Source: a virus (Duplodnaviria; Caudoviricetes). Taken from it: a stretch of 64,000 nt of DNA. The stretch covers positions 102,603-166,602 of the IMG/VR virus record IMGVR_UViG_3300048762_000252. One strand, 5' to 3'. Numbering within the stretch: position 1 is the first letter of the stretch; every line of letters starts with the position of its first letter. A program made the translations under genes and the position numbers. This document shows, one piece after another, positions 1 to 64,000 of this stretch. The notes beneath the pieces were generated by a model that ran no database searches, was not told where the DNA came from, and saw nothing but the letters and a program-made list of their open reading frames with translations.

Positions 1-99
1 ACCGTAAAGAAGCCTGTTTCCTGGCGTTAGGAAGCCCTACAGCGCATCGGAATGGGGGTTGGCGGTGGGTTGGGCAGGCTGTAAGCAAAGCCGGTCTAC

Positions 100-127
100 T
101 TGACAAATCCTAAAATCGTGAGATCAT
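100..127 (+). promoter_or_regulatory. sigma70-type promoter for the tRNA-like RNA and mom gene
   Basis: TTGACA at 100-105, 16-nt spacer, extended -10 TGnGATCAT at 119-127; predicted start near 134, the first base of the tRNA-like element. Confidence 0.6.
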
Positions 128-133
128 AAAAAA

Positions 134-207
134 GCGTGGATAGCACAAAGGTAGTGTGTTCGATCCCAATCGAAAGGTGGCGGTTCGACTCCGACCTCCA
201 CGCTCCA
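134..207 (+). tRNA. non-canonical tRNA-Gly-like RNA
   Basis: Acceptor GCGTGGA/TCCACGC, discriminator T and encoded CCA; D arm GCAC-AAAGGTA-GTGT; anticodon stem TTCGA/TCGAA with 6-nt loop TCCCAA; T loop TTCGACT with irregular T stem. Confidence 0.85.
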
Positions 208-211
208 AACA

Positions 212-1006
212 ATGGAAAAAGCACATCAACGAAAAATTAGAGAAGAGCAAGCACGCTACGATTCTCCGCTGGCAGAATGGCATGACATTGACACGTCTAT
301 TCAAAACGGTATCGTTCATGAAATAGATTTCGATGTCGCAAAACCTATTATTCTCAAATACGAATGGCTTGGAAAATTGCGTGCCGGAATGCTACATGCT
401 TTTGGCATATTTTTTGATGGTGTCATCGGCGGCGTTGTGATCTATGCCAATGACTACTCCGAAAATCTTGGTACCTGGGATGGCTACGGATACACGGGTA
501 AGATTATTTGCTTGGCAAGAGGCACTTGTGTTCATTGGGCGCATGAACATACCGGCAGCAAGCTCATCAGACAGTCAATGAAGATGCTGCCCGACAAATA
601 TAAAATAATTTCTTGCACCGTAGACGAAAATGCAGGAGAGATCGGTACGATTTATCAAGCATGTGGTTTCAACTACGTTGGAATCATGGGACCAGGAAAA
701 CGTGTCGTTTTTATAAAACCAAATGGTAACCAAATCTCTGAACGGACGGCTCGTGACCTATATGGCACAGGCAACATCAAACTGCTGGAAGAGAAGGGAC
801 TGAAAGCAGAATATGTGAAACGCAAGGCTCGTTACTTCGCATTCCGTGGGTCCAAGAAAGAACAGAAGGAACTACGCAAAGCTATCGAGTCTCAAATAAA
901 ACCATATCCTAAACGGCAGCGGCATTCTGACGACGAGTTGCAGCAGCTTTGTGACCAGCCTGAACCATCGTCTCATGACGCTCCTGCTTCGCACGAAGAC
1001 GAGTAG
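212..1006 (+). CDS. mom: Mom-family (GNAT-fold) DNA adenine modification enzyme
   Basis: IISCTVDENAGEIGTIYQACGFNYVG matches the Mom motif (S-x-x-D...G-x-x-GTIYQA-x-x-F/W-x-Y-x-G); upstream LARG..SKLI and C-terminal KARY motifs. Confidence 0.8.
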   Translation: MEKAHQRKIREEQARYDSPLAEWHDIDTSIQNGIVHEIDFDVAKPIILKYEWLGKLRAGMLHAFGIFFDGVIGGVVIYANDYSENLGTWDGYGYTGKIICLARGTCVHWAHEHTGSKLIRQSMKMLPDKYKIISCTVDENAGEIGTIYQACGFNYVGIMGPGKRVVFIKPNGNQISERTARDLYGTGNIKLLEEKGLKAEYVKRKARYFAFRGSKKEQKELRKAIESQIKPYPKRQRHSDDELQQLCDQPEPSSHDAPASHEDE

Positions 1007-1148
1007 CAGCGGCTTTGAAACCAGCACGGACCTGAGTGGTGTTTTTGCCTTCCGCAGCGGCGTGCGCTACGATGGCATTGATCTTCTTGGTGACAGCGGA
1101 CTTGAGTCCCGGTGTCGTTGCGTTTATGAGTTGTTCTGCGATTGTCAT
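909..1148 (-). CDS. small basic Ala/Lys-rich protein with AGxKAAATR repeats
   Basis: ATGA coupling to the upstream gene, AGGAAGG RBS; paralogous to the C-terminus of 1145..2137. Confidence 0.7.
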   Translation of the reverse strand: MTIAEQLINATTPGLKSAVTKKINAIVAHAAAEGKNTTQVRAGFKAAATRLRAKQERHETMVQAGHKAAATRRQNAAAV

Positions 1149-2137
1149 TGTGTTATACCTTCCTGTTGGTGAATTCGTGTAGCAGCCGCTTTAAATCCTG
1201 CAATCACCATTGTGGGATTCTTCCCATATGCGGCAGCAATTGCAGCTTCGTGGTTCATCTTCCGCCACACAGCCGATCTTTGAGCGGACGTGGTGGCAAA
1301 AGCAAGTTGACGAGAGATTGTGTTATAGTGTGTCATTTCGTGCGTGCTAATAACTTTTTCTATCGGTTCTGCGTTGAGCACATCTTGAATGACGGTACGA
1401 ACTGCATTCAGATTTCTGTCTTCTAGGCGATGTCCTGAGCGTACAATATTGGTACATCCCCATACCAACATCGGAGATCCATCGTTGTACGGTTCCAATT
1501 TGTACGTAGCATCATAACCATCCAACAGATGAAGACGGATAAGTAAATACATCATACATGCCGCATTGCGGTAAGCTTCTGTCGATAGGTTTCGGAATTC
1601 TCTCCGTTTCATGGTATCGAAAAATTCTCCAGTGCTGGTCTGCATGGCTTCCAGGAGACTTGGGTAGAATGGATTACCACGAAACGCCGGGGAACCTGTG
1701 ATGAACACATTGGCATGAGGTTTAAGAGCCGGTAATAGAAACTTCGTGAACCATTGTACATCCACTCGCCGCATATTGCCTTGATAGTCCAAGTTGGCAA
1801 GGTCAAGAGAGCCGGAATTTAGCGGCACAGTCACCAGATCCCCAAAATAGGGTTCGACGGCAACGGAAAGTTCGGATAGCACTTTGCTCATTGCCAAGAA
1901 AGTATCAGCTTCACGTTCCACTGCAATCACACTGGAGTGGCTGTCAATTGTGTTCTGTTCAATAGCGTATTTGACATCTTCGCATTGAGCACTTGGTAGT
2001 GTCAACACTCTATCGAAGTGACGCTTACTTTTCCAGATAAGCGGTCTGACGATAGACGCCTTAGATGTTCGATTTGCCCAATTGATTGTTGCCATGTTAT
2101 TGCACCAGCCCGTTGTATAGTGGCATCGGTTTTTCAA
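1145..2137 (-). CDS. hypothetical protein, possible class I SAM-dependent methyltransferase fold
   Basis: Rossmann-like pattern VLTLPS...VIAVERE...LDLANLDYQG; start possibly at 2095. Confidence 0.45.
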   Translation of the reverse strand: MKNRCHYTTGWCNNMATINWANRTSKASIVRPLIWKSKRHFDRVLTLPSAQCEDVKYAIEQNTIDSHSSVIAVEREADTFLAMSKVLSELSVAVEPYFGDLVTVPLNSGSLDLANLDYQGNMRRVDVQWFTKFLLPALKPHANVFITGSPAFRGNPFYPSLLEAMQTSTGEFFDTMKRREFRNLSTEAYRNAACMMYLLIRLHLLDGYDATYKLEPYNDGSPMLVWGCTNIVRSGHRLEDRNLNAVRTVIQDVLNAEPIEKVISTHEMTHYNTISRQLAFATTSAQRSAVWRKMNHEAAIAAAYGKNPTMVIAGFKAAATRIHQQEGITQ

Positions 2138-4529
2138 TTACCATCGGAATCAGCGTAGAGCGTTTGTTTTTTTCGGTTGGGTTGAATTCTAAGTGAGTTT
2201 CTAGTTCTCGTTGTTCTCTCATGTAGTCAATTTTGGCGAGAGGAAGAGCGGTACCAACAACTCTAATATTAGAATAGTTAAACCACTCTTGCGCTTCCAA
2301 TTCAGCCTTTGTGAGCTTGTTCTTTTTGCCTTTGCCGTTACCGAATAACTGGGAGCGAAGGACGCCACAAGTGATTCCTACTTCACCTTTAGGAGAGTAC
2401 TTACCATCTGCCTGACTGATAGTGTACAATTGGTCGGCGTTGCGCCCACCAAAATTCTTGTACTTCATATTGTCACTTAGATGCCAGATGAGAGAATTTT
2501 TGGTTTCCCCATTGTTCTTAGCTTTTCCAGCAGGATCATGAATCCCGTGAAATGTTGCCTTTGTACCATGACGAAAAGACCAATCTTTCCCGGCAAAGCG
2601 ATGTTCACCAGCCCGGTTTTTACTTTCCACTTCTTGTCCAATGCTTGCAATTGATAGACCAGTTACGTCAGCCACATGTTTCCGCATTATAGCATCAAGC
2701 ACGGAGTTTGAGAAATAATTCGCCGTATCTTCTACATTACCGATAACATTTTTGTCACTTTGTAATCTAGCCGTGAGCGAAGAGAACAAAAACGTTACCA
2801 TCGGGTCGTGTGTCCATTCTTCATTCCACAGAAGGCAGTTGCTATGATTGGAATAGAGCGACTTACCATTTTCCAAAACCCATGCCAGACGACGAGCCGG
2901 ACAACGATCTTCTTCGTAGCACACACCTTTATCTTGAATAGTCTTGTGAATTTCGTAAGATCTGTTCGTCAACAACAGCCGAGTGCGTGCAGTCTTGTAT
3001 CCACTCAGGCGTGCGGCGAAGCTCTGTTTGACTGACTCATCACCTTTATTTGCCGGAGCAAGATCAATGGCGATGTCAATCAACTTGTGATACCGATGAG
3101 CCATTTTGCAGCGGTCTACAATAATGGTAATGACCTTCATACCTTTCATGTAGTAATAATCTTGAATGTCTCTGATAGACCTAAACTTTTTATGCTGCGC
3201 CACAACCTTGGGATCTCCAAGATTTATAACAGCAATTTCTGGATTGTTGTTTATAACAGCAGAAAGTTCTTGACAAGCCCGCATTTCTTCTTTGGGTTGT
3301 TTCCGGTCCACACGAATCATAATAATGTCGTTGTCAACCATCATCCGCTTAATAACACGCTTCAACAACAGTAGATGCTTGCGTCCATAAGGACCATCTT
3401 CTTCGGCATCGTTACCGGTTTCTACCTGATTACGATAGTATTCCGGCTCTAAGGTTTCTTTTGGACCAAGACCATACTTTGCACGGCACTCTTCGTCCAC
3501 GATACAGAGCGGAAGCCGATGATGTGTTTTTAACGCACCGGGCATGAAACGATAAATTACTCTTCCTTCTGACAAACATTCGCCCGTCTTTTTGTTGATA
3601 TCTCCTATGAAAAATGATTGATAACCGGGATCAATCCATCCCGCTATGTGATGGATAAGTCCATAAACTTTGGGTTGCAAGAACTCTGTAGGTGTGGCGT
3701 CTACGGCAACGAGTGTATGCTCTACATTTAAATCACGAATCTTGTTCTGAAGCTTGGACCAGATGCCGTTTTCTGCGCTGCCATAATGTGGTTCATCCAA
3801 TGCAGCGAATACGCTATAATCTGCCCCAACGCACAATTTTTTTATCAGTGCGTCAAATGCTCCAAGCACTATCGTGTTCGTATCTTTGACCATTCTGTCC
3901 GCAGCAAATTGGTGCGTTCTTTGAACAACTCGATCAAATTGATTTGGAGATCCAATGTGAAGTTTGTTGCGGTAGTAGTCAATGACTTTGTATTTTTTGC
4001 GCTGATAAACCACGGAGAGACATGACATCAAGGCCGCACGAAGCCGAATCTCATCGAACATGGTTTTTTCGTGCTTCTCAAGATTTGGAATGATGGCGAT
4101 TGGATAAACTGTCTTTTTCTTCCCATTATTCAACCACTCCAACATTGGGTAAATGGTTAGAAGAATTTGTTGAATAGCGCTTTTTGTGCTCTGTGTGGGC
4201 GACGTAATAAGATGCAATGGCTTCTCTTTGTAATCGTCGTATTTATCCGCAAGAAGACACTTCATAGCGTCACTGAGGGTACGAGTGCCACCAGGATACG
4301 GAACGCCATGGTTATCATCAATATCATATCCACCACAAAGAACATCATCTTCGCATTCCGGGAGGACCCCCGAAAACTCCAGTTTAAAGCCTGGAAGAAT
4401 CAACTGTTTACAAAACCTTTTGAGAGCCTTCGTCACTGCACGAATTCTGTAGCGACGAATTTGCCTAGAAAGCTGCGAAAGGGTGAGCGCCGATGCGCTC
4501 AGTTCGTAATTGTTTGAATCGTCCATCAC
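2097..4529 (-). CDS. divergent SF2 helicase/ATPase-like protein
   Basis: SPTQSTKS (TQSGKT-like Walker A), LDEPHYG (DExH), VDATP (motif III); own sigma70 promoter at 4534-4563. Confidence 0.55.
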   Translation of the reverse strand: MMDDSNNYELSASALTLSQLSRQIRRYRIRAVTKALKRFCKQLILPGFKLEFSGVLPECEDDVLCGGYDIDDNHGVPYPGGTRTLSDAMKCLLADKYDDYKEKPLHLITSPTQSTKSAIQQILLTIYPMLEWLNNGKKKTVYPIAIIPNLEKHEKTMFDEIRLRAALMSCLSVVYQRKKYKVIDYYRNKLHIGSPNQFDRVVQRTHQFAADRMVKDTNTIVLGAFDALIKKLCVGADYSVFAALDEPHYGSAENGIWSKLQNKIRDLNVEHTLVAVDATPTEFLQPKVYGLIHHIAGWIDPGYQSFFIGDINKKTGECLSEGRVIYRFMPGALKTHHRLPLCIVDEECRAKYGLGPKETLEPEYYRNQVETGNDAEEDGPYGRKHLLLLKRVIKRMMVDNDIIMIRVDRKQPKEEMRACQELSAVINNNPEIAVINLGDPKVVAQHKKFRSIRDIQDYYYMKGMKVITIIVDRCKMAHRYHKLIDIAIDLAPANKGDESVKQSFAARLSGYKTARTRLLLTNRSYEIHKTIQDKGVCYEEDRCPARRLAWVLENGKSLYSNHSNCLLWNEEWTHDPMVTFLFSSLTARLQSDKNVIGNVEDTANYFSNSVLDAIMRKHVADVTGLSIASIGQEVESKNRAGEHRFAGKDWSFRHGTKATFHGIHDPAGKAKNNGETKNSLIWHLSDNMKYKNFGGRNADQLYTISQADGKYSPKGEVGITCGVLRSQLFGNGKGKKNKLTKAELEAQEWFNYSNIRVVGTALPLAKIDYMREQRELETHLEFNPTEKNKRSTLIPMVIEKPMPLYNGLVQ

Positions 4530-4533
4530 CTAT

Positions 4534-4626
4534 AGCATAGCAAACAACTGCCGGTGCTGTCAATAGATGCACCTTCAATATTTTTTTAAATTGCTATTGA
4601 CAAAGTAGATACATCTATGGTACTAT
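4534..4626. promoter_or_regulatory. divergent sigma70 promoter pair with palindromic motifs
   Basis: Minus strand TTGACA (4558-4563)..TATGCT; plus strand TTGACA 4597-4602..TACTAT 4621-4626; TAGATACATCTA at 4606-4617. Confidence 0.75.
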
Positions 4627-4646
4627 GAAGATAAGGAAAAGAAAAT

Positions 4647-5178
4647 ATGCCCCATTACGAGTATAAGAAAACGCCGGTCATTGTGTTTGAAGAAGGCTCC
4701 AAGCTCACGCAGGTGTGCTATGTTGGAGCAGACCCGGAATTTCCAGATGTTTTCTGAGTAGACACGAGCAAAATCAAGCTAGTGCTTTCCAAAGAAGAGA
4801 AATTTCAGAAAAAACTGCGAAGCCAACTTGACATCATTGAAGCGTCTGACGTTTCGTACCAAGTGGCGGGGCATTTAGCATCTCACCCATCGAAATTCAA
4901 TATTTCTTACCCACCGAGTCAACGAGACCTAGCTGTCGATAGCATCATGAAGTAAGTATGGGGTAAATTTAACCGACGAAATCCTTACGGAGTCTACCGA
5001 TGCCAAGCAAGGTTGGTCATGTTCTGTTGTAACAAGCGACCACGGATTAACCCAACAATTACTAGAGCAAACAGCAGTCAACTCCACTCGGTATTTTGAC
5101 ACGAGTAAGGTATCAATGCACGCTCGTGAATTCGTCCTCGGATTTCTCGGCGGCGTACTGAAATTCAGTTCAGTGTAA
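4647..5178 (+). pseudogene. disrupted ~175-aa gene
   Basis: AAGGA RBS and ATG at 4647; in-frame TGA 4755-4757 (DVF*VDTSKI); AAGT duplication at 4950-4957 shifts the frame; frame resumes to TAA 5178. Confidence 0.7.
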
Positions 5179-5286
5179 AGAATCAGAACATCGAAGAAAT
5201 CCGTTCGCATGTGCCTTCGGAATTTCTGGCAGCATTTGATACTGGGGTTCTCGCCACAGCTTGAAAAGTTTCAATATTGAAAACTT

Positions 5287-6186
5287 TCAAGTAACATACA
5301 TCGTCTTTCCAAATTTTTTCGCCATATCCAGCAAATCTTGGATCGACAAATTCACTCGGTATGTATTCACAGAGTAGTGCGGGTCACGATTGAGAATCGC
5401 CAGCCAACGGTGGTGTCCATCGAACACATAGTTGTCCTTTGAGACGATGAACGGCTTCGTAGAGAGCGCCGTAGAGTTCTGAAGTGCTGACACCTTCTCA
5501 TGATCCACATCTTCTTGACCTTGAGCACTCCGAAGCAAAGCCACGGGCATAGAAAGATATTGAACCGTGACGCCTTGATTTTCAAGCCAGTCAATGAACT
5601 CCATCGTATTAGCGGCTGTAATCTGTGGCATTTTTTCTCGTGGCATATTCAGACTTGTCTGCGGCACATAGATGCCGGGACCGCCGCCAAGCGTCATGTC
5701 TCCAATCGTGTACTCGTTGATTGAAGTGTGCGTATCATTCGTTTCTATTTTACTCTCTTCACCCTGCAACACCATGAATGTCGGTGGTGGCTTCAATTCG
5801 GTGTAATCATACTCTATTGGCACTTTATAGGACAGCGTGATGTGTGGGATGAATGTGGGAAATCTGCTCTTGCCGCCCAGGTTCATAGCACGTTGCCATT
5901 GATCCACCAATGGATCGGATTGAAACTGAACAGTCAATGCTTCATTCATTATGACGATTTTGAATGTCGCCGGATAAATCATGACTGGAGTAGGGTCTAC
6001 TGTGTATCCGGGTATGACAATTTCAGATTGAATAATTGTGCAATGTAATTCGCTGATTGGAAGTGGATTTGGAATGCGGTTCTCTCGCATCCAGCCATAA
6101 AGAAATTCTGAGCTTTGTTGATTCAATCTTCGGAATGTGTATAGCCCAACGGAGTTTTCCGTTAGGAATTGCATGTATGTTTTCAC
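5287..6186 (-). CDS. acb1: Acb1/gp57B-like 2H phosphodiesterase fused to a ParB/Srx-like domain
   Basis: GLY..IPNPLP..LHCTI and PHITLSY (two HxT motifs, as in T4 57B); C-terminal IVSKDNYVFDGHHRW. Confidence 0.8.
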   Translation of the reverse strand: MKTYMQFLTENSVGLYTFRRLNQQSSEFLYGWMRENRIPNPLPISELHCTIIQSEIVIPGYTVDPTPVMIYPATFKIVIMNEALTVQFQSDPLVDQWQRAMNLGGKSRFPTFIPHITLSYKVPIEYDYTELKPPPTFMVLQGEESKIETNDTHTSINEYTIGDMTLGGGPGIYVPQTSLNMPREKMPQITAANTMEFIDWLENQGVTVQYLSMPVALLRSAQGQEDVDHEKVSALQNSTALSTKPFIVSKDNYVFDGHHRWLAILNRDPHYSVNTYRVNLSIQDLLDMAKKFGKTMYVT

Positions 6187-6199
6187 TATACGAAAGTCT

Positions 6200-6583
6200 C
6201 TAACTATTTAGAGTCCTTTCTCCGATGTTGATAATGGCCGGATTCAATACTCCACCATTTTCGTTGGCATCGTCGCCTTCAGTTCCGATTTGACATTCAT
6301 GATTGTGCCAACGACGAAGTGTTTCACCATGCTCCCAAAAATGAGCTAACGCAGAAACAGCACACCCGTACATAAATCCAGTAATCCCATCGGTGTCTGT
6401 TGTATGACTTGTTTCATCAGCAATACTGGGAATTTCACAACCGTCTGCAACTTTTTCTTCCATCAAATTGGCCCAACGTTCGGTGTAATCAATAACAACC
6501 TTGCTGTAACCATCATGAGAATTAATCTCAACATAGTCAGCATATTCTTGTTCTTTTCCTGGTATGATTTTCATTGTTTCCAT
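6200..6583 (-). CDS. hypothetical phage protein
   Basis: ORF in operon, translationally coupled. Confidence 0.7.
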   Translation of the reverse strand: METMKIIPGKEQEYADYVEINSHDGYSKVVIDYTERWANLMEEKVADGCEIPSIADETSHTTDTDGITGFMYGCAVSALAHFWEHGETLRRWHNHECQIGTEGDDANENGGVLNPAIINIGERTLNS

Positions 6584-7044
6584 CCTAACTGTCTGTATTT
6601 CACTGGAATATTTTTCTTGTAAGAATCTTCAATTCCCATTTGCATACCTGGACTAATACCCAAGTCTTCATAGACTACGGTGTAGTCACTCGCTTCACGA
6701 AATCGGAATCCAGCTTGAATACCACGTTCTCGTTCTTCTGGAATAGTATCATCAAGACCTTGTGTATAAAGTCCATGACTTGCGAATGGAGCTTCTCCAC
6801 GCATAAGAGAATCATGTATGGCCGCACGTAAATAGGCGAGGTTGTTCTCTACATCGCCAGCATATGGACTTTCTATGATTACGATAGGAACATATGGTTT
6901 TTCTTCTGAAAATATTTCTTTTTCTGAAAACAAAGGTTGTAAAAAATTCACCACTCGCCACTTGATTTCCATTTCTTCGCATTCGGCGTCACCACATGTA
7001 CCTTTACAGCGTGGTCTTTTTATCTCTTCACTCATTGTTTCCAC
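6571..7044 (-). CDS. DUF4406-like / nucleoside deoxyribosyltransferase-fold protein
   Basis: IIESPYAGDVE..N...GEAPFASH.LY..LDD..ER..GI..G...GIS.GM motif set. Confidence 0.65.
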   Translation of the reverse strand: METMSEEIKRPRCKGTCGDAECEEMEIKWRVVNFLQPLFSEKEIFSEEKPYVPIVIIESPYAGDVENNLAYLRAAIHDSLMRGEAPFASHGLYTQGLDDTIPEERERGIQAGFRFREASDYTVVYEDLGISPGMQMGIEDSYKKNIPVKYRQLGWKQ

Positions 7045-7190
7045 TCTTCTTCAGCCATTTCATAAATCGAGTACACTTTAATCGTCTTTGGATCAATATT
7101 CTTTTCTTTGATCCACACATTCAAAGCGTACAGAGAAGCAAATCCCCATTGGTCATCTTCAAGTTCAACTTGATACTTTGGTAGTCTCAT
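7032..7190 (-). CDS. 52-aa hypothetical protein (not in ORF track)
   Basis: MRLPKYQVELEDDQWGF...EEWKQ; ATGA overlaps at both ends. Confidence 0.65.
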   Translation of the reverse strand: MRLPKYQVELEDDQWGFASLYALNVWIKEKNIDPKTIKVYSIYEMAEEEWKQ

Positions 7191-7768
7191 TTTTCATCAA
7201 GCCAATGTAAGTAGGTCAACAATTGGTATGAGCTATCACTTACTGGATGCTCTACAGAATACGGCCAGGGCCACAAAGATGGAAACATCGTCAAACGACC
7301 CTTGCGAGGTTTGATTTTCACATTTGGATGTGGAAAGAAAATTTCACCACCTTCAGCATCATTTAAAAACCAACACAAAGCCAAATACCGCCGGGCGCTT
7401 GAATGACTGTTGACATCAGTATGATAAGCAAAGTAATCTTTCGAGTCCGGTCCACCACGATATTTTTTCACACGAAATACTTCACAACCAATTTGCGCCG
7501 GGAAGGTTCGAACTGGCAGTTCCGCTTGATACTTACTCACTGCAAGCTCTGTAATCTTCATAAGAACCGGCTGAAGCGATTCTTGAAAGCCTTGAACTTT
7601 GGAGAGATTCAATTCTAGGTGAGAACGAACCATTAATTTTCCATCTGATGTATGCTCAATCTCTTCAGTAACATCTGGTGATTGATCAAATTGAGCGATT
7701 AATCCATTGCAAAGATCATCGGGCAATGCATTCTCGTATACCTTAATATAGTCACAAATGAAACTCAT
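7187..7768 (-). CDS. 2OG-Fe(II) oxygenase (prolyl-hydroxylase-like), atypical distal ligand
   Basis: YHTD (HxD), LND..GGE..FP, KPRKGRL.MFPS. Confidence 0.8.
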   Translation of the reverse strand: MSFICDYIKVYENALPDDLCNGLIAQFDQSPDVTEEIEHTSDGKLMVRSHLELNLSKVQGFQESLQPVLMKITELAVSKYQAELPVRTFPAQIGCEVFRVKKYRGGPDSKDYFAYHTDVNSHSSARRYLALCWFLNDAEGGEIFFPHPNVKIKPRKGRLTMFPSLWPWPYSVEHPVSDSSYQLLTYLHWLDEK

Positions 7769-7770
7769 AT

Positions 7771-9402
7771 TTATCCACTAACCTTATGCTTTTTCTTTTC
7801 TCGTTCCAATCGTTCCCTTTCATGAAAAGGACTCTCTGCAATGCGTTTCGGTTGGAACCCCAATGTTTCGCTCTTGATAGATTCCCGGCGTCTTTCAGCT
7901 TCGTCTTCGAGTGAATTAAACGACCGATCCTTTGTAGGTAGGTCGATATCAAACACAGCAGGCATTGATGGTTCTATAGTTTCTGTATCATCTATGGTAT
8001 CTGATTCGTCGCCCATCAATACAGACTTCTCTGCGGCAGGAGAAACATACGGTTCATCTGCTTCCTGACCGTTTTGTGCAGATTCTTCTACATTGAATAA
8101 CTTCTGTTTGCTGCGATCAATGCCCACGGCAAACTTTGACATGATTTTGCCAGTCTCTTTATTCCGCATATGAATGTCGCCGTAACGATTTTTGAGAATC
8201 TTAACAAGCAACTGATTCAAACCAGCTAACTCTTCACTATTGACAAGAACAAATGCAAAATCTGCTGTAGCTGCTAGGCCGAAACTTTCTGATATGTTAG
8301 TCAAATCTGGATCACTGCTTGCAAATCCGGCTCGATTCAATTGGGTAGCGCTCCATATCGGGAGATTTTGTTCAACAGCCAATCCACGAAGTTCTTCCGC
8401 AATACCCTTAACCATTTCATACATTCCGGCGCTGGCCTTCACACGGTTTGAAGCGCAAATGTTCAAATAATCAATGAAAATCACATCTGGTTTGAATTGT
8501 TTTTTGAGGTTCAATTCGCTCAATAAAAACCGAAAATGACCCACATGTGCCGATGCAGTTGGATATTCTTTGATAATGAGTCTTCCACCATTCGCACGCT
8601 GATTGATCTTGACAATTTGCTTCATGAACAATTCTTTCGACATGAATGGCAGATCGTCCACAGGCCGGTTCATCATATTTGCATCAATGCGTTCTGCAAT
8701 ACGCTCTTCCGCCATTTCTAAAGTGATGTACAAGACATTCTTACTTTGACCAAGATAATTCGCAGCCAAATCACACATGAAGAGCGATTTGCCTACATTC
8801 GTTCCGGCCATTACAATGTTCAATGTTTTATTCGGCACGCCATTTTTGGTGATCTTATTAAAATAATGTAGATGAAATGGAATTCGAGCGTCCACTTTAT
8901 GATAAAACTCGTACCGAGTCTCCGCATCATCCAAATAGTCATGACCAATGTGTGGATCAAATGAGACCGCTAGTGCATCTTGTAGCATCTTCGGAATCAT
9001 GCCCCGTGACGTGTTCTTTTCTTTACCATCCAAGATAGCAATGACTTCAATGACAGCGATATGAATAGCCTGTTCCTGACACCATTCTTCGGTACGTGCA
9101 GTCAGCCAATCTGAATTGGGTACATCATCCTTTTCTTCTTCTAATGCGTTCAGGTAAGTAACATACGCATCCAAATCATCCTGGTCGATTCCTTGTGTGT
9201 TACTTAAGTCGATAATGATGGATTCTTTTGTAGGTAGTGTGTTGTACTTGTCGATGAATTCCTTCATCTTTCGGAAGAGGATTTTTTCCACCTTATCCGG
9301 TGTGATAAAGTATTCTTCCTTGATGAATGGCAACACCCGACGCATATAATTCTCGTCGTACATGATGCCTTTAAGTATAACCATTTCTATTCTGTCGCTC
9401 AT
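7771..9402 (-). CDS. gp41: replicative DnaB-like helicase
   Basis: AGTNVGKS, ITLEMAEERIAERID, IDYLNI, SATQLNR, SESFGL. Confidence 0.97.
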   Translation of the reverse strand: MSDRIEMVILKGIMYDENYMRRVLPFIKEEYFITPDKVEKILFRKMKEFIDKYNTLPTKESIIIDLSNTQGIDQDDLDAYVTYLNALEEEKDDVPNSDWLTARTEEWCQEQAIHIAVIEVIAILDGKEKNTSRGMIPKMLQDALAVSFDPHIGHDYLDDAETRYEFYHKVDARIPFHLHYFNKITKNGVPNKTLNIVMAGTNVGKSLFMCDLAANYLGQSKNVLYITLEMAEERIAERIDANMMNRPVDDLPFMSKELFMKQIVKINQRANGGRLIIKEYPTASAHVGHFRFLLSELNLKKQFKPDVIFIDYLNICASNRVKASAGMYEMVKGIAEELRGLAVEQNLPIWSATQLNRAGFASSDPDLTNISESFGLAATADFAFVLVNSEELAGLNQLLVKILKNRYGDIHMRNKETGKIMSKFAVGIDRSKQKLFNVEESAQNGQEADEPYVSPAAEKSVLMGDESDTIDDTETIEPSMPAVFDIDLPTKDRSFNSLEDEAERRRESIKSETLGFQPKRIAESPFHERERLEREKKKHKVSG

Positions 9403-10052
9403 TAATAACCTCCTTGTTTATTAATAATTCTATAAATAGTTCCTCTGGATATTTTGTATTCATTCGCAAGTAAAGTTTGCTTTTCTCCATTTAAAATTCT
9501 TTTTCTAATGTTATTTGCCTCTTCCGACGTGAATCGTCTTTTTAATTCACTTAATCTTTGCTTAGTTTCTAATGTGTGGTGCTTTCCCTTTCTAAAAGTA
9601 TTACCTTTGACATATTGTTTGCCTTTACTTACTGCACCAATTCGTAATTTAGTTTCTGAAGTATGTTTATAACCTAAAGCACATTGATTTCCTTTATGTG
9701 CATTACTCATTTTATTTTTTGTTTCAAAAGAATGCTTCATTCCAAGAGAATTCCCTGCGGTAGTACATAAATTATATTGTTTTCCACTAGAAAAAGCCGC
9801 ATCAAGATACGATTGTTCCACAACAATTAATTTATTTTTTGCAACATATTCGACCACAACAAATACAAATGCATCGTATCCGTCTTTATCCCAAGCCCGT
9901 TGAAGGTACTTATTGTGATGAACCCCTTTTGACAATTGGGATCGATGCTCATTCCATCTTTGTCGCAAATCGATTGTAGAACCAACATAATATTTTGTTG
10001 ATTTTGTATTGACGATATTGTAAATTCCAGATTTCATCAAACACATTGCCAT
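9402..10052 (-). CDS. GIY-YIG homing endonuclease with NUMOD3 repeats and HTH
   Basis: SGIYNI..YYVGS..RW..H; KHSFETKNKMS-type repeats. Confidence 0.9.
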   Translation of the reverse strand: MAMCLMKSGIYNIVNTKSTKYYVGSTIDLRQRWNEHRSQLSKGVHHNKYLQRAWDKDGYDAFVFVVVEYVAKNKLIVVEQSYLDAAFSSGKQYNLCTTAGNSLGMKHSFETKNKMSNAHKGNQCALGYKHTSETKLRIGAVSKGKQYVKGNTFRKGKHHTLETKQRLSELKRRFTSEEANNIRKRILNGEKQTLLANEYKISRGTIYRIINKQGGY

Positions 10053-10549
10053 ATGCCGTTTTGTGAGATATAGAATTTAAACAAAGTTTTCTCTACTTTG
10101 AAAAATGGCTCATTTCTTGTGCCAATTCGAGTGTCTTTGTTTCTCTGATTTGCTTCAAGAACATTTTTCATCTCTGTCATGCAGAGAGCATCATATGTGC
10201 GGTTGCACATGATAAAAATATCTGCTTTGCTCTTCTTCTTTCGTTCTGAAACATCTACAGTTGAATAGATTCGGCCTTCTGGATATTTTTCTGAAGTAAC
10301 TAGAAATGTGCCATCAGTGGAAATCCATCCAAGTTTATGTTCCGTTTCCACGTGATTGGGTTTACCGGTATATAGAATTTCAAAATCCCAATCTCCATAG
10401 CAATTTGGTTGATTTTCGATTGGTACAGCAAGGAAATACTTGCTGCTTCTCTGCATCAAAAACTCTGCGGAAATTTTCTTGCACATCGGATCGCTATAAT
10501 CGCTATCTTTCTGTGAATATATTTTGTGTTGTCCGTCTGTGTAACTCAC
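10037..10549 (-). CDS. hypothetical protein, possible PD-(D/E)xK nuclease fold
   Basis: WDFEI...VETEHKLGW resembles D...ExK. Confidence 0.45.
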   Translation of the reverse strand: MSYTDGQHKIYSQKDSDYSDPMCKKISAEFLMQRSSKYFLAVPIENQPNCYGDWDFEILYTGKPNHVETEHKLGWISTDGTFLVTSEKYPEGRIYSTVDVSERKKKSKADIFIMCNRTYDALCMTEMKNVLEANQRNKDTRIGTRNEPFFKVEKTLFKFYISQNGIWQCV

Positions 10550-10568
10550 TTAGCACGCTCCATATTTC

Positions 10569-10682
10569 TCTTATTAAACCACGGAATTTAAATCTGTCAA
10601 TCGAAGAACTCAGACAAAGAAGCCCGTGGCTGTGTGCCCCATCCAATAGCCGATAAAATTAACTGAAGAGGGTCTAGGAAGC
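10569..10682 (-). repeat. diverged duplicate of the DNA polymerase 3' end (second copy 11318-11431)
   Basis: Encodes FLDPLQLILSAIGWGTQPRASLSEFFD* versus gp43 FLEPLQLILSAIGWDTQPRASLSEFFD*; 749-bp offset. Confidence 0.95.
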
Positions 10683-10997
10683 ACGTCCAGGACATTTGTC
10701 AATTGCACTCAGTGTCGTCTTAGCATTTTTGAATAGGAACAATTCTATTCCAATATCGGGATAACCACGCTCTCTAGATTTGGATTGGTGCTCGTCTCCA
10801 TCAATAAGACCGTCCGTACCACCGAAATCATCTTGGTCTAGAACATGTTCTAACGACGATCCGTTGCGTTTTGCAAGAACCTCTAACACCCTCCATTCGA
10901 TACTTTTGCCTATGCGAACACGATCTGGTTTTGGGAGTTTTGCGAATGATGCACCGTATTCTGGTGGTATCGGCATTCCGGGCATTGGACTACTCAT
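10674..10997 (-). CDS. probably truncated PD-(D/E)xK-like protein
   Basis: DDFGGTDGLIDG..HQSKSR; ORF ends where the duplicated pol fragment begins. Confidence 0.45.
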   Translation of the reverse strand: MSSPMPGMPIPPEYGASFAKLPKPDRVRIGKSIEWRVLEVLAKRNGSSLEHVLDQDDFGGTDGLIDGDEHQSKSRERGYPDIGIELFLFKNAKTTLSAIDKCPGRAS

Positions 10998-11314
10998 TTG
11001 GTCCTCTCAATATAGCCCAATGCTATATTCGCATCCAGCATCAAAGCGCAACCACCGGTTTCCTGGTCATCCCAGTCCGCATGAATTTTATTTCCCACAA
11101 AGACGCCATTCCTGCGAAGGTTCTTCATGAATTTGCGGCGGCGGGTCTCAGGAATTTGTACCGTCTTGTTTGCTCGATTTGGGCCATCTACAAGCGCCCC
11201 TAACAGAAGAAGAACGGCATCACGAGAGTCTTCATTTTCCTTCTCTTTCAGTGTCGGGTCCATCCGGTACACTTCTTTCAAGATTTGGGTTTTAGTCATT
11301 TGTTTTTGATTCAT
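10994..11314 (-). CDS. hypothetical protein
   Basis: ORF track 10994..11395; ATG at 11314 downstream of the pol stop is the plausible start. Confidence 0.65.
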   Translation of the reverse strand: MNQKQMTKTQILKEVYRMDPTLKEKENEDSRDAVLLLLGALVDGPNRANKTVQIPETRRRKFMKNLRRNGVFVGNKIHADWDDQETGGCALMLDANIALGYIERTK

Positions 11315-11345
11315 AGTTCTTATTAAACCACGGAATCCGAATTTG

Positions 11346-14300
11346 TCAATCAAAGAACTCAGACAAAGAAGCTCGTGGTTGTGTGTCCCATCCAATAGCC
11401 GATAAAATCAATTGGAGTGGTTCTAAAAAACTTTTAGAAAATTGTGTTTCCCAATCAATATACTGATGCATTCCAAACTCAGTAGGAACAGAAGTAGAAA
11501 ACGCCATTGCATTAACATTCACCGAATTAGGTTCCAAAAGATAGAAGAACTTTATCTTCTCACCATCTTTGATTTTTGAATACTTGCCGTCCAGATTGTA
11601 TTTGTCGATAAGACTGTTATAGACCAGCACACCTTTAGTATGGAATGGAGTGCCTTTGGTGTAGATAGTTTTTGGATCGCCATACTTTTCCAAACCATTA
11701 ACACTACGTGGAAAACTTACATCTTCAATGCGCTGCTGTTTGAACTTTTTCTTTGTGTCTTTTACAAACTTAAAGATAGCCTGTTGATCTTTCTCCATGA
11801 TGATAGTCACAGCTTCTTTCATAGCGTCTCGACAAAATTTTGGCACGCTAGACTTAGCAATTTCTACACCCATTATTTTTAATTCTGCCGGGTCTTTACG
11901 GATGCCTTCCTTGTCACGAACATTCACAAGGTAACGCTTTTTTGCAGTCCAGATGCCCTTGTCGCCAATGACTTCACGGTTCATGAGCAAATACTCACCC
12001 ACGCCATTTAAATAGCGTTCGGTAAGCAGCCGGAATAAACGGTTGATCTCTTTCTGAATGGCTTCTTTGCAAAGATTATCCACAAAGTCAACTTTCTCCA
12101 TTGTGGTTCCATTTGGACAGAATTTGTCCACCGCAGTTTTAAGTGCAAGGTACACTGAATCTGTATCACTATAGATAACGAATTTTTGTGGCGGGTCACA
12201 TTTTAATTTTTTGTTCAAATACGCATCTAAACCACGCCCGATGTATTGAATAATGAACTGACCGGTAGTGGTAACTGCTTCAGCATTTTTTACATCAAAC
12301 CAGCGTGCATACTCGTTTCCTAGACTGCCATAAAGCGCATTCAACATAATTTTCATGGCGTGCTGTTTCAGATCATAGATAGAAATTTCCGTCTCTAATT
12401 CTGATTTGCGGGTTTGATACACCATTTGCACATCGCCATCTACTTCGGAGTCTGATGGTGCTACCAATTGTGCCAGTGTTTTTTTGGCTTCCTTCAATTT
12501 CTTCCTATACTCCAACCGATTCTGAAACAATTCTTCTATCATGACGCTGTAAAATGATTTTGGATCACGCCGATAGAATACACCATTAGCACCTACAGCA
12601 ACATCTTTTATCTTCAATTCTTCCCATAATTCTTCTGTCATGCCTGCTACAATGGCATCTGGGTTAACATTCATCTTGCCTTCATCGTCAGCAATCATAA
12701 GATGAGAATCCAAGTATGTCTGATACTTTCGCATAAGCGGCGTCAGTTCTTTATATGTTAACTTGGTTTCCATACCAATATTAAGTGTCTGCATAAGCCG
12801 TGGATAAAGCGATTGTACATCTTCGGCTACAATCCACTCATACATACCCGGTACTGGCTGCATTACAAACGCACCTGTAAATTGTGCAGTTTTGCTAACT
12901 TCGCTTTTCTGTGGAATGACCACACCTTGTGCCAATAAGTGATTACAAATTAGCGTATCCCATGTTCGTACCTGTGAAAGTACATCCACAACATTGACAT
13001 GAGCGTGATAGGCAACAATCAATTGAAGCTCAATTAGTTTGCGCTTGGCATCAATACGATCTACCAACCGGACATCATGAATGTTGTACTCAATAAATTT
13101 CTTGAAATCGTTCTCGTAGAGCGCACTCAAGCTGCCGTATTCGCTGTAGTCTAACTTACGTTCCTTTAATTCGACTTCAGCAATGTAATCGAGACGATAG
13201 CTTTCCCGTGGTTCCAAGACATTCTTGCGATAGATTAACAGGTAGTCGAGTACAGACAGACCAACCACATCATAAACTACTTCGACTTTGTTGTAGACAT
13301 TAATAGTAGATTCCCTAATTTGATTCCACGGAGACAGGCGCTTGGCATCGTCTGAAGACATGATGCGAGAGATACGATTGATAAGATACGGAATATCATA
13401 AAGACGACAATTATGAACATGAACCCCTTGTGTGACAAAATAGTGTGTTGAAGTTTCAATATCTTGCATTTCAACATACTTTGTGGTCGGAGTAACACTG
13501 TCGATTTTCACCCAGTACGATTTCAAATCTTCTGCAAAAGCAAGTTTAAGTTTTTTGCTGCTGCTTCTCTGTCTTGAAAAAGGAATAATAGATGTTAAAC
13601 GATCCGCCTTAATGGGATGATGTAAACACAGTCCGTCTAAAAATACTGAATTTATTGTGTCGTGCGGAATACTAACTCTATTGTTATACACATAAGCAAC
13701 GACACCATTCCAATTTAGTAATTCTTGAATTGCTTCACGGTTATGCCGATGAACATTAGCAATACTTACTTCGCCATCAATAGTAATATGACCATCCCCA
13801 TCAATCAATCCAGAAACGAACGCTTGAAATTGTTCATTTGATAAAATTGACAATGCAGAGACATTTAATCGTTTGCAGCCTGTCACTGTATCAAAGATTA
13901 AAGGCAGCAATGGTTTGAGTGGACACCGATCATGTATGTTGATCCTTGTGCGTTTCACATTATCTTTATCTTCTGTTATGCCGTCGCCGGATCTACATGT
14001 CATTCGAGCGGGATTTTTCCATGATTGAAATATGCTGTGTATTTGCTCAAATAATTTTGGCTGTTTGTTGTAAAAAGACACAATTTTGTTTGTTAGGTCA
14101 TACGAACCGTCAGTAAACAAGCATCCAATTAAATGACAGATTTCATTTGATACTGGCTCTTTCGTAACAGGATGACAGAAGGCTTTGTTGTCATTCGTAC
14201 CAAGAAAAACTTGGCAATATACATCCTCGTTTTTTAATAGCTGGCAAATGTCTCGTACAGTCAGATCACCCCCAATTGACTTGTCTTTCAAAGTTCCAGT

Positions 14301-15113
14301 AAGTTTTGAATAATTTTGCGGATGCTTCCACCTTATAGGGAAGATGTGATCTTTAGAAGATTCAATTGTACGGCCATCTGATAACTTAATTTTCCAGATT
14401 GCCTTTTTTGATCTTGGAAACACCTGTCGCACTTCACCATTGAATAACTGGGCATTAGATTCAATTTCAGAAAGTTGTTTTATTTCATTCTTCGCCCAGA
14501 CATGAGATGTGAGTGGCAAACAATTCCACCCGGTTACGATATCCGGCTCTACTGTCTCCCACAAATCCAAAAATTTGTCGAACAGGTCAAGCTCGTCTTC
14601 ACATTGGTGATACTTGATTACAGTATCTTTATGCTCTTCGTTGTAAACAGATTCGTTGAATGGCTGGCAAGCAAATACATGAAAAACACCATCGGTACTA
14701 CATTTCATAGTGATGGCTTGGACTTCATTCAACGCATCTTTTGCTTCAGAGAACCCATGCTTGGATTCAACTTCAATATCCAGATTGCAAACGACTAACT
14801 CACTCAATTTGTAGTCGATGTGAATTGGGTAAGTTTCGTTGATGTAGGCATATTCATAGCCGGTGTTGCCGTACACTCGGAAGTTATCTACACCTTTGTA
14901 CTTCTGGAGAAATTGATAACATTCCTGCATTGTTCCCGGTTGGATTGGTTCTACAGGCGTGCCATCTGGTGCGTGAAGAGTGGATTTCTTGGTTGTGGTA
15001 ATATAGAGTGTGGGTTTGTATTCGGTTTTGAACTTTCGACGTTTGCCGTCTTTGATCTCACGAACTAAAATGTGATTGCCTTGTCTTGCAACATGACTAT
15101 AGTACGAACTCAT
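11346..15113 (-). CDS. gp43: family B DNA polymerase with intein
   Basis: DIEV (ExoI), GWN...YD (ExoII), DVQSLYP, KIMLNALYG, YSDTDS, KKRY. Confidence 0.98.
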   Translation of the reverse strand: MSSYYSHVARQGNHILVREIKDGKRRKFKTEYKPTLYITTTKKSTLHAPDGTPVEPIQPGTMQECYQFLQKYKGVDNFRVYGNTGYEYAYINETYPIHIDYKLSELVVCNLDIEVESKHGFSEAKDALNEVQAITMKCSTDGVFHVFACQPFNESVYNEEHKDTVIKYHQCEDELDLFDKFLDLWETVEPDIVTGWNCLPLTSHVWAKNEIKQLSEIESNAQLFNGEVRQVFPRSKKAIWKIKLSDGRTIESSKDHIFPIRWKHPQNYSKLTGTLKDKSIGGDLTVRDICQLLKNEDVYCQVFLGTNDNKAFCHPVTKEPVSNEICHLIGCLFTDGSYDLTNKIVSFYNKQPKLFEQIHSIFQSWKNPARMTCRSGDGITEDKDNVKRTRINIHDRCPLKPLLPLIFDTVTGCKRLNVSALSILSNEQFQAFVSGLIDGDGHITIDGEVSIANVHRHNREAIQELLNWNGVVAYVYNNRVSIPHDTINSVFLDGLCLHHPIKADRLTSIIPFSRQRSSSKKLKLAFAEDLKSYWVKIDSVTPTTKYVEMQDIETSTHYFVTQGVHVHNCRLYDIPYLINRISRIMSSDDAKRLSPWNQIRESTINVYNKVEVVYDVVGLSVLDYLLIYRKNVLEPRESYRLDYIAEVELKERKLDYSEYGSLSALYENDFKKFIEYNIHDVRLVDRIDAKRKLIELQLIVAYHAHVNVVDVLSQVRTWDTLICNHLLAQGVVIPQKSEVSKTAQFTGAFVMQPVPGMYEWIVAEDVQSLYPRLMQTLNIGMETKLTYKELTPLMRKYQTYLDSHLMIADDEGKMNVNPDAIVAGMTEELWEELKIKDVAVGANGVFYRRDPKSFYSVMIEELFQNRLEYRKKLKEAKKTLAQLVAPSDSEVDGDVQMVYQTRKSELETEISIYDLKQHAMKIMLNALYGSLGNEYARWFDVKNAEAVTTTGQFIIQYIGRGLDAYLNKKLKCDPPQKFVIYSDTDSVYLALKTAVDKFCPNGTTMEKVDFVDNLCKEAIQKEINRLFRLLTERYLNGVGEYLLMNREVIGDKGIWTAKKRYLVNVRDKEGIRKDPAELKIMGVEIAKSSVPKFCRDAMKEAVTIIMEKDQQAIFKFVKDTKKKFKQQRIEDVSFPRSVNGLEKYGDPKTIYTKGTPFHTKGVLVYNSLIDKYNLDGKYSKIKDGEKIKFFYLLEPNSVNVNAMAFSTSVPTEFGMHQYIDWETQFSKSFLEPLQLILSAIGWDTQPRASLSEFFD
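13410..14522 (-). mobile_element. 371-aa intein with LAGLIDADG endonuclease in the ExoII motif of gp43
   Basis: GWN|CLPLTS...SKDH...GCLFTDG...SGLIDGDG...HVHN|CRLYD. Confidence 0.95.
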
Positions 15114-15186
15114 GATTTAGTCTACCATCGAACAAAAATTCGTCAAGTGCTGGACAAAATCAAAATCTATGGTAGGCTAAAGAACG

Positions 15187-15677
15187 TGATTGAAATTGGC
15201 AAAGTATATTGTGATATGGATCAGGTACTTACCAACTTTTTGGGCGGCTCCCGCAAAGCACTTGGCCAAGAGTTTAACGATCCGTGTCTCGGTACTGACC
15301 ATGAAAAGTGGCTCATCCTCGCCAAAAATCCAACATTCTGGTTAGACTTGAAATGGATGCCCGGTGCCCATCAAATATGGGACCGAATTAAAAACAAAAA
15401 TACATACATCTTGTCTGCGTGCCCACCCAAAGATGAAAATCCGCTTTGTCCTTCACAGAAAAAAGAATGGTGTCAACGTGAACTTGGCATTAGTTCAGAT
15501 CGGGTATTCACCGTTCAACGCAACGATAAGAAAAAATTTGCAATGAATGGACTGCCAAATCTTTTGATTGATGACCATTATGAAACCGTTGATGTGTGGC
15601 ACCGAGCGGGAGGTTACGGCATCTGGCATCAAACTGTACCGGAAACTCTTATTGAACTTCAGCAATTTGGTTTATGA
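15187..15677 (+). CDS. HAD-family 5'(3')-deoxyribonucleotidase-like protein
   Basis: YCDMDQVL, ILS, K..W, LLIDD; GTG start inferred within ORF 15072..15677. Confidence 0.8.
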
Positions 15678-16086
15678 GAGAATTCGATTCCTTCCAAAGC
15701 TGTATCAAACCTTTGTGAAAATTTGATGGCTTCTCTGCGATCATCATCTGAATTTGGTGAAAAGTGAACCATTCAATGAAGCTAGTTTCCCATTTGAACA
15801 TTTCATCAGGATTGAAATAAAACATTTCTGGAACCACGCCAATGAAATTATGGTACTCGAACCCATGCAATCGACAAACGAACGCCTTGTAGAGCTTTAT
15901 AGCGCCAATGTAGCCAGTTTCTTCGATAACCTCGATCACAGCGCTGTCTTCCGGCGACGATCCAGCTTTACACATGCCACCAATGACACACCAGCAATTT
16001 CCTTTGTTGACTCTAGAAGAACGCCACGCTAGACAGATTTTTCCAGTGTCTTTTGCGATAGGTAAAATTCCACTAGCTGTGTTCAT
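15649..16086 (-). CDS. Nudix hydrolase (degenerate box)
   Basis: GGMCKAGSSPEDSAVIEVIEETG. Confidence 0.75.
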   Translation of the reverse strand: MNTASGILPIAKDTGKICLAWRSSRVNKGNCWCVIGGMCKAGSSPEDSAVIEVIEETGYIGAIKLYKAFVCRLHGFEYHNFIGVVPEMFYFNPDEMFKWETSFIEWFTFHQIQMMIAEKPSNFHKGLIQLWKESNSLINQIAEVQ

Positions 16087-16610
16087 CGTCTAAACCTTTT
16101 TTGCATTTCGGAATCAATCTCTGAAACTTTGTAACTTTCACCAGCATTTGGGCTTGCTCTAAATGTCGCAGTTCTCCAGGCTAGTGGCGAATCATCATTT
16201 TCAGATGCACAATGAAGAGAAAACTCTTTGAGAATTTCGGCAAATTTTCGATAACCAGCGCCTCTTGTATCAAAAACAATTTTCTGTTTGTCCACCCAAA
16301 TTAATAATGCAGCTTCGCCCCACTGATGCCAAGAATAACCGGGCAAAAGATTGGTTACGATATTGGTTTCTTGAGCAACAGCTTTCTGAAGACATTCGGC
16401 TAAGTACGGAGCTTTGGCGTCTTTGAGTGCCATCACTTTCAATTCTGCATCAATGCGGCTCCTACCTTGTTTCCACAAAGCAGCTTGTTCTAATGGAGTA
16501 ATAATTGTGGTGAGAACTTCGATCTGAAGACCTTGACTTTTGGCCGCATCAAGGGCACAAATTAGTTGCTTACGAAATTGTGGGATGAGCAATGAGATTT
16601 CTGAAGCCAT
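16083..16610 (-). CDS. M15 peptidase-like protein, probably inactive
   Basis: TPLEQAALWKQGR, TNLLPGYSWHQWGEA; CTAAATA late promoter upstream. Confidence 0.6.
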   Translation of the reverse strand: MASEISLLIPQFRKQLICALDAAKSQGLQIEVLTTIITPLEQAALWKQGRSRIDAELKVMALKDAKAPYLAECLQKAVAQETNIVTNLLPGYSWHQWGEAALLIWVDKQKIVFDTRGAGYRKFAEILKEFSLHCASENDDSPLAWRTATFRASPNAGESYKVSEIDSEMQKRFRR

Positions 16611-16628
16611 ACACCTATTTAGGTGAAA

Positions 16629-17555
16629 TCAAACTAGTTTTACACCCCAACCAAGTTTCTGCCGCAAAATTTGGTAGTATGTGAAAGACGGATTTACAAT
16701 TTCCATGCGATGAGAATTGCAGAAAACATCAACATTGCCATGCATCGGGCAAATTTCTTGGCCGTCTACCGAGACATAAAGATCATCACTTAATGGCTTG
16801 ATGCGAATACGCACATCATTAGAAAGAACGAGAGGTCGTTGGGATAGACCTTGTGGACAGATCGGCGTGATTACGATGTTCTCGCAACTTGGGTGAATAA
16901 TTGGCCCGCCAGCGGACAAGTTGTATGCCGTGCTGCCGGTAGGAGTCGAAACAATCAAACCGTCTGCTCGATATTCACAAACAAGCTCCAGTTTGGCCTG
17001 CTGCACGCTTGCAATAGTTCGATCAGCAGCGTCACGAGCCTTGTCTTCGGCAACGCCCAGTTTAGTCCTGTTGAAATCGTACTTCGCTCGCCATAGCTCA
17101 TCGAGTGCGCCGGGTTCCTGGTAATCTGGACCATCTCGATCCATGACATAAACGCCCACCTTTACCAATTTGGCAAGCTGATTTTTCGAAATGACAACTT
17201 CGTTTACGGCGTTGTATTCTCTGAACTTGTCCAGCGGTCTGAATGGCACGACCCGGACTCGCAATGTACGTCGCTTTGTGAGCGTATAGGAGCCTTGTAG
17301 GAAACTTTTGATAGCTTCCTGGTAGTTTTCCTTGTCCGTGCTTGTCAGGAAGCCTAGATGCCCTGTATTGATCACCAAAATGGGATTGGGAACACCTTTC
17401 CGGCCAGCCGCCAACACGGAGCCATCGCCACCAAGCACTATGGTAAAATCGGCAGCGTCCATATCATAGGAACAGGCCACACCCATTGTTGAAAGAAACG
17501 ACACGACATCCGCTTCAATAGTGGAGTTCTTTAATGCAAAAATGTACGCTTTCAT
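16629..17555 (-). CDS. nadK: NAD kinase
   Basis: LGGDGS, NTGHLGFL, NE, DGLIVSTPTGSTAYNLSAGGPI; start at the ATGA overlap 17555. Confidence 0.95.
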   Translation of the reverse strand: MKAYIFALKNSTIEADVVSFLSTMGVACSYDMDAADFTIVLGGDGSVLAAGRKGVPNPILVINTGHLGFLTSTDKENYQEAIKSFLQGSYTLTKRRTLRVRVVPFRPLDKFREYNAVNEVVISKNQLAKLVKVGVYVMDRDGPDYQEPGALDELWRAKYDFNRTKLGVAEDKARDAADRTIASVQQAKLELVCEYRADGLIVSTPTGSTAYNLSAGGPIIHPSCENIVITPICPQGLSQRPLVLSNDVRIRIKPLSDDLYVSVDGQEICPMHGNVDVFCNSHRMEIVNPSFTYYQILRQKLGWGVKLV

Positions 17556-17866
17556 TTTCCAGCCGTCATCACCATCGTCACGGCGGCATTCACGGGTACG
17601 CCGTTGCCTTCCTTCAGCCATTCCACCACGGAATTCTGAATGATGGTGAATGTGATAAACTCCAGACTTTTGGAATGCTGTTCTTTGAGACATGCCAGCA
17701 ATTCGGACGGCCATTCCCGGTAATCCGACTGCAAAATGCGAATGCGCTGGCGCTCTTGTTGGACCGTAAGGCCCCATCTCTCCGCACCGGCTTCAAGCTC
17801 TTCGTCGGTGTAGAGTTCCCATTGCGGTTTTGCTTTCTGAATCACAACGCTCCTTTGTAGAAACAC
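17552..17866 (-). CDS. hypothetical protein
   Basis: ORF coupled to nadK, promoter upstream. Confidence 0.6.
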   Translation of the reverse strand: MFLQRSVVIQKAKPQWELYTDEELEAGAERWGLTVQQERQRIRILQSDYREWPSELLACLKEQHSKSLEFITFTIIQNSVVEWLKEGNGVPVNAAVTMVMTAGK

Positions 17867-17918
17867 GAATCTACAATCCTATCACAATGCCGCAAGTTCT
17901 GTCAAGCGGCTTTCCACT

Positions 17919-18104
17919 TCAAATCGTCACCACTTCCAAAGCCTTAACGTAGTCTGCGGATTCCTGGACCGAAAAACCATTTTCGCCGAGATATTCCAAG
18001 GCATCGTCAGGAGTGAAGAGGACATCGCTCAACCGGATATGGCCGAAAGAGTACTCACCCGAAAAGCGGATTTTGGCGTCTGGAAGGACTGCTGTAGTAG
18101 TCAT
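17919..18104 (-). CDS. small hypothetical protein
   Basis: Leaderless promoter TTGACT..TGCTATTCT directly upstream. Confidence 0.65.
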   Translation of the reverse strand: MTTTAVLPDAKIRFSGEYSFGHIRLSDVLFTPDDALEYLGENGFSVQESADYVKALEVVTI

Positions 18105-18233
18105 GGTTTAAGAATAGCAGAAACCACGAAGAAAGTCAATAGGTACATCTAACTTTTACGGCTTTTACCGGCTTGGAAATCGTTGCAGGATATGGAGTTG
18201 CCGGTTGGACCAACACCCAAGAGAGTTCTTGCT

Positions 18234-18419
18234 TTATTTCGTCCACATTTTTCCGTCCAGGTTTAACTTCACCATGTGCGACAATTTTTTCCATGAAAGC
18301 GATGCGAACGATGACGACCATCCGATTAAATTCAACATTTTTTCACGGGTAAACTTATCCGAAGCGGCCCATTTCTCTTGAGCCGAAACGGTCTTTTCTT
18401 CTTGCATAATAGCAATCAT
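18234..18419 (-). CDS. small hypothetical protein
   Basis: ORF with TTGACA..TAAAAT promoter upstream. Confidence 0.5.
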   Translation of the reverse strand: MIAIMQEEKTVSAQEKWAASDKFTREKMLNLIGWSSSFASLSWKKLSHMVKLNLDGKMWTK

Positions 18420-18431
18420 ATACCTATTTTA

Positions 18432-19466
18432 TCACAACTGAAGTATATGTGTCAACTTCAAACCATTTTTAACAACCGGTCGATTTTTCCAGCCATGTGT
18501 CGTTTGAACATGGTGTGCTCGAACATATTTTGCCACAGATTTTCTAAAGCTGCCGTAAGGAAATGACTCGGCAACTCGAACCACATAGCCTTCGTGGTGA
18601 TCCGTATCTGTTGGTGCCAGGGAACGGACTTTCTCTTCGTCCCAAATGCCACGCCAAATTACCGGCACAGTGGCTAAGTCAAGCACAGCGGCATATTCAA
18701 CAGTGTCGTCCCAAGATAGACAAATATTGTTTTCATCCCAAATCGAGAACACCAAAAAGTATGATAGCAAATCGCTGTATGGAATTGAATGGAGTGCATA
18801 CACATTTTCTCCACATATTCTCAAATCACCTATATCGTAACAAATTCGACCATGAAGATTTTTTACCCATCCTCTACTTTCGTGGTTGTCTGTGTCGAGA
18901 GAACGAGCATGAATATGATCGTTGTACATGGTAGTGTTTTCGCCGTCCATTTTTTCAGTGACCACAACTTCCCGACCTTCAAATACTGAGGTTGAAGGAA
19001 GTACTCTATCGTCAGATGTTAGGCCGGGAGAATTTGGTAAGTGGAATGTCCTTGGGTACTTCACATACTTTCGAAAAAGCAGCAAAACTCCACCAGCCTT
19101 CAAAACTTTTTGAACGGATTCGTCGTTGAACAATTCGCCTTTAGTTCTTGTGCCATCGGCGTGGATGATGTTGCTCCATTTATCATAGTTGTATTCGTCG
19201 TACAAGTGCTCTGGTAAATGGATTTTTGTGATACCAACTGCCGCTCGGAGTTCATCACACGAAAGAATAGTCATCTCTGCTTTCATATGGCACGTTGGAT
19301 CACAGAGCGTAACGCCATTGTCTAGGTAGTAGCCGCCATCGTCCCACAAGCGACGTTCCAGAATGTGATGAGAGTCGAGTTTGCCAGTATTACCACAAAT
19401 GACACACTTATGGTGATCCCGTTCCAATACTGCATTTCGAAATGTATCACGATCCAATAGTTGCAT
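18432..19466 (-). CDS. HNH domain fused to an RNA ligase family domain
   Basis: N-terminal CVIC..HHILER..NG.TLC..CH; C-terminal KYPRTFHLP, TEKMDGEN, EGYVVR, KYVR. Confidence 0.88.
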   Translation of the reverse strand: MQLLDRDTFRNAVLERDHHKCVICGNTGKLDSHHILERRLWDDGGYYLDNGVTLCDPTCHMKAEMTILSCDELRAAVGITKIHLPEHLYDEYNYDKWSNIIHADGTRTKGELFNDESVQKVLKAGGVLLLFRKYVKYPRTFHLPNSPGLTSDDRVLPSTSVFEGREVVVTEKMDGENTTMYNDHIHARSLDTDNHESRGWVKNLHGRICYDIGDLRICGENVYALHSIPYSDLLSYFLVFSIWDENNICLSWDDTVEYAAVLDLATVPVIWRGIWDEEKVRSLAPTDTDHHEGYVVRVAESFPYGSFRKSVAKYVRAHHVQTTHGWKNRPVVKNGLKLTHILQL

Positions 19467-20163
19467 AACCTATTCCTTGCGTAATATATCGACGCAACTT
19501 TTCTATTATATCAAGTGTTAGCTCACTTTTCAATGTGTTAGCTTTGTGCGATATAACAGCCACATTGCCTTTTTCATATCCCTTCGTATTGTCAATTCGA
19601 TCCAATGAAGGACTATAATTTGTCGATTGTTTGTCTGATGGACATAATTGAATGCCCAAAATAGGGCACCGTAATGGGATTACTATATCGGAGAGTTCAA
19701 TCGTAAACGGTAATCCATATCGTTTAGCCCTGGCTTTAGCTGAATAATACAAACATCTTTCGGGGTGTTGTCGGCGCAGAATTTTGTTTCTTGCTCTGGT
19801 GGAGTCACTTCTCGATTTGGCACGCACAACATCAATATGAGCAATCCTCCAAAGGTTATTACTGACTTTATGTTTTTCACGACACACTCCACAAACGGTC
19901 AAATCATCAACAACAAGATTGAGTCCACAGTCAACACACAAACCTTTTGACTTCAATTCTTCTCTACGGCGTTTAGATATTTCTGCGTAACTCAAACCAG
20001 AATTTTTATTCTTACATTTAAGCGAACAAAATTGTCGATTGTTCTTAACTTGCCAGGGTTCAGCATAAAATATTGCTCCACACCGCCGACACTTTAGAGT
20101 TATTGTTGTTCGTTGACCGTTTTTTGATCCTTTTATCCTTCCCATAATATCCAAGAACCTCAT
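19447..20163 (-). CDS. putative homing endonuclease (Zn-ribbon, SLDRID family)
   Basis: CPILG..SPSLDRIDNTKGY..GNV..IS..AN..K; own TATAAATA promoter. Confidence 0.75.
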   Translation of the reverse strand: MRFLDIMGRIKGSKNGQRTTITLKCRRCGAIFYAEPWQVKNNRQFCSLKCKNKNSGLSYAEISKRRREELKSKGLCVDCGLNLVVDDLTVCGVCREKHKVSNNLWRIAHIDVVRAKSRSDSTRARNKILRRQHPERCLYYSAKARAKRYGLPFTIELSDIVIPLRCPILGIQLCPSDKQSTNYSPSLDRIDNTKGYEKGNVAVISHKANTLKSELTLDIIEKLRRYITQGIGYATIGS

Positions 20164-20212
20164 CGTTTTTATTTATACAAACGATGATTTGTTAATGGAT
20201 ATTTCCTTCTTT

Positions 20213-21223
20213 TCAAACAAACAACCCGCTTATCGATTCGTCGTCATGAATCGCCTTAATTGCCGAAGCAAAAATCGGCGCTACGCTCAATGTACGAATC
20301 CTTGGAGACGATTTTTGTAGTGTAATTGGAATTGTATCCGTAAATAGAACTTCTTCTAACGGAGATTTCTCAATTTTTTCAACCGCAGTCATTCCGGCTT
20401 TGTCATCATACGAAAGCACACCATGAGTAGCAGCCGCACCCACCCATATTGCGCCACGATCTACAAGTGCCTGTGCGCCTTTACACAGCGTCCCGGCAGT
20501 GTCTACCATGTCATCAACCATAAGACACTTTCGTCCTCTTACATGGCCGATAACATTCATTACTTCACTTGTATTAGCAGCTTCTCGATACTTATCAATA
20601 ATCGCCAACGGCACGCCTAACTTCATTGCCATTAGTCTCGCACGAGTTACACCACCAGCATCCGGCGATACAATAGCCAAATTGTCGGTGCCATAATTTT
20701 TGCGAACATAATCTACAAAAATTGGCAAGGCATACAGGTTGTCTACTGGAATTTCAAAGAAGCCGCCAATGGAACCATTATGAAGATCCATCGTAAGCAA
20801 CCGATCCACGCCAACACCTTCAAGCATGGTTGCTACTACCTTGGCCGATATTGGCACACGGGGCCTGTCCTTACGGTCTTGACGAGCATACCCGTAATAC
20901 GGTATCACGGCTGTTGTTCTTGCAGCAGAAGCCCGCTTTAGAGCATCTGCAATCAACATAACCTGCATGAGATTGTCATTCGTAGGAGCGCATGTAGGCT
21001 GCACAATGAAGCAATCAGTGCCACGAACATTTTCACCAACTTCTACAAAGATCTCATCGTCCGCAAATTGCTTGATGGTGATTACTCCAGGTTTAATGGA
21101 AGTTGAAGCTGGCGCATCATACAATTTTCGATTTGGAAAAAACAGCGAAGTCAATTCTTTACAAATCGTTGTGGTGAATGCTGGATTTGCAGTCCCGCTG
21201 AATACTCGAAGATCTTGTGGCAT
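20213..21223 (-). CDS. prs: ribose-phosphate pyrophosphokinase
   Basis: PYYGYARQDRK, MDLH, VSPDAGG, DDMVDTAGT, ATHGV. Confidence 0.95.
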   Translation of the reverse strand: MPQDLRVFSGTANPAFTTTICKELTSLFFPNRKLYDAPASTSIKPGVITIKQFADDEIFVEVGENVRGTDCFIVQPTCAPTNDNLMQVMLIADALKRASAARTTAVIPYYGYARQDRKDRPRVPISAKVVATMLEGVGVDRLLTMDLHNGSIGGFFEIPVDNLYALPIFVDYVRKNYGTDNLAIVSPDAGGVTRARLMAMKLGVPLAIIDKYREAANTSEVMNVIGHVRGRKCLMVDDMVDTAGTLCKGAQALVDRGAIWVGAAATHGVLSYDDKAGMTAVEKIEKSPLEEVLFTDTIPITLQKSSPRIRTLSVAPIFASAIKAIHDDESISGLFV

Positions 21224-21231
21224 TAAATTTA

Positions 21232-21450
21232 TTATTCCTCTTCGTCTTGCGCCAACATTGCGTTGTATAAGCGTCCACACTTCGGACATTTGTCCATTGG
21301 AACCCACAATAACGCTAATGATTCCTGTTTACAAAACTGGCAGCGATAGTTGTCTCCACATTTAATCTGATATAAGTGGTTCTGTCGGGAGATGCGCTCT
21401 GCCAGTTGCTCGCCCGTCTCCCGTTGAACCTGTATCTGATCGCTTTTCAT
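21232..21450 (-). CDS. small Zn-finger protein
   Basis: CQFC and CPKC pairs. Confidence 0.6.
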   Translation of the reverse strand: MKSDQIQVQRETGEQLAERISRQNHLYQIKCGDNYRCQFCKQESLALLWVPMDKCPKCGRLYNAMLAQDEEE

Positions 21451-21620
21451 TACGCTTCGTGTTCCACGTAATGCAGATCTTCATGCGGATCTACTTCAAC
21501 GCTGGCTGGATACTGCACTTGACAAGACACGCACTTGAGGATGGTTGTTCCATCATCTTTGTGAATAACTTCCCAGTGAGCACAATCACCGCACTTACAA
21601 ATCAAAAGTTTCGCTTTCAT
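21450..21620 (-). CDS. 56-aa Cys-rich protein (not in ORF track)
   Basis: AAGGAG RBS; MKAKLLICKCGDC...CVSC. Confidence 0.6.
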   Translation of the reverse strand: MKAKLLICKCGDCAHWEVIHKDDGTTILKCVSCQVQYPASVEVDPHEDLHYVEHEA

Positions 21621-21657
21621 TTAAGTTTTCTCCTTTCTTTAAAATTTGGATGTTATT

Positions 21658-23238
21658 TTATTCAGCATCAAGTAACCTTTTTGCATCTACGATATCTTCT
21701 TCCGTAGGCAAGGCAGGTTCTTGATCCATCCATTCGTTCGCACGAGCACGAACCGTCTCAAAAGATTCATGAATCAACATATCGCCATTACGGAAAATCG
21801 GGCGAAGTAAGTTGCCTTTTGGTAAAGGCTCACCCTGCTTCAAAGTTTTGGTGACAAAACGATGTTCGCCGGTTTCTTTATCATATTCCTTGACCACCGC
21901 AAACCGACCAGCCTTACTGCCCTTACCAGGGTCCGTGATTGGGTCCTTCATAACTTCACGCCAATTGCCACTGGCATCAGTCAACGAAGATAACTTAACG
22001 GCCATTTTCTGTGTGTCCCTAGTGGACGCCTGAAGCAATGCACCGCCCATACCAAAAGCAGCGATGTTATCGAGAGACCACTTTGCGCCTTCGGTGGCTG
22101 CGACCATGTTGTAGATCGCATCATAATCGTTTTTGTCACCCTGCAATGTGCGGACATGATTGAGAACACGATAACCCTTGGCATTGACGGTCCAACCGAA
22201 TTTCTCGCCCAAAATCCACAAAAGTTTCATCATCGTGGGAATCGATTCGCCACTATCCGGGCGCACCACAACGATACCTTCACGTTCCACAACTTCTGTG
22301 TGCAACTCCGTGCCAAGGATCTTCTCTGCGAAGTCAAAAATGTTGTAACTATCGCCTACCATAGCGATAATTCCAGTAGGGCATTTATTCAAGATATCAC
22401 GCACCACTTCGACTTCAAGCTCACGCCCTCGCTGAGTCATGACACTGTGCTCTGTCGCACGCACAGAGTTACCCGGCATATAAGTGGGATCGCCATCTTT
22501 GTCCATCACGCCATCGCCGTAAAATTCATTTACATAGTCGATGGCTGGAACAGTATCAGTTCCCCTAAAATTGACTAAGTGAGCAGCGCCAGCAATTTCT
22601 GCGCTTTCTTCGGAACTTACACCACGGTAGCCGAAGTCATGCAACTTCCAGATGATGTCAGCTTCGGTGCCGCTTCGTTTCAATCCTTCATGTAGAACGA
22701 TTTTGCAGTGCTGTGAGAGTGTGCAAACCGTAATTGGATTCCAAGTTTTGAACATCAATGGCTCAATGTAACCTGGAAGCCAAGCGCAATTGGGATCGGT
22801 GTTGAAGTACGTCATCAACGGTGTCTGAACCGGCACACCTGTCTGGTTGCGATTTTTGGACTTTTTACTGAGACCTTCCGGCAGCGCCCAAACTTCCAAC
22901 GGCAGACGACCACCCAACTTTTCGGCAATGTACATCCAGCCGTCGTAGTTGAATACACCATCCATACCATAATATTGAGTATAGAACTTACGTGCTTTTT
23001 TCACCTGTTCTGGTGTGATAACCCGACCACAAAGATACTTCATGGCAAAGCCTTGAAAGCCAAATGGAATCATGGTCTGAAATTGCCCGCCTCGGCTGGT
23101 AAGGTAATCATAAGTCTGACTGATTCCAGGTTCGTAGAAAAGCCAGTGAGACGGCTTATATCCGTCTGTCTTTTTGGCAAAGATTCGTTCGCTTGGTCCA
23201 CGTAAGATATGTGGAATTTCGGTCGCTGTTGCACTCAT
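21658..23238 (-). CDS. nadV: nicotinamide phosphoribosyltransferase
   Basis: TDGYKPSH, LHDFGYRG, AHLVNF.GTD, ATEHS, DSY, VRPDSG, QGD, FGMGG. Confidence 0.95.
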   Translation of the reverse strand: MSATATEIPHILRGPSERIFAKKTDGYKPSHWLFYEPGISQTYDYLTSRGGQFQTMIPFGFQGFAMKYLCGRVITPEQVKKARKFYTQYYGMDGVFNYDGWMYIAEKLGGRLPLEVWALPEGLSKKSKNRNQTGVPVQTPLMTYFNTDPNCAWLPGYIEPLMFKTWNPITVCTLSQHCKIVLHEGLKRSGTEADIIWKLHDFGYRGVSSEESAEIAGAAHLVNFRGTDTVPAIDYVNEFYGDGVMDKDGDPTYMPGNSVRATEHSVMTQRGRELEVEVVRDILNKCPTGIIAMVGDSYNIFDFAEKILGTELHTEVVEREGIVVVRPDSGESIPTMMKLLWILGEKFGWTVNAKGYRVLNHVRTLQGDKNDYDAIYNMVAATEGAKWSLDNIAAFGMGGALLQASTRDTQKMAVKLSSLTDASGNWREVMKDPITDPGKGSKAGRFAVVKEYDKETGEHRFVTKTLKQGEPLPKGNLLRPIFRNGDMLIHESFETVRARANEWMDQEPALPTEEDIVDAKRLLDAE

Positions 23239-24431
23239 TTTGCTCTATTCTCCTGTATCTCATTACGAATGTTTGATGACGAAACATCACGAAAATTCAA
23301 TGGTTCCGTGACTTCTTTACAAAGCGCAGCAAACCGTTCCGGCAATCCGTCCACACCAGCATGATACACTCCGTTCACTTTTCGACCAAAAACCAAGAAA
23401 CGGGTTCCACAATCCATAAAGGTTTTATAAACCTCATCTACATTTCCGTACTTAGGATTTACAATGCGAATTATTGTATCATACCCAACAAGAAATGTTG
23501 TGTTAGGAAAAATTCTAGCTTTCTCCGCAAAGGTGGGCGCATTTGTCAACCACACCCGCCGATCACCCACAGTCTTCAATCGCTCTTCAAGAGAAATAAA
23601 ATCCAAGATCGGCTTGTCAGCATTACGGATGCTTAATTCGTAATCACAGCTACCAATACCATGCCGCTCCACATAAGCAGCCATTTCTTCATGACCGGCG
23701 TGCGCCGGATTGAAGCTGCCAGGGAGCAAGTATCGTGGCATATCACTCCGACCAAACGGTAGAAAAATGCCCATGTTTGGAGTGTAGGCCAACGCTTTGA
23801 CTTTGCTGTCCAACAATTCCGGGAAGTAGCCGCTGTAAATTGAAGACTCCCGGCGTACAACATCAACAGCAGGAAGCGCCAAACGGCCTTCGATACCACA
23901 ACCTTCCGCCACCAGATTCAACAGCAAATCCGCATTGATGCCTTCTTCCCATTCACGGGTCTGAATGGCATTCCAAGGTGTGAACTTTTTCGGATCAATC
24001 GTGACGGAAAGCGAAACTGTTTTGCTGCCAGTTTGGAGCGCTGCGTGGATGTAGTGAATACGTCCTTCCCGCTCATTAGGGGTCTTCTGGAGGGCCGAAG
24101 AGCAAGCCACACCAATGACCGGGGCATTGTCCGTTGATAGCGCCAACGCCTTCTGGTACGCAGCCATAGCCAATTGGCGAGTAGTCGCCTCACTGACGAA
24201 CTTTTCCGGCTCCCCACCCAAAAGTTCCACCGTTTCGGTATTAGCATAAGGAACACGGGCGGAAAGAAGCGTGGCCGATCCACCACCACGCCTCAAAAGC
24301 ATCGGAAGAACATCTGTGCCGCCACCAGTGATTATCAGCACAACTTTCGTGCTAGTTTTGTGAATCAGCGGTACTAATTCTTCTGGCGTCATCATTCTCA
24401 TATTTTCATACTTCAAATTCCAGTATGGCAC
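23235..24431 (-). CDS. CinA/PncC-like domain fused to an HxGH nucleotidyltransferase (NMNAT-like)
   Basis: TGGG..GGSATLL..VPY; PGSFNPAHAGH, NADKP, F.VGYDT, VSSSNIR; start probably near 24395. Confidence 0.75.
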   Translation of the reverse strand: MPYWNLKYENMRMMTPEELVPLIHKTSTKVVLIITGGGTDVLPMLLRRGGGSATLLSARVPYANTETVELLGGEPEKFVSEATTRQLAMAAYQKALALSTDNAPVIGVACSSALQKTPNEREGRIHYIHAALQTGSKTVSLSVTIDPKKFTPWNAIQTREWEEGINADLLLNLVAEGCGIEGRLALPAVDVVRRESSIYSGYFPELLDSKVKALAYTPNMGIFLPFGRSDMPRYLLPGSFNPAHAGHEEMAAYVERHGIGSCDYELSIRNADKPILDFISLEERLKTVGDRRVWLTNAPTFAEKARIFPNTTFLVGYDTIIRIVNPKYGNVDEVYKTFMDCGTRFLVFGRKVNGVYHAGVDGLPERFAALCKEVTEPLNFRDVSSSNIRNEIQENRAK

Positions 24432-24483
24432 AAATTCAGATTGTTGTCAATTTAGATGCGACATTGTGGGGCCGAGAGTACCA

Positions 24484-24819
24484 TCATTTAACTTGTCGCA
24501 CGCTATCAAGCATCTTTCCGCATTCGGGACATTTGCCTTCGTCCGCAAGAGCCTGCACTTCCCGAATTTCTTCGGCTTCTTCAAGCTCTTCCTCGTCTTC
24601 GTCGCCAAAAGCGTTACCCATGAAGTCGATAAAGATTGCGCCTACACGCCTGCCCCAAGTGCCTTCATCTGATACATGAGCATAAACATTGTAGCAACCA
24701 TCTCCAAAACCCGTAGAGACACAGACGCCCAAACCCAAGGCTGGCAGGAAGACCTTCTGGTGTTTCACCGGGGTCGGCTTTATCTTTAATTCGTCTCGAT
24801 TCAATGTTGGTTTACTCAT
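24484..24819 (-). CDS. DUF4241-like hypothetical protein
   Basis: STGFGDGCYNVY motif; leaderless TGTTATACT promoter. Confidence 0.55.
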   Translation of the reverse strand: MSKPTLNRDELKIKPTPVKHQKVFLPALGLGVCVSTGFGDGCYNVYAHVSDEGTWGRRVGAIFIDFMGNAFGDEDEEELEEAEEIREVQALADEGKCPECGKMLDSVRQVK

Positions 24820-24916
24820 ACTTTCAGTATAACACAAATTGAAAGGTATAAATAAAACAGGCGACAGAAACGCTTTCCACGCTTTTGTCGCCCTAATCAC
24901 AACGGAGTGACCCGTC

Positions 24917-25636
24917 ATGCCTGAGCCTATTTATCAATCGACCAAAACTTTTGATGGAATTCCTTGTTCAAACTGTGGAGGAACATTACGATATATCAGT
25001 AATAAAAATTGTTATAAATGCGCTAAAGCACGACGAAAGAAATATCTTCAATCACCAAAAGGAAAAGCAACACGAAAAAATTATTATCTCTCTCCTACAT
25101 ACAAAGCATCCAGAAAATTATACCATCAAACAAATGGAAAAGAAATAAGACAAGAGACTGTACACCGATATAAAAATTCTTCAAAAGGAAAATTTACTTA
25201 TGATCGGTGGCTTCGGTCTCAAGCAAGAAAAGAATATCTAAAATCATCAAAAGGAAAATCTGTTAAGGCAGTCGCAGCCCAAAAGCGACGAGCACTTATT
25301 AAAAATATTGAAGGCTTCTATACGACTCAAGAATGGCTTGATCTTAAAGAACAATATGGCAACCGATGTTTATGTTGCGGACGACTTGGATCTGAATTAG
25401 ACAAGCCATTAGAACAAGATCATATTATTCCGGTCTCAAAGGGTGGTTCCAATTGGATTACCAATATTCAACCTTTATGTCATACTTGTAATGACATGGG
25501 GCACAAAGGAACAAAAATTATAGATTACCGGCGAATCTTGTTCAAGAAAAACAACAGCAGCGGCAATGCCATAAGCATCGTAGATGGCTCTGGTGTTTCA
25601 TTAAGTGTTACGCTGGTCAATGTGGCATCGCCTTGA
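24917..25636 (+). CDS. HNH endonuclease
   Basis: CLCC..DHIIPVSKGGSNWITNIQPLC..CN. Confidence 0.9.
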   Translation: MPEPIYQSTKTFDGIPCSNCGGTLRYISNKNCYKCAKARRKKYLQSPKGKATRKNYYLSPTYKASRKLYHQTNGKEIRQETVHRYKNSSKGKFTYDRWLRSQARKEYLKSSKGKSVKAVAAQKRRALIKNIEGFYTTQEWLDLKEQYGNRCLCCGRLGSELDKPLEQDHIIPVSKGGSNWITNIQPLCHTCNDMGHKGTKIIDYRRILFKKNNSSGNAISIVDGSGVSLSVTLVNVASP

Positions 25637-26232
25637 AATTGATACCCAAAAGGAATTCCCGCTGATGATTGCCTTCCGTCGCTGTCAGTGTAGATAGGCC
25701 AAGTCATCATACTTTCAATATATGAAAATTGCTGTCCTACATCTGCAAGAAGCAAATTTTGAAGATCGGCAGAACCAAACTCTTTTGGTAGTGGCGTTGC
25801 CGTTGTCGCTGAATCATAGCCTAAGTATTCATATGCAGCATCAAATGTAGCAGATTCATAATATCCCCCATTTCCAAACTCAACTGATGTGTATGTGTAC
25901 GCACTAATCAGAACATCCGTAATGCCGCTGTCCGGTGTGAACATAGATTTGTCGTACCCCATACTAAACAATTGAGACAACGGACTGTAGATTTGTGTTC
26001 CGTCTCCAAAAATAAAAGAAGTGTCTGTAGGGCCTAAAAGACTTGCGTATGTAAAAGTGTCATCCAAGACAGTCTGAACATTCATGTCGAATGGTTGGAA
26101 AGTTGTTACAATATTTGAATTGGAATCTGTTAGTTGGTTCATATGGACGGAAAAATCAAGCGTGATTGATCCGCCACACAACGACGCAGTAAACAAAAAC
26201 AATGCTGTAAGTAATACCGTTAGTTTTTTCAT
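25525..26232 (-). CDS. secreted PEP-CTERM sorting-signal protein
   Basis: Signal peptide MKKLTVLLTALFLFTASLCG; C-terminal TPEPST, hydrophobic helix, KIRR. Confidence 0.85.
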   Translation of the reverse strand: MKKLTVLLTALFLFTASLCGGSITLDFSVHMNQLTDSNSNIVTTFQPFDMNVQTVLDDTFTYASLLGPTDTSFIFGDGTQIYSPLSQLFSMGYDKSMFTPDSGITDVLISAYTYTSVEFGNGGYYESATFDAAYEYLGYDSATTATPLPKEFGSADLQNLLLADVGQQFSYIESMMTWPIYTDSDGRQSSAGIPFGYQFQGDATLTSVTLNETPEPSTMLMALPLLLFFLNKIRR

Positions 26233-26239
26233 TTTGTAC

Positions 26240-27259
26240 TCATTTCGGCGGAATACCACAGTCACATGTTAAGAGTGTGTTGCAGACATTGCAATGCTGC
26301 GGTCCTATGCGTTGCTTTTCATATTCGCACAGATCTTGATAAAGGTAGATGTGCTCTCCCTCAATTTCTTCCTGGTTTATATCTTCTAGGCAGAACCACT
26401 TAGTATCGCAAAGATCGTCACCGGCCTTGATCTGATCTTCGGTTCCCATAAAGGTCGTCACATAAAATAGCGTGGTGATGCCATCTACTTCGTCTTTGTA
26501 ACGCCAGTCGTTGACATTGCGACTGGAAACATAACATGGTTTTTCAAAAACTTTTTGCGGTTCGATGCCTTTTTTCAATACTTCTTCCATCGCTTCACGC
26601 CAGACGGCAGATTCAAAATTAGAATCTTTTCGATCTTTGAAACCGCCAGGAAATCGCCAGCCATGCTCACCCGGCTTTTTACCAAAAAGATATAAAACTT
26701 TACCGCCAACAACCCGACGAATTGCAATATCCACTGTGGGCCAAGAAATCGGGAACTGGCTCTGCAATCCAAAAATTACACCACGGCGAAATTTGTCATC
26801 AGATACAAGAGCATAATCAAGTTCGGCCTTCCGTGATAAACATTCCAAATCACCGATGGACAATGGATGGGAATTGCCCTTCTTTGTTTTCCACATACCA
26901 CCATTTTTCAGATACAATTCCATAAAGTCAGTATCGGCATACAGACATACAGTTGGAGAATTGGAGAACAGCGACTTAACGGCATCCTCCAGGGCAACAA
27001 CTTTGTTCTTGGGATACTTCCGGTCTACTACAGGTACAACATGAATGTATCTTTTGAAACTGGCAAAATACTGCCGAATCATTGCTTCACGTGTAGCATA
27101 GTCCAGCGGAGCGTTTTTCGTTGGCGTCACTCGGCGCACCGGCAGTGCAATCACAATCTGCACGTGCGCTTGCTGCATTTCGGTGAGAATATTACGATGA
27201 ACTTCGAGCAATGACGATGTTTGAAACGGTGCGTAAAGAACTCCAACTGATTCTTGCAT
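26240..27259 (-). CDS. NadM-like/Nudix bifunctional protein (ADP-ribose pyrophosphatase)
   Basis: GVL.APFQ, NAPLDYATRE, FRRGVI, PTVDIAI, FPGGF..REAMEE, DWRY, AGDD. Confidence 0.85.
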   Translation of the reverse strand: MQESVGVLYAPFQTSSLLEVHRNILTEMQQAHVQIVIALPVRRVTPTKNAPLDYATREAMIRQYFASFKRYIHVVPVVDRKYPKNKVVALEDAVKSLFSNSPTVCLYADTDFMELYLKNGGMWKTKKGNSHPLSIGDLECLSRKAELDYALVSDDKFRRGVIFGLQSQFPISWPTVDIAIRRVVGGKVLYLFGKKPGEHGWRFPGGFKDRKDSNFESAVWREAMEEVLKKGIEPQKVFEKPCYVSSRNVNDWRYKDEVDGITTLFYVTTFMGTEDQIKAGDDLCDTKWFCLEDINQEEIEGEHIYLYQDLCEYEKQRIGPQHCNVCNTLLTCDCGIPPK

Positions 27260-27353
27260 ATATTTTAGTATACCACATTTAGCGGAGCGAATCGTAATCA
27301 TCGATGGGGCCGGTTGGATAAATCGTCCAAGTGATTCTATCGCCACCACCGGT

Positions 27354-27680
27354 TCACGCCATCATAAAAATCGTTTCGGGTTTGTCCATGCAGATGTCGC
27401 AGCACGGCACTTCTTGAAATGGCTCCACGATAACGGAGATCCATCCAAAGCCACGTGCAGCCAGTTCTTTGCCATCAAAATATCGTGTCATGGCGTTGTT
27501 GTTCTCATGCAGATCGCAATGGCAGAAGTGACATTGAACCATCTCGGCGGAATGATGCATTTCGTCCAGCATATCAAAACCTTCTTCCAAAGATTCATCC
27601 ATTTCTTCTACCGAGAAGGCGTGCCGAGACATCGAAGTTCCGGCGTAAAGTTCGTCCAAAAGCTCGTCGTTCCTGTTCAT
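27354..27680 (-). CDS. hypothetical Zn-binding protein
   Basis: CHFC and CDIC; coupled to upstream gene. Confidence 0.6.
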   Translation of the reverse strand: MNRNDELLDELYAGTSMSRHAFSVEEMDESLEEGFDMLDEMHHSAEMVQCHFCHCDLHENNNAMTRYFDGKELAARGFGWISVIVEPFQEVPCCDICMDKPETIFMMA

Positions 27681-29074
27681 TTTCCGTTCCCTTCAAGTAC
27701 TTCATCGACAACCGCCGCAACGGAAGCGTCCAAAACCACTTCCGGTGTGATCTCTCGTACCACTTTGCAGCGAGAGATGATGGTCTGGTTTTCGCCCACG
27801 CCCAACGGGTTGCCATCGCAGTCCTTATTCTTGTTGTAGACTTCGTGCGACTTCACCGTGCCCTTGAGCACATAAGTGTGGCCTTCTTCCATTTCCGCAT
27901 TGCCACTTTTGAACCACGTCATCCGGTTGCCATTGGTGTCCAGCATAATGTGAATTGTGGTGAGACCATAGTTACCTTCCCGACCGATGACTTTTTTGAG
28001 TGTAACCGTGAAGTCTTCCCGTTTGCCAACCGTGCCGACGAACTGTGAAACCGGACGGGTCTTCCTTTCGTATTCGATTCCGGCGATGCGATCCAGTTCA
28101 CGCTGATAGGCTGAAATCATGGAGACGGCCAGACCAAAATTGCGGAGAGTGATGAATTCCATGTTGGCGACAACATGAAGGTTCCAAAGATAATCCTGCG
28201 CTTCGGTAGGATTCAGGTTCGCCGCCCAATCTTGCGCCAACTGAGCCTTCGCCTTGTCCGAATCTTCGACCTTGTAGGCATCCTTCGCTTCTCGCTCTTC
28301 CTGCGCTTTGCGGCTAGAACCAGTAACCGGCGAAAACAGCCATGCGACCCTACTTGAAGTGGTGGTAACCGAATCGCCGTTCTGGCCGAAAATTTTCTGC
28401 GCCGCCGCTTTGCTCATAAAACCATCCCGGCGAATCACGCAAGCGGCTGCTTCCAGAACTTCCAGCAGCGTGTAATACCGTTCGCCGTGGCCCATACCGC
28501 CACCGAAACCGTCCATCATGTCTTCCAACTGGCTGATGATTTCAGCCCACGAAGCAACGGCTTCAGGTGATTTGTGGCCGGTGAAATCCGTCAAGCAAGT
28601 GCGTCCAACCTGCGCCTGACGACCATCATCATTGCGAACGATGTAGGTGTCCTTCCGGCGACGATCATAACCGCAGTGGTCGCAAATCGGAGCGCTGGTG
28701 CGAAATTTGATGTCAAAAGATTCGGTAGTGAAAGGCGGCACGGCCCGAAGGATGTTTCCACCGTCAGTGTGCTCAATAACGGCAGCGATGGCCCAACCAT
28801 TCAACTTCGGAGCAGAACCGGAAACCGTAACCAAGATACGTTTTTCAAGGTGGGTGTGCGGTGCGACGTAACGACGGCCCTGATTGAATTCGTCGTAATC
28901 TTCGTCTTCGGGGCGATGATCCTGAACATCGATCATCTTTTCGCCAGTCACGGTGAGAACGATGGGTTCGCAGCCTAATTTTGCAGCCCGTTTGTTGAGC
29001 TTTGCCAGCTTTTCTTCAAGAGCGGGCATATTCTCAACCGGGATCTGGAAAACCTTTGGTTCGTTGTCAATCAT
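27677..29074 (-). CDS. phage protein with Zn site and C-terminal OB fold
   Basis: CDHC..R..QVGRTCL; VGTVGKRE...LKGTVKSH. Confidence 0.7.
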   Translation of the reverse strand: MIDNEPKVFQIPVENMPALEEKLAKLNKRAAKLGCEPIVLTVTGEKMIDVQDHRPEDEDYDEFNQGRRYVAPHTHLEKRILVTVSGSAPKLNGWAIAAVIEHTDGGNILRAVPPFTTESFDIKFRTSAPICDHCGYDRRRKDTYIVRNDDGRQAQVGRTCLTDFTGHKSPEAVASWAEIISQLEDMMDGFGGGMGHGERYYTLLEVLEAAACVIRRDGFMSKAAAQKIFGQNGDSVTTTSSRVAWLFSPVTGSSRKAQEEREAKDAYKVEDSDKAKAQLAQDWAANLNPTEAQDYLWNLHVVANMEFITLRNFGLAVSMISAYQRELDRIAGIEYERKTRPVSQFVGTVGKREDFTVTLKKVIGREGNYGLTTIHIMLDTNGNRMTWFKSGNAEMEEGHTYVLKGTVKSHEVYNKNKDCDGNPLGVGENQTIISRCKVVREITPEVVLDASVAAVVDEVLEGNGK

Positions 29075-29154
29075 GATTAAAGAATAGCACATTTGCTACA
29101 TCTAAGTCAAGATTGATTTCTCAGCACCAGCCCAAATTATTGAAATGATTGGGG

Positions 29155-29544
29155 TTAAGCCGTCTGAATATTGAAATGCGGAGCCGGTGCTTGCGGCGGA
29201 ACTCGATCAACCAAACCCTTGCTGACAGCACGCTCATAATCCAAGCCACCTGGACGGCGGTGGTAGGCAATGTGCGCCAGACGCCGAAATTCTCGCATAT
29301 CAATCTCATCACGGAAAAACAGATTGTTGTCGATTGCTGATTCCAAAGCAAACTGGCGAGCGTGTTCTTTATCGAATGGATCGAACACGAAACGAGCAAC
29401 CCGGCCTTCGGCAACGATTTGTTCCGTATCTCGGTCACCAGTTTTGATTCGAGCGAACGTATAATTGCGGGTCTTTTTGCCTTTCTTCCGGCTTTCGTAT
29501 TGGAACTCAATCCAGTACACTACATCTCGATATGTAAATTTCAT
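29155..29544 (-). CDS. hypothetical protein
   Basis: GAAGGAG RBS, promoter upstream. Confidence 0.65.
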   Translation of the reverse strand: MKFTYRDVVYWIEFQYESRKKGKKTRNYTFARIKTGDRDTEQIVAEGRVARFVFDPFDKEHARQFALESAIDNNLFFRDEIDMREFRRLAHIAYHRRPGGLDYERAVSKGLVDRVPPQAPAPHFNIQTA

Positions 29545-29592
29545 AATGCTCCTTCACATACAAGAATAGCACAAAGCAGCTTTCACTGCAAA

Positions 29593-29766
29593 TCAGAAAA
29601 TTTCAATCTCCACCGGCACGAAGCGCTGACCATTTTGAATGATCGCTTGGCCTATGCTGGCAATCATCCATTGCTGTCCGTTCCATTCAAATTGGTGGCC
29701 TACCCACAAACCTTCACCGATCAGTTCTTCAAATTTTTCAACCGGCAGCAAATGTGTTTGGGTCAT
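29593..29766 (-). CDS. 57-aa hypothetical protein (not in ORF track)
   Basis: ATGA overlap with the gp62 stop. Confidence 0.55.
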   Translation of the reverse strand: MTQTHLLPVEKFEELIGEGLWVGHQFEWNGQQWMIASIGQAIIQNGQRFVPVEIEIF

Positions 29767-30170
29767 TTCTTTCTCTTGGTGAGTCCACCTTCGTTTAAGT
29801 AATCTCTAATCTCTTCGAGTTCATCCGGCGTATGAAGATCAATTACTTCCATCGCTTTTTCGGTGCTGTAGTCGTAATATCGTTTGATGAGATCCAAATC
29901 TTCCGGCACTACAGCTTTATGCAACTTAGCAAATCGCTTTGCTTTCGGCAAACCATAAAGCAGAAATTCATACTGTAATTGTGGGTCCAACAATGGCAGC
30001 TTGTTCAAAGCATTCACAATCAGAACGGCATCTTTGTGATAACTCAATAATCGATTGATGATGAAAGATGGGTAGCCAGTAATCACTGATGGATCAACTT
30101 CCAGATCTCTCATCACATTCTTTTTCGTACTGTTGATGGACGTTAAGTAAAGTCCTAAATCAGCGGGCAT
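29763..30170 (-). CDS. gp62: clamp loader small subunit
   Basis: YPSFIINR.LSY..D, QYEFL..K.KRF, YY.YS.EKA. Confidence 0.92.
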   Translation of the reverse strand: MPADLGLYLTSINSTKKNVMRDLEVDPSVITGYPSFIINRLLSYHKDAVLIVNALNKLPLLDPQLQYEFLLYGLPKAKRFAKLHKAVVPEDLDLIKRYYDYSTEKAMEVIDLHTPDELEEIRDYLNEGGLTKRKK

Positions 30171-30475
30171 TAGAATCCGCCTTGACCTTCACCACCAACA
30201 ATCTTGTATGGTCTCTGCCGCTTAGGTGCGCCATGTTGTTCCATACAGGCGACAGCCAACGCACCAATCTTACGAACGATGTGCAACGCCTTTTGATTGG
30301 CGGTTTCGTCTTCTTCATGGGTTACAATGTGAAGAGCTTCTTCAGTGTAGTCCTGAATATAGACCAGGAACTCTGTGATAGAATGAACTCCATGAGTTCC
30401 ATTTCCACCCCATTTTTCGTCCTGATAATCCCGTTCGCCATCAAATGCTTCGTATACTGCTGATCTTTTCGTCAT
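30170..30475 (-). CDS. hypothetical protein (all-alpha, MazG-like)
   Basis: ERDYQD.KW..KI.ALAVACME. Confidence 0.55.
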   Translation of the reverse strand: MTKRSAVYEAFDGERDYQDEKWGGNGTHGVHSITEFLVYIQDYTEEALHIVTHEEDETANQKALHIVRKIGALAVACMEQHGAPKRQRPYKIVGGEGQGGF

Positions 30476-30477
30476 AA

Positions 30478-30699
30478 TTACATCCCAAATTTCTTCTTGA
30501 GTTCGTCCATTGCAGCGCTGTCGTCAACATCACGATCTGTCTCACGTTGCATGATACATTTGACTCCAAATGGAGTTGCCAACAAAGTAGCAAAATGCCA
30601 TCCGGCTTTACCCAATTCGTTGAACTCTAATTCAATATCAGTCTGTTGAACTAGATTGATTACTTTTGATTCCCAAATTTTCATAAAATATGTCTCCAA
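30478..30699 (-). CDS. DUF4177-like small protein
   Basis: NELGKAGW motif. Confidence 0.55.
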   Translation of the reverse strand: METYFMKIWESKVINLVQQTDIELEFNELGKAGWHFATLLATPFGVKCIMQRETDRDVDDSAAMDELKKKFGM

Positions 30700-31961
30700 T
30701 TTCTATTAGTCGAAATTGCTGATATTGTTGATTGCGCCACATCCACTGTTTCATATAGTTTTGCCTTCACTCTACCTATCAATTCATTCCAATTACCACG
30801 TTCATTCTGCCAGAATAATATGTCCGATGTGTACCAAGTTGACTTCAGTGTGTCACGCACACCCCAACGCCAATCTGAATTGAGACCAATCATGATCCAC
30901 ACTGGCTTACCCATTGCACCCGCTACATGTCCTACGGCTGTATCCACAGTGATAACTAGGTCTAGGTTCGCTATCATTGCCGCTGTGCTATCGAAATCGT
31001 TGCCAGTAATATTTTGCAATCCTGATTCGTGGTCATCCTTCTGTAAGGAATAGAACGCAACTCCAGGAACATCAAGCAATGGTTTTAAAATCTTGAATGG
31101 AATAGATCTTTGTGCGTCTCGTGAATTTCTTGAGTTTCCACGCCAGCATAGGCCCACTCGAAAATTTTTATCATTGAAGTATGAAGAGTATCTAGCTTCC
31201 TTTATTGGATCAGCTTCGATATAAACCATCGGTGTAGGAATATAGTCATTCAACAATAATGGCAAACTTCCAATAGTCGCCCAACAATCAACCTTGTCTA
31301 CAGTTGCTAATTGTTCTGGCTTAGAATACACGGGAATAGTTGAAATAGATTGTAACAATGCATCCATTTTCGTTGGTATTTGAAGGTACACAACTACATT
31401 TCCCTTCTCACTGAGTGGTTTCAAATACCGAGCGAACATAATGTGGTCACCAATACCTTGTTCTCCTGCAACCAAAAGAGTACGCCCATTTAAATCATCG
31501 CCATTCCATACAGGAAGGTCTTTATTCTTTTCGCATAAATTCCGACGAACCATGCGATACTCCCAACTCTTCCAACCTTTTTCGTACTCCCGATTTCGTA
31601 GTAAATACTCACCTTCAGCAGCCAATAAAAAAGGATCGTTAGGAGCGTATCCTAATCCAACATACAATACTCGTTCCGATTCTTGATATTCCCATAGTAT
31701 TTCATTAATCCGCATCGCATAGACATACGGCGGCGGATAACTTGGGAATAACTTGATAGCTTTGTAGTAGTAATCCTTAGCTAACTCGTATTGTCCCAAT
31801 TTCTCAGCCGCAAGACCAGCAGCATCAATCAACTTTGGATGCTGCCAGAATAGATCAGATGCCGGAAGAATCGTAAGACACATTTCTGCTTTCCCAGTAT
31901 CAACCAACTTCTGACCAAACTTGAAAAGGTCATCTATTTCTTTATTGTGGGGCAAACTCAT
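30681..31961 (-). CDS. TPR + glycosyltransferase family 9 protein
   Basis: GW..WEYR, EQGIGD.IMFARY, VGLCW.G, DLVITVDTAV.H.AGA.GKP, DWRW. Confidence 0.88.
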   Translation of the reverse strand: MSLPHNKEIDDLFKFGQKLVDTGKAEMCLTILPASDLFWQHPKLIDAAGLAAEKLGQYELAKDYYYKAIKLFPSYPPPYVYAMRINEILWEYQESERVLYVGLGYAPNDPFLLAAEGEYLLRNREYEKGWKSWEYRMVRRNLCEKNKDLPVWNGDDLNGRTLLVAGEQGIGDHIMFARYLKPLSEKGNVVVYLQIPTKMDALLQSISTIPVYSKPEQLATVDKVDCWATIGSLPLLLNDYIPTPMVYIEADPIKEARYSSYFNDKNFRVGLCWRGNSRNSRDAQRSIPFKILKPLLDVPGVAFYSLQKDDHESGLQNITGNDFDSTAAMIANLDLVITVDTAVGHVAGAMGKPVWIMIGLNSDWRWGVRDTLKSTWYTSDILFWQNERGNWNELIGRVKAKLYETVDVAQSTISAISTNRNWRHIL

Positions 31962-31964
31962 TTT

Positions 31965-32024
31965 CCTTAGCTTACCATACCCGACCTGTCCGCACCGCAC
32001 CTTGACCTATCACACCAAACCTTA
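31965..32024 (-). repeat. degenerate (NNNGG)x12 pentamer tract
   Basis: TAAGG TTTGG TGTGA TAGGT CAAGG TGCGG TGCGG ACAGG TCGGG TATGG TAAGC TAAGG. Confidence 0.7.
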
Positions 32025-32960
32025 TTTGAATTTTGCAATCTGCATCAGTTCAGTTAAAAACGCACACAAATGAACTTCATGGTCGCTTACAAACGCTGCT
32101 TGATATTGATAATTTCCAATTAGAAGCACAATATCTGGTATGGTTTCACGATCAAAAATATCATACATACCATCGTAAATTCGCCGCATGACACGCACAG
32201 AGTCATTATCGTTATGAAGGGCGCACCATGTTCGCATTGTTCTGAAATCACGATCTTTAATGGCTTTGTACAAATCTCCCACCGGAGCGTCTTTGATTTG
32301 CTCCATGATACCAGCATCGATCTTTCCCTGCTTGGAGTACCGCTGAAGTTCATTAATAGTTCGACGCATGTCAGGCCAGTGTTTTAAAATCAACTGCGCC
32401 AAGACTTGTGGTTCATAAGGAATCTGTTCAGTATCGAGAATCACACGCAGTCGCTTGAGAAACTGCTTCTGCATGTCAGCTTTGTCATCTTTTGAAATAT
32501 GAAATTCAATGACCGGCGCTCTCGAATGTAATTCAGGAATGATACGATTTGGATGGTTGCATGTGAAAATAAAAGACGTGTTCACTGCAAACTCTTCAAT
32601 AAAACTACGAAGTGCCGGTTGAGTTGAATTTGCGTTTGCGTAATCAAATTCATCAAAAATAATTGCTTTTCGATCACCAGTAAAACTTTGAGTTGATGCA
32701 AATTCTCGAACCTCTGTACGAATCGTGTCAATGTTACCTCGTTCTGAAGAATTGATAATAAGATAACTGATATCTAACTCATCACAAATGGCTCGTGCCA
32801 CGCTGGTTTTTCCCACCCCCGCTTTACCAGATAGGATCATATTCAAAATCACACCAGAATTGACAATTTCTTGAAAAGTAGTTTTTAGGGCTGGTGGTAA
32901 GATACAATCTGCGATTGTATGGGGTCTATAAAGTTCGACCCACAAAACTTGCTTCATCAT
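32022..32960 (-). CDS. gp44: clamp loader large subunit
   Basis: WVE.YRP, G.AGVGKT, DEFD, FI.TCN, SR. Confidence 0.97.
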   Translation of the reverse strand: MMKQVLWVELYRPHTIADCILPPALKTTFQEIVNSGVILNMILSGKAGVGKTSVARAICDELDISYLIINSSERGNIDTIRTEVREFASTQSFTGDRKAIIFDEFDYANANSTQPALRSFIEEFAVNTSFIFTCNHPNRIIPELHSRAPVIEFHISKDDKADMQKQFLKRLRVILDTEQIPYEPQVLAQLILKHWPDMRRTINELQRYSKQGKIDAGIMEQIKDAPVGDLYKAIKDRDFRTMRTWCALHNDNDSVRVMRRIYDGMYDIFDRETIPDIVLLIGNYQYQAAFVSDHEVHLCAFLTELMQIAKFK

Positions 32961-32962
32961 AA

Positions 32963-33658
32963 TTATTCTTCGTCTTCAGTTCCAAACGTTGAAGTCGTAG
33001 GTTCCACACCGACAACATAAGTCAAATCGTAACCACTGGTATTCTTGAAAATCGTGAACTTAGGTCCGACTTTCCCGGTATAAGAACCTTTTAGCAAAGG
33101 CATATCATCCCGATTGTATACCATGTTACATTGAATTCCATGTGCATCAGCATCAAGCACGATAGAAAAAGAACTTCCACTCGTGTTTTTGTGATTAACG
33201 GTTTCAATGCGGACTACTTTGCCGTCCGATGTGACTTTGACTTCTGGTACAGAAAGAATGGAGATGGCTTTTTGTAGTTTGGTCCATTGATCTTCGGTAA
33301 GAACAAAGTCGATCCCATCTTCAGAAATTTGCATTACTTTTTGCTTTGGAATAGTTCCGCCACTGACGATACCAGGAGCGGCGTACACATACTTAGTTTC
33401 TGCCTTTCCGTCTGTTTCTGCAATGCGTAAGCAATCATCACCAAAATCCAGTACCGGGTCATCATAAAGTCCAATGATGTTAAGCAACTGGCTTAGATCA
33501 AATATGCCAACTTCTTTTTCAATGGTTTCAGTAATGGTGGCGTCAGCAATAAGTGATTCTTTGCGTGAATATAGTTTATTTCCTGGGTGCAACACAATGC
33601 CTTTGTTAATGGCTGTGAAGTTTTTCAGGAGTGTTAGAGTGTTCTGTGAGAGTTTCAT
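32963..33658 (-). CDS. gp45: sliding clamp
   Basis: MKLSQNTL.LLKNF..IN, GI.DL; adjacent to gp44. Confidence 0.92.
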   Translation of the reverse strand: MKLSQNTLTLLKNFTAINKGIVLHPGNKLYSRKESLIADATITETIEKEVGIFDLSQLLNIIGLYDDPVLDFGDDCLRIAETDGKAETKYVYAAPGIVSGGTIPKQKVMQISEDGIDFVLTEDQWTKLQKAISILSVPEVKVTSDGKVVRIETVNHKNTSGSSFSIVLDADAHGIQCNMVYNRDDMPLLKGSYTGKVGPKFTIFKNTSGYDLTYVVGVEPTTSTFGTEDEE

Positions 33659-33661
33659 AAT

Positions 33662-33934
33662 TTATTCTCCGATGTAAAATTCTAATGCACCATCTACATC
33701 TCTTGGTGTAAGTTCAGAAACATTAGTTTTACCAAAATCAAAATGAAGACTGGCGGAACCATCGCCGTCTACTACTAATACAAGCCTACGACTTGCTCCT
33801 ATGCGACAACAATGTTCTGCCGTTTTCAAAAATTGAGCGAATGTATTCAGGTCATTATCATCTTGTGATGTTACTTTGATATTAAGATATGGCATTTTAT
33901 TTTCCATCCCGTTCAAAAATGCGTTGCCGTACAT
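33662..33934 (-). CDS. hypothetical protein
   Basis: GASR...VDGDG motif. Confidence 0.55.
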   Translation of the reverse strand: MYGNAFLNGMENKMPYLNIKVTSQDDNDLNTFAQFLKTAEHCCRIGASRRLVLVVDGDGSASLHFDFGKTNVSELTPRDVDGALEFYIGE

Positions 33935-34003
33935 AGATAAGTAAATCGAGTGTATTACGATACAATTTTTCTTTTTCTTTAAATGGTGATTTGGGAGTAA
34001 ATT

Positions 34004-34363
34004 CTAACCCGCATTTAATACAGGATTTTGAACTAAAATTAATTCCAACAAAGAAACACTTTCGGCAAGATCTTCCATTCCTTGATACCGAAGCGCCACA
34101 AGTTTGACAAGTAGGGTTTGTAAATCTCTTCCTAACCATTTAAGTTCCGTCTGAAGTTGTTCACTATAAACAATAGCATCTAATAATTCCTCTGAAAAAT
34201 CTTGAAGTGCATTTCTACCATTATGTGGTTGAAGCGGTGTCCCATATTTTTTACGCCCAAGTGCATCACGCTGGCGCATTCTTTCAATTACAAGATCCCA
34301 ACAGGCAGGTTTGGAATTTTGAATAGGATCAGGTTGTTCTGTAGCAGAATATTCGTTTGACAT
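34004..34363 (-). CDS. hypothetical protein (MazG-like fold)
   Basis: R..G..KYGTPLQ..NGR..EELLDA.VY. Confidence 0.6.
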   Translation of the reverse strand: MSNEYSATEQPDPIQNSKPACWDLVIERMRQRDALGRKKYGTPLQPHNGRNALQDFSEELLDAIVYSEQLQTELKWLGRDLQTLLVKLVALRYQGMEDLAESVSLLELILVQNPVLNAG

Positions 34364-34601
34364 TTAGTTCATAGGCACATTCTTTCGTGCTTCAGAACTA
34401 GGATACCGCAGATTTGAGATATGTCAAGTCAGAGGATGTATCTACAACTATTCATCCAAACTCAAAAGAAATTCGTTGCATTCCTTGTAGTCACTTTACC
34501 GTTCTTAATGCGGATCTCAAAAGTCACACCTTCAAGCAACGTGTCACCAAAGGAATACCCATCCAGATACGCCATAGGAATGTCGCCGCATTTTTCACAG
34601 T

Positions 34602-34838
34602 TCATTTTTGGCATACACTAATTTCTTTCCATTCTTCACCGGTATCAATATTGCGCCAGCGAGGATTATTATGTAAATCTTGACCAAAATAAAGAACAGT
34701 TTCTTTGTCTCCCTGAATGCAACGAATGAATTGTGGTTTGATGGCGACATACTCTGCTTCAATCGTTTTAGTTGTTTTATTATTGCCGCTATGATCTCGA
34801 TCATCGGCATATAATATAATTATCATAAACTGCTCCAA
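34602..34838 (-). CDS. hypothetical protein
   Basis: ORF in operon. Confidence 0.5.
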   Translation of the reverse strand: MEQFMIIILYADDRDHSGNNKTTKTIEAEYVAIKPQFIRCIQGDKETVLYFGQDLHNNPRWRNIDTGEEWKEISVCQK

Positions 34839-35035
34839 TCAAATGAGTCCAAAAATCGAAGAATAGCATAAAATATTACACCACTACCAAACATGATGTA
34901 TCCGCCGCCAAGATTTTTCACATACCCAACTCCAATAGACAAAAACATCAGCCCGATTAGATACACCCGCCCAATAGGACCAACTTCAACTTTACTCAAC
35001 CACTTAACGAATCGTTCGAGCATCATAACCTCCAT
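34823..35035 (-). CDS. small membrane protein
   Basis: Two hydrophobic segments, GGAGG RBS. Confidence 0.6.
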   Translation of the reverse strand: MEVMMLERFVKWLSKVEVGPIGRVYLIGLMFLSIGVGYVKNLGGGYIMFGSGVIFYAILRFLDSFDWSSL

Positions 35036-35043
35036 GTCCGATG

Positions 35044-35937
35044 TTAATAATTGTTGGATGTTTCTAACAATTTCTTAATTCTACTTATTGTAGTTCTATG
35101 AAGACCATAATCCTTAGCTAAAGTAGAAACTCGCTCTCCACTTTGTAGTCGAACAAGGATGTCTTCTTTTTGTTGAAGCGACAAATTCTTCTTCGTTTGC
35201 GGGCCGGTGATTTTACACATCGTGACTTCATGAACACCATATTCTTTAGCTAAAGCAGAAACTCGTTCTCCATTTTGAAATCGAATACGAATGTTTTCTT
35301 CCTGTTGAATTGACAATTTTTTCTTAAACCGAGTAGATTTGCCATTTTCTAAAAATCTTTGAACACGATCAGATCTCTTTTCAAGTGATAATATGTCCCA
35401 CATTGCTTGACTGGCTGCACTTATCACTTGCCTAATTTCTGGCGGTTGCACTCTTCCCAAACTCCGTTTGTTGCCCTTCAGAACTTCACTCTTTCGTTTA
35501 CGGACTTCTTCGGAGTCTTTGCAACCAACACGATATTTGTTTCCGGTACTGGCAACACGAAGTTTTTGTTTTGTTTCTTCGGTACATGGCTGTGATTTTC
35601 TCTTATCCACTACACGACCAACTGCGCCCATTACTTTTCTATTCATGTTGTAGCCGTGCTGATGAATGCCACTCTGATATTGTTCTATCAATGCCGGTTC
35701 TACAAATTCGAGCATCGCCAATTTATCTCTGCCACAACATACCACTTCAAAATGAAAATGTTCCCATCCATGTTTTCGAATAGCTTGATGAAATATGTAC
35801 CCCTTACCTTTATCAGCATCTCGTTTGTGTTCACGCCATCTCATTTGCGGATTAGTGGCAAAACCAATGTAAATCTTGCCATTGACATCGTTGGTAGCCT
35901 TATAACAATAATAAATTTTGCATGAATTTTGTTCCAT
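35044..35937 (-). CDS. GIY-YIG homing endonuclease (NUMOD3, tandem HTH)
   Basis: YCYKATN..NGKIYIG..RW.EH, AIRKHG, GYN; duplicated GERVS.LAK.YG.H. Confidence 0.9.
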   Translation of the reverse strand: MEQNSCKIYYCYKATNDVNGKIYIGFATNPQMRWREHKRDADKGKGYIFHQAIRKHGWEHFHFEVVCCGRDKLAMLEFVEPALIEQYQSGIHQHGYNMNRKVMGAVGRVVDKRKSQPCTEETKQKLRVASTGNKYRVGCKDSEEVRKRKSEVLKGNKRSLGRVQPPEIRQVISAASQAMWDILSLEKRSDRVQRFLENGKSTRFKKKLSIQQEENIRIRFQNGERVSALAKEYGVHEVTMCKITGPQTKKNLSLQQKEDILVRLQSGERVSTLAKDYGLHRTTISRIKKLLETSNNY

Positions 35938-35969
35938 GCAAACTATTTATACAAAGCGTGGGTTTTAAG

Positions 35970-37181
35970 TCAAAACGAAGTTTCAGGGTCAATTCCACGT
36001 TTCATTGCGTCTTCTGTGCGCTTTGCTTCTTCTTCTTTTTTGCCCCAATCTTCGTCAATCAACTTGTAGTATTCCAAGAGCGCAGTTTGCACATGCGTCT
36101 GAAAGCGAGAGACAGAACGTTGAATTGCTTTTTTGCGATCCTTACTGTACATGTCATACGACCGGCAAATATGAACCAATCGCCGAGTTGTAATAACTTC
36201 GCTGATGGCTTGCTCTTCGTAAGCTTTGCGAACTTTTGCTCCCCATGAAATCAACCGCTCAACAAAAGTAGCTTCTTTCGGATTATTGTGTCCAAGCGAA
36301 GTCAAAACCTTTGTGAGAATTTGCCGCTCCACATCCATGGGCGGGTAGTCTTGATCGAAGAAGTTGACATAGCGATCCAACATGGCTTCATTCATGACGT
36401 TAGTACCGATGAACTTGCCGCTATCGCTACCTTGACCCTTTGTGTTAGCCGTCGCCACTAAATTGAAACCCGGTTGCGGAGTAATAACTTTACCAAGCCG
36501 TTTGATTGGAAAAGGACGGTTCTGAAGTGCTGTTTGCAAACACATCAATTTCTCGTCGCCAAGATCTGTTTCATCCAACAAAACCGTAACACCAAGCAGA
36601 GCACCCATTGTAATCGGACCAAAAAATGGAACGGTGTCTCCTTTCCATAGACGGAGACCACCAAGCAAAGCGTCCTCATCCGCCTCACGGGTGATCGGAA
36701 CAATGATAAGCTGTTTCTTCAGGCGGGCGTGCGCTTGTTCAATGGAAAGAGTTTTGCCGTTACCACTGAGACCATAAATCCAGTACGGAAAAAATTTGTT
36801 GCTCTTCGCAATAGTCTCTGCATCGTAATAGTTTCCAAAAGGTACATAAAGCGGATCTTCTGGTGGAACTACAGCGGCGTTTGAAAGGTCAAATGGAATT
36901 TTTTCAGTATCGAAACTTCCCATCCCGTTATCCAGATCACGCACACCGTTTAAATCGATTTTTGGCATTTTGGGTTTCTTCAAGAAAAATTCTGGAATTT
37001 TGTATGTGCCATTGCCAATTTTATATTCACCATTAACCCATAACCAAGTCGGGTCCGGTGCGCCATGTTTTTCAACCAATTCTTGAATCTGCTGGCGTGT
37101 AATAATTTCCACATTTGCGCCGTGAACTTTTTGAAAGACATCAATAAACGCCTGCTTTTCTTCATTTGGTATCGTCTTCAT
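35970..37181 (-). CDS. MoxR/CobS-like AAA+ ATPase
   Basis: GLSGNGKT, LLDE.D, ATANTKG.G, NEA.LDR, TTRRL. Confidence 0.9.
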   Translation of the reverse strand: MKTIPNEEKQAFIDVFQKVHGANVEIITRQQIQELVEKHGAPDPTWLWVNGEYKIGNGTYKIPEFFLKKPKMPKIDLNGVRDLDNGMGSFDTEKIPFDLSNAAVVPPEDPLYVPFGNYYDAETIAKSNKFFPYWIYGLSGNGKTLSIEQAHARLKKQLIIVPITREADEDALLGGLRLWKGDTVPFFGPITMGALLGVTVLLDETDLGDEKLMCLQTALQNRPFPIKRLGKVITPQPGFNLVATANTKGQGSDSGKFIGTNVMNEAMLDRYVNFFDQDYPPMDVERQILTKVLTSLGHNNPKEATFVERLISWGAKVRKAYEEQAISEVITTRRLVHICRSYDMYSKDRKKAIQRSVSRFQTHVQTALLEYYKLIDEDWGKKEEEAKRTEDAMKRGIDPETSF

Positions 37182-37277
37182 CTATACCAGTTTAACACAA
37201 GGTGCGTATAAATACAAGCGGTGGATGTGACGCCAGAAACGCCGCACCCACCTAAACAAAGCACTAACAGGAGCGCA

Positions 37278-37991
37278 ATGTCTAACGATAATTTAGCATC
37301 GAAATATTTTGAAGGAAAGCCATGCCGGAAGTGTGGATCTACAAGAAGGTATGTGAAGGATAAAAAATGCGTTGATTGCAGTCATGAGAGCAATCAAAAA
37401 TATTATCAAACAAATTTAGAAAAGATTTCTAAGAAAAGTCATAAACGATATCAAGAAAATCCAGAAAAAAAACGTCGGAATAAAAAATGGCAGCAAGAAA
37501 ATTTAGAAAAATGTCGTGAATACAATCGTAAACATCGCCATCTAGAAAATAGTTGCGAGCATCAACGTAAATATCAACAAAAATATCGAAAAGAGAATCC
37601 AGGAAAATCTCGTGAAAATAATCGGATATCACATATAAAAACTCGTGCCAAGCGATCAGGAGCCGAAGGTTTTCATTCCACGCAACAATGGATCAATTTA
37701 AAAGAACAATATGGCAATCATTGTCTTGACTGCGGCATTCATGAATCAAAATTAACTAGTCGTCGGAAAGCCGAAAGACATTTAACACCAGATCATATCA
37801 TTCCACTATCAAGAGGTGGCACAAATTGGATTTCAAACATTCAACCTTTATGTTTGCCATGTAATGTTAAAAATTGGAAACATTATTTAAGAACTGGATA
37901 TCAAATAGATTTTCGTAATCCTAAGCTATCATGCCAACGAAATGGTCCAAAAGAATTCGTTGCTTCATTAAGTTCTGTCCCTGTGCTATAA
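37278..37991 (+). CDS. HNH endonuclease, paralog of 24917..25636
   Basis: DHIIPLSRGGTNWISNIQPLC..CN; AGGAG RBS. Confidence 0.9.
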   Translation: MSNDNLASKYFEGKPCRKCGSTRRYVKDKKCVDCSHESNQKYYQTNLEKISKKSHKRYQENPEKKRRNKKWQQENLEKCREYNRKHRHLENSCEHQRKYQQKYRKENPGKSRENNRISHIKTRAKRSGAEGFHSTQQWINLKEQYGNHCLDCGIHESKLTSRRKAERHLTPDHIIPLSRGGTNWISNIQPLCLPCNVKNWKHYLRTGYQIDFRNPKLSCQRNGPKEFVASLSSVPVL

Positions 37992-40272
37992 AATTTTTCT
38001 CAACTTGTTTTAAATATTCGGGTGTCCCAACTTCGATTTTTTGCGGACGCAGCCGAATATCTTTCAGACGCCAATCCGCTTGCTTGGTGATGTATGTCGC
38101 ATTAAAACCCCACTCAGTTGATATAACAAAGCCGTTTTCTTGAAACTCTTTATTGAGTTGTGTCCGTTTCACATTATCAATAGCGGATGTAAAGAAATTA
38201 TCCCATTGACCGCCAACATAAAAGCAAACAGCATTTATATTGTTTCTATCCCGAAGAATTTTCACCATCGTTGGCGTCATATTTCCAATAGTGAACGCAT
38301 ATGTCTTATGCGTTTCTCTATCATCTACCAAATATTTGGTGCCAGAATTAGTAGTTGGACTATTATAATAATAATTACGACCGCCCATATTACATGTGTT
38401 ACCAGCCATATCAAAATATTGACTAACCGTATTTGCGCCACCATCGGTCAAAAAAATAGAATGAATTATCTGAGCACCCGTTTTTGTTTTGAACTCTTTT
38501 ATCAAATCGATTGTGGTAATAATGCTTTCATCCAACGGAGTGCAACCAATCAGATTATCAGCGGTTGGACCGCCTGAGAATCGACCATCCGGCATTAATG
38601 CAAACAGGTTCACACATGCAGCTACAAATTCAGCAGGAACCATCTTAGAGGAAATATAATTTCTCATGCGAAAATTCTGAGCATACGCAAGATTTCCTGG
38701 TTCACGAGAGAACGCATTTGTGCCGCCTGTAGTGAGTGAAAGCGCTTCAAACGGAATTTGCGCTTTACGGCAGAACAAACATAAGATAATCAGTTGTTCT
38801 AATGTTCCGGCCATTTGATTTTGCATAGAGCCAGACCAATCAACCACAAAGATAAGACCATGATTTTTGCCGTCTTGACAAATAGCAATCGTCTTGAATA
38901 TATCATCACGTGTCTTATAGTTGGATAATTGAAGCGTATCCAACATACCAGTTTTATGTTGGCGAGTACGCTTGTACCGATCAGCCTGTTTCCGCATTTC
39001 AAACTGTTGAAGAATGTAATTGATAATCGGCAATTGGGCATCACGAAACGCAGCAAAATCTTTTTCTGCTTGCTCGATTTTATCACGCCCAAAATGTCTA
39101 CGGATGCCTTCATGAACGTTTTCGTATGGAATAATGATGTTCTTTAAATTCGGCTTCGGTAGAGTCACATAGACGATTTCTTGAGCGTTCGGATCAAGCA
39201 ATTTCTTGAGCATTTCATCAAAGTGATGCTGAGTCGAAGGCGAAGGCGGCGGGCCAGGATCTACCGGCTTTGTGAATTCTCTACCATTACTAACTTGCTT
39301 TCCACCGACTTTTCCTTTACCATTTTTCTTAGGTTTGGCTCCTTCTTTTCCATCACCGTTAGCTTCCTTGCCAGAATCGCCGCCTTCTTTACCGTCATCT
39401 TTTTCATCTTTTTCATTGCCACTCTTGCTTTTTCCATTACCGGACTTGTCACCGTTACCTTTATCGTCACCTTCGTCATCGTCACCAGAGCCAGATTCAT
39501 CACCGTCTTCGTCTTCTTTGTCACCTTCAAGATCAGTGATTTCGATTTCGATTTTTTGCCCGCCACAACCGTTGCCGGGTTGAATATCTGGATTATCTTT
39601 CAAAAATTTTTCAAGCTCTTCCATCGTCATCTTCATGGTAATAGGTGGCGGCGGCTGAAGTTCGTTTTTCTTTGACCAATTATAGATCTCTTTGGTGACT
39701 TCAACAACATCATCCATTGTGATCGTAGTTGCAACTTTACGAAGAAGCGTTTCTTCTTCAGAAGTAAAAGTCAATTGTAAAACATGTCCGATTTTGGATT
39801 GAAGATTAATCCGATCAATGAGCGACAACGCATCAATTTGGCGAGAAGTTTTCGTCTTTATACCAAACATGTCGTTGTCATAAAGCTCTCGATATCCCGT
39901 AGCAAAAACAGCTTTCATGCCAGGATATGGAACCTTGATGAGACGTTCATCACGAGCATCCAAAACAATGTTCCAATACATGCCAGCAAGATCTAAATTT
40001 TGAGGATCAATACGTTTAGCATAAACCGTGGCTGAGACGTTTACTCGTTTTCCTTTAACGGTGTCGTATGCATGAAGAGCGTGCGATGTTTCGTGCCCCG
40101 CCAGAAGCGTGTAAACACAATCACTCATTTCCTTCCACATTGGGAAGGTGAGAACACGCTGGACAAGATCAAACGAAGCTGTCTCCACACGGCAGTGACG
40201 TATCCAAATATTTTCAGAAGCCAAGAGTTTAGCAAGCAAATTCTTGGCTTCAATGTTGACTTTACCTGTCAT
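37921..40272 (-). CDS. CobT-like vWA protein with N-terminal HExxH domain
   Basis: HETSHAL, acidic linker, DWSGSM (MIDAS), TPL, LTDG; partner of the AAA+ ATPase. Confidence 0.85.
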   Translation of the reverse strand: MTGKVNIEAKNLLAKLLASENIWIRHCRVETASFDLVQRVLTFPMWKEMSDCVYTLLAGHETSHALHAYDTVKGKRVNVSATVYAKRIDPQNLDLAGMYWNIVLDARDERLIKVPYPGMKAVFATGYRELYDNDMFGIKTKTSRQIDALSLIDRINLQSKIGHVLQLTFTSEEETLLRKVATTITMDDVVEVTKEIYNWSKKNELQPPPPITMKMTMEELEKFLKDNPDIQPGNGCGGQKIEIEITDLEGDKEDEDGDESGSGDDDEGDDKGNGDKSGNGKSKSGNEKDEKDDGKEGGDSGKEANGDGKEGAKPKKNGKGKVGGKQVSNGREFTKPVDPGPPPSPSTQHHFDEMLKKLLDPNAQEIVYVTLPKPNLKNIIIPYENVHEGIRRHFGRDKIEQAEKDFAAFRDAQLPIINYILQQFEMRKQADRYKRTRQHKTGMLDTLQLSNYKTRDDIFKTIAICQDGKNHGLIFVVDWSGSMQNQMAGTLEQLIILCLFCRKAQIPFEALSLTTGGTNAFSREPGNLAYAQNFRMRNYISSKMVPAEFVAACVNLFALMPDGRFSGGPTADNLIGCTPLDESIITTIDLIKEFKTKTGAQIIHSIFLTDGGANTVSQYFDMAGNTCNMGGRNYYYNSPTTNSGTKYLVDDRETHKTYAFTIGNMTPTMVKILRDRNNINAVCFYVGGQWDNFFTSAIDNVKRTQLNKEFQENGFVISTEWGFNATYITKQADWRLKDIRLRPQKIEVGTPEYLKQVEKNFIAQGQNLMKQRILLDHFVGMIA

Positions 40273-40357
40273 CAATACCAGTTTAGCATATAGTCTAAAA
40301 TTCGTCAAATATATCTAAACTTGACATGAATCTAAAGATTTGCTACGCTAGTGGATT

Positions 40358-40717
40358 ATGGGAGATGTAGACCACGCTCGAACTGTCATGTATGACGGCT
40401 GGCGGGAAGCGATGATTGAATTGTGCGATAAGCCGCCAAATCGAAGCTGCCCATTTTGCGGAGAAATTTATGAGGATAACGCCGAATATGTTGATGTAGG
40501 CGTGGGAAGCGTTCAAGTAACAGCCAATGTCTGCGAAAACCCGGATTGTGGAGCGCAGGAGCAAGGCTGCTATGTATATGAAGGCGAGCAATGGGAGTTC
40601 GAATCTGGTTGGGTTCGTCATAAATATGAAAGCCCTTCGGGACCACGAAAAGCTTCTGTGGAAGATTTTGATTGGGAATATTTGGCAGATTTGGAGGATG
40701 AAAATGGATATTCTTAG
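40358..40717 (+). CDS. hypothetical Zn-ribbon protein
   Basis: CPFC..VDVGVG..C..CGA; promoter TTGACA-17-TACGCT. Confidence 0.65.
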   Translation: MGDVDHARTVMYDGWREAMIELCDKPPNRSCPFCGEIYEDNAEYVDVGVGSVQVTANVCENPDCGAQEQGCYVYEGEQWEFESGWVRHKYESPSGPRKASVEDFDWEYLADLEDENGYS

Positions 40718-40901
40718 CACCACAAACGGTTATGTTGTCACGGACGGATTTTCATTCGCCCAGACATTTCTAGTCAGCAATTATGAATCACGCAGGGCGT
40801 GCCTGTATGCTGCCATCAGCATGGCTGAAAACTGGTACCATCGCCACTCGTGGAAAACGAACCCACAAAATCTGCATTATGTAAGCGTGCTATACTGGTA
40901 G
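40704..40901 (+). CDS. hypothetical protein
   Basis: GGAGG RBS. Confidence 0.5.
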   Translation: MDILSTTNGYVVTDGFSFAQTFLVSNYESRRACLYAAISMAENWYHRHSWKTNPQNLHYVSVLYW

Positions 40902-40905
40902 ATGT

Positions 40906-41148
40906 ATGAAGAATTTCAAAGCACGAGCAAAGACTCTTCGAAGAAAAATGAGCGAATGTGCATTCGACCAATCGAGTGACGGGCCGAGCGCAGAGAATTT
41001 GCTTGAAACGGCGCTTGAGAACGCATTCAACGAAGGCAAGCAGTCCGTCTATGACATGATTGAAGATCTCTTGAAAGCAGTCGAAAGACAGAAAACAAAT
41101 GAAAACAAAGAAAACGAAATCAACGACCACACCACCAGTGGTCTCTAA
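40906..41148 (+). CDS. hypothetical protein
   Basis: TGCTATACT promoter upstream. Confidence 0.6.
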   Translation: MKNFKARAKTLRRKMSECAFDQSSDGPSAENLLETALENAFNEGKQSVYDMIEDLLKAVERQKTNENKENEINDHTTSGL

Positions 41149-41503
41149 ACGCAAACCGCTTGGTCTCACCAAAGACGATCTACCAGAGTGTTTGCACGTC
41201 GCACTCCGTAAAGGATGTGATTCAACGCCAACCAGCATTCTCTGGAACCTCATCTACATCATGGAGCCGGGTATGTGGAGCATGTATTTGGATCATGTAT
41301 GGTCGAAGCTCAAAATTGCAGAAGCTACCGGCCAAGAATACTGGGAAGCTCTAAAAGAAGTTTCCCTTGGTTTCGAGCATGAAGTTTATCGCAATCGGGA
41401 ACCAAAACTTGAAGGACACAGCCTCACGCTGATGGACATTACCTTCCACGATTTTGATGACAATGACTGGAAAGGCTACGCCTGTTACATCGAAGAATAC
41501 TGA
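41099..41503 (+). CDS. hypothetical protein
   Basis: ORF in operon. Confidence 0.55.
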   Translation: MKTKKTKSTTTPPVVSKRKPLGLTKDDLPECLHVALRKGCDSTPTSILWNLIYIMEPGMWSMYLDHVWSKLKIAEATGQEYWEALKEVSLGFEHEVYRNREPKLEGHSLTLMDITFHDFDDNDWKGYACYIEEY

Positions 41504-41504
41504 A

Positions 41505-42152
41505 ATGGAAAACATTCTTCTCAAAAAATACCTAAAATTAACAGGTGGAGTAGAGTTGTGTGATTGGTATCATACCCGTAGTAATCGTATCAGCGAGTCA
41601 TTCGCCTTGCGTGAAATTTGTGTACAAAAGTACACTTGGGCAATTCCAAATAAAGCTGCAATTAAGATGTTGGTCAAACACTCACCAATTGTTGAAATCG
41701 GTGCTGGAACCGGATATTGGGCGGCATTAGTGAAAGATGCTGGTGGTGATATTGTGGCATTTGATGCACATCCACCACACATCGATTCCGACAAAAACCA
41801 ATATCACCCGAATCAAGCCATGTTTTTTCCTGTCAAACGGGGATTTGAAAGTGCAGCGGCAAAACATTCAGACCGATCACTCTTCCTATGCTGGCCTCCA
41901 TACAATTCTCAGATGGCTCATCGTTCTCTCCAATTGTACACCGGACAAACCGTCATCTTTGTTGGAGAAGGCAATGGTGGATGCACAGGAGATGAAGATT
42001 TTTTTCATCTTCTCGAAAGCGAATTTACACTTGAAAAAGAAGTTTCGATTCCTCAGTGGAGCGGAATACACGACCGAATGATGCTTTACTCCAGAATTAA
42101 TCTGGATAAAAAGAGAAAAAGAATGCTTAAATTTTGCAGAACGAAGTTGTGA
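41505..42152 (+). CDS. class I SAM-dependent methyltransferase-like protein
   Basis: VEIGAGTGYW, LFLCWPP, GE..GGCTG. Confidence 0.8.
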   Translation: MENILLKKYLKLTGGVELCDWYHTRSNRISESFALREICVQKYTWAIPNKAAIKMLVKHSPIVEIGAGTGYWAALVKDAGGDIVAFDAHPPHIDSDKNQYHPNQAMFFPVKRGFESAAAKHSDRSLFLCWPPYNSQMAHRSLQLYTGQTVIFVGEGNGGCTGDEDFFHLLESEFTLEKEVSIPQWSGIHDRMMLYSRINLDKKRKRMLKFCRTKL

Positions 42153-42154
42153 AT

Positions 42155-42529
42155 TTATTCTTCACCTTCAATCAGAGCCAAATCTATTAAGTTGTCGGCA
42201 AATTCATTGTATAACTGTCCCATGCGTAAGCGGCGCTGGAGAGGTACTTTAGGATGCCGTCCAATGCTCCGATACTTACCACAACAAAGCTGATGCGACT
42301 GCCCGGATGTGTGCAACGATGTTTCGATCTCTTCTTTAATAGCATCGAAACATTGGCCAATCTCTTCATAATAGGAATCATCGTCATAAGTATGGCTCCC
42401 ACGGTCACCATCTGCCAACCAGTCATATCCGTTTATGATATCAAGAACTCGATTCAAAGAAGCGGTGATGCCGGTTTGATCCCAATGCAAGGCTTCTAAG
42501 ACTTCTATCATAATTCCTTCGTCAATCAT
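42155..42529 (-). CDS. hypothetical protein
   Basis: Coupled ORF. Confidence 0.6.
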   Translation of the reverse strand: MIDEGIMIEVLEALHWDQTGITASLNRVLDIINGYDWLADGDRGSHTYDDDSYYEEIGQCFDAIKEEIETSLHTSGQSHQLCCGKYRSIGRHPKVPLQRRLRMGQLYNEFADNLIDLALIEGEE

Positions 42530-42958
42530 GTTACCTTCTTTCGGTGAATGTTGCGACTACGAATTTCACCAGCTTCTTTACGTGTAACTGACTTGATATT
42601 ATCTGGCGAGACATTCAACTTGTTCCCGTCATAATGAATCACTGCGTCATTTTGAAATGCTGCACTGCCCCCGCTTGCAATACTCAATGAAGCGATGAAC
42701 ATTGATATTGACACGGCGCACATTTCGTTTTCGTTTATTTACGCCGCCTGCTCGAAACAACCATCGCTGATCCAAACAAGCTGAGAATTGAAAATTAGGG
42801 TTTTTTGGTTTTCGAATTCTGAAGAGTTTCAATTTTCTTCCAGTAAAGCTATAGATGTTTCCGTGTGAATCGGCCCGATACCCTTTTTCATAAACGGCCA
42901 CAATTCGTGCATCTGCTCTGCTTAACTTTTTCAATTCAGCCGAATTATACATCATCAA
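42526..42958 (-). pseudogene. frameshifted HNH homing endonuclease
   Basis: GNIYS..VHRFI in one frame, IHYDGNKLNV..DNI in another; joined by removing one base from the 5-base run at 42668-42672. Confidence 0.7.
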
Positions 42959-44873
42959 TCAACCTACTGAAATTTTTATGTTTCTCGAATCGAATCACAT
43001 CCTTGAATTTGTCGAGTGCTGCGTCATTCTTATGTGAAATCACAAAGACATTATTGGTGTTCGCCAATTCGTTCAACATCTTGATAAAGAAATCTGTTCC
43101 GTTGTGGTCAAGCGAACTATCAATCACTTCGTCTAAGATCAACAAATTGGTAGAGCACGAGTTTTTCATCCTTGCGACATCTCTCCAGGCAAAGAGTAAA
43201 GCGATGTCAATTCGCATTTTTTCGCCTTCGCTGAAGCTTTCATAACTAAGAGAATCTCGATGACGTGCTTTGAAAGTTTCATTGAAATTTTCGTCCAAGC
43301 GGAATGACACAAAGAAATCCATATCAGACAAATATTTGTTCACCAGCTTGTTAATGGTGGTAAGATATTGTTTGATAATCGCAGCCTTGATGCCGGTATC
43401 TTTCAAGAAGGTAGATGAGATTCCATAGTAGTGGTTGAGTTCAATTCCTGCTTCCCGGTCGGCTTGTAATCGTTCTCCTTCGGTGACGAATCCGGCGTGT
43501 TTCTTTTGCTGTTCTACAATATTAGTAAGCGATTGAGAAGCCTTTATATCAGCTTCCATCTTTCGTACAAACTGACGGGCGGCGCTTACTGTACTTTGCT
43601 TGGCGTGAAGTTCTTCTTGAAGGGTCGCAAGAGATGCCTGCATGGTGCTAGTAAATGTTTTGATTTCATTACGAGTTTCCATTAACATTCGCTGGACGGC
43701 GGATTGATGAGAAGAGAAAGCTTTGCTGATTTGCGATTGAATGTCTGCGTTTTTCTTCTTTGTATCCGCAACCGTTTGTTCATATGATGCAATCTTCTTT
43801 TCCAATTTTGAAAGTGCTTCTTCATATTCGGTTATTTTGCCTTGTTTCTCTGCGATGATAATCTGCTTAAAATCTTCGTGAATGGTTTGTTTGCAGGTAT
43901 TGCATGAGTTGTTCTGCCGATAGAAATCCAAATCCTTACCTAATGTCTTGATGTTGCGTTGAAAACTGTCACGTTGAGAACAAAATGTTGTTATCTTGAT
44001 AGAAAGATCAGAGAAATCAAGTGTCTGTGCGTCCAACTCAGATACATGTTTATCGTGTGCTGCTTGTATCTCATCAATTTTCTTCTGTGTCAATTCATTA
44101 AGACGTTCGGATTCACGAAGAATGTTTGCTGTCGCTGTGCTTACTTGATTTTGTAAATCTCCAATAACCGGAGCAAGATCGTCAATAATTTTATTCTGAT
44201 CATCGATTTGGCGCTGTGTATCAGCAGTTACTTTTTTCTGTTCCGCTTCCAGTTTTGTAATAAAACCTTCTACTAATGAAATCTTTTCTTCGTTGCTGCC
44301 GATGTCCTTATCCAATGTGTTGAGTGTCGTTTCCAAAATCTTGATTTTTCCCTTCAAGATTTCATGCATTTTACCAAACACACCAATCTCTAAAATTTCT
44401 TCGATAAACTCCCGACGCTTTGGTACGGTCAACTGCATGAACGGAGTGTACTTGGCATTTCCAAGTATAACAAGTTGAGTGAAGCCTTCGTAATTCACCT
44501 GAAGTACATCTTCTTCCAGATATGCTTGATCATCTTTTTGACCAGCCGCTTGATGACGTAGATTTCCATCTTCGTAAATCTCAAAAATTGCTGGTTTAAT
44601 TCCTCGACGCACACGATAAAAATGTGTGCCGATCTCAAATTCAACTTCGGCCAAACAATCTCCGTTGTTGATGGTATTGACAAGTTGAGAAAGATTGATC
44701 TTGCGAAATGACTTTTTATACAAGACGTAACAAATCGCATCCAACATTGTTGATTTGCCTGATCCGTTGATACCAAGCACCAATGTAGTCGGTGATTTGT
44801 CAAGACGAAGTTCTATGAAGGTGTTGCCGGTCGATAGAAAATTCTTATACCGCAACACTTTAAATAATATCAT
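42945..44873 (-). CDS. gp46: recombination endonuclease ATPase subunit (SbcC/Rad50-like)
   Basis: KNFLSTGN, G.NGSGKST, CxxC hook, FSEGEKMRID, LDE. Confidence 0.97.
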   Translation of the reverse strand: MILFKVLRYKNFLSTGNTFIELRLDKSPTTLVLGINGSGKSTMLDAICYVLYKKSFRKINLSQLVNTINNGDCLAEVEFEIGTHFYRVRRGIKPAIFEIYEDGNLRHQAAGQKDDQAYLEEDVLQVNYEGFTQLVILGNAKYTPFMQLTVPKRREFIEEILEIGVFGKMHEILKGKIKILETTLNTLDKDIGSNEEKISLVEGFITKLEAEQKKVTADTQRQIDDQNKIIDDLAPVIGDLQNQVSTATANILRESERLNELTQKKIDEIQAAHDKHVSELDAQTLDFSDLSIKITTFCSQRDSFQRNIKTLGKDLDFYRQNNSCNTCKQTIHEDFKQIIIAEKQGKITEYEEALSKLEKKIASYEQTVADTKKKNADIQSQISKAFSSHQSAVQRMLMETRNEIKTFTSTMQASLATLQEELHAKQSTVSAARQFVRKMEADIKASQSLTNIVEQQKKHAGFVTEGERLQADREAGIELNHYYGISSTFLKDTGIKAAIIKQYLTTINKLVNKYLSDMDFFVSFRLDENFNETFKARHRDSLSYESFSEGEKMRIDIALLFAWRDVARMKNSCSTNLLILDEVIDSSLDHNGTDFFIKMLNELANTNNVFVISHKNDAALDKFKDVIRFEKHKNFSRLIDDV

Positions 44874-45247
44874 GTTTCTTTAAATTTGGCGATTTGCTCA
44901 ACAACATCATCAGGAAGGGTGATTTGTTTTTGATCCAAAGTTTTTATCCAACGATCCATTGCATCTTCAAAAACTTTGAACGCTTCATTACTCGCTTTAT
45001 GCAAAGCAACAAATTCGGAAGACTTATATTCTGAAGGAGGATGTTTATCTATCCAATCTGATTCGGCATCAAAAGCCTTTTTATATTCTTCCGCCCAATA
45101 TCCTACATCTTCTATTACCATAGCGCTCCGTCTACAATAGGAGCATTGGCAAATATCAAAATCTGTGTGTTTGCACGGTGGAACGATTAGTTCTTCTTCA
45201 TTCATGTCTGTTCTCTTGTACGGTGTACTGCACGATGTATGGCTCAT
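44870..45247 (-). CDS. hypothetical protein
   Basis: ORF in operon. Confidence 0.55.
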   Translation of the reverse strand: MSHTSCSTPYKRTDMNEEELIVPPCKHTDFDICQCSYCRRSAMVIEDVGYWAEEYKKAFDAESDWIDKHPPSEYKSSEFVALHKASNEAFKVFEDAMDRWIKTLDQKQITLPDDVVEQIAKFKET

Positions 45248-45707
45248 AGATCATAGAAAGTGCCATTGGAATGAGCCATCGCAAGTTAGGGATGAGTGGA
45301 TAACTGTACTTCGGACTTAGGATGCTTTCGACTTTGTAGACTAAAACTTCTTCATCAGTCTTAGTTTGAACATTGTAAACTTCGTTATCATAAGTGTGAA
45401 AAAAATGAACTTCATAATCTGATCCATTGAGCACGGTGTACTCTTTCCAGCCGTCCAAATTGACTCCAGTCTCTTCTTGAAATTCCCGGCGCATAGCTTG
45501 CTTTGGAGTTTCCCATGGACAAGTACATGGATCAAATCCACCTACATCGCATGAAGTCTCCAAACAAGAGTGACCTTGAGTCTTCCTATCAATATGCCCA
45601 CCTATACCGTTTAAATGCCAGCGTTGCCATTCAGGGCGTTGCTTTTCGATGAGAGCTACCTTGTCTCCTACCTTGTTAAACAAAAAACCAGCTACATAGC
45701 GTTTCAT
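45198..45707 (-). CDS. Nudix hydrolase with a Cys-rich insert
   Basis: NGIGGHI-[insert]-ETPKQAMRREFQEETG. Confidence 0.85.
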   Translation of the reverse strand: MKRYVAGFLFNKVGDKVALIEKQRPEWQRWHLNGIGGHIDRKTQGHSCLETSCDVGGFDPCTCPWETPKQAMRREFQEETGVNLDGWKEYTVLNGSDYEVHFFHTYDNEVYNVQTKTDEEVLVYKVESILSPKYSYPLIPNLRWLIPMALSMIYEPYIVQYTVQENRHE

Positions 45708-45751
45708 AAGTTCTTTTCAGTATACTATCAATTTGTATTTTGTCCACTTTT

Positions 45752-46822
45752 TCATCCATTTGCCTCTACGTACAGTTCATGAAAAATAGTTTTTAACTTA
45801 TGCTTGTCAACATCGACACCAATAGCATCGATGTACTTATTGATGATGGTGAGAGTATCCGACATGACAACAGTTTTGTTGCTTTCATCAAACTCTAAGA
45901 ATTGATCTTCGGCATCTTCCACCACTTCAAGCGAAGACTGATCGTTGATGTGAAGCTCTGCTGGATTCATACGAAAAAGAGCATCAACCCACTTCTCATA
46001 AGCATTTGGATCGGTTTTATGTGTAACCACAACTTTCAAAAATTTGTTCTCAAACTGCGTCAGGTCAATTTTGGGTTGTGGTTCCCGGTCGTCGTATATT
46101 AACCGATAAAACATTTTGTTAGGATTTTTGATAAATTCTAATTCCAATGTGTCAGTGTCAAAAATGTAAAATCCTCGTGGATCATCTAAGTCCGCAAATG
46201 TCATCTCATATGGTGAACCGAGATATTGAATTTTACCATCCGTGTTTGGATGATGAAAATGTCCAGAGTACACTTTTTTGAATTTTTTGAAAATACTACG
46301 ATCCATACCACGTTCACAGATCTGTGTAACACTCATATTGAATCCAGAGATTTCAAGGTGACCAAAAATAACAGGGCATTTTGATTTAGAAATCATTTTC
46401 AAACCAGGAACCATATCCGTGGGATTCAACCAAGGAACAATCAAAACACGAAGCTTATCAAAAGTAACTTCCTGTGGTTGTTCGTAGATGTGAAAGTTTG
46501 GATAATGGCTACATAATTCTCTCACAGAGTTAACTTCATTAGTGTCTCTAAATGTAACATCATGGTTACCTAAAATGATGTGAGTGTCATATGCACCGTC
46601 AACAAGTTTCTGAAAAAAATCGATACGAGTACGATGCAAAATGTGAAAATTAATATATTTACGCCTATCAAATAAGTCTCCCAAGTGGATGATAGTTTTG
46701 ATCCCACGGCGCTGAAGCTCCGGGAAAAAAATGTCATCGTAGAATTTAACAAATGTGTTGTGAAATAAAAGACTGTCGGTTTTATGTCCGAAGTGACTAT
46801 CGGATATCAAAGAAATTTTCAT
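45752..46822 (-). CDS. gp47: recombination endonuclease nuclease subunit (SbcD/Mre11-like)
   Basis: DSHFG, GDLFD, GNHD, GHLE, SGHFH. Confidence 0.97.
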   Translation of the reverse strand: MKISLISDSHFGHKTDSLLFHNTFVKFYDDIFFPELQRRGIKTIIHLGDLFDRRKYINFHILHRTRIDFFQKLVDGAYDTHIILGNHDVTFRDTNEVNSVRELCSHYPNFHIYEQPQEVTFDKLRVLIVPWLNPTDMVPGLKMISKSKCPVIFGHLEISGFNMSVTQICERGMDRSIFKKFKKVYSGHFHHPNTDGKIQYLGSPYEMTFADLDDPRGFYIFDTDTLELEFIKNPNKMFYRLIYDDREPQPKIDLTQFENKFLKVVVTHKTDPNAYEKWVDALFRMNPAELHINDQSSLEVVEDAEDQFLEFDESNKTVVMSDTLTIINKYIDAIGVDVDKHKLKTIFHELYVEANG

Positions 46823-46919
46823 GAATTTATCTGGTGTAAATCACCTACTTCCTGGTTGAATTGGTGGATCTTCTATGCGCCCGTCAACTTTATTAGCAAA
46901 ATCAATTGCAGTCTCGATG

Positions 46920-47138
46920 TCAAAAAACCAAAACCGAAAATGGTATCCGGCTCGACAATAGTAATTTCCAGTTTCTCGATGATATTGAATTTGAGTATGG
47001 TAAGCTCACTGCAATTGGATGTAAAGAGTTTTCAACATAGTCGATAATTGTATCATAGTGTGAATTCATCTCTGGGGAATACCCGGTAGGAACATCTACT
47101 GAAGCTACAATTTGTTTTGTCCCAATTCTTTCTATCAT
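46920..47138 (-). CDS. hypothetical protein
   Basis: ATGA coupling to gp55; 3' part uncertain. Confidence 0.4.
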   Translation of the reverse strand: MIERIGTKQIVASVDVPTGYSPEMNSHYDTIIDYVENSLHPIAVSLPYSNSISSRNWKLLLSSRIPFSVLVF

Positions 47139-47806
47139 TTGCCTTTGGCTTTCTTGTCTTTCGCCTTTATCTTTATTTTTGTTATCTTTAGTTTTACTTT
47201 TGCTTTAGCTTTTGGAACAGCGACAGGTTCTACATCGTCAGTCAGTAAACCAGCTTTAGCTTTTTTCTTAGCGTTCGCCTTGGATTTTTTGGACTCTTTC
47301 CAATTTTCGAACTTGGCAATCACATCGCCTTTATTTTCTTGTAGGTATGTGACATAGCTGTTATTGTAGTGGGCGTCATCGCCACTTTGCCGCTCATAGG
47401 AGTCAACAAAGTCAGCTTGGTCAATGATCCGCATTTTAACATACAGTTGCTTTTGTTCTTTTTGAATTCGACGGATGAAAGCATTGTGTATGATCTGTGT
47501 GATGTAAGCAAAAGCGTTGGTTGACTTCTTTGGATTGAAGTTATGAATGTATCTTAAACAAGATTCGAGAGCATCACCAATCATATCAGAAACAAATGTA
47601 TAATTAACGAACCCCGCTTTTTGACTCAGCCGGGTTGCCATCTTCATCATACACACAGCTACAAATTCTGGTAACTGCGGTTTGGGAAATTTTTTTCGTT
47701 TAGCTCTTCGACAATCTTTTTGCCATGTAACTAACGCTTCAAATAAACGACTGTTGTCAACATAATTAACCGTTACTTTTTTATGTGGTATCTGTAGTTC
47801 TTCCAT
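47135..47806 (-). CDS. gp55: late-transcription sigma factor
   Basis: YVDN, FVNYT...MIGD, NF.P.KS.N.FAY.TQI...AFIRRI.KE.KQ. Confidence 0.95.
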   Translation of the reverse strand: MEELQIPHKKVTVNYVDNSRLFEALVTWQKDCRRAKRKKFPKPQLPEFVAVCMMKMATRLSQKAGFVNYTFVSDMIGDALESCLRYIHNFNPKKSTNAFAYITQIIHNAFIRRIQKEQKQLYVKMRIIDQADFVDSYERQSGDDAHYNNSYVTYLQENKGDVIAKFENWKESKKSKANAKKKAKAGLLTDDVEPVAVPKAKAKVKLKITKIKIKAKDKKAKGK

Positions 47807-47880
47807 CCTTCCTCGTTGGGACCCTTCGTTGGGACACTTCCAATCATATTAATTATTTCACACATTTTAAATTTGTCAAG

Positions 47881-48237
47881 TTATTTTTGTCTAATAAATG
47901 AATGATTCTGGCATTGGCGGCGAAACCCTGGCGACACTTCATCTTTTGAATTCTCTTCTTTTGCTTCCAATTTATTCAAGTACATTTCCTTCATATATTC
48001 ACTTGGCGGGGCTACGGCTAAGATACCCTGCCGGTAAATGATAATCACGTCTTCTGTGAAAGGAATCCACGGAGCAAAGCGGATCTCTTCTTCTTCAGAA
48101 CTGAACATTTCAATGGCCCGAATAGCATATCGAACAGTAACTTGTTGTTCATCTTCTGCTACAATTTCACAAGCAATGATTTCCCCATTCATCAATTTGA
48201 AGACAACAAGAGACTCGGGGTTGAATTCTTCTTCCAT
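47881..48237 (-). CDS. conserved T4-like hypothetical protein
   Basis: KL.NGE.I..., PW.PF motif; position between uvsW and gp55. Confidence 0.65.
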   Translation of the reverse strand: MEEEFNPESLVVFKLMNGEIIACEIVAEDEQQVTVRYAIRAIEMFSSEEEEIRFAPWIPFTEDVIIIYRQGILAVAPPSEYMKEMYLNKLEAKEENSKDEVSPGFRRQCQNHSFIRQK

Positions 48238-48247
48238 CGTGGAATAT

Positions 48248-48508
48248 TTATGCTTTGTTATACGCCTGTATCATAAGCATTACACTTGATGGAATTGAAA
48301 GAACAAATCTTGATCGTGCTCTTAGGGAGTCGTAGAATTTATCTAACGGAACAAGAAGAGATTTATCCCACACACTTTGTTTTAATTTGCCTTGTCGATC
48401 AAACCAAACACATTCTACAAATCCCTGTTTATCAAACCCACAAATCGTCATAGCCGTTATCGGGTCTTTCAAGATCGGGTTGAAGAATACTACATCTCCG
48501 ACTTTCAT
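48248..48508 (-). CDS. YodC/DUF2158-like protein
   Basis: KVGDVV...MT....V.C.WF. Confidence 0.6.
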   Translation of the reverse strand: MKVGDVVFFNPILKDPITAMTICGFDKQGFVECVWFDRQGKLKQSVWDKSLLVPLDKFYDSLRARSRFVLSIPSSVMLMIQAYNKA

Positions 48509-49437
48509 AAAATTTCCTTACAATACTTCATAACTTTTGAAGACTCACAACAAAAACATTCTGTCTTTCCACCAAAATCGAGCAAAGGAGTATAAGCATG
48601 TCGCCGAAACTCATGTTTTATTTTTTGTTCAGCAATAAAGGCTTGATATAAAGAAAGAGATTTTTCAAAAAGAATATTTTTTTTGTACTTTCCATATCCA
48701 CATTTGAACCGTTGGTTAACTTCTTGTGTTGTCACTCCAATTTTCAAAAACTTTTCCGTTTTGTTTGTCATTTCAATTAAATACAAAGTTGCTGGAATTG
48801 ATTTCAACTCAGGATGACATTCGAATAGAGACAAGGTGTAATGCCCCGGACTATATCCGGTGCGATGCAGCCGACCACAAATCTGACAACCGCTTCCCAT
48901 TAAATGAACAACTGCCTTCTGTTTAAAAACACCATGTTGTTTACATCTTATTGACACCAAATCGGTAGTTGATGAGCATTTTGTATCAGAGTAATCATAT
49001 TTTTCACCATGTACAATATGTGATCTCTTAACGAATTCTTTAGTATTAAGTTTGCAGCATTTTGGACAACCTTGCCCTGCCATATGATTACCAACGGCCT
49101 GAATAAACTTTCCGTGTTCGCTACATCCAATAATAACCTTTTTCATCCATCCTGAATATTGAACTAAAGAATAATCATATTTCTCGCCATGAACATTAGC
49201 AAATCTTTGCAAAACATCTTCTTGAGTCAATTTATGTGCCGCTATTGTAGCTAGTGATCCACATTTCTTACATCCATACCCTTGAAGATGACTATATGCT
49301 TTTTGTTGAAATATACCATGCACTTTACACCGCATTCGAACCATTTGATGAGCATTACTCACTTCATCCAAATAATCATATTTTAAGCCATGAACTAATT
49401 TGGCAGAATCAACAAACCATTGTGTCGTATACTTCAT
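48505..49437 (-). CDS. DUF723-repeat putative homing endonuclease
   Basis: Three VHG.KYDYS..C..HG.F.Q...H..G.GC..C repeats; LY.I...KIG.T. Confidence 0.8.
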   Translation of the reverse strand: MKYTTQWFVDSAKLVHGLKYDYLDEVSNAHQMVRMRCKVHGIFQQKAYSHLQGYGCKKCGSLATIAAHKLTQEDVLQRFANVHGEKYDYSLVQYSGWMKKVIIGCSEHGKFIQAVGNHMAGQGCPKCCKLNTKEFVKRSHIVHGEKYDYSDTKCSSTTDLVSIRCKQHGVFKQKAVVHLMGSGCQICGRLHRTGYSPGHYTLSLFECHPELKSIPATLYLIEMTNKTEKFLKIGVTTQEVNQRFKCGYGKYKKNILFEKSLSLYQAFIAEQKIKHEFRRHAYTPLLDFGGKTECFCCESSKVMKYCKEIL

Positions 49438-49439
49438 TA

Positions 49440-51092
49440 CTATGTATTTATAACATTAGATTCTTCAGATGGTAATGCTATGCGATATAATTTGTAGTTA
49501 AACTGTTCTGTGCTGTAGAAACTCACTCGTTCAGTAAAATGCTGCAAACTGTAGTTGTCCCGAACTTCTGTTCCGGCTTTGTTCCAGCATGACAAATCAT
49601 CTGCAATATCCAATAAAGTCACCTGTGTCTTACGAGTAGAAAGACGCATACCACGTCCAATCGATTGAAGTACACGAATTTTGGACTTTGTAGGTGATGC
49701 AAAGATCAAATTGTCGATATTACGAATGTTAACGCCAGTGGAAAAAACCCCGAATGAAGCGACAATAATAGCATCAGTCTCACCTTCTGTGATTTTACGG
49801 ACCATGTTGCGTTCATCTGCGGGTGTTTCACCATGCACAAAGAAAACCTTGCGGCCATTCGCTGCTGCTGAGTCAATCAGTTTGTAGAGAATTTTCCCAT
49901 GCTTTTCTACACGTTCAAACAGAATCAGCGTATTGCCTTTTAGAGACAATGCCAAATTACGAATGAACTTATTTCGACCCGTATGTGAGATGAGAAAGTC
50001 AATCTCTTCCTGGTAGGTTTTTCGATGCATCTTTTTGCGTTCTTCATCTGGATATTGTAGTTGAAGACACTTAATGGATAAGTCTGCGGCCCGTTTCGAG
50101 TCCATCATTTTACGAGTGGTTGTCGTCTGGTAAACCTGTCCGAAGATACCTTCCAAAATCAAATGGTGTACTTTAGTGTCACGAAGCGTACCAGTAGTGC
50201 CGATTCTATATTTGGCATTACACAGCTTTGACATAATTTCAATCAATTCGCCGCCGCCTTGAGAATCTTCTGATGCAAAAAGGTGAGCTTCATCTCCGAA
50301 AACGGTCTCAAATTCTGCAAAATATTCGTCATCCAACATACATGGAGCTTTTTTGTTCCACAACCGAATTTGAGCCTTCGTCCATTTGGATCGCATTTCA
50401 TCCGGCAAACGTTCTTTCATGGCAAGCGCCTGCCATGTTGAAATTACTACCCGCTTATCTGTTTGTTTTTCTCCACCTTCATAGATCATATGACAGTTTG
50501 CTTTAGTATCCCAAGGAATCAAAGCGGAATAATCAGTAAAATCTTCATATAGTTGTTGAACTAGATTGATAGTAGGAACGATAATAAGTGCTTTGCCTTT
50601 TGTCTTAGCAAGATAGTAGCGCATCAAGATGTAGATCATTAGAGATTTTCCCGATGCTGTAGGACTCAACAACAATGATCGGCCAGCCTGAATAGCGTGA
50701 ATGATTCCTTGTTCCTGATAATCGTGTGGGGTAATGGAGACCCTTACGCCTTCGTCATTTGTTGCAGAGAGTTTTAGAGCAGCACACATAATCTTAAACT
50801 CATCAACAGAGAAAGCATTCTCTACATCGATGGGGTTTTTATAGATACACTCGTAGTCATTTTGCTTACAGAACTCCGCAACATGAGTATGTAAACCATA
50901 ATAAAGACTACCTGTGCGAAGATTTAAAAGTCTGATGCGGCCATCCCAATATCCATTGCGAACCGATGACATGAAATGGGCATTTGGCACTTTAAATGAA
51001 AATCTTTCAGATAACTCCATTAAGACTGCACGATCCGCATGGATGCGAATAAAACTCTCATCAATCTTCGAGATGTAAATTTGGCTTGACAC
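49440..51092 (-). CDS. uvsW: UvsW DNA helicase
   Basis: SPTASGKS, STWQ, DEAH, TGT, FSTG.NI, LQSIGR. Confidence 0.96.
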   Translation of the reverse strand: MSSQIYISKIDESFIRIHADRAVLMELSERFSFKVPNAHFMSSVRNGYWDGRIRLLNLRTGSLYYGLHTHVAEFCKQNDYECIYKNPIDVENAFSVDEFKIMCAALKLSATNDEGVRVSITPHDYQEQGIIHAIQAGRSLLLSPTASGKSLMIYILMRYYLAKTKGKALIIVPTINLVQQLYEDFTDYSALIPWDTKANCHMIYEGGEKQTDKRVVISTWQALAMKERLPDEMRSKWTKAQIRLWNKKAPCMLDDEYFAEFETVFGDEAHLFASEDSQGGGELIEIMSKLCNAKYRIGTTGTLRDTKVHHLILEGIFGQVYQTTTTRKMMDSKRAADLSIKCLQLQYPDEERKKMHRKTYQEEIDFLISHTGRNKFIRNLALSLKGNTLILFERVEKHGKILYKLIDSAAANGRKVFFVHGETPADERNMVRKITEGETDAIIVASFGVFSTGVNIRNIDNLIFASPTKSKIRVLQSIGRGMRLSTRKTQVTLLDIADDLSCWNKAGTEVRDNYSLQHFTERVSFYSTEQFNYKLYRIALPSEESNVINT

Positions 51093-51108
51093 TGAAAATA
51101 TTTAGAGA

Positions 51109-51672
51109 CTAGGATTCTGGCGTTTCTTCTAGTTCATCTTCTACATTCGACGGTAAAATTTCATTCTTTCCGAAGCGGAATTCCCTATTACACAAGTTTT
51201 CAAATGCAGCCATATTCGGGTCAAAAAACTTAGCAGGATTGTAAACAATTTCTCGGCGTGTGCCTGTCTGCCCGTCTGGAAAAGTATATGTTTTTCCATT
51301 GTTAATGATCAATTCCCGTTTCAGACCCAAATCGAACAAACCCCAGTATCGATCTAACCCAGTATCGTGATGCAACAGTAATTCGATGCTCTTACCGTAC
51401 TTGGTGAAACGGCTCTTTTCCATGTATGCTGTCAGTTTGACACCGATCACTTCACGGCCTTTTGCCTTATCGTTAACTTCATCACCTTCTTTATAATTGC
51501 TTTTAGAAAGGTAGACGATTGTGGAGGCGGCGTACTTCAGCCCGCCGCCTCCCGAATTATGTGTAACTACTTTATTTTCGAGTAGATAGTGATTTGAATT
51601 TGGAACTTGTAAATCACATACTTTGTATGTACCATCTAATTTTCGGATACTTTTAATTGCTATTTTTTTCAT
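51109..51672 (-). CDS. uvsX: split-intein C fragment (39 aa) + UvsX C-terminal part
   Basis: MKKIAIKSI...VVTHN|SGGGGLKYAASTI..KSRF. Confidence 0.92.
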   Translation of the reverse strand: MKKIAIKSIRKLDGTYKVCDLQVPNSNHYLLENKVVTHNSGGGGLKYAASTIVYLSKSNYKEGDEVNDKAKGREVIGVKLTAYMEKSRFTKYGKSIELLLHHDTGLDRYWGLFDLGLKRELIINNGKTYTFPDGQTGTRREIVYNPAKFFDPNMAAFENLCNREFRFGKNEILPSNVEDELEETPES

Positions 51673-52381
51673 ATAACTCTACTATCCAGCCTTTTGATTT
51701 ATGTCCTTTCTGTGCTGCTTGAATTACATTTTGGGCAACAAGATTATGTTCTCTACAAAATTTGTAAATTCCTTCACTTACAATATATTCAATTCCATCC
51801 GAAGAAACTAATCGGTACGGACCACTTGCAAAGGTTCGTCCTCTGCGCCAGTTAGATAATCTAGTTTTTGTTTCTGCCGTATGATGCTTCCCATAAAATG
51901 CATTATTTTTTCCTGTTGATTTTTCTCGGCATGTTGCTTTGATTTTGTCAATTGTAACCTTCGTGTGTTTCTTACCCCAAAAATGATTCTTCTCTCCACT
52001 TACCAAATGTCCTTTCCCATAAAATGCATTATTTTTTCCTGAATTATAATTACTCCAATCTTTTCTAATAGTCTCATACATTGCACCAGTAAACCGTCGT
52101 CCGTGCCAATGACTTTTTCCTTTAAATGACCACAAAGCATAAGCCATCGAACGCCGATGTTTTGGATTAATTACAATTTTAAAAAGTAAAACATGACAAA
52201 TGTAATGCTCTTTTGCCGTCAAGTAAACAGTCCATCCATCTTTGTCTCCAATCGAACGAGGAACGACATGATGTTCTTCATAGTAATGATCTGGTGTGCG
52301 TGTTCTTTGTTTGGCTCTACTAATAATGTTGTAATACCATTTTGTGTACTTGGTTTTTAAAAATAGATTGCTGCACTCCAT
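51653..52381 (-). CDS. HNH/NUMOD3 homing endonuclease between the intein halves
   Basis: KYTKWY, E.HH.VPRS, LTAKEH..CH.LL, N.FYGK.H repeats. Confidence 0.9.
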   Translation of the reverse strand: MECSNLFLKTKYTKWYYNIISRAKQRTRTPDHYYEEHHVVPRSIGDKDGWTVYLTAKEHYICHVLLFKIVINPKHRRSMAYALWSFKGKSHWHGRRFTGAMYETIRKDWSNYNSGKNNAFYGKGHLVSGEKNHFWGKKHTKVTIDKIKATCREKSTGKNNAFYGKHHTAETKTRLSNWRRGRTFASGPYRLVSSDGIEYIVSEGIYKFCREHNLVAQNVIQAAQKGHKSKGWIVELYEKNSN

Positions 52382-52397
52382 ACAGACTATTTATACT

Positions 52398-53405
52398 TCA
52401 ATCCTCCACCGCCAAGACAACATCATTATTTATCAAATCTTCAGTGGCACACCATTCAAACGAAGGCAACAAAAATTTATGTTCACCTGTACACTGAACA
52501 GTCGATCCATTCTCGAATTCTATTTCGTACACATCATCACTATCAAAAGTATAAACCTTAGATACTGGCTCATCTTCTCCGTAAGCCGTTCGAACCAAAT
52601 CTCCAGTTTTAATATTTTCGATTGCTATTGGACCATCTACTCCAAGAATTTTAGTGCCTTCAACCAAACACATTTGTTTTTGAGTTACATAAGCACTTTG
52701 ACTATCGTATGTGTGATTTGTGATAAGCATCGGAACACCAGCCATACCCAATTTGATTGAAAGCACACGAAAAATTCCACGAATCAACTTAGGTCGGGTC
52801 ATATCCTGAACATCTTCACCTTTTTCATTTACCAATTCATTATCAATAGTCATCACTTCTTTATGAGTGGAAAGATTTCCTAATGAGTCCAAACAAAAAA
52901 ACATCGGCAACCGTTTTTCTTCTGGTGTGTCCAAATATCCATTGATGATGCGAATAACCGAATTGCGAAATTCCTGAATTGTCTTCACACGCATGATGTG
53001 AACACGCTTCGGGTCGATGTCTCGTTCAACAAGACTTGCTACACCCTTGGAAGGATCTTCTTCTGAATCGAAGATGAAAGCATGTGCCTTTGGATCGGCA
53101 TCCAAAAAACTCTTAATAATTTGAAGAGCAATATAAGTTTTACCTGTTGACTCTTCACCAGCTAAAGCTGTTACTTTGCTTGCAATACCACCATTTGTGG
53201 AACCAGATAATGCAGCATTCAATGCCAATGATCCAGTATCGAAAAACTTGATGTCTGCATACAAATCAACTTCTGATGCAACTGGCATCTCAACACCAAC
53301 CTTCTTTAATAAATCATCAAAAAAGTTGCCTTCAGTTTTTTTGGATGATTTTGTTACTTTTTTCTTTTTGTCGTTATCGTCAGATTCCGCATTTTTTTTC
53401 GCCAT
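52398..53405 (-). CDS. uvsX: UvsX N-terminal part + split-intein N fragment (90 aa)
   Basis: DTGS, AGEESTGKT, DSE, DSLG, DMTR, NHTY..M|CLVEGT...CTGEH. Confidence 0.93.
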   Translation of the reverse strand: MAKKNAESDDNDKKKKVTKSSKKTEGNFFDDLLKKVGVEMPVASEVDLYADIKFFDTGSLALNAALSGSTNGGIASKVTALAGEESTGKTYIALQIIKSFLDADPKAHAFIFDSEEDPSKGVASLVERDIDPKRVHIMRVKTIQEFRNSVIRIINGYLDTPEEKRLPMFFCLDSLGNLSTHKEVMTIDNELVNEKGEDVQDMTRPKLIRGIFRVLSIKLGMAGVPMLITNHTYDSQSAYVTQKQMCLVEGTKILGVDGPIAIENIKTGDLVRTAYGEDEPVSKVYTFDSDDVYEIEFENGSTVQCTGEHKFLLPSFEWCATEDLINNDVVLAVED

Positions 53406-53418
53406 GTTCTCCTTTCTC

Positions 53419-53967
53419 CTAATCTTCTGGGTCACTCATTGGGTCACTCATGTCGATCACTTCGCCTAACTTGTCTATTCCAACCTTGAATTGTTGAGAT
53501 TTGATGATGTTAGTAATACTGTAACTTCTTTTACGAAGATCTTCTAATTCGTCCTTAAGATATTCTACTTTTTCGTACTGCGCCGTAATAAGTTCTTTAA
53601 GTTTAATAATATCGGGGTCAGCTTCAACATACATTCCAATCTCATCTTTAATCATTTCTGGAATGGCAATGCCGTCCTTAATTTTCGTTTTTCTGGATTT
53701 TCCATCCAATTTCAAATTGAATGGTTGTTGTTTATAAATTTCATCTTCACACTTACCACCATAATATTCTTTTTTGAAACGAAGCACTGGCATCAACGCA
53801 GTTTTCATACGCTCCAATTCAATCTTTTCATAATAAAGAATCTTGCGGTATTTGGCATGAAGAGATGGAATCCGGCTGGATTCCCAATCGGTTAAGTCCC
53901 GACGAATGGCTTTGCCAATTTCAGCATCAATCATTTTCATTAAATCTTCGATATTCATATGCGCCAA
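53419..53967 (-). CDS. uvsY: recombination mediator UvsY
   Basis: S..IP.LHAKY, YY.G, PF..K, Y.EAD, R.Y.I.N. Confidence 0.85.
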   Translation of the reverse strand: MAHMNIEDLMKMIDAEIGKAIRRDLTDWESSRIPSLHAKYRKILYYEKIELERMKTALMPVLRFKKEYYGGKCEDEIYKQQPFNLKLDGKSRKTKIKDGIAIPEMIKDEIGMYVEADPDIIKLKELITAQYEKVEYLKDELEDLRKRSYSITNIIKSQQFKVGIDKLGEVIDMSDPMSDPED

Positions 53968-54192
53968 TTGATCTCAAAACTGATGGCATACTTACCACTA
54001 ACTTCCCACCATGCCACACGAAAAAACGCAAATTGAAACTTGTTCTTTGTGATCCAGTAGAAACCAAAGCGATTAAGCGTTAGTTCGAGGTCTATCACCA
54101 TCCAATATTATTAGAACATAGAACCTAAATTTGTCAAGCTGTTCATAAGTTCAATGCTTTAACAATTTTACACCGAAGCTCATTAAAATCAT

Positions 54193-54753
54193 TCATGCGT
54201 TAATTTCATTTGAAGAATCATCTGTATCAGTAAAGGTCCAATAGGCATATTTAAAAGTCACTGTCACATTTGGGATAACAGTATCTTCAGATTTTGAATC
54301 GAAGTCGATACCGGTAATGGAAACCGGAAATGCTCCGACAAAAGTAACTATATGTTTCGGTTGGTGGTTGGAATCTAAAATAACGAGACCAACATCAGAT
54401 TCAATGCCATCAATCGAAGCGCTCAAATCTTTATACTGACCAAATTGCTTTGGAAAACCCAAACCAACAATCCAATCTGCAATCTCACGATAATTTTTCA
54501 TTTCTTCATCTACCGGGAATGTGACATTAAAATCCTGATAGACAATTTTGTCGCCTGGAAGTGGCACATCGACAAACGGAGTTGGTTGTGTTGGATTGCC
54601 CATTCCAAATCCAGGTAAGTTACAAGATTGCACCCAATATACTACATTCGGCGCTCGACGAAGAACAAGACGAAACCTGTTTGTAATAAGAAAATTCACA
54701 TCAGTAGGTTGGTTTTGATAGATGCCGATTAAAGGATTAGTTGGTGTTGACAC
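54193..54753 (-). CDS. gp3: tail completion/sheath stabiliser (gp3-like)
   Basis: NFL....F...R.P...Q..NLPG, PGD, VDE...NY; GTG start placed after the CTAAATA at 54773-54779. Confidence 0.75.
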   Translation of the reverse strand: MSTPTNPLIGIYQNQPTDVNFLITNRFRLVLRRAPNVVYWVQSCNLPGFGMGNPTQPTPFVDVPLPGDKIVYQDFNVTFPVDEEMKNYREIADWIVGLGFPKQFGQYKDLSASIDGIESDVGLVILDSNHQPKHIVTFVGAFPVSITGIDFDSKSEDTVIPNVTVTFKYAYWTFTDTDDSSNEINA

Positions 54754-54993
54754 GTTTAAATATACCTTACCGTATTTAGCGCCACTTGACAAAATTCAAA
54801 AAGCCAGTACAATATGAGATGCAAGCGAAAGAGAGATTTAGTTTATATAGAATTACTTAGTAATACTGAATCATTCTTGACGCCACCTACAAAATTCGTT
54901 ATAATGGTTTTACGCTTGCAAAAGCGTCTGCCTTCCAAGGTCAGTATCCCAAATCTAAATTGGAGAACACGTATTAACGTGAATTACTGACTC

Positions 54994-55293
54994 GTGAAAA
55001 CAAAATTTACAAACAATCTTATCGACCTTTTTTATACCAAAACCAGTCTACAAGTTTTTAAAATGTGGGGTGGTGAAGCGCCCGTTAGTATGGGTGATGG
55101 GATTCGATTTCGAGTGACAAAAAGCCCAAAAGTGGATTACGTCTACATCCGATACTTGAGTGGGTTTGACCAATTCGAAGTTGAGTTCGGTGCTTTAGTG
55201 GGCACTGAATATGATGTGCTGGAACGCATCAAGCCGATTCATAAAGATAAACTAATGTCAACGATTAGCAAAAAAATATTTTTCAGTAGGTAG
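54994..55293 (+). CDS. hypothetical protein
   Basis: ORF downstream of TTGACG-17-TATAAT. Confidence 0.6.
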   Translation: MKTKFTNNLIDLFYTKTSLQVFKMWGGEAPVSMGDGIRFRVTKSPKVDYVYIRYLSGFDQFEVEFGALVGTEYDVLERIKPIHKDKLMSTISKKIFFSR

Positions 55294-55337
55294 ATACATC
55301 TTGACATTGAAACCAAAAGCTGTTATGCTAGACTTTT

Positions 55338-55553
55338 ATGAAGACTATTTGTCGAGTGGCGTTTTTGTATTATCGAGTGGCGTTTTTGTACATCAAAGCC
55401 ACCTATTGGCGTTGGCGTGCTGATCTTGCTGTGCGCCACCTACGGCGTGAAGCCGCTGAAATACAAGAACGCCTAGACCTTCTCGCCAGCATCAAAAAGG
55501 AATGCAAAATCCGGCAGGCCCGGATTGACCGGTTGTCGCAATATGTCCGTTAA
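55338..55553 (+). CDS. hypothetical protein with a 21-nt internal tandem duplication
   Basis: RVAFLY twice; leaderless promoter. Confidence 0.55.
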   Translation: MKTICRVAFLYYRVAFLYIKATYWRWRADLAVRHLRREAAEIQERLDLLASIKKECKIRQARIDRLSQYVR

Positions 55554-55762
55554 TTGTGAAGAATGCGGTCGATTGATGCTTCAGTCGAAATACCAGTGAA
55601 TTTTTGAAGTGTGCTCATTGTATCCGATTGGAAGCAAACGAGATAGCTCAAAAATTACGCCGCCAGCGATACGCTTTCAAAAGTTCGGATTTCGTGCAAT
55701 TTTTAGACATACCTAGTTGACAACTGAACCGACTTTGTGGTAAGATACAATCATGAACTATA

Positions 55763-55867
55763 GAACAGCAGAAGTCGTTCAAGGACCTGGCGTTTGTCCT
55801 GCTGCTGGCCATCGTGCTGGTGTTCATCGTCTTGCTCTTCGAATTCGGCAATTTCGCTGCGCCCATC
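55763..55867 (+). other. captured fragment resembling a bacterial RND efflux permease gene
   Basis: Reads EQQKSFKDLAFVLLLAIVLVFIVLLFEFGNFAAPI with GC3-rich codons and no in-frame start. Confidence 0.7.
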
Positions 55868-55993
55868 AATGACCGTTCAAGACGTGAACAACTTTTCAAC
55901 GAGAGAATTGGAGTGCATAAAACAAGCTCGTCAGTATCATCTCAATTGGGCGAAAACTACTGATGTACCGGAATGGAGATTGGAGCGGCTGTA

Positions 55994-56191
55994 ATGTGGA
56001 GTGTAATTTTTGATTTGTTTTTCTGTCCACAACATAGCATCATCTATGGGTCACAGTGTGGGATCTTTCGAGCCGAAAATTGGGCGATGATCACACCAAT
56101 GATTCAACCAATTTTCAGTAATGCAGTATCAAAACTATCGACTATTCGAAAGGTGATTCAATGCCGGATCAAGATCCAAAAACGACAGTGA
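55994..56191 (+). CDS. hypothetical protein
   Basis: TAATG overlap, GGAG RBS. Confidence 0.45.
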   Translation: MWSVIFDLFFCPQHSIIYGSQCGIFRAENWAMITPMIQPIFSNAVSKLSTIRKVIQCRIKIQKRQ

Positions 56192-56520
56192 TGTTTTGTC
56201 ACGAAAGAGATCATCACAAAGGTGGAAAATATCTAGACAATTTCTACCCGAATGCCGTTTGTGTGCGAATGTGTGGCGACGAAGAAGTCTTGAAAGTTCG
56301 AATCACGGAAGATCCCACTCGTGACCCCAAAAATCCAAATGGTTATTGGGGTTGGTGGGATACTGATTCCAGGTATAACACACAAAATCGTTTTACTTTT
56401 GTCTATCCTCATCAAATGCTTCTGAATATGTGTTTTACTTACGGGCCGGAAGTAGAAGAGAAGCGTGAAAAAGGTGTGCGCTTGCCGGTTAAAATCGAAG
56501 TTCTAAGCGAGGTTGAATGA
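56161..56520 (+). CDS. hypothetical protein
   Basis: AAGGTG RBS; YWGWWD, CF.YG. Confidence 0.65.
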   Translation: MPDQDPKTTVMFCHERDHHKGGKYLDNFYPNAVCVRMCGDEEVLKVRITEDPTRDPKNPNGYWGWWDTDSRYNTQNRFTFVYPHQMLLNMCFTYGPEVEEKREKGVRLPVKIEVLSEVE

Positions 56521-56614
56521 GCGAAAAAATAATCGTAATTGTGGTTATTATTCTGGTGTTTTTGTTAGTACGAGCACGATCTGACAATACTTGACGATTT
56601 GGACACGATAGTCC

Positions 56615-57433
56615 TTACGCCATTACAGTGACTTTCCAAAAGTCACTTGAAAGATTGTAGTTTGTTAGATACGCAAATGGCATGAAGCAGTAACCTTTCA
56701 TTCCCCAAGATGGACCCCAAGAATTGCGAACGACGAATGTCTGTGGTGGAATGCCTGTCACGGATGTAGTCGTCATAGCATTGTATCCTACACCGACAAC
56801 TGCGTGTCCACCCAATACATTTTCCGTATATTGAGGCATTGGAACGATGCCGGTTTGTGCTACCGCAGCAGACTCAAATGAACTATAAACAGTGAATCCA
56901 AAACTGAATCCATAACCGCTAGCCAAACAAGATTTTAGACTGACGAGATCTTGGTTAACACTTTGATAAGCTACGGATTTATATTTGAGTGCATCACTAT
57001 AGCATTGCGTTGGTGGTGCCATTGCAAATTTACTAACATTGTACGGCCATTCTACTTCAGAACAGACTCCCTGAGAATTGATAGATTTGAACCCATCTCG
57101 AAGTTCGGCACCAGCATCAGAGTTTATTGTTCCTTCCATCACACGTTCGTTGTAATAGATAAACAACCGAGAAGGTATGAAAGTTTGACCAGGAAGAATA
57201 ATTTTTTGCTTAATTAGATCGAATTCAACCACTCCGGCAATTGAATTGGCCGTACAAGAACCTAATGATCCTTGATCGTAAACCGTTGGAAATTGCGGAC
57301 GTAAATCAACCACTGTCGGCAAAGAAACTGGTGCCATGAGTGCGGTGAATTTATGGTCACGTTGATCTGGTGTATCTCGTTTCCAGCCATAATGGGCATT
57401 AACTGATTCTGATTTTTCTATTTCTATTTCCAT
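56615..57433 (-). CDS. papain-family (C1A) cysteine protease
   Basis: DQGSLGSCTAN, SRLFIYYNER, GGHAV, RNSWG. Confidence 0.92.
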   Translation of the reverse strand: MEIEIEKSESVNAHYGWKRDTPDQRDHKFTALMAPVSLPTVVDLRPQFPTVYDQGSLGSCTANSIAGVVEFDLIKQKIILPGQTFIPSRLFIYYNERVMEGTINSDAGAELRDGFKSINSQGVCSEVEWPYNVSKFAMAPPTQCYSDALKYKSVAYQSVNQDLVSLKSCLASGYGFSFGFTVYSSFESAAVAQTGIVPMPQYTENVLGGHAVVGVGYNAMTTTSVTGIPPQTFVVRNSWGPSWGMKGYCFMPFAYLTNYNLSSDFWKVTVMA

Positions 57434-57503
57434 GATTTGAACCCTCGGATAATTATTTAGACAAACTTGAAAAATGATGATAAACTGTGATACAATGTTT
57501 AAT

Positions 57504-57845
57504 ATGCCGCCAAACATCACCAAATTTTTGAACAACCACGCCCATAACGAATGGTTGAAATCCGAAAAGATGGATGTCTATGTGCGAAAAGGACATCATC
57601 TCATCGACGGCGAAATTCGGTCCTGTTTTGACGTTGCGAACATCAGCGTGCCAGAAAAGCTCCGTGGTCACGGAATTTTTACGAAGTGGTTGGAACAGGT
57701 AGAAAAGAAAATTCTTCCGTTTGGGATTGAATACGTCTTTGTGGAGTCGATTTTGGAACTTCGTCTGGTTTCATTTTTAAACAGCCGTGGCTACAAAGAA
57801 ATTCCCGGTAGCAATCCCCCATCCATGTGCAAACGTCCATCTTGA
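57504..57845 (+). CDS. GNAT-fold protein
   Basis: ANISVPEKLRGHGIFT..VESI. Confidence 0.7.
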   Translation: MPPNITKFLNNHAHNEWLKSEKMDVYVRKGHHLIDGEIRSCFDVANISVPEKLRGHGIFTKWLEQVEKKILPFGIEYVFVESILELRLVSFLNSRGYKEIPGSNPPSMCKRPS

Positions 57846-57891
57846 CAACAGGTACATCTATTTGGTATACTGAATATGGAGTGTAAAATTC

Positions 57892-58209
57892 ATGCAATGT
57901 CCTTTATGTAAAACGAAGATGGACGCCTGTGTTGAATTGACGGGCGGCTGTTCCGGGCACTTCGATGAAGATGATCCCTGCTATTGCGATTCGCCGGATG
58001 TGCATGTTGAATTTGTTTGCCCGAATGCCAAAGAAGGCGAGTACAAAATTGTCGGGCAAGGCAAAAGGGGACCAAAACGTGAGTGGGTGAAGAACAAAAA
58101 CGCTTGTAAACAGAAGCCGTTGAAGGCTGGAGAATTATCGGACCAATATTCGCTGGCACGCTGGCTGACAGAACGTTACGAGCCTTCGGCAGACGCCAAG
58201 ATTTTTTGA
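57892..58209 (+). CDS. hypothetical Cys-rich protein
   Basis: Promoter TTGACA..TATACT and GGAG RBS. Confidence 0.6.
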   Translation: MQCPLCKTKMDACVELTGGCSGHFDEDDPCYCDSPDVHVEFVCPNAKEGEYKIVGQGKRGPKREWVKNKNACKQKPLKAGELSDQYSLARWLTERYEPSADAKIF

Positions 58210-58247
58210 AAGTTGACAATTCTTTAGAAAGGTGGAATAATACTATT

Positions 58248-59216
58248 ATGGCAAATTCAACACATAAAGTCGAAGTTTTTCGTGTGCCGGAATTGGAAAA
58301 GCATCCGAATGCTGATACGCTTTCCGTGATGAAGGTGTTCGGCTATCAGGCCATTGTTCGCACCACCGATTTTCAGGTAGGCGATCTGGCGTGCTATATT
58401 CCACCAGACAACATATTGCCTGACAAGCCCGAATACGCATTTCTGAAGGGACATCGCCATATCAAGGCCGCAAAGCTGCGTGGCATCATGTCTCAGGGCC
58501 TTGTGCTTGCGGCCCCGGCTGGCGCACAGGAAGGTGACGATGTTGCGGAACTATTGGGCATCACGCACTATGTTCCTGAAATCAAAACTTCCGGCGATGG
58601 TGACATGATTGCCGCCCCGCCATTTTCTGGTAAGGTTTATGATGTCGATTCCTGGTTTCGCTATGACTATCTGATCCCGGATGGCACGCTTGTGGAAATC
58701 ACAGAGAAGTTGGACGGTGCCAATACTCGTGCATCGTTCCAGAACGGCGAACTGTGGGTTAGCTCTCGTGAAAATTGGCGCAAGGAAGCTCCCAATGGAT
58801 TTTTCTGGCGTGCCATGCAACAAAATCCGTGGCTGGAACGCCTTTGTCGTCAGTGCCCGGATTGCATTGTGTACGGAGAACTCTTCGGTAAAGTACAAGA
58901 CCTTCGTTACGGCGCAGAAGGCAACCAAGTATGGTTCCGTATGTTCGATATCATGACGCCCCTTGGCTTTATGAATCATGCTCAGAAGATGGCGGCATTA
59001 CAGGTCGCTGTTGGCTCTGATTCGTGGGAGCCATGCTATGTTCCAGTGCTTTATGTTGGCCCGCTTTCGAAAGAAGTTGTCATGCAGTATATGGATGGAC
59101 CTTCCATGATTCCTGGTGCAAAACATTCAAAAGAAGGAATTGTGATAAAACCACTTCAGGAAATGTGGTCGCCAGAGATTGGTCGTGTTATTTTGAAAGC
59201 TGTGTCTTTTATTTAG
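58248..59216 (+). CDS. RNA ligase, DRB0094 family
   Basis: HPNADTL, KLRG.MSQGL, TEKLDG.N, YGE, FD, EGIVIK. Confidence 0.9.
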   Translation: MANSTHKVEVFRVPELEKHPNADTLSVMKVFGYQAIVRTTDFQVGDLACYIPPDNILPDKPEYAFLKGHRHIKAAKLRGIMSQGLVLAAPAGAQEGDDVAELLGITHYVPEIKTSGDGDMIAAPPFSGKVYDVDSWFRYDYLIPDGTLVEITEKLDGANTRASFQNGELWVSSRENWRKEAPNGFFWRAMQQNPWLERLCRQCPDCIVYGELFGKVQDLRYGAEGNQVWFRMFDIMTPLGFMNHAQKMAALQVAVGSDSWEPCYVPVLYVGPLSKEVVMQYMDGPSMIPGAKHSKEGIVIKPLQEMWSPEIGRVILKAVSFI

Positions 59217-60033
59217 CAGATTTAGAACACATACCTTTAGAGTAATGTTTTTGATCTGGATGACATGTGGCCATTTGATATTTAATATTTCCTTTTCGTT
59301 TTGAAATATTATACTCTTGAAGAGCATTAAGAACAGGACTTTTTCCAACATTAAATTGTTTCCCAATTTCTCTAGCTGACATTCGCTTCACGATGTACAA
59401 ATCATATAAAACTTCAAATGATATAACAAACTTCCTCGTTTGTTGTCTTGGACCTCGCATTTTTGCTTTAGTTACTTCGGAATGATGTTTACCCCGCATA
59501 CCATAAGATGTCCATTTTTTATTTTTTCTAGTTTCGATCATAAATGTACTAAGTTTGGATTTAGTTTCTAACGAGTGATGTTGATTTGATGCCCAAATTT
59601 TTAAATGATTTTTCCACTCTTCGCTGTGTACATGACTTCCAATTTTCTTTTGTCTGATTTTTTCTTTGGTTTCTTCTGAGTGCTTTCTACCATAAAATCC
59701 ATTTTTCTCGCCGGAAACTGCAAGGCTAATTTTATGTTTAGTTTCTTCAGAGTTTTTTCCACGACTGCCACCGAATCGAATGTTGTATCCGGTTTTGATG
59801 CTATTGTGATAATTTATCCAATAAATTTCTTTTTCATTTAATTCAGAATCTAAGCACTGCTCTAAAATATATATGGAAAATTTATTTATTCCGTATTTTT
59901 GGATAGCATAATATAATTTCCGGCATACTCGTTCTGTATTGTGTTGACATATACGATCTCTTAACGGCTGTGTTGTTTGTCCAATGTATTTTTTATTATT
60001 AACAATATTTTCGTAACAGTATATTATTCCCAT
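59209..60033 (-). CDS. GIY-YIG homing endonuclease (NUMOD3)
   Basis: IIYCYEN..N.KKYIGQT, AIQKYG, GYN, HSEETK repeats. Confidence 0.9.
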   Translation of the reverse strand: MGIIYCYENIVNNKKYIGQTTQPLRDRICQHNTERVCRKLYYAIQKYGINKFSIYILEQCLDSELNEKEIYWINYHNSIKTGYNIRFGGSRGKNSEETKHKISLAVSGEKNGFYGRKHSEETKEKIRQKKIGSHVHSEEWKNHLKIWASNQHHSLETKSKLSTFMIETRKNKKWTSYGMRGKHHSEVTKAKMRGPRQQTRKFVISFEVLYDLYIVKRMSAREIGKQFNVGKSPVLNALQEYNISKRKGNIKYQMATCHPDQKHYSKGMCSKSAK

Positions 60034-60105
60034 ACTATGTATTTATAATTCTCAAGTCTGTCACACCACTTGACGATTATAAATAGTCATGATACACTTA
60101 ATAAA

Positions 60106-60378
60106 ATGGTCGAAGAAATGTACGAACCTGATTTGCCAAGACCGGAAGAAAATGATTTTTCTCCGCTCATGGTTTGGGTGAATGCCGGTTTCGGCAAGCG
60201 TTCGTATGCGTGTCGAATCAACAACGACAGCACAATGACATTGCCTGATCTTTTAGTGCGAGAATTGGACATGCATCCTGGCGATGATTTGGATATGGAA
60301 TTTGATGAAGAAGACGGAACGCTCTACGTCAAGAAAAAAGAGCAAAACTGGGAGATACCTGAATGGCTTCAGGATTGA
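60106..60378 (+). CDS. AbrB/MazE-like DNA-binding domain protein
   Basis: TLP....EL...PGD.L......L.V.K. Confidence 0.6.
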   Translation: MVEEMYEPDLPRPEENDFSPLMVWVNAGFGKRSYACRINNDSTMTLPDLLVRELDMHPGDDLDMEFDEEDGTLYVKKKEQNWEIPEWLQD

Positions 60379-60389
60379 TATATAGAAAT

Positions 60390-60566
60390 ATGAATCAACA
60401 ATACATAGGCATGTCAGTACAAGAAGCAACTGTCAAAGCGCAGCAAGCAGGATTCAAAGTTGAAATAGAAGTGGTTGGTCCACAATTTCTCGACTGTCAA
60501 TATCGACAGGATCGCATCACCTTCAAAGTTGAGAACGGCATCGTTACCACTGCCAACGTCGGATAA
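60390..60566 (+). CDS. peptidase inhibitor I78/potato-I-like protein
   Basis: YIGM...A...YRQDRI.F.VENG.V....VG. Confidence 0.6.
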   Translation: MNQQYIGMSVQEATVKAQQAGFKVEIEVVGPQFLDCQYRQDRITFKVENGIVTTANVG

Positions 60567-60642
60567 CTTGCCAAAATCAAAATCGGTGGTATTATAAATC
60601 CAGAAGATATCGATTCGTTAAAATTTTCGGACCCAAAATACA

Positions 60643-60792
60643 ATGACAAGCACAGCCGCTACGACAAACGTAAATTTGTCTGAACAAATTGAACAATTGA
60701 GAAAAGAAGCAGAAGAAGCAAAAAAAGCTTTCAATTATGAATTGGCTTTCGTGTTGATCGACCAAGCCGATTCTTTAGAAAAACGATTTTAA
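60643..60792 (+). CDS. 49-aa UVR-motif-like protein (not in ORF track)
   Basis: IEQLRKEAEEAKKAFNYELAFVLIDQADSLE; TATAAA-containing promoter upstream. Confidence 0.5.
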   Translation: MTSTAATTNVNLSEQIEQLRKEAEEAKKAFNYELAFVLIDQADSLEKRF

Positions 60793-61057
60793 GGCTCTAC
60801 ACGCTTCTGGAACAAAAGGTGGGGCTAAACATGGGTACATGCCAATCGTTTCGCTACAGGGCTTTATAGGCTGTATAGTGTGGATTCTACAGCATCGTCC
60901 TGCCTTCTTCATACCGATTCCTTCCAAATTCGGGGACAGACGGCGAGATTCGCAAGGGCGGCGAAACTCGTCGTCTGGCCCCGGTGGTTGTCTGTAGATT
61001 ATTGATTCTAAAGTCCACCTGACATAAAGATCATCCGCTTTGTAAACTCGTATTAAA

Positions 61058-61345
61058 ATGACCGCATATCAAATTCTCGATCTTGAAATGGACCCGCAGC
61101 GCAATGATGCCGGGGCGTCCACAATTCGAGAATACTACAAAACTCTTCTCAAAACACTATTGGAAACCGGCGAAGGTTTCAGTGGCAAGCGGCCTTTGGG
61201 CAATAGCGATTGGGAGTATCAACTGTACGAAGCTCTCGTCAAAGGTGGCGCAATTCAGGGCACTTTAAATGAAGATGGCTTTGTTGAAGAGATTGATCGG
61301 TATCATGCTAATGCGCTGCTTCGAAGTGCTGTGAATGCACTTTAG
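61058..61345 (+). CDS. hypothetical phage protein
   Basis: GEGFSGKRP.GNS.W. Confidence 0.7.
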   Translation: MTAYQILDLEMDPQRNDAGASTIREYYKTLLKTLLETGEGFSGKRPLGNSDWEYQLYEALVKGGAIQGTLNEDGFVEEIDRYHANALLRSAVNAL

Positions 61346-61424
61346 TTGACTAAAACCATTCTTTCACATTTTTTAGCAAGTCTTTTCTCATTGACACGCT
61401 CTAGGCTTGATGGTGTTAATCTTT

Positions 61425-61922
61425 CTACGATTCCATCTGTTCGTATCGATGCGATATTCCAGGATGAGATTCTATCAAAATTTGTAATGCTTCTTTTTCA
61501 CTCAAATCTGCTTTCATTCTGTTATACCACCATGCTACGATCTGAATGTTTTCCGGTGTGTATCCAAATCCAGCTTTGCGTTGATCTAAGGATGGCGCAA
61601 ACGGATTTGTTTTAATATCGTCCCTTGTTTCAAAGTTAAGTGGAGTTCCAGTCACTTCACAAGTGTTCTGACATTGTGTAAGACGAGCTTCAATATCGTA
61701 TTGAGTTATTGTAAAGAGTAAATTTTTTCTTTTAGCATGGGATTTGGCACTTGTAAACAACCGGAGTGCTCGACCTTTGACAGTCTCCCTAAATTGCTTT
61801 GTCCTACGTGAAATCATCAACTTTCCCTTCTCAGTTTTTCTATAAGCATTTTGATATTTTTTATAATTTAATTTGCCTTTTTCGCTTTGAAGGTATTTCT
61901 TATTTCGTTCTTTGGCAGTCAT
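61425..61922 (-). CDS. putative homing endonuclease (SLD family)
   Basis: CEVTG..PSLDQ...GY..ENI......N..K; TATATATA late-promoter variant upstream. Confidence 0.7.
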   Translation of the reverse strand: MTAKERNKKYLQSEKGKLNYKKYQNAYRKTEKGKLMISRRTKQFRETVKGRALRLFTSAKSHAKRKNLLFTITQYDIEARLTQCQNTCEVTGTPLNFETRDDIKTNPFAPSLDQRKAGFGYTPENIQIVAWWYNRMKADLSEKEALQILIESHPGISHRYEQMES

Positions 61923-61976
61923 GTGTGTATATATAATCCATGCGTATCCGTTTATGTGATACGCATGGATGAAAAC

Positions 61977-62597
61977 ATGAAAACCATTAAACAAAAATTC
62001 ATTGTGGATGAGTCTGGTTCGATGGCTCCACAGCAAATGACCGTAATTAGCGGGTTCAATGAACAACTCAATTCTATGAAACAAGAAGAAAAGGCGAATG
62101 GAGTTCGCTATCTTGTTACATTAGTAAAATTCAACGAAAATGTAACTACACTTTATACAGACAAACCGCTGGCAGAAGTTAAAGAATTAACTACAGAAAC
62201 ATATGTTCCTTCTGGCTGGACCGCATTACTTGATGCGATTGGGAAAACCATCGATACCGCAACCCCAGGCGAAAGTGATGTTTTAATCACCATTTTTACC
62301 GATGGTGCTGAGAACAGAAGCAAAGAATGGAAGAAAAACACAATCAAAACATTGATTGATCTACGCCAACGTGAAAACAAATGGGGATTTGTGTATTTTG
62401 GCGCAAATGTCGATGCATTTTCTGAAGCCTCATCTTTGGGCATCTCAAACGCAGTGGACTACACCATGGCAAACACCGGAGCCGCAATCTACGCTATGAA
62501 TGCTGTTCGTAGTTGTTATGTTTCTACAGCGACGAGCGGCGAGTACAATGTTAGCAATTTGACCTCAACCGTCAATACAAACGACTTGGTAAAATAA
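61977..62597 (+). CDS. vWA domain protein
   Basis: DESGSM, TALLDAIG, TDG.EN.S, F.GAN. Confidence 0.85.
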   Translation: MKTIKQKFIVDESGSMAPQQMTVISGFNEQLNSMKQEEKANGVRYLVTLVKFNENVTTLYTDKPLAEVKELTTETYVPSGWTALLDAIGKTIDTATPGESDVLITIFTDGAENRSKEWKKNTIKTLIDLRQRENKWGFVYFGANVDAFSEASSLGISNAVDYTMANTGAAIYAMNAVRSCYVSTATSGEYNVSNLTSTVNTNDLVK

Positions 62598-62609
62598 AGG
62601 AGAATCCAA

Positions 62610-63014
62610 ATGAAACTCAATTTGAATGGAGTCGAGATCGAACTCCCAAACAATGCAAAAGTAGATGTATCTGAAGACGGCAAAAAAGTAAAAATCGATA
62701 TGCCGGAAGCTGTCGAAAAAATTCGTGTGGTCGAAGTTGGATCAACTGAAGGGCGAATTGTTGAACGCATCAAAGTGGTCGAAAAAGTTTGCACACTTCC
62801 GCATTATCCTTGCTGCACACTTCCACATTATCCTTGCAATCGTCCGCATTACCCGTATCAGCCATGGACGTATACATATCCAATCTATACTAGCGGTACC
62901 ATTTCAGGCATAGGTGGCAGCACTACATATGGAGTGGCATCGGGTGGTACGACTACTTGGGGTAGTTCAAATGTGACACTTACCGGGACATCCGGCGATG
63001 CGTCTAATACATAA
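62610..63014 (+). CDS. hypothetical protein with CTLPHYPC repeats
   Basis: AAGGAG RBS. Confidence 0.65.
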   Translation: MKLNLNGVEIELPNNAKVDVSEDGKKVKIDMPEAVEKIRVVEVGSTEGRIVERIKVVEKVCTLPHYPCCTLPHYPCNRPHYPYQPWTYTYPIYTSGTISGIGGSTTYGVASGGTTTWGSSNVTLTGTSGDASNT

Positions 63015-63025
63015 ACGGAGAAAAT

Positions 63026-63307
63026 ATGGCATGTGTCGTTAAAAATTGCACACAGGAAGCAAGAGGCAAAGGAATCATGTGTGCAGCGCATTGGTTTGCT
63101 CTTCCAGAAACACTACGGGAAGACATCAGAAAAGATACAGATAAGGGAGCGCACACATTGAGAGCGCAACCATCAAGAGAATGGCTTTCGGCAGCTTCAA
63201 AATTTGTGGGAGATATGAAAAATCTTTCCATCAAATACGAAGACGGCAGGCACAAACGCAAATTCCAAGATGCAAAACCGCAAGATGAACCCACGACATT
63301 GGCCTAA
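63026..63307 (+). CDS. hypothetical protein
   Basis: GGAG RBS; C...C....C..HW..LP. Confidence 0.65.
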   Translation: MACVVKNCTQEARGKGIMCAAHWFALPETLREDIRKDTDKGAHTLRAQPSREWLSAASKFVGDMKNLSIKYEDGRHKRKFQDAKPQDEPTTLA

Positions 63308-63330
63308 GCAAACTGTGCTATACTGGAGAT

Positions 63331-64000
63331 GTGGACAAAGATGCACTCCAAAACTACATTGTTGCATGGCATCGCCGGAATTATCCCAACGAGACGGATG
63401 TTGAAGCCCTGATTGGCGTCGAAGAGGAAATCGGTGAATTGAACCGGGCCGAATTGAAGCAAGCAGGCGGCATTCGTGGAACGTGGGAATACTGGCAAGA
63501 AGAGAAGAAAAAAGAAGTCGGTGATGTGCTCATTGGCATCATCAATTTCAGCGGCCATTGCGGAATTAGCATGAGCAAAATTCTTCCCGTCAACATTCCA
63601 TTTGCGCCGATGAAGGATTCTGAATTGGCGCTATTGATGGTGTCTGTTGCATTCGGCAAGCTCACCGAAATTTTCATGTTCGGCTTCGAGGAACGCAGAT
63701 CCAGCATCATTGGATTTCTAGGATTCCTTTATCACAGTGTCGAAACGTATTGCGACACTGTAGGTATCAACGCTGAAGAGGCTCTTGCCGCCCGCTGGAC
63801 CACAATTTCAAAGCGTGACTTCATCGCAAACCCGGAGACTGGTGGGCGGGAAAAGGAATCAGCTTCTTGTGAATATTGCGTAGACGGAACGATTGGTGAA
63901 ACCGACTGGACTGGATCAGTTCACGATAGGCCATGCTCTGAGTGTGATGGCACTGGAAAGGCAAAGAAAGAAGACGCCACCGTGGTTTTGCGTATCCACA
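63331..64000 (+). CDS. MazG-like NTP pyrophosphohydrolase with C-terminal Zn finger (runs off the window)
   Basis: GTG start; EEEIGEL...EVGDV; CEYC..G and CSECDGTG. Confidence 0.7.
   Translation, partial: MDKDALQNYIVAWHRRNYPNETDVEALIGVEEEIGELNRAELKQAGGIRGTWEYWQEEKKKEVGDVLIGIINFSGHCGISMSKILPVNIPFAPMKDSELALLMVSVAFGKLTEIFMFGFEERRSSIIGFLGFLYHSVETYCDTVGINAEEALAARWTTISKRDFIANPETGGREKESASCEYCVDGTIGETDWTGSVHDRPCSECDGTGKAKKEDATVVLRIH

Follow-up and report, generated by a model that had tools for sequence, protein, structure and literature searches.

A 74-nt tRNA-Gly-like RNA encoded directly upstream of a phage mom gene is probably a dedicated, non-translating glycyl donor for the Mom enzyme, as judged from sequence comparisons. 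The RNA lies at positions 134 to 207 (+ strand) of the window, the 64,000-nt stretch of Caudoviricetes DNA analysed here. Because the same odd RNA occurs beside Mom in many unrelated phages, it is likely to be Mom's own glycine carrier rather than a translational tRNA. As the initial annotation had stated, Mom of phage Mu uses glycyl-tRNA, with Gly-tRNAGly as the source of the glycine that it attaches to dA (Silva et al, Nat Commun 2026, PMC13219725; PDB 8bv8). Mu Mom takes all three E. coli Gly isoacceptors but not Gly-tRNAAla (PMC13219725), and therefore appears to read features of tRNA-Gly near the acceptor end. Phage-encoded donors are not mentioned in the Mu Mom paper (PMC13219725).

The tRNA-Gly-like RNA and the mom gene of the window

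ARAGORN finds a single tRNA in the window, at 134-207(+), and reports it as 'tRNA-???' with a 2-nt anticodon (cc), an output that implies a 6-nt anticodon loop. The RNA scores 34.6 bits (E 8e-5) against Rfam RF00005, which has a gathering threshold of 29 bits, in an alignment that deletes one base of the anticodon loop and inserts one on the 3' side of the T stem, and it scores 80.7 and 85.7 bits against two covariance models of our own. ARAGORN, Rfam, and direct reading of the sequence agree with the initial annotation on a 74-nt cloverleaf with an encoded CCA 4 nt before the mom ATG. The structure, all on the + strand, comprises a 7-bp acceptor stem (GCGUGGA/UCCACGC, 134-140/197-203), a D arm (143-157), an anticodon stem (UUCGA/UCGAA, 159-163/170-174) with the 6-nt loop UCCCAA (164-169), a variable region (175-178), a T stem (179-183/191-196) with the T loop UUCGACU (184-190), U73 at 204, and CCA at 205-207, followed by the 4-nt spacer AACA (208-211) and the mom ATG at 212; the loop, U73, CCA, and spacer were read directly from the sequence.

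The RNA lacks the 7-nt anticodon loop with U33 and 3-nt anticodon of a canonical elongator tRNA, and it lacks the regular 5-bp T stem. Its T arm reads GGCGG-UUCGACU-CCGACC, with one base too many in the 3' strand, CCGACC. The T-stem defect claimed at the outset, a G50.A64 mismatch with an extra C, holds as to the irregularity of the stem, which is either that arrangement or a 5-bp stem from which A194 bulges, the simpler description. RNAfold returns the form with bulged A194 and not the G.A mismatch, and tightens the anticodon loop further to a CCCA tetraloop. When 134-260 is folded as one RNA the minimum-energy structure is not a cloverleaf, and we build nothing on this fold. All of the bacterial tRNA-Gly identity elements outside the anticodon loop (G1-C72, C2-G71, G3-C70, and U73) are present on direct reading, and the loop has CC followed by A, positions 35 and 36 being assignable only by analogy in a loop that is not 7 nt long. 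The identity set itself is as the initial annotation gave it (PMC9976931).

The phage encodes seven other tRNAs at 55.6-60.6 kb of its genome, on the opposite strand and none of them for Gly. Each of the seven is called with an ordinary 3-nt anticodon, which makes the oddities of loop and T stem specific to the window RNA, and all seven encode CCA, so that its encoded CCA is unremarkable. With tRNAs common in phages and seven others in this one, the RNA could be an ordinary if unusual translational tRNA-Gly that supplements GGN decoding or resists an anticodon nuclease, lies near mom by chance, and is usable by Mom like any tRNA-Gly. We consider this improbable; the window RNA is 45 kb from the phage tRNA cluster and on the other strand, and the wider family, described below, bears on the question further.

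A predicted sigma-70-like promoter (+ strand), resting on a consensus match, occupies 100-127 (TTGACA at 100-105, a 16-nt spacer, TG at 119-120 ahead of the second hexamer, and GATCAT at 122-127). It matches 10 of 12 consensus positions and ends 7 nt before G134, which agrees with the earlier placement of the start near the first G of the RNA and predicts transcription from ~134, G1 of the RNA. One relative, L066, has a similar geometry, with TTGAAA-17-(TG)TAAGAT followed after 6 nt by G1. The mom frame is closed inside the RNA by TAG at 152-154, and mom begins at ATG 212, past the CCA; no Shine-Dalgarno sequence precedes this ATG in the window, as had been noted. Downstream, a convergent ORF of 79 aa (909-1148, - strand), which we regard as context outside the system, overlaps the non-conserved tail of mom, and no terminator-like site was found between the two genes.

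The ORF at 212-1006 (+ strand, 264 aa) is, on profile evidence, a genuine Mom-family gene, in line with the initial annotation. It matches Pfam PF25680 with 68.8 bits (E 6.7e-19; curated cut-off 27.1 bits) over profile positions 3-202 of 202, and PHROG 1384 'Mom-like' with E 1e-25. The conserved core spans residues 34-235 (nt 311-916) and ends in KPYPKR, and residues 236-264 form the non-conserved tail. There are 1679 homologues at E<=1e-10, the closest being P0001 (88%) and P0002 (68%), and tblastn against GenBank phages gives five weak Mom matches, none close. Mu Mom belongs to the same PF25680 family and shares four catalytic residues with the window protein, its R111, S124, D149, and Y159 aligning with R103, S116, D138, and Y148. 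Of the three residues essential in Mu (R111, S124, and R151), R151 has N140 as its counterpart and is lost from the clade of the window Mom. A profile search with the window Mom family matches PDB 8bv8 'Methylcarbamoylase mom', which phmmer with the single protein did not reach in its search of the PDB. Unlike the phage studied here, Mu carries no tRNA gene, scavenges host tRNA-Gly, and controls mom via Com.

Recurrence and covariation of the RNA at Mom loci

The covariance-model check of Mom neighbourhoods proposed in the initial annotation was run, and such an RNA recurs at 21 distinct Mom loci. Each of these relatives abuts or is nested in a Mom-family ORF on the same strand (~0-100 nt), 12 of them upstream of mom and 9 at its 3' end. 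They come from phage contigs and bacterial MAGs, with Mom proteins that BLAST no longer recognises as related; the L099-type Mom, too diverged for tblastn, still scores 45 bits, above the Pfam Mom threshold, and carries the RNA. DNA searches made independently of Mom returned nine distinct true cloverleaves, every one of which adjoins Mom, and whole-record scans gave one strong copy per record. The exact pattern of the window anticodon arm had no match in viral contigs, and blastn against GenBank phages gave none. Matches to 3'-half patterns in the genome collection (22 and 16 loci), as well as 19 of 20 viral matches to the GGCAGUU pattern, were chance hits in coding sequence that form no cloverleaf. 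L125 was rejected as an ordinary tRNA, and L047 was left out as a doubtful match.

The distribution is patchy. The RNA is present at ~14% of distinct Mom loci (9 of 63 clusters) and at 3 of 15 MAG Mom loci. At the 15 nearest IMG/VR homologue loci (43-49% identity), neither ARAGORN nor a permissive Rfam scan found a tRNA, and another ORF directly precedes mom. These 15 loci gave a first impression of refutation, which was resolved as patchiness. Since only this minority of loci, and none of the nearest 15, carries the RNA, Mom evidently works without it, as Mu Mom does.

Covariation was counted on 15 relatives, which are related by descent, in an alignment fitted to the covariance model: 98.1% of paired cells are complementary compared with 74.6% in shuffles (none of 500 shuffles reaches 98.1%), 16 of 21 base pairs show double-sided changes, and the covariation score is 0.707 against 0.03-0.13 in slid controls. 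Covariance-model alignments were used; MAFFT misaligned the anticodon arms. The signal supports all four helices across loci whose Mom proteins can barely be aligned, and the sequences argue strongly for RNA-level selection on the stems of the family. It also bears on whether the RNA is a decaying pseudo-tRNA or integration scar, now without function. A counterpart in Dehalococcoides has been labelled 'pseudo-tRNA' by annotation pipelines, and in L018 and L019 the element has decayed into an in-frame protein linker that joins a methyltransferase domain to Mom. The strong compensatory changes in every helix nonetheless bring this reading close to refutation; a full-length cloverleaf is kept in 21 lineages and the window sequence, 134-207, folds into one unaided in RNAfold, so that we judge decay very improbable.

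What is fixed in the family is exactly the bacterial Gly identity set. The pairs G1-C72, C2-G71, and G3-C70 together with U73 occur in 20 of 21 members (L163, as aligned, is without G1-C72 and U73), and CC is found in the anticodon loop of all 21. The remaining acceptor pairs (4-7) change freely, as do the D, anticodon, and T stems. Constancy of U73 and of the top three acceptor pairs might also reflect a need for binding by Mom alone, or for recognition by RNase P, a point against a donor function. The anticodon loops are mostly of non-standard length (4-6 nt, up to 8) or without U33, several members having G, A, or C in its place. The bulged-A T stem of the window RNA is common to 14 of 21 members; elsewhere in the family the T loop is of UGC or GGCAGUU type, or there is a G7.A66 mismatch.

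These features weigh on the translational reading introduced above. It draws some support from the ~3 of 21 members with a 7-nt loop, U33, and a purine at 37, and from L053, where mom sits in a cluster of 16 tRNAs with a canonical tRNA-Gly(UCC) 85 nt downstream. However, those ~3 members are irregular elsewhere (D arm, T arm, or acceptor junction), and the altered loops, the loss of U33, and T arms with a bulged stem or a loop lacking U54-U55-C56 count against it. Furthermore, all finds made independently of Mom adjoin it, many nested in its ORF, unlike translational tRNAs.

Placement of the RNA relative to the mom reading frame

In the window the RNA lies outside the ORF, mom having its own ATG after the CCA, and the initial annotation had proposed that 3' processing of the RNA releases a near-leaderless mom mRNA. 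This layout fits the window and L066. It is not a general mechanism, as most relatives hold the RNA either in frame inside the 5' end of mom or abutting the last conserved codon of mom on its 3' side. In 8 of 10 upstream members examined, an in-frame start codon stands ~4-10 nt before G1 and the frame is open through the RNA into mom, with a good Shine-Dalgarno sequence in several (L124, L132, and L150). Element lengths of 73 or 76 nt preserve the frame, and in downstream members the mom frame continues into the RNA.

Co-location of a tRNA-Gly-like RNA with mom is already published. In the ssrA-specific islands of Dehalococcoides, a conserved 76-bp tRNA-Gly-like cloverleaf lies within the first 150 bp of a gene for a ~270-aa Mom homologue (McMurdie et al, BMC Genomics 2011, PMC3146451). 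This 'pseudo-tRNA' was described from one bacterial genus and one fosmid, and no function was proposed (PMC3146451), the co-substrate of Mom then being unknown. Eight relatives in our set (L017, L099, L124, L126, L127, L132, L150, and L048) have the RNA inside the 5' end of the mom ORF and match the Dehalococcoides arrangement exactly, the likeness being one of layout; the window RNA, outside the ORF, does not.

This architecture invites the alternative that the RNA is a cis-acting tRNA mimic that controls a toxic mom, as an RNase P or RNase Z site, a stability element, a block to ribosomes, or a site for autorepression by Mom, and donates no aminoacyl group. Mu mom is under tight translational control by Com and an mRNA hairpin (according to annotation). 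In the 8 of 10 upstream members a folded cloverleaf would occupy the initiation region, and the frame-keeping lengths, the running of the mom frame into downstream RNAs, and the position of the window ATG, 4 nt past CCA and without a Shine-Dalgarno sequence, can all be read in the same way. However, a 5' operator fails to explain the nine members at the mom 3' end, and a processing or stability signal needs no U73, C2-G71, G3-C70, or CC-A in the loop, all of which stay fixed while the rest drifts with compensation. A position that shifts between the two sides of mom while co-transcription persists is more readily expected of a trans-acting product than of a 5' operator. We therefore regard purely cis-acting control as unlikely, though a less distant prospect than a translational role, and it is compatible with a donor function, to which it would add control instead of replacing it.

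The nesting has consequences for annotation. tRNA finders either mislabel these genes 'tRNA-???' or 'Trp' or overlook them altogether, and gene callers translate through the RNA, which places false N-terminal extensions of Mom (…CVDS…GGSxPTSTLQ…) in public databases. An RNA gene in frame within the ORF of its client enzyme is an unusual architecture that merits direct study.

A proposed private glycyl donor for DNA hypermodification

We propose that the window RNA is a specialised offshoot of bacterial tRNA-Gly expressed together with Mom. The promoter at 100-127 would drive its transcription, with a probable start at G1 or close to it, and the 3' end of the RNA would be freed with its CCA already encoded. 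Co-transcription of tRNA and protein genes is familiar from the thrU-tyrU-glyT-thrT-tufB operon of E. coli and the tRNA region of phage T4, where RNase P and 3' processing split the transcripts into tRNA and mRNA. In contrast to the RNAs described here, those tRNAs are canonical and translational, lie outside any ORF, and do not act as donors for the protein encoded alongside. Because the full bacterial identity set is kept (C35 and C36 by analogy), the host glycyl-tRNA synthetase could charge the RNA with glycine; GlyRS reads C35 and C36, and a loop of 4-6 nt may hinder this step. The constricted anticodon loop and the irregular T stem, at the contact surface for EF-Tu, would bar the RNA from translation, by analogy with staphylococci, and the charged RNA would, as suggested by Mu Mom, serve as glycyl donor for N6-adenine hypermodification of phage DNA. 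With a donor of its own, Mom would not draw on the Gly-tRNA needed for translation, EF-Tu would not sequester the charged RNA, and the modification system could move between hosts.

The staphylococcal precedent is close in logic. As the initial annotation stated, the T-stem pairs 49-65/50-64/51-63 set EF-Tu affinity and staphylococci have non-proteogenic tRNAGly (PMC7826273). In Staphylococcus aureus and S. epidermidis the normal GlyRS charges the NP1-NP3 tRNAGly, which feed FmhB, FemA, and FemB; changes in T stem and T loop (including UGC for UUC) make them poor binders of EF-Tu and the ribosome, and the non-ribosomal transferase prefers them (PMC7826273). The resemblance is one of analogy, and the window RNA does not belong to NP1-3, a lineage with no known members outside staphylococci (PMC7826273). 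NP tRNAs are cellular, serve cell-wall synthesis, and have 7-nt UCC anticodon loops, whereas the RNAs described here come from viruses and mobile elements, mostly show non-standard loops together with a T-stem bulge, are joined physically to the gene of the enzyme they would serve, and would feed DNA modification.

The private, chargeable, non-translating donor put forward in the initial annotation thus gains from recurrence at 21 Mom loci, covariation, and a fixed identity set combined with odd loops, and we retain it as the best explanation at the level of a probable reading. Excision of the RNA would decapitate the mom mRNA or remove its stop codon in most relatives, an observation against the donor model that makes simple co-production of enzyme and RNA awkward. 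With the nested or abutting layout, each transcript probably yields enzyme or RNA, not both, and this choice may, speculatively, also curb expression of toxic Mom. The fuller and more tentative proposal, which we hold as possible but doubtful, is a dedicated non-translating glycyl-tRNA whose sole client is a DNA-hypermodifying enzyme, usually nested in the client ORF or fused to its last codon, so that a transcript would become either Mom or its co-substrate.

Dedicated non-translational aminoacyl-tRNAs have hitherto been reported only for staphylococcal cell-wall synthesis (PMC7826273). If the donor reading is true, the RNA would be a second, independent case, viral and devoted to DNA chemistry; diversion of tRNA would then be a recurrent answer to competition from EF-Tu. 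It would provide a natural and probably optimised co-substrate for the newly discovered (2026) tRNA-dependent Mom reaction and, since constancy is confined to the acceptor end, U73, and the loop CC, would help to explain how Mom recognises tRNA-Gly. It would also explain the 'pseudo-tRNA' that has puzzled annotators since 2011. On the fuller proposal, the RNA would be the first tRNA of a virus to serve purely outside the ribosome, and mom and its RNA would form a self-contained, self-limiting, and host-portable module for DNA modification.

The tRNA-like RNA of the window and its mom gene

The window comprises the final 64 kb of a viral contig from IMG/VR (166.6 kb; CheckV completeness estimate 79%) and contains a single tRNA-like gene, at 134-207 (+), which ARAGORN calls with a 2-nt 'anticodon' and thus a 6-nt loop. 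The RNA scores 34.6 bits against the Rfam tRNA model (gathering score 29), and relative to the model it is one position short in the anticodon loop and has a single inserted base on the 3′ side of the T stem. Read from the sequence, it has the acceptor stem GCGUGGA/UCCACGC, U73 followed by an encoded CCA (205-207), the anticodon stem UUCGA/UCGAA with loop UCCCAA, a canonical T loop UUCGACU, and a T stem, GGCGG/CCG-A-CC, that contains one base too many. The initial annotation described the RNA and the adjoining Mom gene correctly in every element, including the irregularity of the T stem; however, where it read a G50·A64 mismatch plus an extra C, RNAfold predicts a stem of 5 bp from which an A bulges out. 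In the same fold, further pairing leaves a CCCA tetraloop in the anticodon arm. The seven other tRNAs of the phage are ~45 kb away on the opposite strand, with ordinary 3-nt anticodon calls and an encoded CCA in all seven, and none is for glycine. Their cluster, outside the window, includes a 92-nt tRNA-Ile(tat) (genome C1:60502-60593 (-), ARAGORN), which is exceptionally long for an Ile tRNA; an unmodified UAU anticodon is rare.

The mom ATG at 212, 4 bases past the CCA, opens a 264-aa ORF (212-1006 (+)) and is preceded by no Shine-Dalgarno sequence. A TTGACA-16-(TG)GATCAT site has its 3′ end 7 nt upstream of G134, a sequence match that agrees with the proposed transcription start near the first G of the RNA. 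Profile searches bore out the assignment of the ORF to the Mom family of DNA-hypermodifying enzymes (PF25680 at 68.8 bits, where the cut-off is 27.1; also PHROG 1384). In an alignment with Mu Mom, taken from NC_000929, Mu residues R111, S124, D149, and Y159 correspond to R103, S116, D138, and Y148, while Mu R151 is not kept, and on this comparison the active site is predicted to be intact.

Several features surround this unit. Within the mom ORF, toward its 5′ end, there is another sigma-70-like site at 288-315 (+) (TTGACA-16-TATCGT, matching at 10 of 12 positions). A convergent 79-aa ORF at 909-1148 (-) overlaps the non-conserved tail of mom across the final 98 nt of that gene, with no terminator-like hairpin between the two convergent units; behind it, ORFs of 330 aa (1145-2137 (-)) and 810 aa lack a confident Pfam match. 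Directly 5′ of the tRNA/mom unit, ending just before window base 1, a 178-aa protein is encoded at L001:865-1401 (+) (genome 102066-102602), with a RelA/SpoT match below threshold (22.9 bits at E 1e-4, cut-off 27). The 3′ ends of tRNAs are known targets of some small alarmone-synthetase-like toxins, but the position of this gene may be a coincidence.

An RNA family linked to Mom genes

No tRNA was found near mom in the 15 nearest IMG/VR homologues (43-49% identity), where mom directly follows another ORF. The first impression from these loci, that the pairing of RNA and mom was coincidental, was overturned by the DNA of further loci. A large protein database contains Mom homologues closer to that of the window, several of which have gene-caller 'N-terminal extensions' (…CVDSxxV…GGSxPTSTLQ…) that are in-frame translations of a window-type tRNA. 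In records P0003, P0004, P0011, P0014, P0016, P0023, P0057, and P0067, the first 25-40 residues are such a translated tRNA-like gene (CVDS…GGSxPTSTLQ). These N termini may be real where the reading frame enters mom through the RNA; otherwise, they are a systematic annotation artefact. At locus L017, whose Mom is 61% identical to the window's, the RNA has the acceptor stem and irregular T arm of the window RNA, while compensatory changes affect the D stem and three pairs of the anticodon stem, and its loop, CCCAA, has only 5 nt.

We also searched viral contigs and metagenome-assembled genomes (MAGs) with DNA patterns derived from the RNA alone, independently of Mom. This search yielded cloverleaves in viral contigs and one Planctomycetaceae MAG (L098/L099, L124/L128, L126, L127/L131, L129, L130, L132/L133, L150, L181), each directly adjoining a same-strand Mom-family ORF, and none of the remaining pattern matches had a tRNA fold. 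Two covariance models, R1 (5 sequences) and R2 (14 sequences), recovered mom-abutting copies missed by ARAGORN (L048, L066, L081, L085, L094/L096, L021, L025). Three further members (L159, L163, L166) came from 15 Mom loci of bacterial MAGs that were collected independently. Across 457 kb of Mom loci, all model matches abut mom or fall in one tRNA cluster, L053, and scans of four whole viral records gave exactly one strong copy apiece. Within the searches made, the RNA family is linked exclusively to Mom genes. In L053:120-3684, mom (2501-3268) lies midway in a 16-tRNA cluster; the next genes after it are tRNA-Asp and, at 3353-3425, a canonical tRNA-Gly(UCC), an arrangement that holds tRNA-Gly close to mom in a different way.

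When Mom domains from the Mom-similarity search were clustered at 90% identity, 9 of 63 clusters had the RNA element. These are scattered on a quick Mom tree, requiring at least five changes, and one deep clade of short Moms is tRNA-linked throughout. The window's own clade on this tree contains its Mom, that of L017, and two fusions of a PF01555 methyltransferase with Mom (L018:~1150-1210 and L019:1-40). The fusion linkers read …PVPPEDASIP-VSHQR and …PPQDGGSTP-VSHQR and look like what is left of the T arm after in-frame decay; L019 still reads GGCGGCTCGACTCC. The tRNA gene appears to have become a protein linker. In several loci, a PF01555 N6/N4 DNA methyltransferase lies directly 5′ of the tRNA-mom unit (L099:5931-6170 (-); L018, upstream of mom), and the two enzymes may form a small DNA-modification island.

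Conserved and degraded features of the RNA

In a model-based alignment of 15 members, which share ancestry and were fitted to the structure, standard pairs occupy 98.1% of cells compared with 74.6% after shuffling (0 of 500 shuffles reach the observed value), double-sided changes occur in 16 of 21 pairs, and the covariation score is 0.707, against 0.03-0.13 with partners slid by 1-3 columns. Compensation is visible by eye in the anticodon stems (UUCGA/UCGAA, CCUGA/UCAGG, CCCGU/ACGGG, UCCUC/GAGGA, CCCCU/AGGGG, GAUCU/AGAUC). The family is under selection as RNA, and a functionless relic is a very remote prospect for the window RNA.

The bacterial Gly identity set consists of U73, G1-C72, C2-G71, G3-C70, C35, and C36, and the GNAT toxin TacT reads U73 and G71 (PMC9976931). 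Among 21 distinct members, all but L163 have G1-C72, C2-G71, G3-C70, and U73, every one has CC within the anticodon loop, and 16 encode CCA; acceptor pairs 4-7 and all remaining stems vary. By our parsing, anticodon loops include UCCCAA, CCCAA, (U)AUUCCA(G/A), (U)GUUCCA(G/A), CACCC, UUCCC, CAAUCCAG, and CUACCCAG, as well as 7-nt loops with G33, A33, or C33. A standard 7-nt loop with U33 and purine 37 occurs in only ~3 of 21, and in these the irregularity lies elsewhere, in a reduced D arm, a T loop of non-canonical sequence, or a G7·A66 mismatch. The bulged-A T stem is common to 14 of 21, and a second subfamily has regular T stems with T loops of GGCAGUU- or UGCGAAU-type. Judged by these patterns, the nucleotides read by GlyRS, and by a GNAT such as TacT, appear to be held fixed, while the regions on which decoding and the binding of EF-Tu depend appear degraded in several different ways. 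An odd tRNA-Gly that serves translation is correspondingly improbable. Staphylococcal non-proteogenic tRNAGly binds EF-Tu weakly due to T-stem pairs 49-65/50-64/51-63, has a T loop in which UGC replaces UUC, and is preferred by FmhB; according to the same study, non-proteogenic tRNAs of this kind are known solely from staphylococci (PMC7826273).

A putative glycyl donor and its gene arrangements

Mu Mom moves glycine from Gly-tRNAGly to N6 of dA, with all three E. coli isoacceptors active and mischarged Gly-tRNAAla inactive, from which the authors inferred that the enzyme recognises the tRNA close to its 3′ acceptor end (Silva et al, 2026; PMC13219725). There the tRNA is a scavenged host resource, and phage-encoded tRNAs are unmentioned. 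Our analysis establishes the RNA, its fold and covariation, its linkage to Mom within the searches made, the conserved acceptor-end part of the Gly identity set together with CC in the loop, the departures from standard anticodon loops and T arms, and a Mom active site predicted to be intact, and the best-supported reading is that the window RNA is probably a dedicated, non-translating glycyl donor for Mom. It would be processed from the transcript, charged with glycine, escape EF-Tu and the ribosome, and be used by Mom.

The RNA and mom occur in three arrangements. In the window and L066, a predicted promoter set for a start at G1 precedes the RNA, and mom has its own ATG. In L017, L099, L124, L126, L127, L132, L150, and L048, a start codon lies ~4-10 nt before G1 and the frame is open through the RNA into mom; some have a good Shine-Dalgarno sequence, the frame is maintained because the RNAs are 73 or 76 nt long, and L017 and L150 have no other usable start. 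This is the arrangement of mom in Dehalococcoides ssrA islands, where a 76-bp tRNA-Gly-like 'pseudo-tRNA' was found inside the first 150 bp of the Mom homologue and no function was proposed (McMurdie et al, 2011; PMC3146451). In L081, L094, L085, L021, L025, and L130, the RNA starts at, or overlaps, the final conserved codon of Mom (…KPYPKR), and the mom frame enters the RNA. In L017 (1160-1190), the in-frame ATG that precedes the tRNA-like sequence has a perfect T4-type late-promoter box, TATAAATA, 5 nt upstream of it, which suggests that expression in this phage is late and possibly leaderless.

A purely cis-regulatory element or processing mimic would fit the RNA's place in front of mom in the window, but its placement either 5′ or 3′ of mom argues against a pure 5′ operator, and this explanation is unlikely. 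The variable position favours instead a trans-acting product that needs co-transcription, as a glycyl donor would. Where the RNA is nested in the mom ORF, processing and translation would compete for one transcript, and production of a toxic enzyme may thereby come under additional control.

Follow-up and report, generated by a model that had tools for sequence, protein, structure and literature searches.

NARP2 (Nampt and Nmnat, Vibrio phage KVP40; Osterman et al., bioRxiv 10.1101/2024.02.11.579819) is a phage pathway that converts nicotinamide and PRPP to NMN and then to NAD+. NARP2 was shown experimentally to defeat NADase defences, and it raises NAD+ also in defence-free cells; it takes PRPP from the host and is thought to be costly because it uses this metabolite up. 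NARP1 (Adps and Namat) rebuilds NAD+ from nicotinamide and ADP-ribose, the latter by direct pyrophosphorylation, while NARP3 (PnuC and NadR; PMC13464706) restores NAD+ from imported nicotinamide riboside. In bacteria, dedicated prs-nadV operons with nadM are known, and a recycling subnetwork leading from ADP-ribose to ribose-5-phosphate (by a Nudix enzyme), PRPP, NMN and NAD was proposed in 2008 (Rodionov et al. 2008, PMC2330246). The route itself is thus not new.

We analysed a 64,000-nucleotide stretch (the window) of the 166.6-kb IMG/VR record of an uncultured T4-like phage. Its gp62-gp43 interval contains five co-oriented NAD(P)-related genes, all on the minus strand inside 16629-27259, where the initial annotation had placed them. 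They encode a NadM-Nudix homologue, a PncC(CinA)-like/NadD-like adenylyltransferase fusion, Nampt, class I Prs and NAD kinase. The location was likewise borne out by the flanking genes, gp62 (phrog_225, E 4e-34) and gp43 (Pfam DNA_pol_B, DNA_pol_B_exo1, LAGLIDADG_3 and Intein_splicing).

29763-30170, minus strand: gp62, a subunit of the clamp loader, bounding the island upstream
26240-27259, minus strand: NadM-Nudix homologue, 339 aa from M31 (Pfam NUDIX; AlphaFold/Foldseek)
25525-26265: PEP-CTERM protein interrupting the island
24917-25636, plus strand: HNH gene interrupting the island
24484-24918, minus strand: 144-aa protein between the Nudix gene and the candidate NMNAT gene (tblastn)
23235-24395, minus strand: PncC(CinA)-like domain joined to a NadD-like nucleotidyltransferase, 386 aa from M13 (motifs, AlphaFold/Foldseek)
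21658-23238, minus strand: nicotinamide phosphoribosyltransferase (Nampt/NadV), NARP2 type (NCBIfam, Pfam, tree)
20213-21223, minus strand: class I ribose-phosphate diphosphokinase (Prs, PRPP synthetase), 336 aa from M29 (NCBIfam, structure alignment, tree)
19447-20163: endonuclease VII/HNH-like gene interrupting the island
18432-19466, minus strand: HNH-RNA ligase fusion between Prs and NadK (Pfam RNA_ligase, E 2e-31; phrog_24030, E 2e-130)
16629-17555, minus strand: NAD kinase (NadK), 308 aa from M75 (Pfam NAD_kinase)
15649-16086, minus strand: small stand-alone Nudix hydrolase, 145 aa, adjoining gp43 (Pfam NUDIX, E 2e-9)
11346-15113, minus strand: gp43 family B DNA polymerase with LAGLIDADG intein, downstream boundary (Pfam)

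The coordinates of four genes reflect internal starts: M31 in the NadM-Nudix ORF (26240-27349), which reproduces the end coordinate of the initial annotation; M13 in the fusion ORF (23235-24431, 398 aa); and the likely starts M29 and M75 in the Prs (20213-21307) and NadK (16629-17777) ORFs, respectively.

Proposed pathway and its purpose

On balance, we favour the reading of the interval as an NAD(P)+ rebuilding island, composed of a NARP2-type core and three added enzymes. The Nudix domain of the NadM-Nudix homologue would cleave ADP-ribose to AMP and ribose-5-phosphate, from which the phage Prs would make PRPP at the expense of ATP. Nampt would then combine PRPP with nicotinamide to form NMN, the NadD-like domain of the fusion protein would adenylylate NMN to NAD+, and the NAD kinase would turn part of the NAD+ into NADP+. 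If so, ADP-ribose and nicotinamide, the two products of NADase defences, would both be recycled while the PRPP of the host is spared, and NADP would be replenished too. Sequence, predicted fold and phylogeny show what Prs, Nampt, NadK and the NadD-like domain are and that their motifs are intact. Each enzyme assigned in the initial annotation was upheld by at least one of homology, motifs, predicted fold and phylogeny, which supports its pathway at the level of enzyme identities; we infer the activities, early expression and a counter-defence role.

Like NARP2, the island has a PRPP-type Nampt of the same clade as the Vibrio phage nt-1 enzyme, a NadM-Nudix homologue and a candidate NMN adenylyltransferase, and the same chemistry from nicotinamide to NAD+ is expected. 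Unlike in NARP2, the NadM-like domain is without catalytic motifs and a non-orthologous protein, the PncC-like/NadD-like fusion, appears to substitute for it; PRPP would be supplied by a Prs of the phage's own; and an NAD kinase is added. With NARP1 the island shares the PRPP synthetase-like and NAPRTase-like superfamilies and the aim of regenerating NAD+ out of ADP-ribose and nicotinamide, but ADP-ribose would be used only once a Nudix enzyme has cleaved it to ribose-5-phosphate, rather than by direct pyrophosphorylation. A dedicated Prs linked to NadV and the proposed recycling route are features in common with the bacterial systems (PMC2330246), from which the island differs by residing in a lytic-type phage, by the absence of an NrtR regulator, and by the presence of NadK and a degenerate NadM domain. 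The point of entry also sets the island apart from NARP3, and PnuC was not found in the 166.6-kb record.

The NAD kinase matches both the N- and C-terminal domains of Pfam NAD_kinase above the Pfam cut-offs (E 7e-13 and 7e-26), has the GGDG, NE and TPTGSTAYNLSAGGPI motifs, and carries a unique insertion of ~43 aa. In the tree, its 48 closest clusters group together in a single clade relative to the sampled bacterial NadK (SH-aLRT 100), and several clade members lie on related phage contigs, beside gp43. Literature searches turned up no earlier report of a phage NAD kinase.

It is possible, and we hold this reading tentatively, that these are auxiliary metabolic genes which boost metabolism in general: by enlarging the pools of NAD+ and NADP(H) regardless of host NADase defence, they might feed NAD(P)-dependent reactions of the phage, for example ribonucleotide reduction, ADP-ribosylation, and the metabolism of folate and thymidylate. 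The effect of NARP2 on NAD+ in defence-free cells is in keeping with such a role, as is the part that NADP+ plays as a cofactor in redox reactions and biosynthesis. The phage, moreover, falls in the environmental group of T4-like phages that comprises cyanophage, pelagiphage and Methylophilales phages and has cobalamin/porphyrin-type auxiliary genes, and in jumbo phages with many metabolic genes, NadK is found together with Nampt. Against this, an ADP-ribose-directed Nudix family, together with a NADAR gene at another site of the genome, points to the handling of NAD breakdown products, and NARP2 does overcome NADase defences in experiments. The two purposes are not mutually exclusive.

The NadM-Nudix homologue

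The NadM-Nudix homologue gave weak NCBIfam matches to bifunctional NMNAT/Nudix families. Its AlphaFold model (pLDDT 91) had as top Foldseek matches, over the full length, 2r5w, 2qjt and 2qjo (E 4e-16), which are bifunctional NadM-Nudix enzymes of Francisella and Synechocystis. In the N-terminal NadM-like domain, alignment and cross-tabulation revealed the loss of the HxGH, GxRDSF and SxTxxR motifs, and this half is thus predicted to be catalytically degenerate. The C-terminal Nudix domain has the conserved REx2EE box, with the Nudix box one residue longer, and is strongly constrained while its partner decayed. We propose that the protein is an ADP-ribose pyrophosphatase, presumably specific for ADP-ribose.

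Alternatively, the Nudix domain may not recycle ADP-ribose at all, trimming instead NAD(H), decapping NAD-RNA or destroying ADP-ribose-derived immune signals, with Prs using ribose-5-phosphate of the host. We regard this as rather unlikely. The domain is distant from characterised ADP-ribose pyrophosphatase domains (sequence E 0.008), and when searched singly its fold matches include RppH, NudC and NrtR; a review of viral NAD systems, furthermore, gives the NadM Nudix domain a role in controlling NAD+ levels and phage Nudix proteins one in counteracting signals derived from ADP-ribose. Over the full length, however, the closest structures are bifunctional NMNAT/ADP-ribose pyrophosphatases, and the persistent linkage of the domain to Nampt and Prs, together with its constraint despite the decay of its partner, argues for the recycling of ADP-ribose.

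Recurrence of the gene cluster

The island is syntenic in three further lineages of IMG/VR contigs, one of them with Prs, which are close kin and hence amount to few independent observations. The order NadM-Nudix / fusion / Nampt / (Prs) / RNA ligase (Rnl) / NadK / VanY-like / Nudix / gp43 is found in L004/L018, L002/L021 and L003/L020, and a four-gene version (fusion / NadM-Nudix / Nampt / Prs) in the distant lineage L016/L017. The clustering of the five genes is not due to chance; their order recurs in these related contigs. Prs is missing from the islands of L002 and L003 and is therefore dispensable.

A chance neighbourhood, in which Prs and NadK serve nucleotide synthesis and merely landed by a NARP2 module in a hypervariable region rich in homing endonucleases, is improbable. 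Mobile or unrelated genes do separate the five, the cluster being broken up by three HNH or endonuclease genes, unrelated ORFs and small ORFs; the absence of Prs from L002/L003 and the distance of ~45 kb between NadK and the fusion gene in one 224-kb phage agree with such a history. Co-location in this hypervariable T4 region is, indeed, weaker evidence of linkage than an operon. Yet Prs is repeatedly near Nampt in many distinct viral loci, with a canonical-length Prs at most 10 kb from Nampt and NadM-Nudix in ~20 further ones, and bacteria have prs-nadV operons (PMC2330246). A NAPRTase-family gene was present above the Pfam cut-off in 7 of the 10 other NadK-bearing viral records (sub-threshold in an eighth), against a reported 22-33% of medium-sized and jumbo phages with NadV.

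Other genes of the interval also recur. The HNH-RNA ligase fusion (HNH matches over residues 7-72) is ~71% identical in L002-L004, keeps its position in related contigs, and probably has a separate function in RNA repair. The 144-aa protein, all of whose family matches were sub-threshold, is 68-73% identical over residues 62-113 in L004/L018 (tblastn), with an identical position in L004. The small Nudix hydrolase beside gp43 keeps its place in the conserved order, with 44-66% identity at the equivalent place in L002/L003, L018 and L019. Sigma-70-like promoters lie 5' of the Nudix, fusion, Rnl and NadK genes, a weak point in favour of the island reading.

The fusion protein, Prs and Nampt

The AlphaFold model of the fusion protein (pLDDT 90) matched CinA/PncC structures in its N-terminal half (2a9s, 5vu3, 6mr3) and NadD structures in its C-terminal half (9fyb, 3dv2, 2h29), in both cases with a Foldseek probability of 1.0. 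The protein contains GSFNPAHAGH and SSSNIR, and its HxGH and SSxxxR motifs are invariant among 22 homologues. The fusion gene overlaps the start of Nampt by 4 bases at its stop, and abuts the Nampt gene in half of 12 non-redundant viral loci (6, the present window counted); a NAPRTase gene was found in only one of five further fusion-bearing records, most of which are incomplete.

Two nucleotidyltransferases had been suggested for the locus. The fusion has intact GxFxPxHxGH and SSxxxR motifs, while the NadM-like domain is degenerate, and therefore only the fusion protein is credible as NMNAT. The NadM-like motifs are lost in all four loci that have the fusion protein, whereas 74 of the 78 loci without it retain them intact, and none of the cross-tabulated loci has both the fusion and intact motifs. 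NMN adenylylation has thus probably shifted from the NadM-like domain to the fusion protein, which we propose as the NMN adenylyltransferase of the pathway.

NaMN is the usual, classical preference of the NadD fold; for the fusion we infer NMN. A deamidated route, in which the PncC-like domain acts through other residues to convert NMN to NaMN, the NadD-like domain forms NaAD, and host NAD synthetase completes NAD+, is highly improbable. The CinA/PncC fold, the retained equivalents of the substrate-binding S48, Y58 and R145, and the JGI annotation of some homologues as NadD/PncC would suit it. Unlike in the PncC/CinA NMN deamidase, however, a nucleotidyltransferase is attached, the equivalent of the catalytic Lys63 is missing in 22 of 22 aligned homologues, and that of Ser31 is unconserved (Thr in 17, Gly or Ala in 5); the route would also be longer and host-dependent.

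Prs scored 407.7 bits against NF002320 (cut-off 297), and its alignment reaches residue 316 of 319 of Burkholderia Prs 3dah (E 5e-94), with a ~17-aa insertion at the N-terminal side. It retains DKxR, DTAGT, the catalytic and ribose-5-phosphate loops, and the C-terminal helices (C-terminal module); the loss of these helices is the defining signature of Adps according to the Adps structure paper. Adps-type matches in phage genomes had 23-30% identity and ended at query residue ~271-299 of 336. In the tree, Prs branches with bacterial Prs, and Adps is split off from both at 100/100. Judged by its sequence, it is a canonical, full-length class I enzyme and not Adps, in agreement with the earlier description of a canonical-looking Prs. 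Nampt scored 451 bits against NF006629 (cut-off 405), with Pfam matches to NAMPT_N and NAPRTase; it groups with the Nampt of Vibrio phage nt-1 (KVP40-like) in the NARP2 clade, from which the Namat references split off (SH-aLRT 100). The likelihood of a NARP1-type pathway, with pyrophosphorylation of ADP-ribose by the Prs-like enzyme and direct formation of NAD+ by the Nampt-like one, is close to nil; a NARP1-type Prs had been named beforehand as a finding that would speak against the island's proposed chemistry. Prs and Nampt do belong to the Adps and Namat superfamilies, but the curated cut-offs, the length and C-terminal module of Prs, and both trees contradict it.

The NAD(P) island and its T4-like setting

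The source record is linear, 166,602 bp long and ~79% complete by CheckV estimate, and the window is its last 64 kb. A T4-like gene set (gp41 helicase, gp43 polymerase, gp62, gp44, gp45 and gp46) lies on the minus strand of the window. Because the helicase shares only ~52–53% identity with its counterparts in Methylophilales phage Melnitz, cyanophages, Pelagibacter phage HTVC008M and Stenotrophomonas phage DLP6, and none of 50,697 phage records matched the island at the near-DNA level, we assign the phage, from its sequence, to an uncultured lineage within the environmental T4-like group. The gp62–gp43 interval, which in T4 is occupied by regA, holds ~14.6 kb of extra genes in the window. The main features are:

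29763–30170, minus strand: gp62, the upstream boundary of the interval
26240–27259, minus strand: NadM-Nudix homologue (start M31, shared with more than 1,000 homologues)
25525–26265, minus strand: PEP-CTERM-like protein, 246 aa, with a signal peptide and, at the C-terminus, TPEPST, a hydrophobic stretch and basic residues
23235–24395, minus strand: fusion protein, 386 aa, with GSFNPAHAGH and SSSNIR motifs
21658–23238, minus strand: Nampt, above the NF006629 cut-off
20213–21223, minus strand: Prs (start M29)
16629–17555, minus strand: NAD kinase (NadK; ORF to 17777, start M75 indicated by homologues and sequence)
11346–15113, minus strand: gp43 DNA polymerase, 1,255 aa, with a LAGLIDADG intein (Pfam LAGLIDADG_3 and Intein_splicing, residues ~217–568)

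All five NAD(P) genes that the initial annotation had placed, co-oriented, in this interval are indeed there, on the minus strand and inside 16629–27259. They do not form one tight operon, because mobile and other genes stand between them: an HNH-RNA ligase, an endonuclease VII/HNH-like gene, a plus-strand HNH gene, the PEP-CTERM protein and several small ORFs. The fusion and Nampt genes overlap by 4 bases. Sigma-70-like promoters, as consensus matches only, lie upstream of four genes (Nudix, fusion, RNA ligase and NadK) and would be compatible with early expression of the island. The PEP-CTERM-like protein had no family match; its presence hints at a Gram-negative host with an exosortase. ESM Atlas look-ups gave no function for a 471-aa upstream gene. 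Two ORFs without family assignment (439 aa, 30681–32000, minus strand; 101 aa, 30170–30475, minus strand) lie between gp44 and gp62, which are neighbours in T4.

The island order recurs on other viral records. A 405-kb IMG/VR contig (loci L004/L018) has NadM-Nudix, a 144-aa gene, fusion, Nampt, Prs, RNA ligase, NadK, VanY-like, Nudix and gp43 in succession, two ~21-kb contigs (L002/L021 and L003/L020) have the same order with Prs missing, and a further locus, L019, keeps NadK, VanY-like, Nudix and gp43. A compact fusion, NadM-Nudix, Nampt and Prs cluster was found in a distant lineage (L016/L017, 27–40% identity). Canonical-length Prs lies within 10 kb of Nampt and NadM-Nudix at ~20 further viral loci, and is near about one quarter of the sampled viral NadM-Nudix genes. 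These counts point to a larger module of which NARP2 often forms the core. The contig carrying the closest syntenic relative (IMGVR_UViG_3300050821_002957; L004/L018/L047) is 405,631 bp long, far above the usual T4-like genome; it may represent a jumbo relative, or have arisen as a concatemer or by chimeric assembly.

Prs, Nampt and NAD kinase

Prs scored 407.7 bits against NF002320 (cut-off 297) and 345 bits against TIGR01251 (cut-off 113), and its alignment to 3dah, a Burkholderia Prs structure, extends as far as residue 316 of 319 (E 5e-94), C-terminal helices included. The family score, DKYR (the DKxR flexible loop), DDMVDTAGT (the DTxGT ribose-5-phosphate loop) and the N-terminal Pribosyltran_N domain are all those of a class I ribose-phosphate diphosphokinase, and DLH is also present. 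Loss of the C-terminal α11–α12 module is the defining signature of Adps (2026 Adps structure paper, PMC13586617); the window Prs retains this module. The ~600 Prs-like matches in cultured phages fell into two groups, a few full-length (34–51% identity to the window Prs, several of them host contamination) and many Adps-type (23–30% identity, ending at query residue ~271–299 of 336), one of the latter, from Pseudomonas phage Adele, being annotated as Adps. In a maximum-likelihood tree the window Prs and its L004 orthologue grouped with Acinetobacter chromosomal Prs and the Prs of Microcystis phage MaAM05, and a 100/100 split separated them from the three Adps references. The initial reading of this gene as a canonical Prs and not an Adps is therefore upheld by curated score, C-terminal module and tree, and we regard the assignment as strong.

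The Nampt assignment is likewise strong. Besides passing the NF006629 cut-off, the window protein groups with the Nampt of Vibrio phage nt-1, a relative of KVP40, in a clade of 33 rows, and the Namat references (Adele and PHB05) lie outside this clade, behind a branch with SH-aLRT 100; the enzyme is thus of the NARP2 type, as had been proposed. The curated scores, the Prs C-terminal module and the Prs and Nampt trees together reject a NARP1 (Adps/Namat) reading of the island. The Nampt tree also contains a third Nampt-like clade that is very divergent (branch length 2.4; proteins mostly ~550 aa; loci L088, L089, L097, L100, L116, L122, L125, L131, L141, L144, L150 and L156), distinct from both the KVP40-type Nampt clade and the Namat references. 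Its members adjoin intact NadM-Nudix genes, and often canonical-length Prs too.

The NAD kinase named in the initial annotation is also strongly assigned. Both Pfam domains are present, the motifs GGDG, NE, TPTGSTAYNLSAGGPI and DGQ are all intact, and GGDG, NE/D and the glycine-rich TPTGSTAYxxSAGGP are invariant in a 23-sequence alignment. A charged, predicted helical insertion of ~43 aa (~16989–17114, minus strand) is found in the window NadK alone, being absent from the 22 aligned relatives, the closest (66% identity) included. The 48 closest NadK protein clusters (38–66% identity) formed one clade against the sampled bacterial NadKs (SH-aLRT 100), which are at most ~36% identical to the window NadK. 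Clade members with readable context stand beside VanY-like, Nudix and gp43 genes on T4-like contigs. Several clade members and fusion homologues are on contigs of the same size (399,930; 145,869; 85,217; 18,458; 13,994 and 10,128 bp), and the 399,930-bp metagenomic contig has a fusion homologue 86% identical and a NadK homologue 62% identical to those of the window.

A single-sequence search found no NadK relatives in IMG/VR, where they were recovered only with an alignment-based search, and NadK matches in cultured phage records were almost all host contamination. No published phage NAD kinase turned up in the literature searched. Ten other IMG/VR records carry a more distant NadK, with a NAPRTase-family gene above the Pfam cut-off in seven and sub-threshold in an eighth; a survey of viral NAD systems reported NadV in 22–33% of medium-sized and jumbo phages. 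The phage NadK clade poses the question of whether NADP(H) collapse is relevant in NADase-based immunity, or whether extra NADP is needed for phage replication.

A putative change of NMN adenylyltransferase

The initial annotation had listed a Nudix/NadM protein. Its fold and Nudix box are confirmed: in an AlphaFold model (pLDDT 91) both domains match the bifunctional NMNAT/ADP-ribose pyrophosphatases of Francisella and Synechocystis (Foldseek, full length against 2r5w, 2qjt and 2qjo, E 4e-16), and R221, E222, E225 and E226 show little or no variation. Its NadM catalytic motifs are gone. In the broad family the N-terminal domain has RFQxxxL(H/T)xxH, GxRDSF and SxTxxR; in the subclade of the window protein these motifs (the HxGH, GxRDSF and SxTxxR of a competent NatV-type enzyme) have all decayed, and the Nudix box and the downstream S..DWRY are invariant. 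The NadM-like domain was accordingly rejected as the NMNAT. The Nudix domain has only distant sequence similarity to ADP-ribose pyrophosphatase domains, and its putative ADP-ribose specificity is the weakest link in the proposed pathway. The family comprises 1,243 representatives at E≤1e-10 and 276 IMG/VR loci; it is near-absent from cultured phages (6–11 matches in 50,697 cultured or deposited records, mostly huge phages) and abundant in uncultured viral contigs (loci L082–L161 among them).

The description of the second protein in the initial annotation, as a CinA-like/HxGH nucleotidyltransferase, held up. An AlphaFold model of the fusion protein (pLDDT 90) matches CinA/PncC structures in its N-terminal half and NadD structures in its C-terminal half, and the GSFNPAHAGH (HxGH) and SSSNIR (SSxxxR) motifs are invariant in 22 homologues. 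There is good reason to assign NMN adenylylation to this protein, whose NadD-like domain would provide the phage-encoded NMN adenylyltransferase of a NARP2 system and is non-orthologous to KVP40 NatV.

The state of the NadM motif was compared with the presence of a fusion gene within 10 kb across 82 non-redundant viral loci. The motif was intact, with no fusion gene, in 74 and differed by a single residue, again with no fusion gene, in four; it was lost in all four loci with a fusion gene (the window, L002, L004 and the distant L016). An intact motif and a fusion gene never occurred together (0 of 82). Since these four loci amount to about two independent lineages, the association of motif decay with the fusion is suggestive. 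The simplest reading is that NMN adenylylation may have moved to the fusion protein, leaving the old NadM domain as a scaffold for the Nudix domain; the decay wherever the fusion occurs has the look of a non-orthologous displacement within a viral pathway.

The PncC NMN deamidase uses a Ser31/Lys63 catalytic dyad (A. tumefaciens numbering; PMC5384747), and we located the corresponding residues in the fusion by their spacing from the equivalents of conserved G46, S48 and Y58 of the Agrobacterium enzyme. The CinA/PncC fold matches but the dyad is absent: none of the 22 homologues has a lysine at the Lys63 position, which is occupied by Thr, Ser, Phe or Leu, and the Ser31 equivalent is Thr in 17 and, in the other 5, Gly or Ala. 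All of them keep the equivalents of the substrate-binding residues S48, Y58 and R145. Because the lysine is missing, the serine is not kept and the binding residues are, the domain probably binds a mononucleotide without being a Ser/Lys deamidase; an active NMN deamidase is unlikely. ESM Atlas look-ups added nothing on the function of this domain beyond its fold.

Members of the fusion family are widespread, being found both on phage-sized contigs and on bacterial contigs of Mb size, and a literature search found no paper characterizing the family. The decay of the NadM domain alongside the fusion gives this family, which bacteria also carry, a first functional context. The fusion may also work outside a Nampt pathway, because in other large viral or proviral records (loci L007, L008, L011 and L012) its neighbour at ~6 kb is a full-length but divergent Prs-like gene, and Nampt is absent from the vicinity.

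The proposed cycle and known systems

NAD+ depletion is among the commonest bacterial anti-phage strategies, and the known phage answers are two-gene pathways. One of them, NARP2, of which the KVP40 NadV/NatV pair is an example, consumes PRPP and may be costly (Osterman et al., bioRxiv 10.1101/2024.02.11.579819). As far as sequence analysis reaches, the enzyme-pathway reading of the initial annotation is supported. In this pathway ADP-ribose and nicotinamide released by NADase defences would be rebuilt into NAD+ by the phage Nudix, the phage Prs, Nampt and the displaced NMNAT, and the dedicated phage-clade NAD kinase would then restore NADP+. Prs, fed with ribose-5-phosphate from an ADP-ribose-cleaving Nudix, would close the PRPP loop that NARP2 drains and so answer its cost. 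The PncC-like pseudo-deamidase domain would bind NMN and pass it to the adenylyltransferase, away from the host deamidase. Taken as one reading, a complete self-supplied phage NAD(P)+ cycle with both the NADP+ refill and this NMN hand-over is tentative, and we hold it to be somewhat less than probable. If true, it would be a distinct reconstitution pathway, with the PRPP cost of NARP2 removed and counter-defence widened to the NADP pool. A counter-defence role and a role as a general NAD(P) booster are mutually compatible.

We class the island as a variant of NARP2, with which it shares a Nampt of the PRPP-preferring KVP40-type clade and a phage-encoded putative NMN adenylyltransferase, although the latter is a NadD-like fusion and not a NatV-type NadM-Nudix. 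It differs from NARP1 in that its Prs retains the α11–α12 module and its Nampt lies outside the Namat clade, and from NARP3 (PnuC and NadR) in that no PnuC (PF04973) was matched in the ~79% complete record. With bacterial prs-nadV operons, described with a dedicated Prs paralogue by Rodionov et al. 2008 (PMC2330246), the island shares Prs together with NadV and the proposed ADP-ribose recycling chemistry; recycling from ADP-ribose through ribose-5-phosphate and PRPP to NAD was proposed in the same work. The chemistry of the loop is thus already known, and what appears new is that the whole loop is phage-encoded, with NadK added and the NMNAT swapped.

Two further candidates for handling ADP-ribose derivatives are present in this phage, a NADAR-domain protein (E 5e-27; G000:C1:61104-61559 of the full record, outside the window) and a third Nudix protein (45198–45707, minus strand); no NAD-dependent ligase was found in the record (~79% complete). 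The RNA ligase inside the island (18432–19466, minus strand) has an N-terminal HNH module. In Pseudomonas phage Adele (locus L166) the Adps/Namat genes are immediately preceded by those for an RNA ligase and a polynucleotide kinase and have a macro-domain gene on their downstream side, and RNA-repair and NAD-rebuilding genes may share counter-defence islands.
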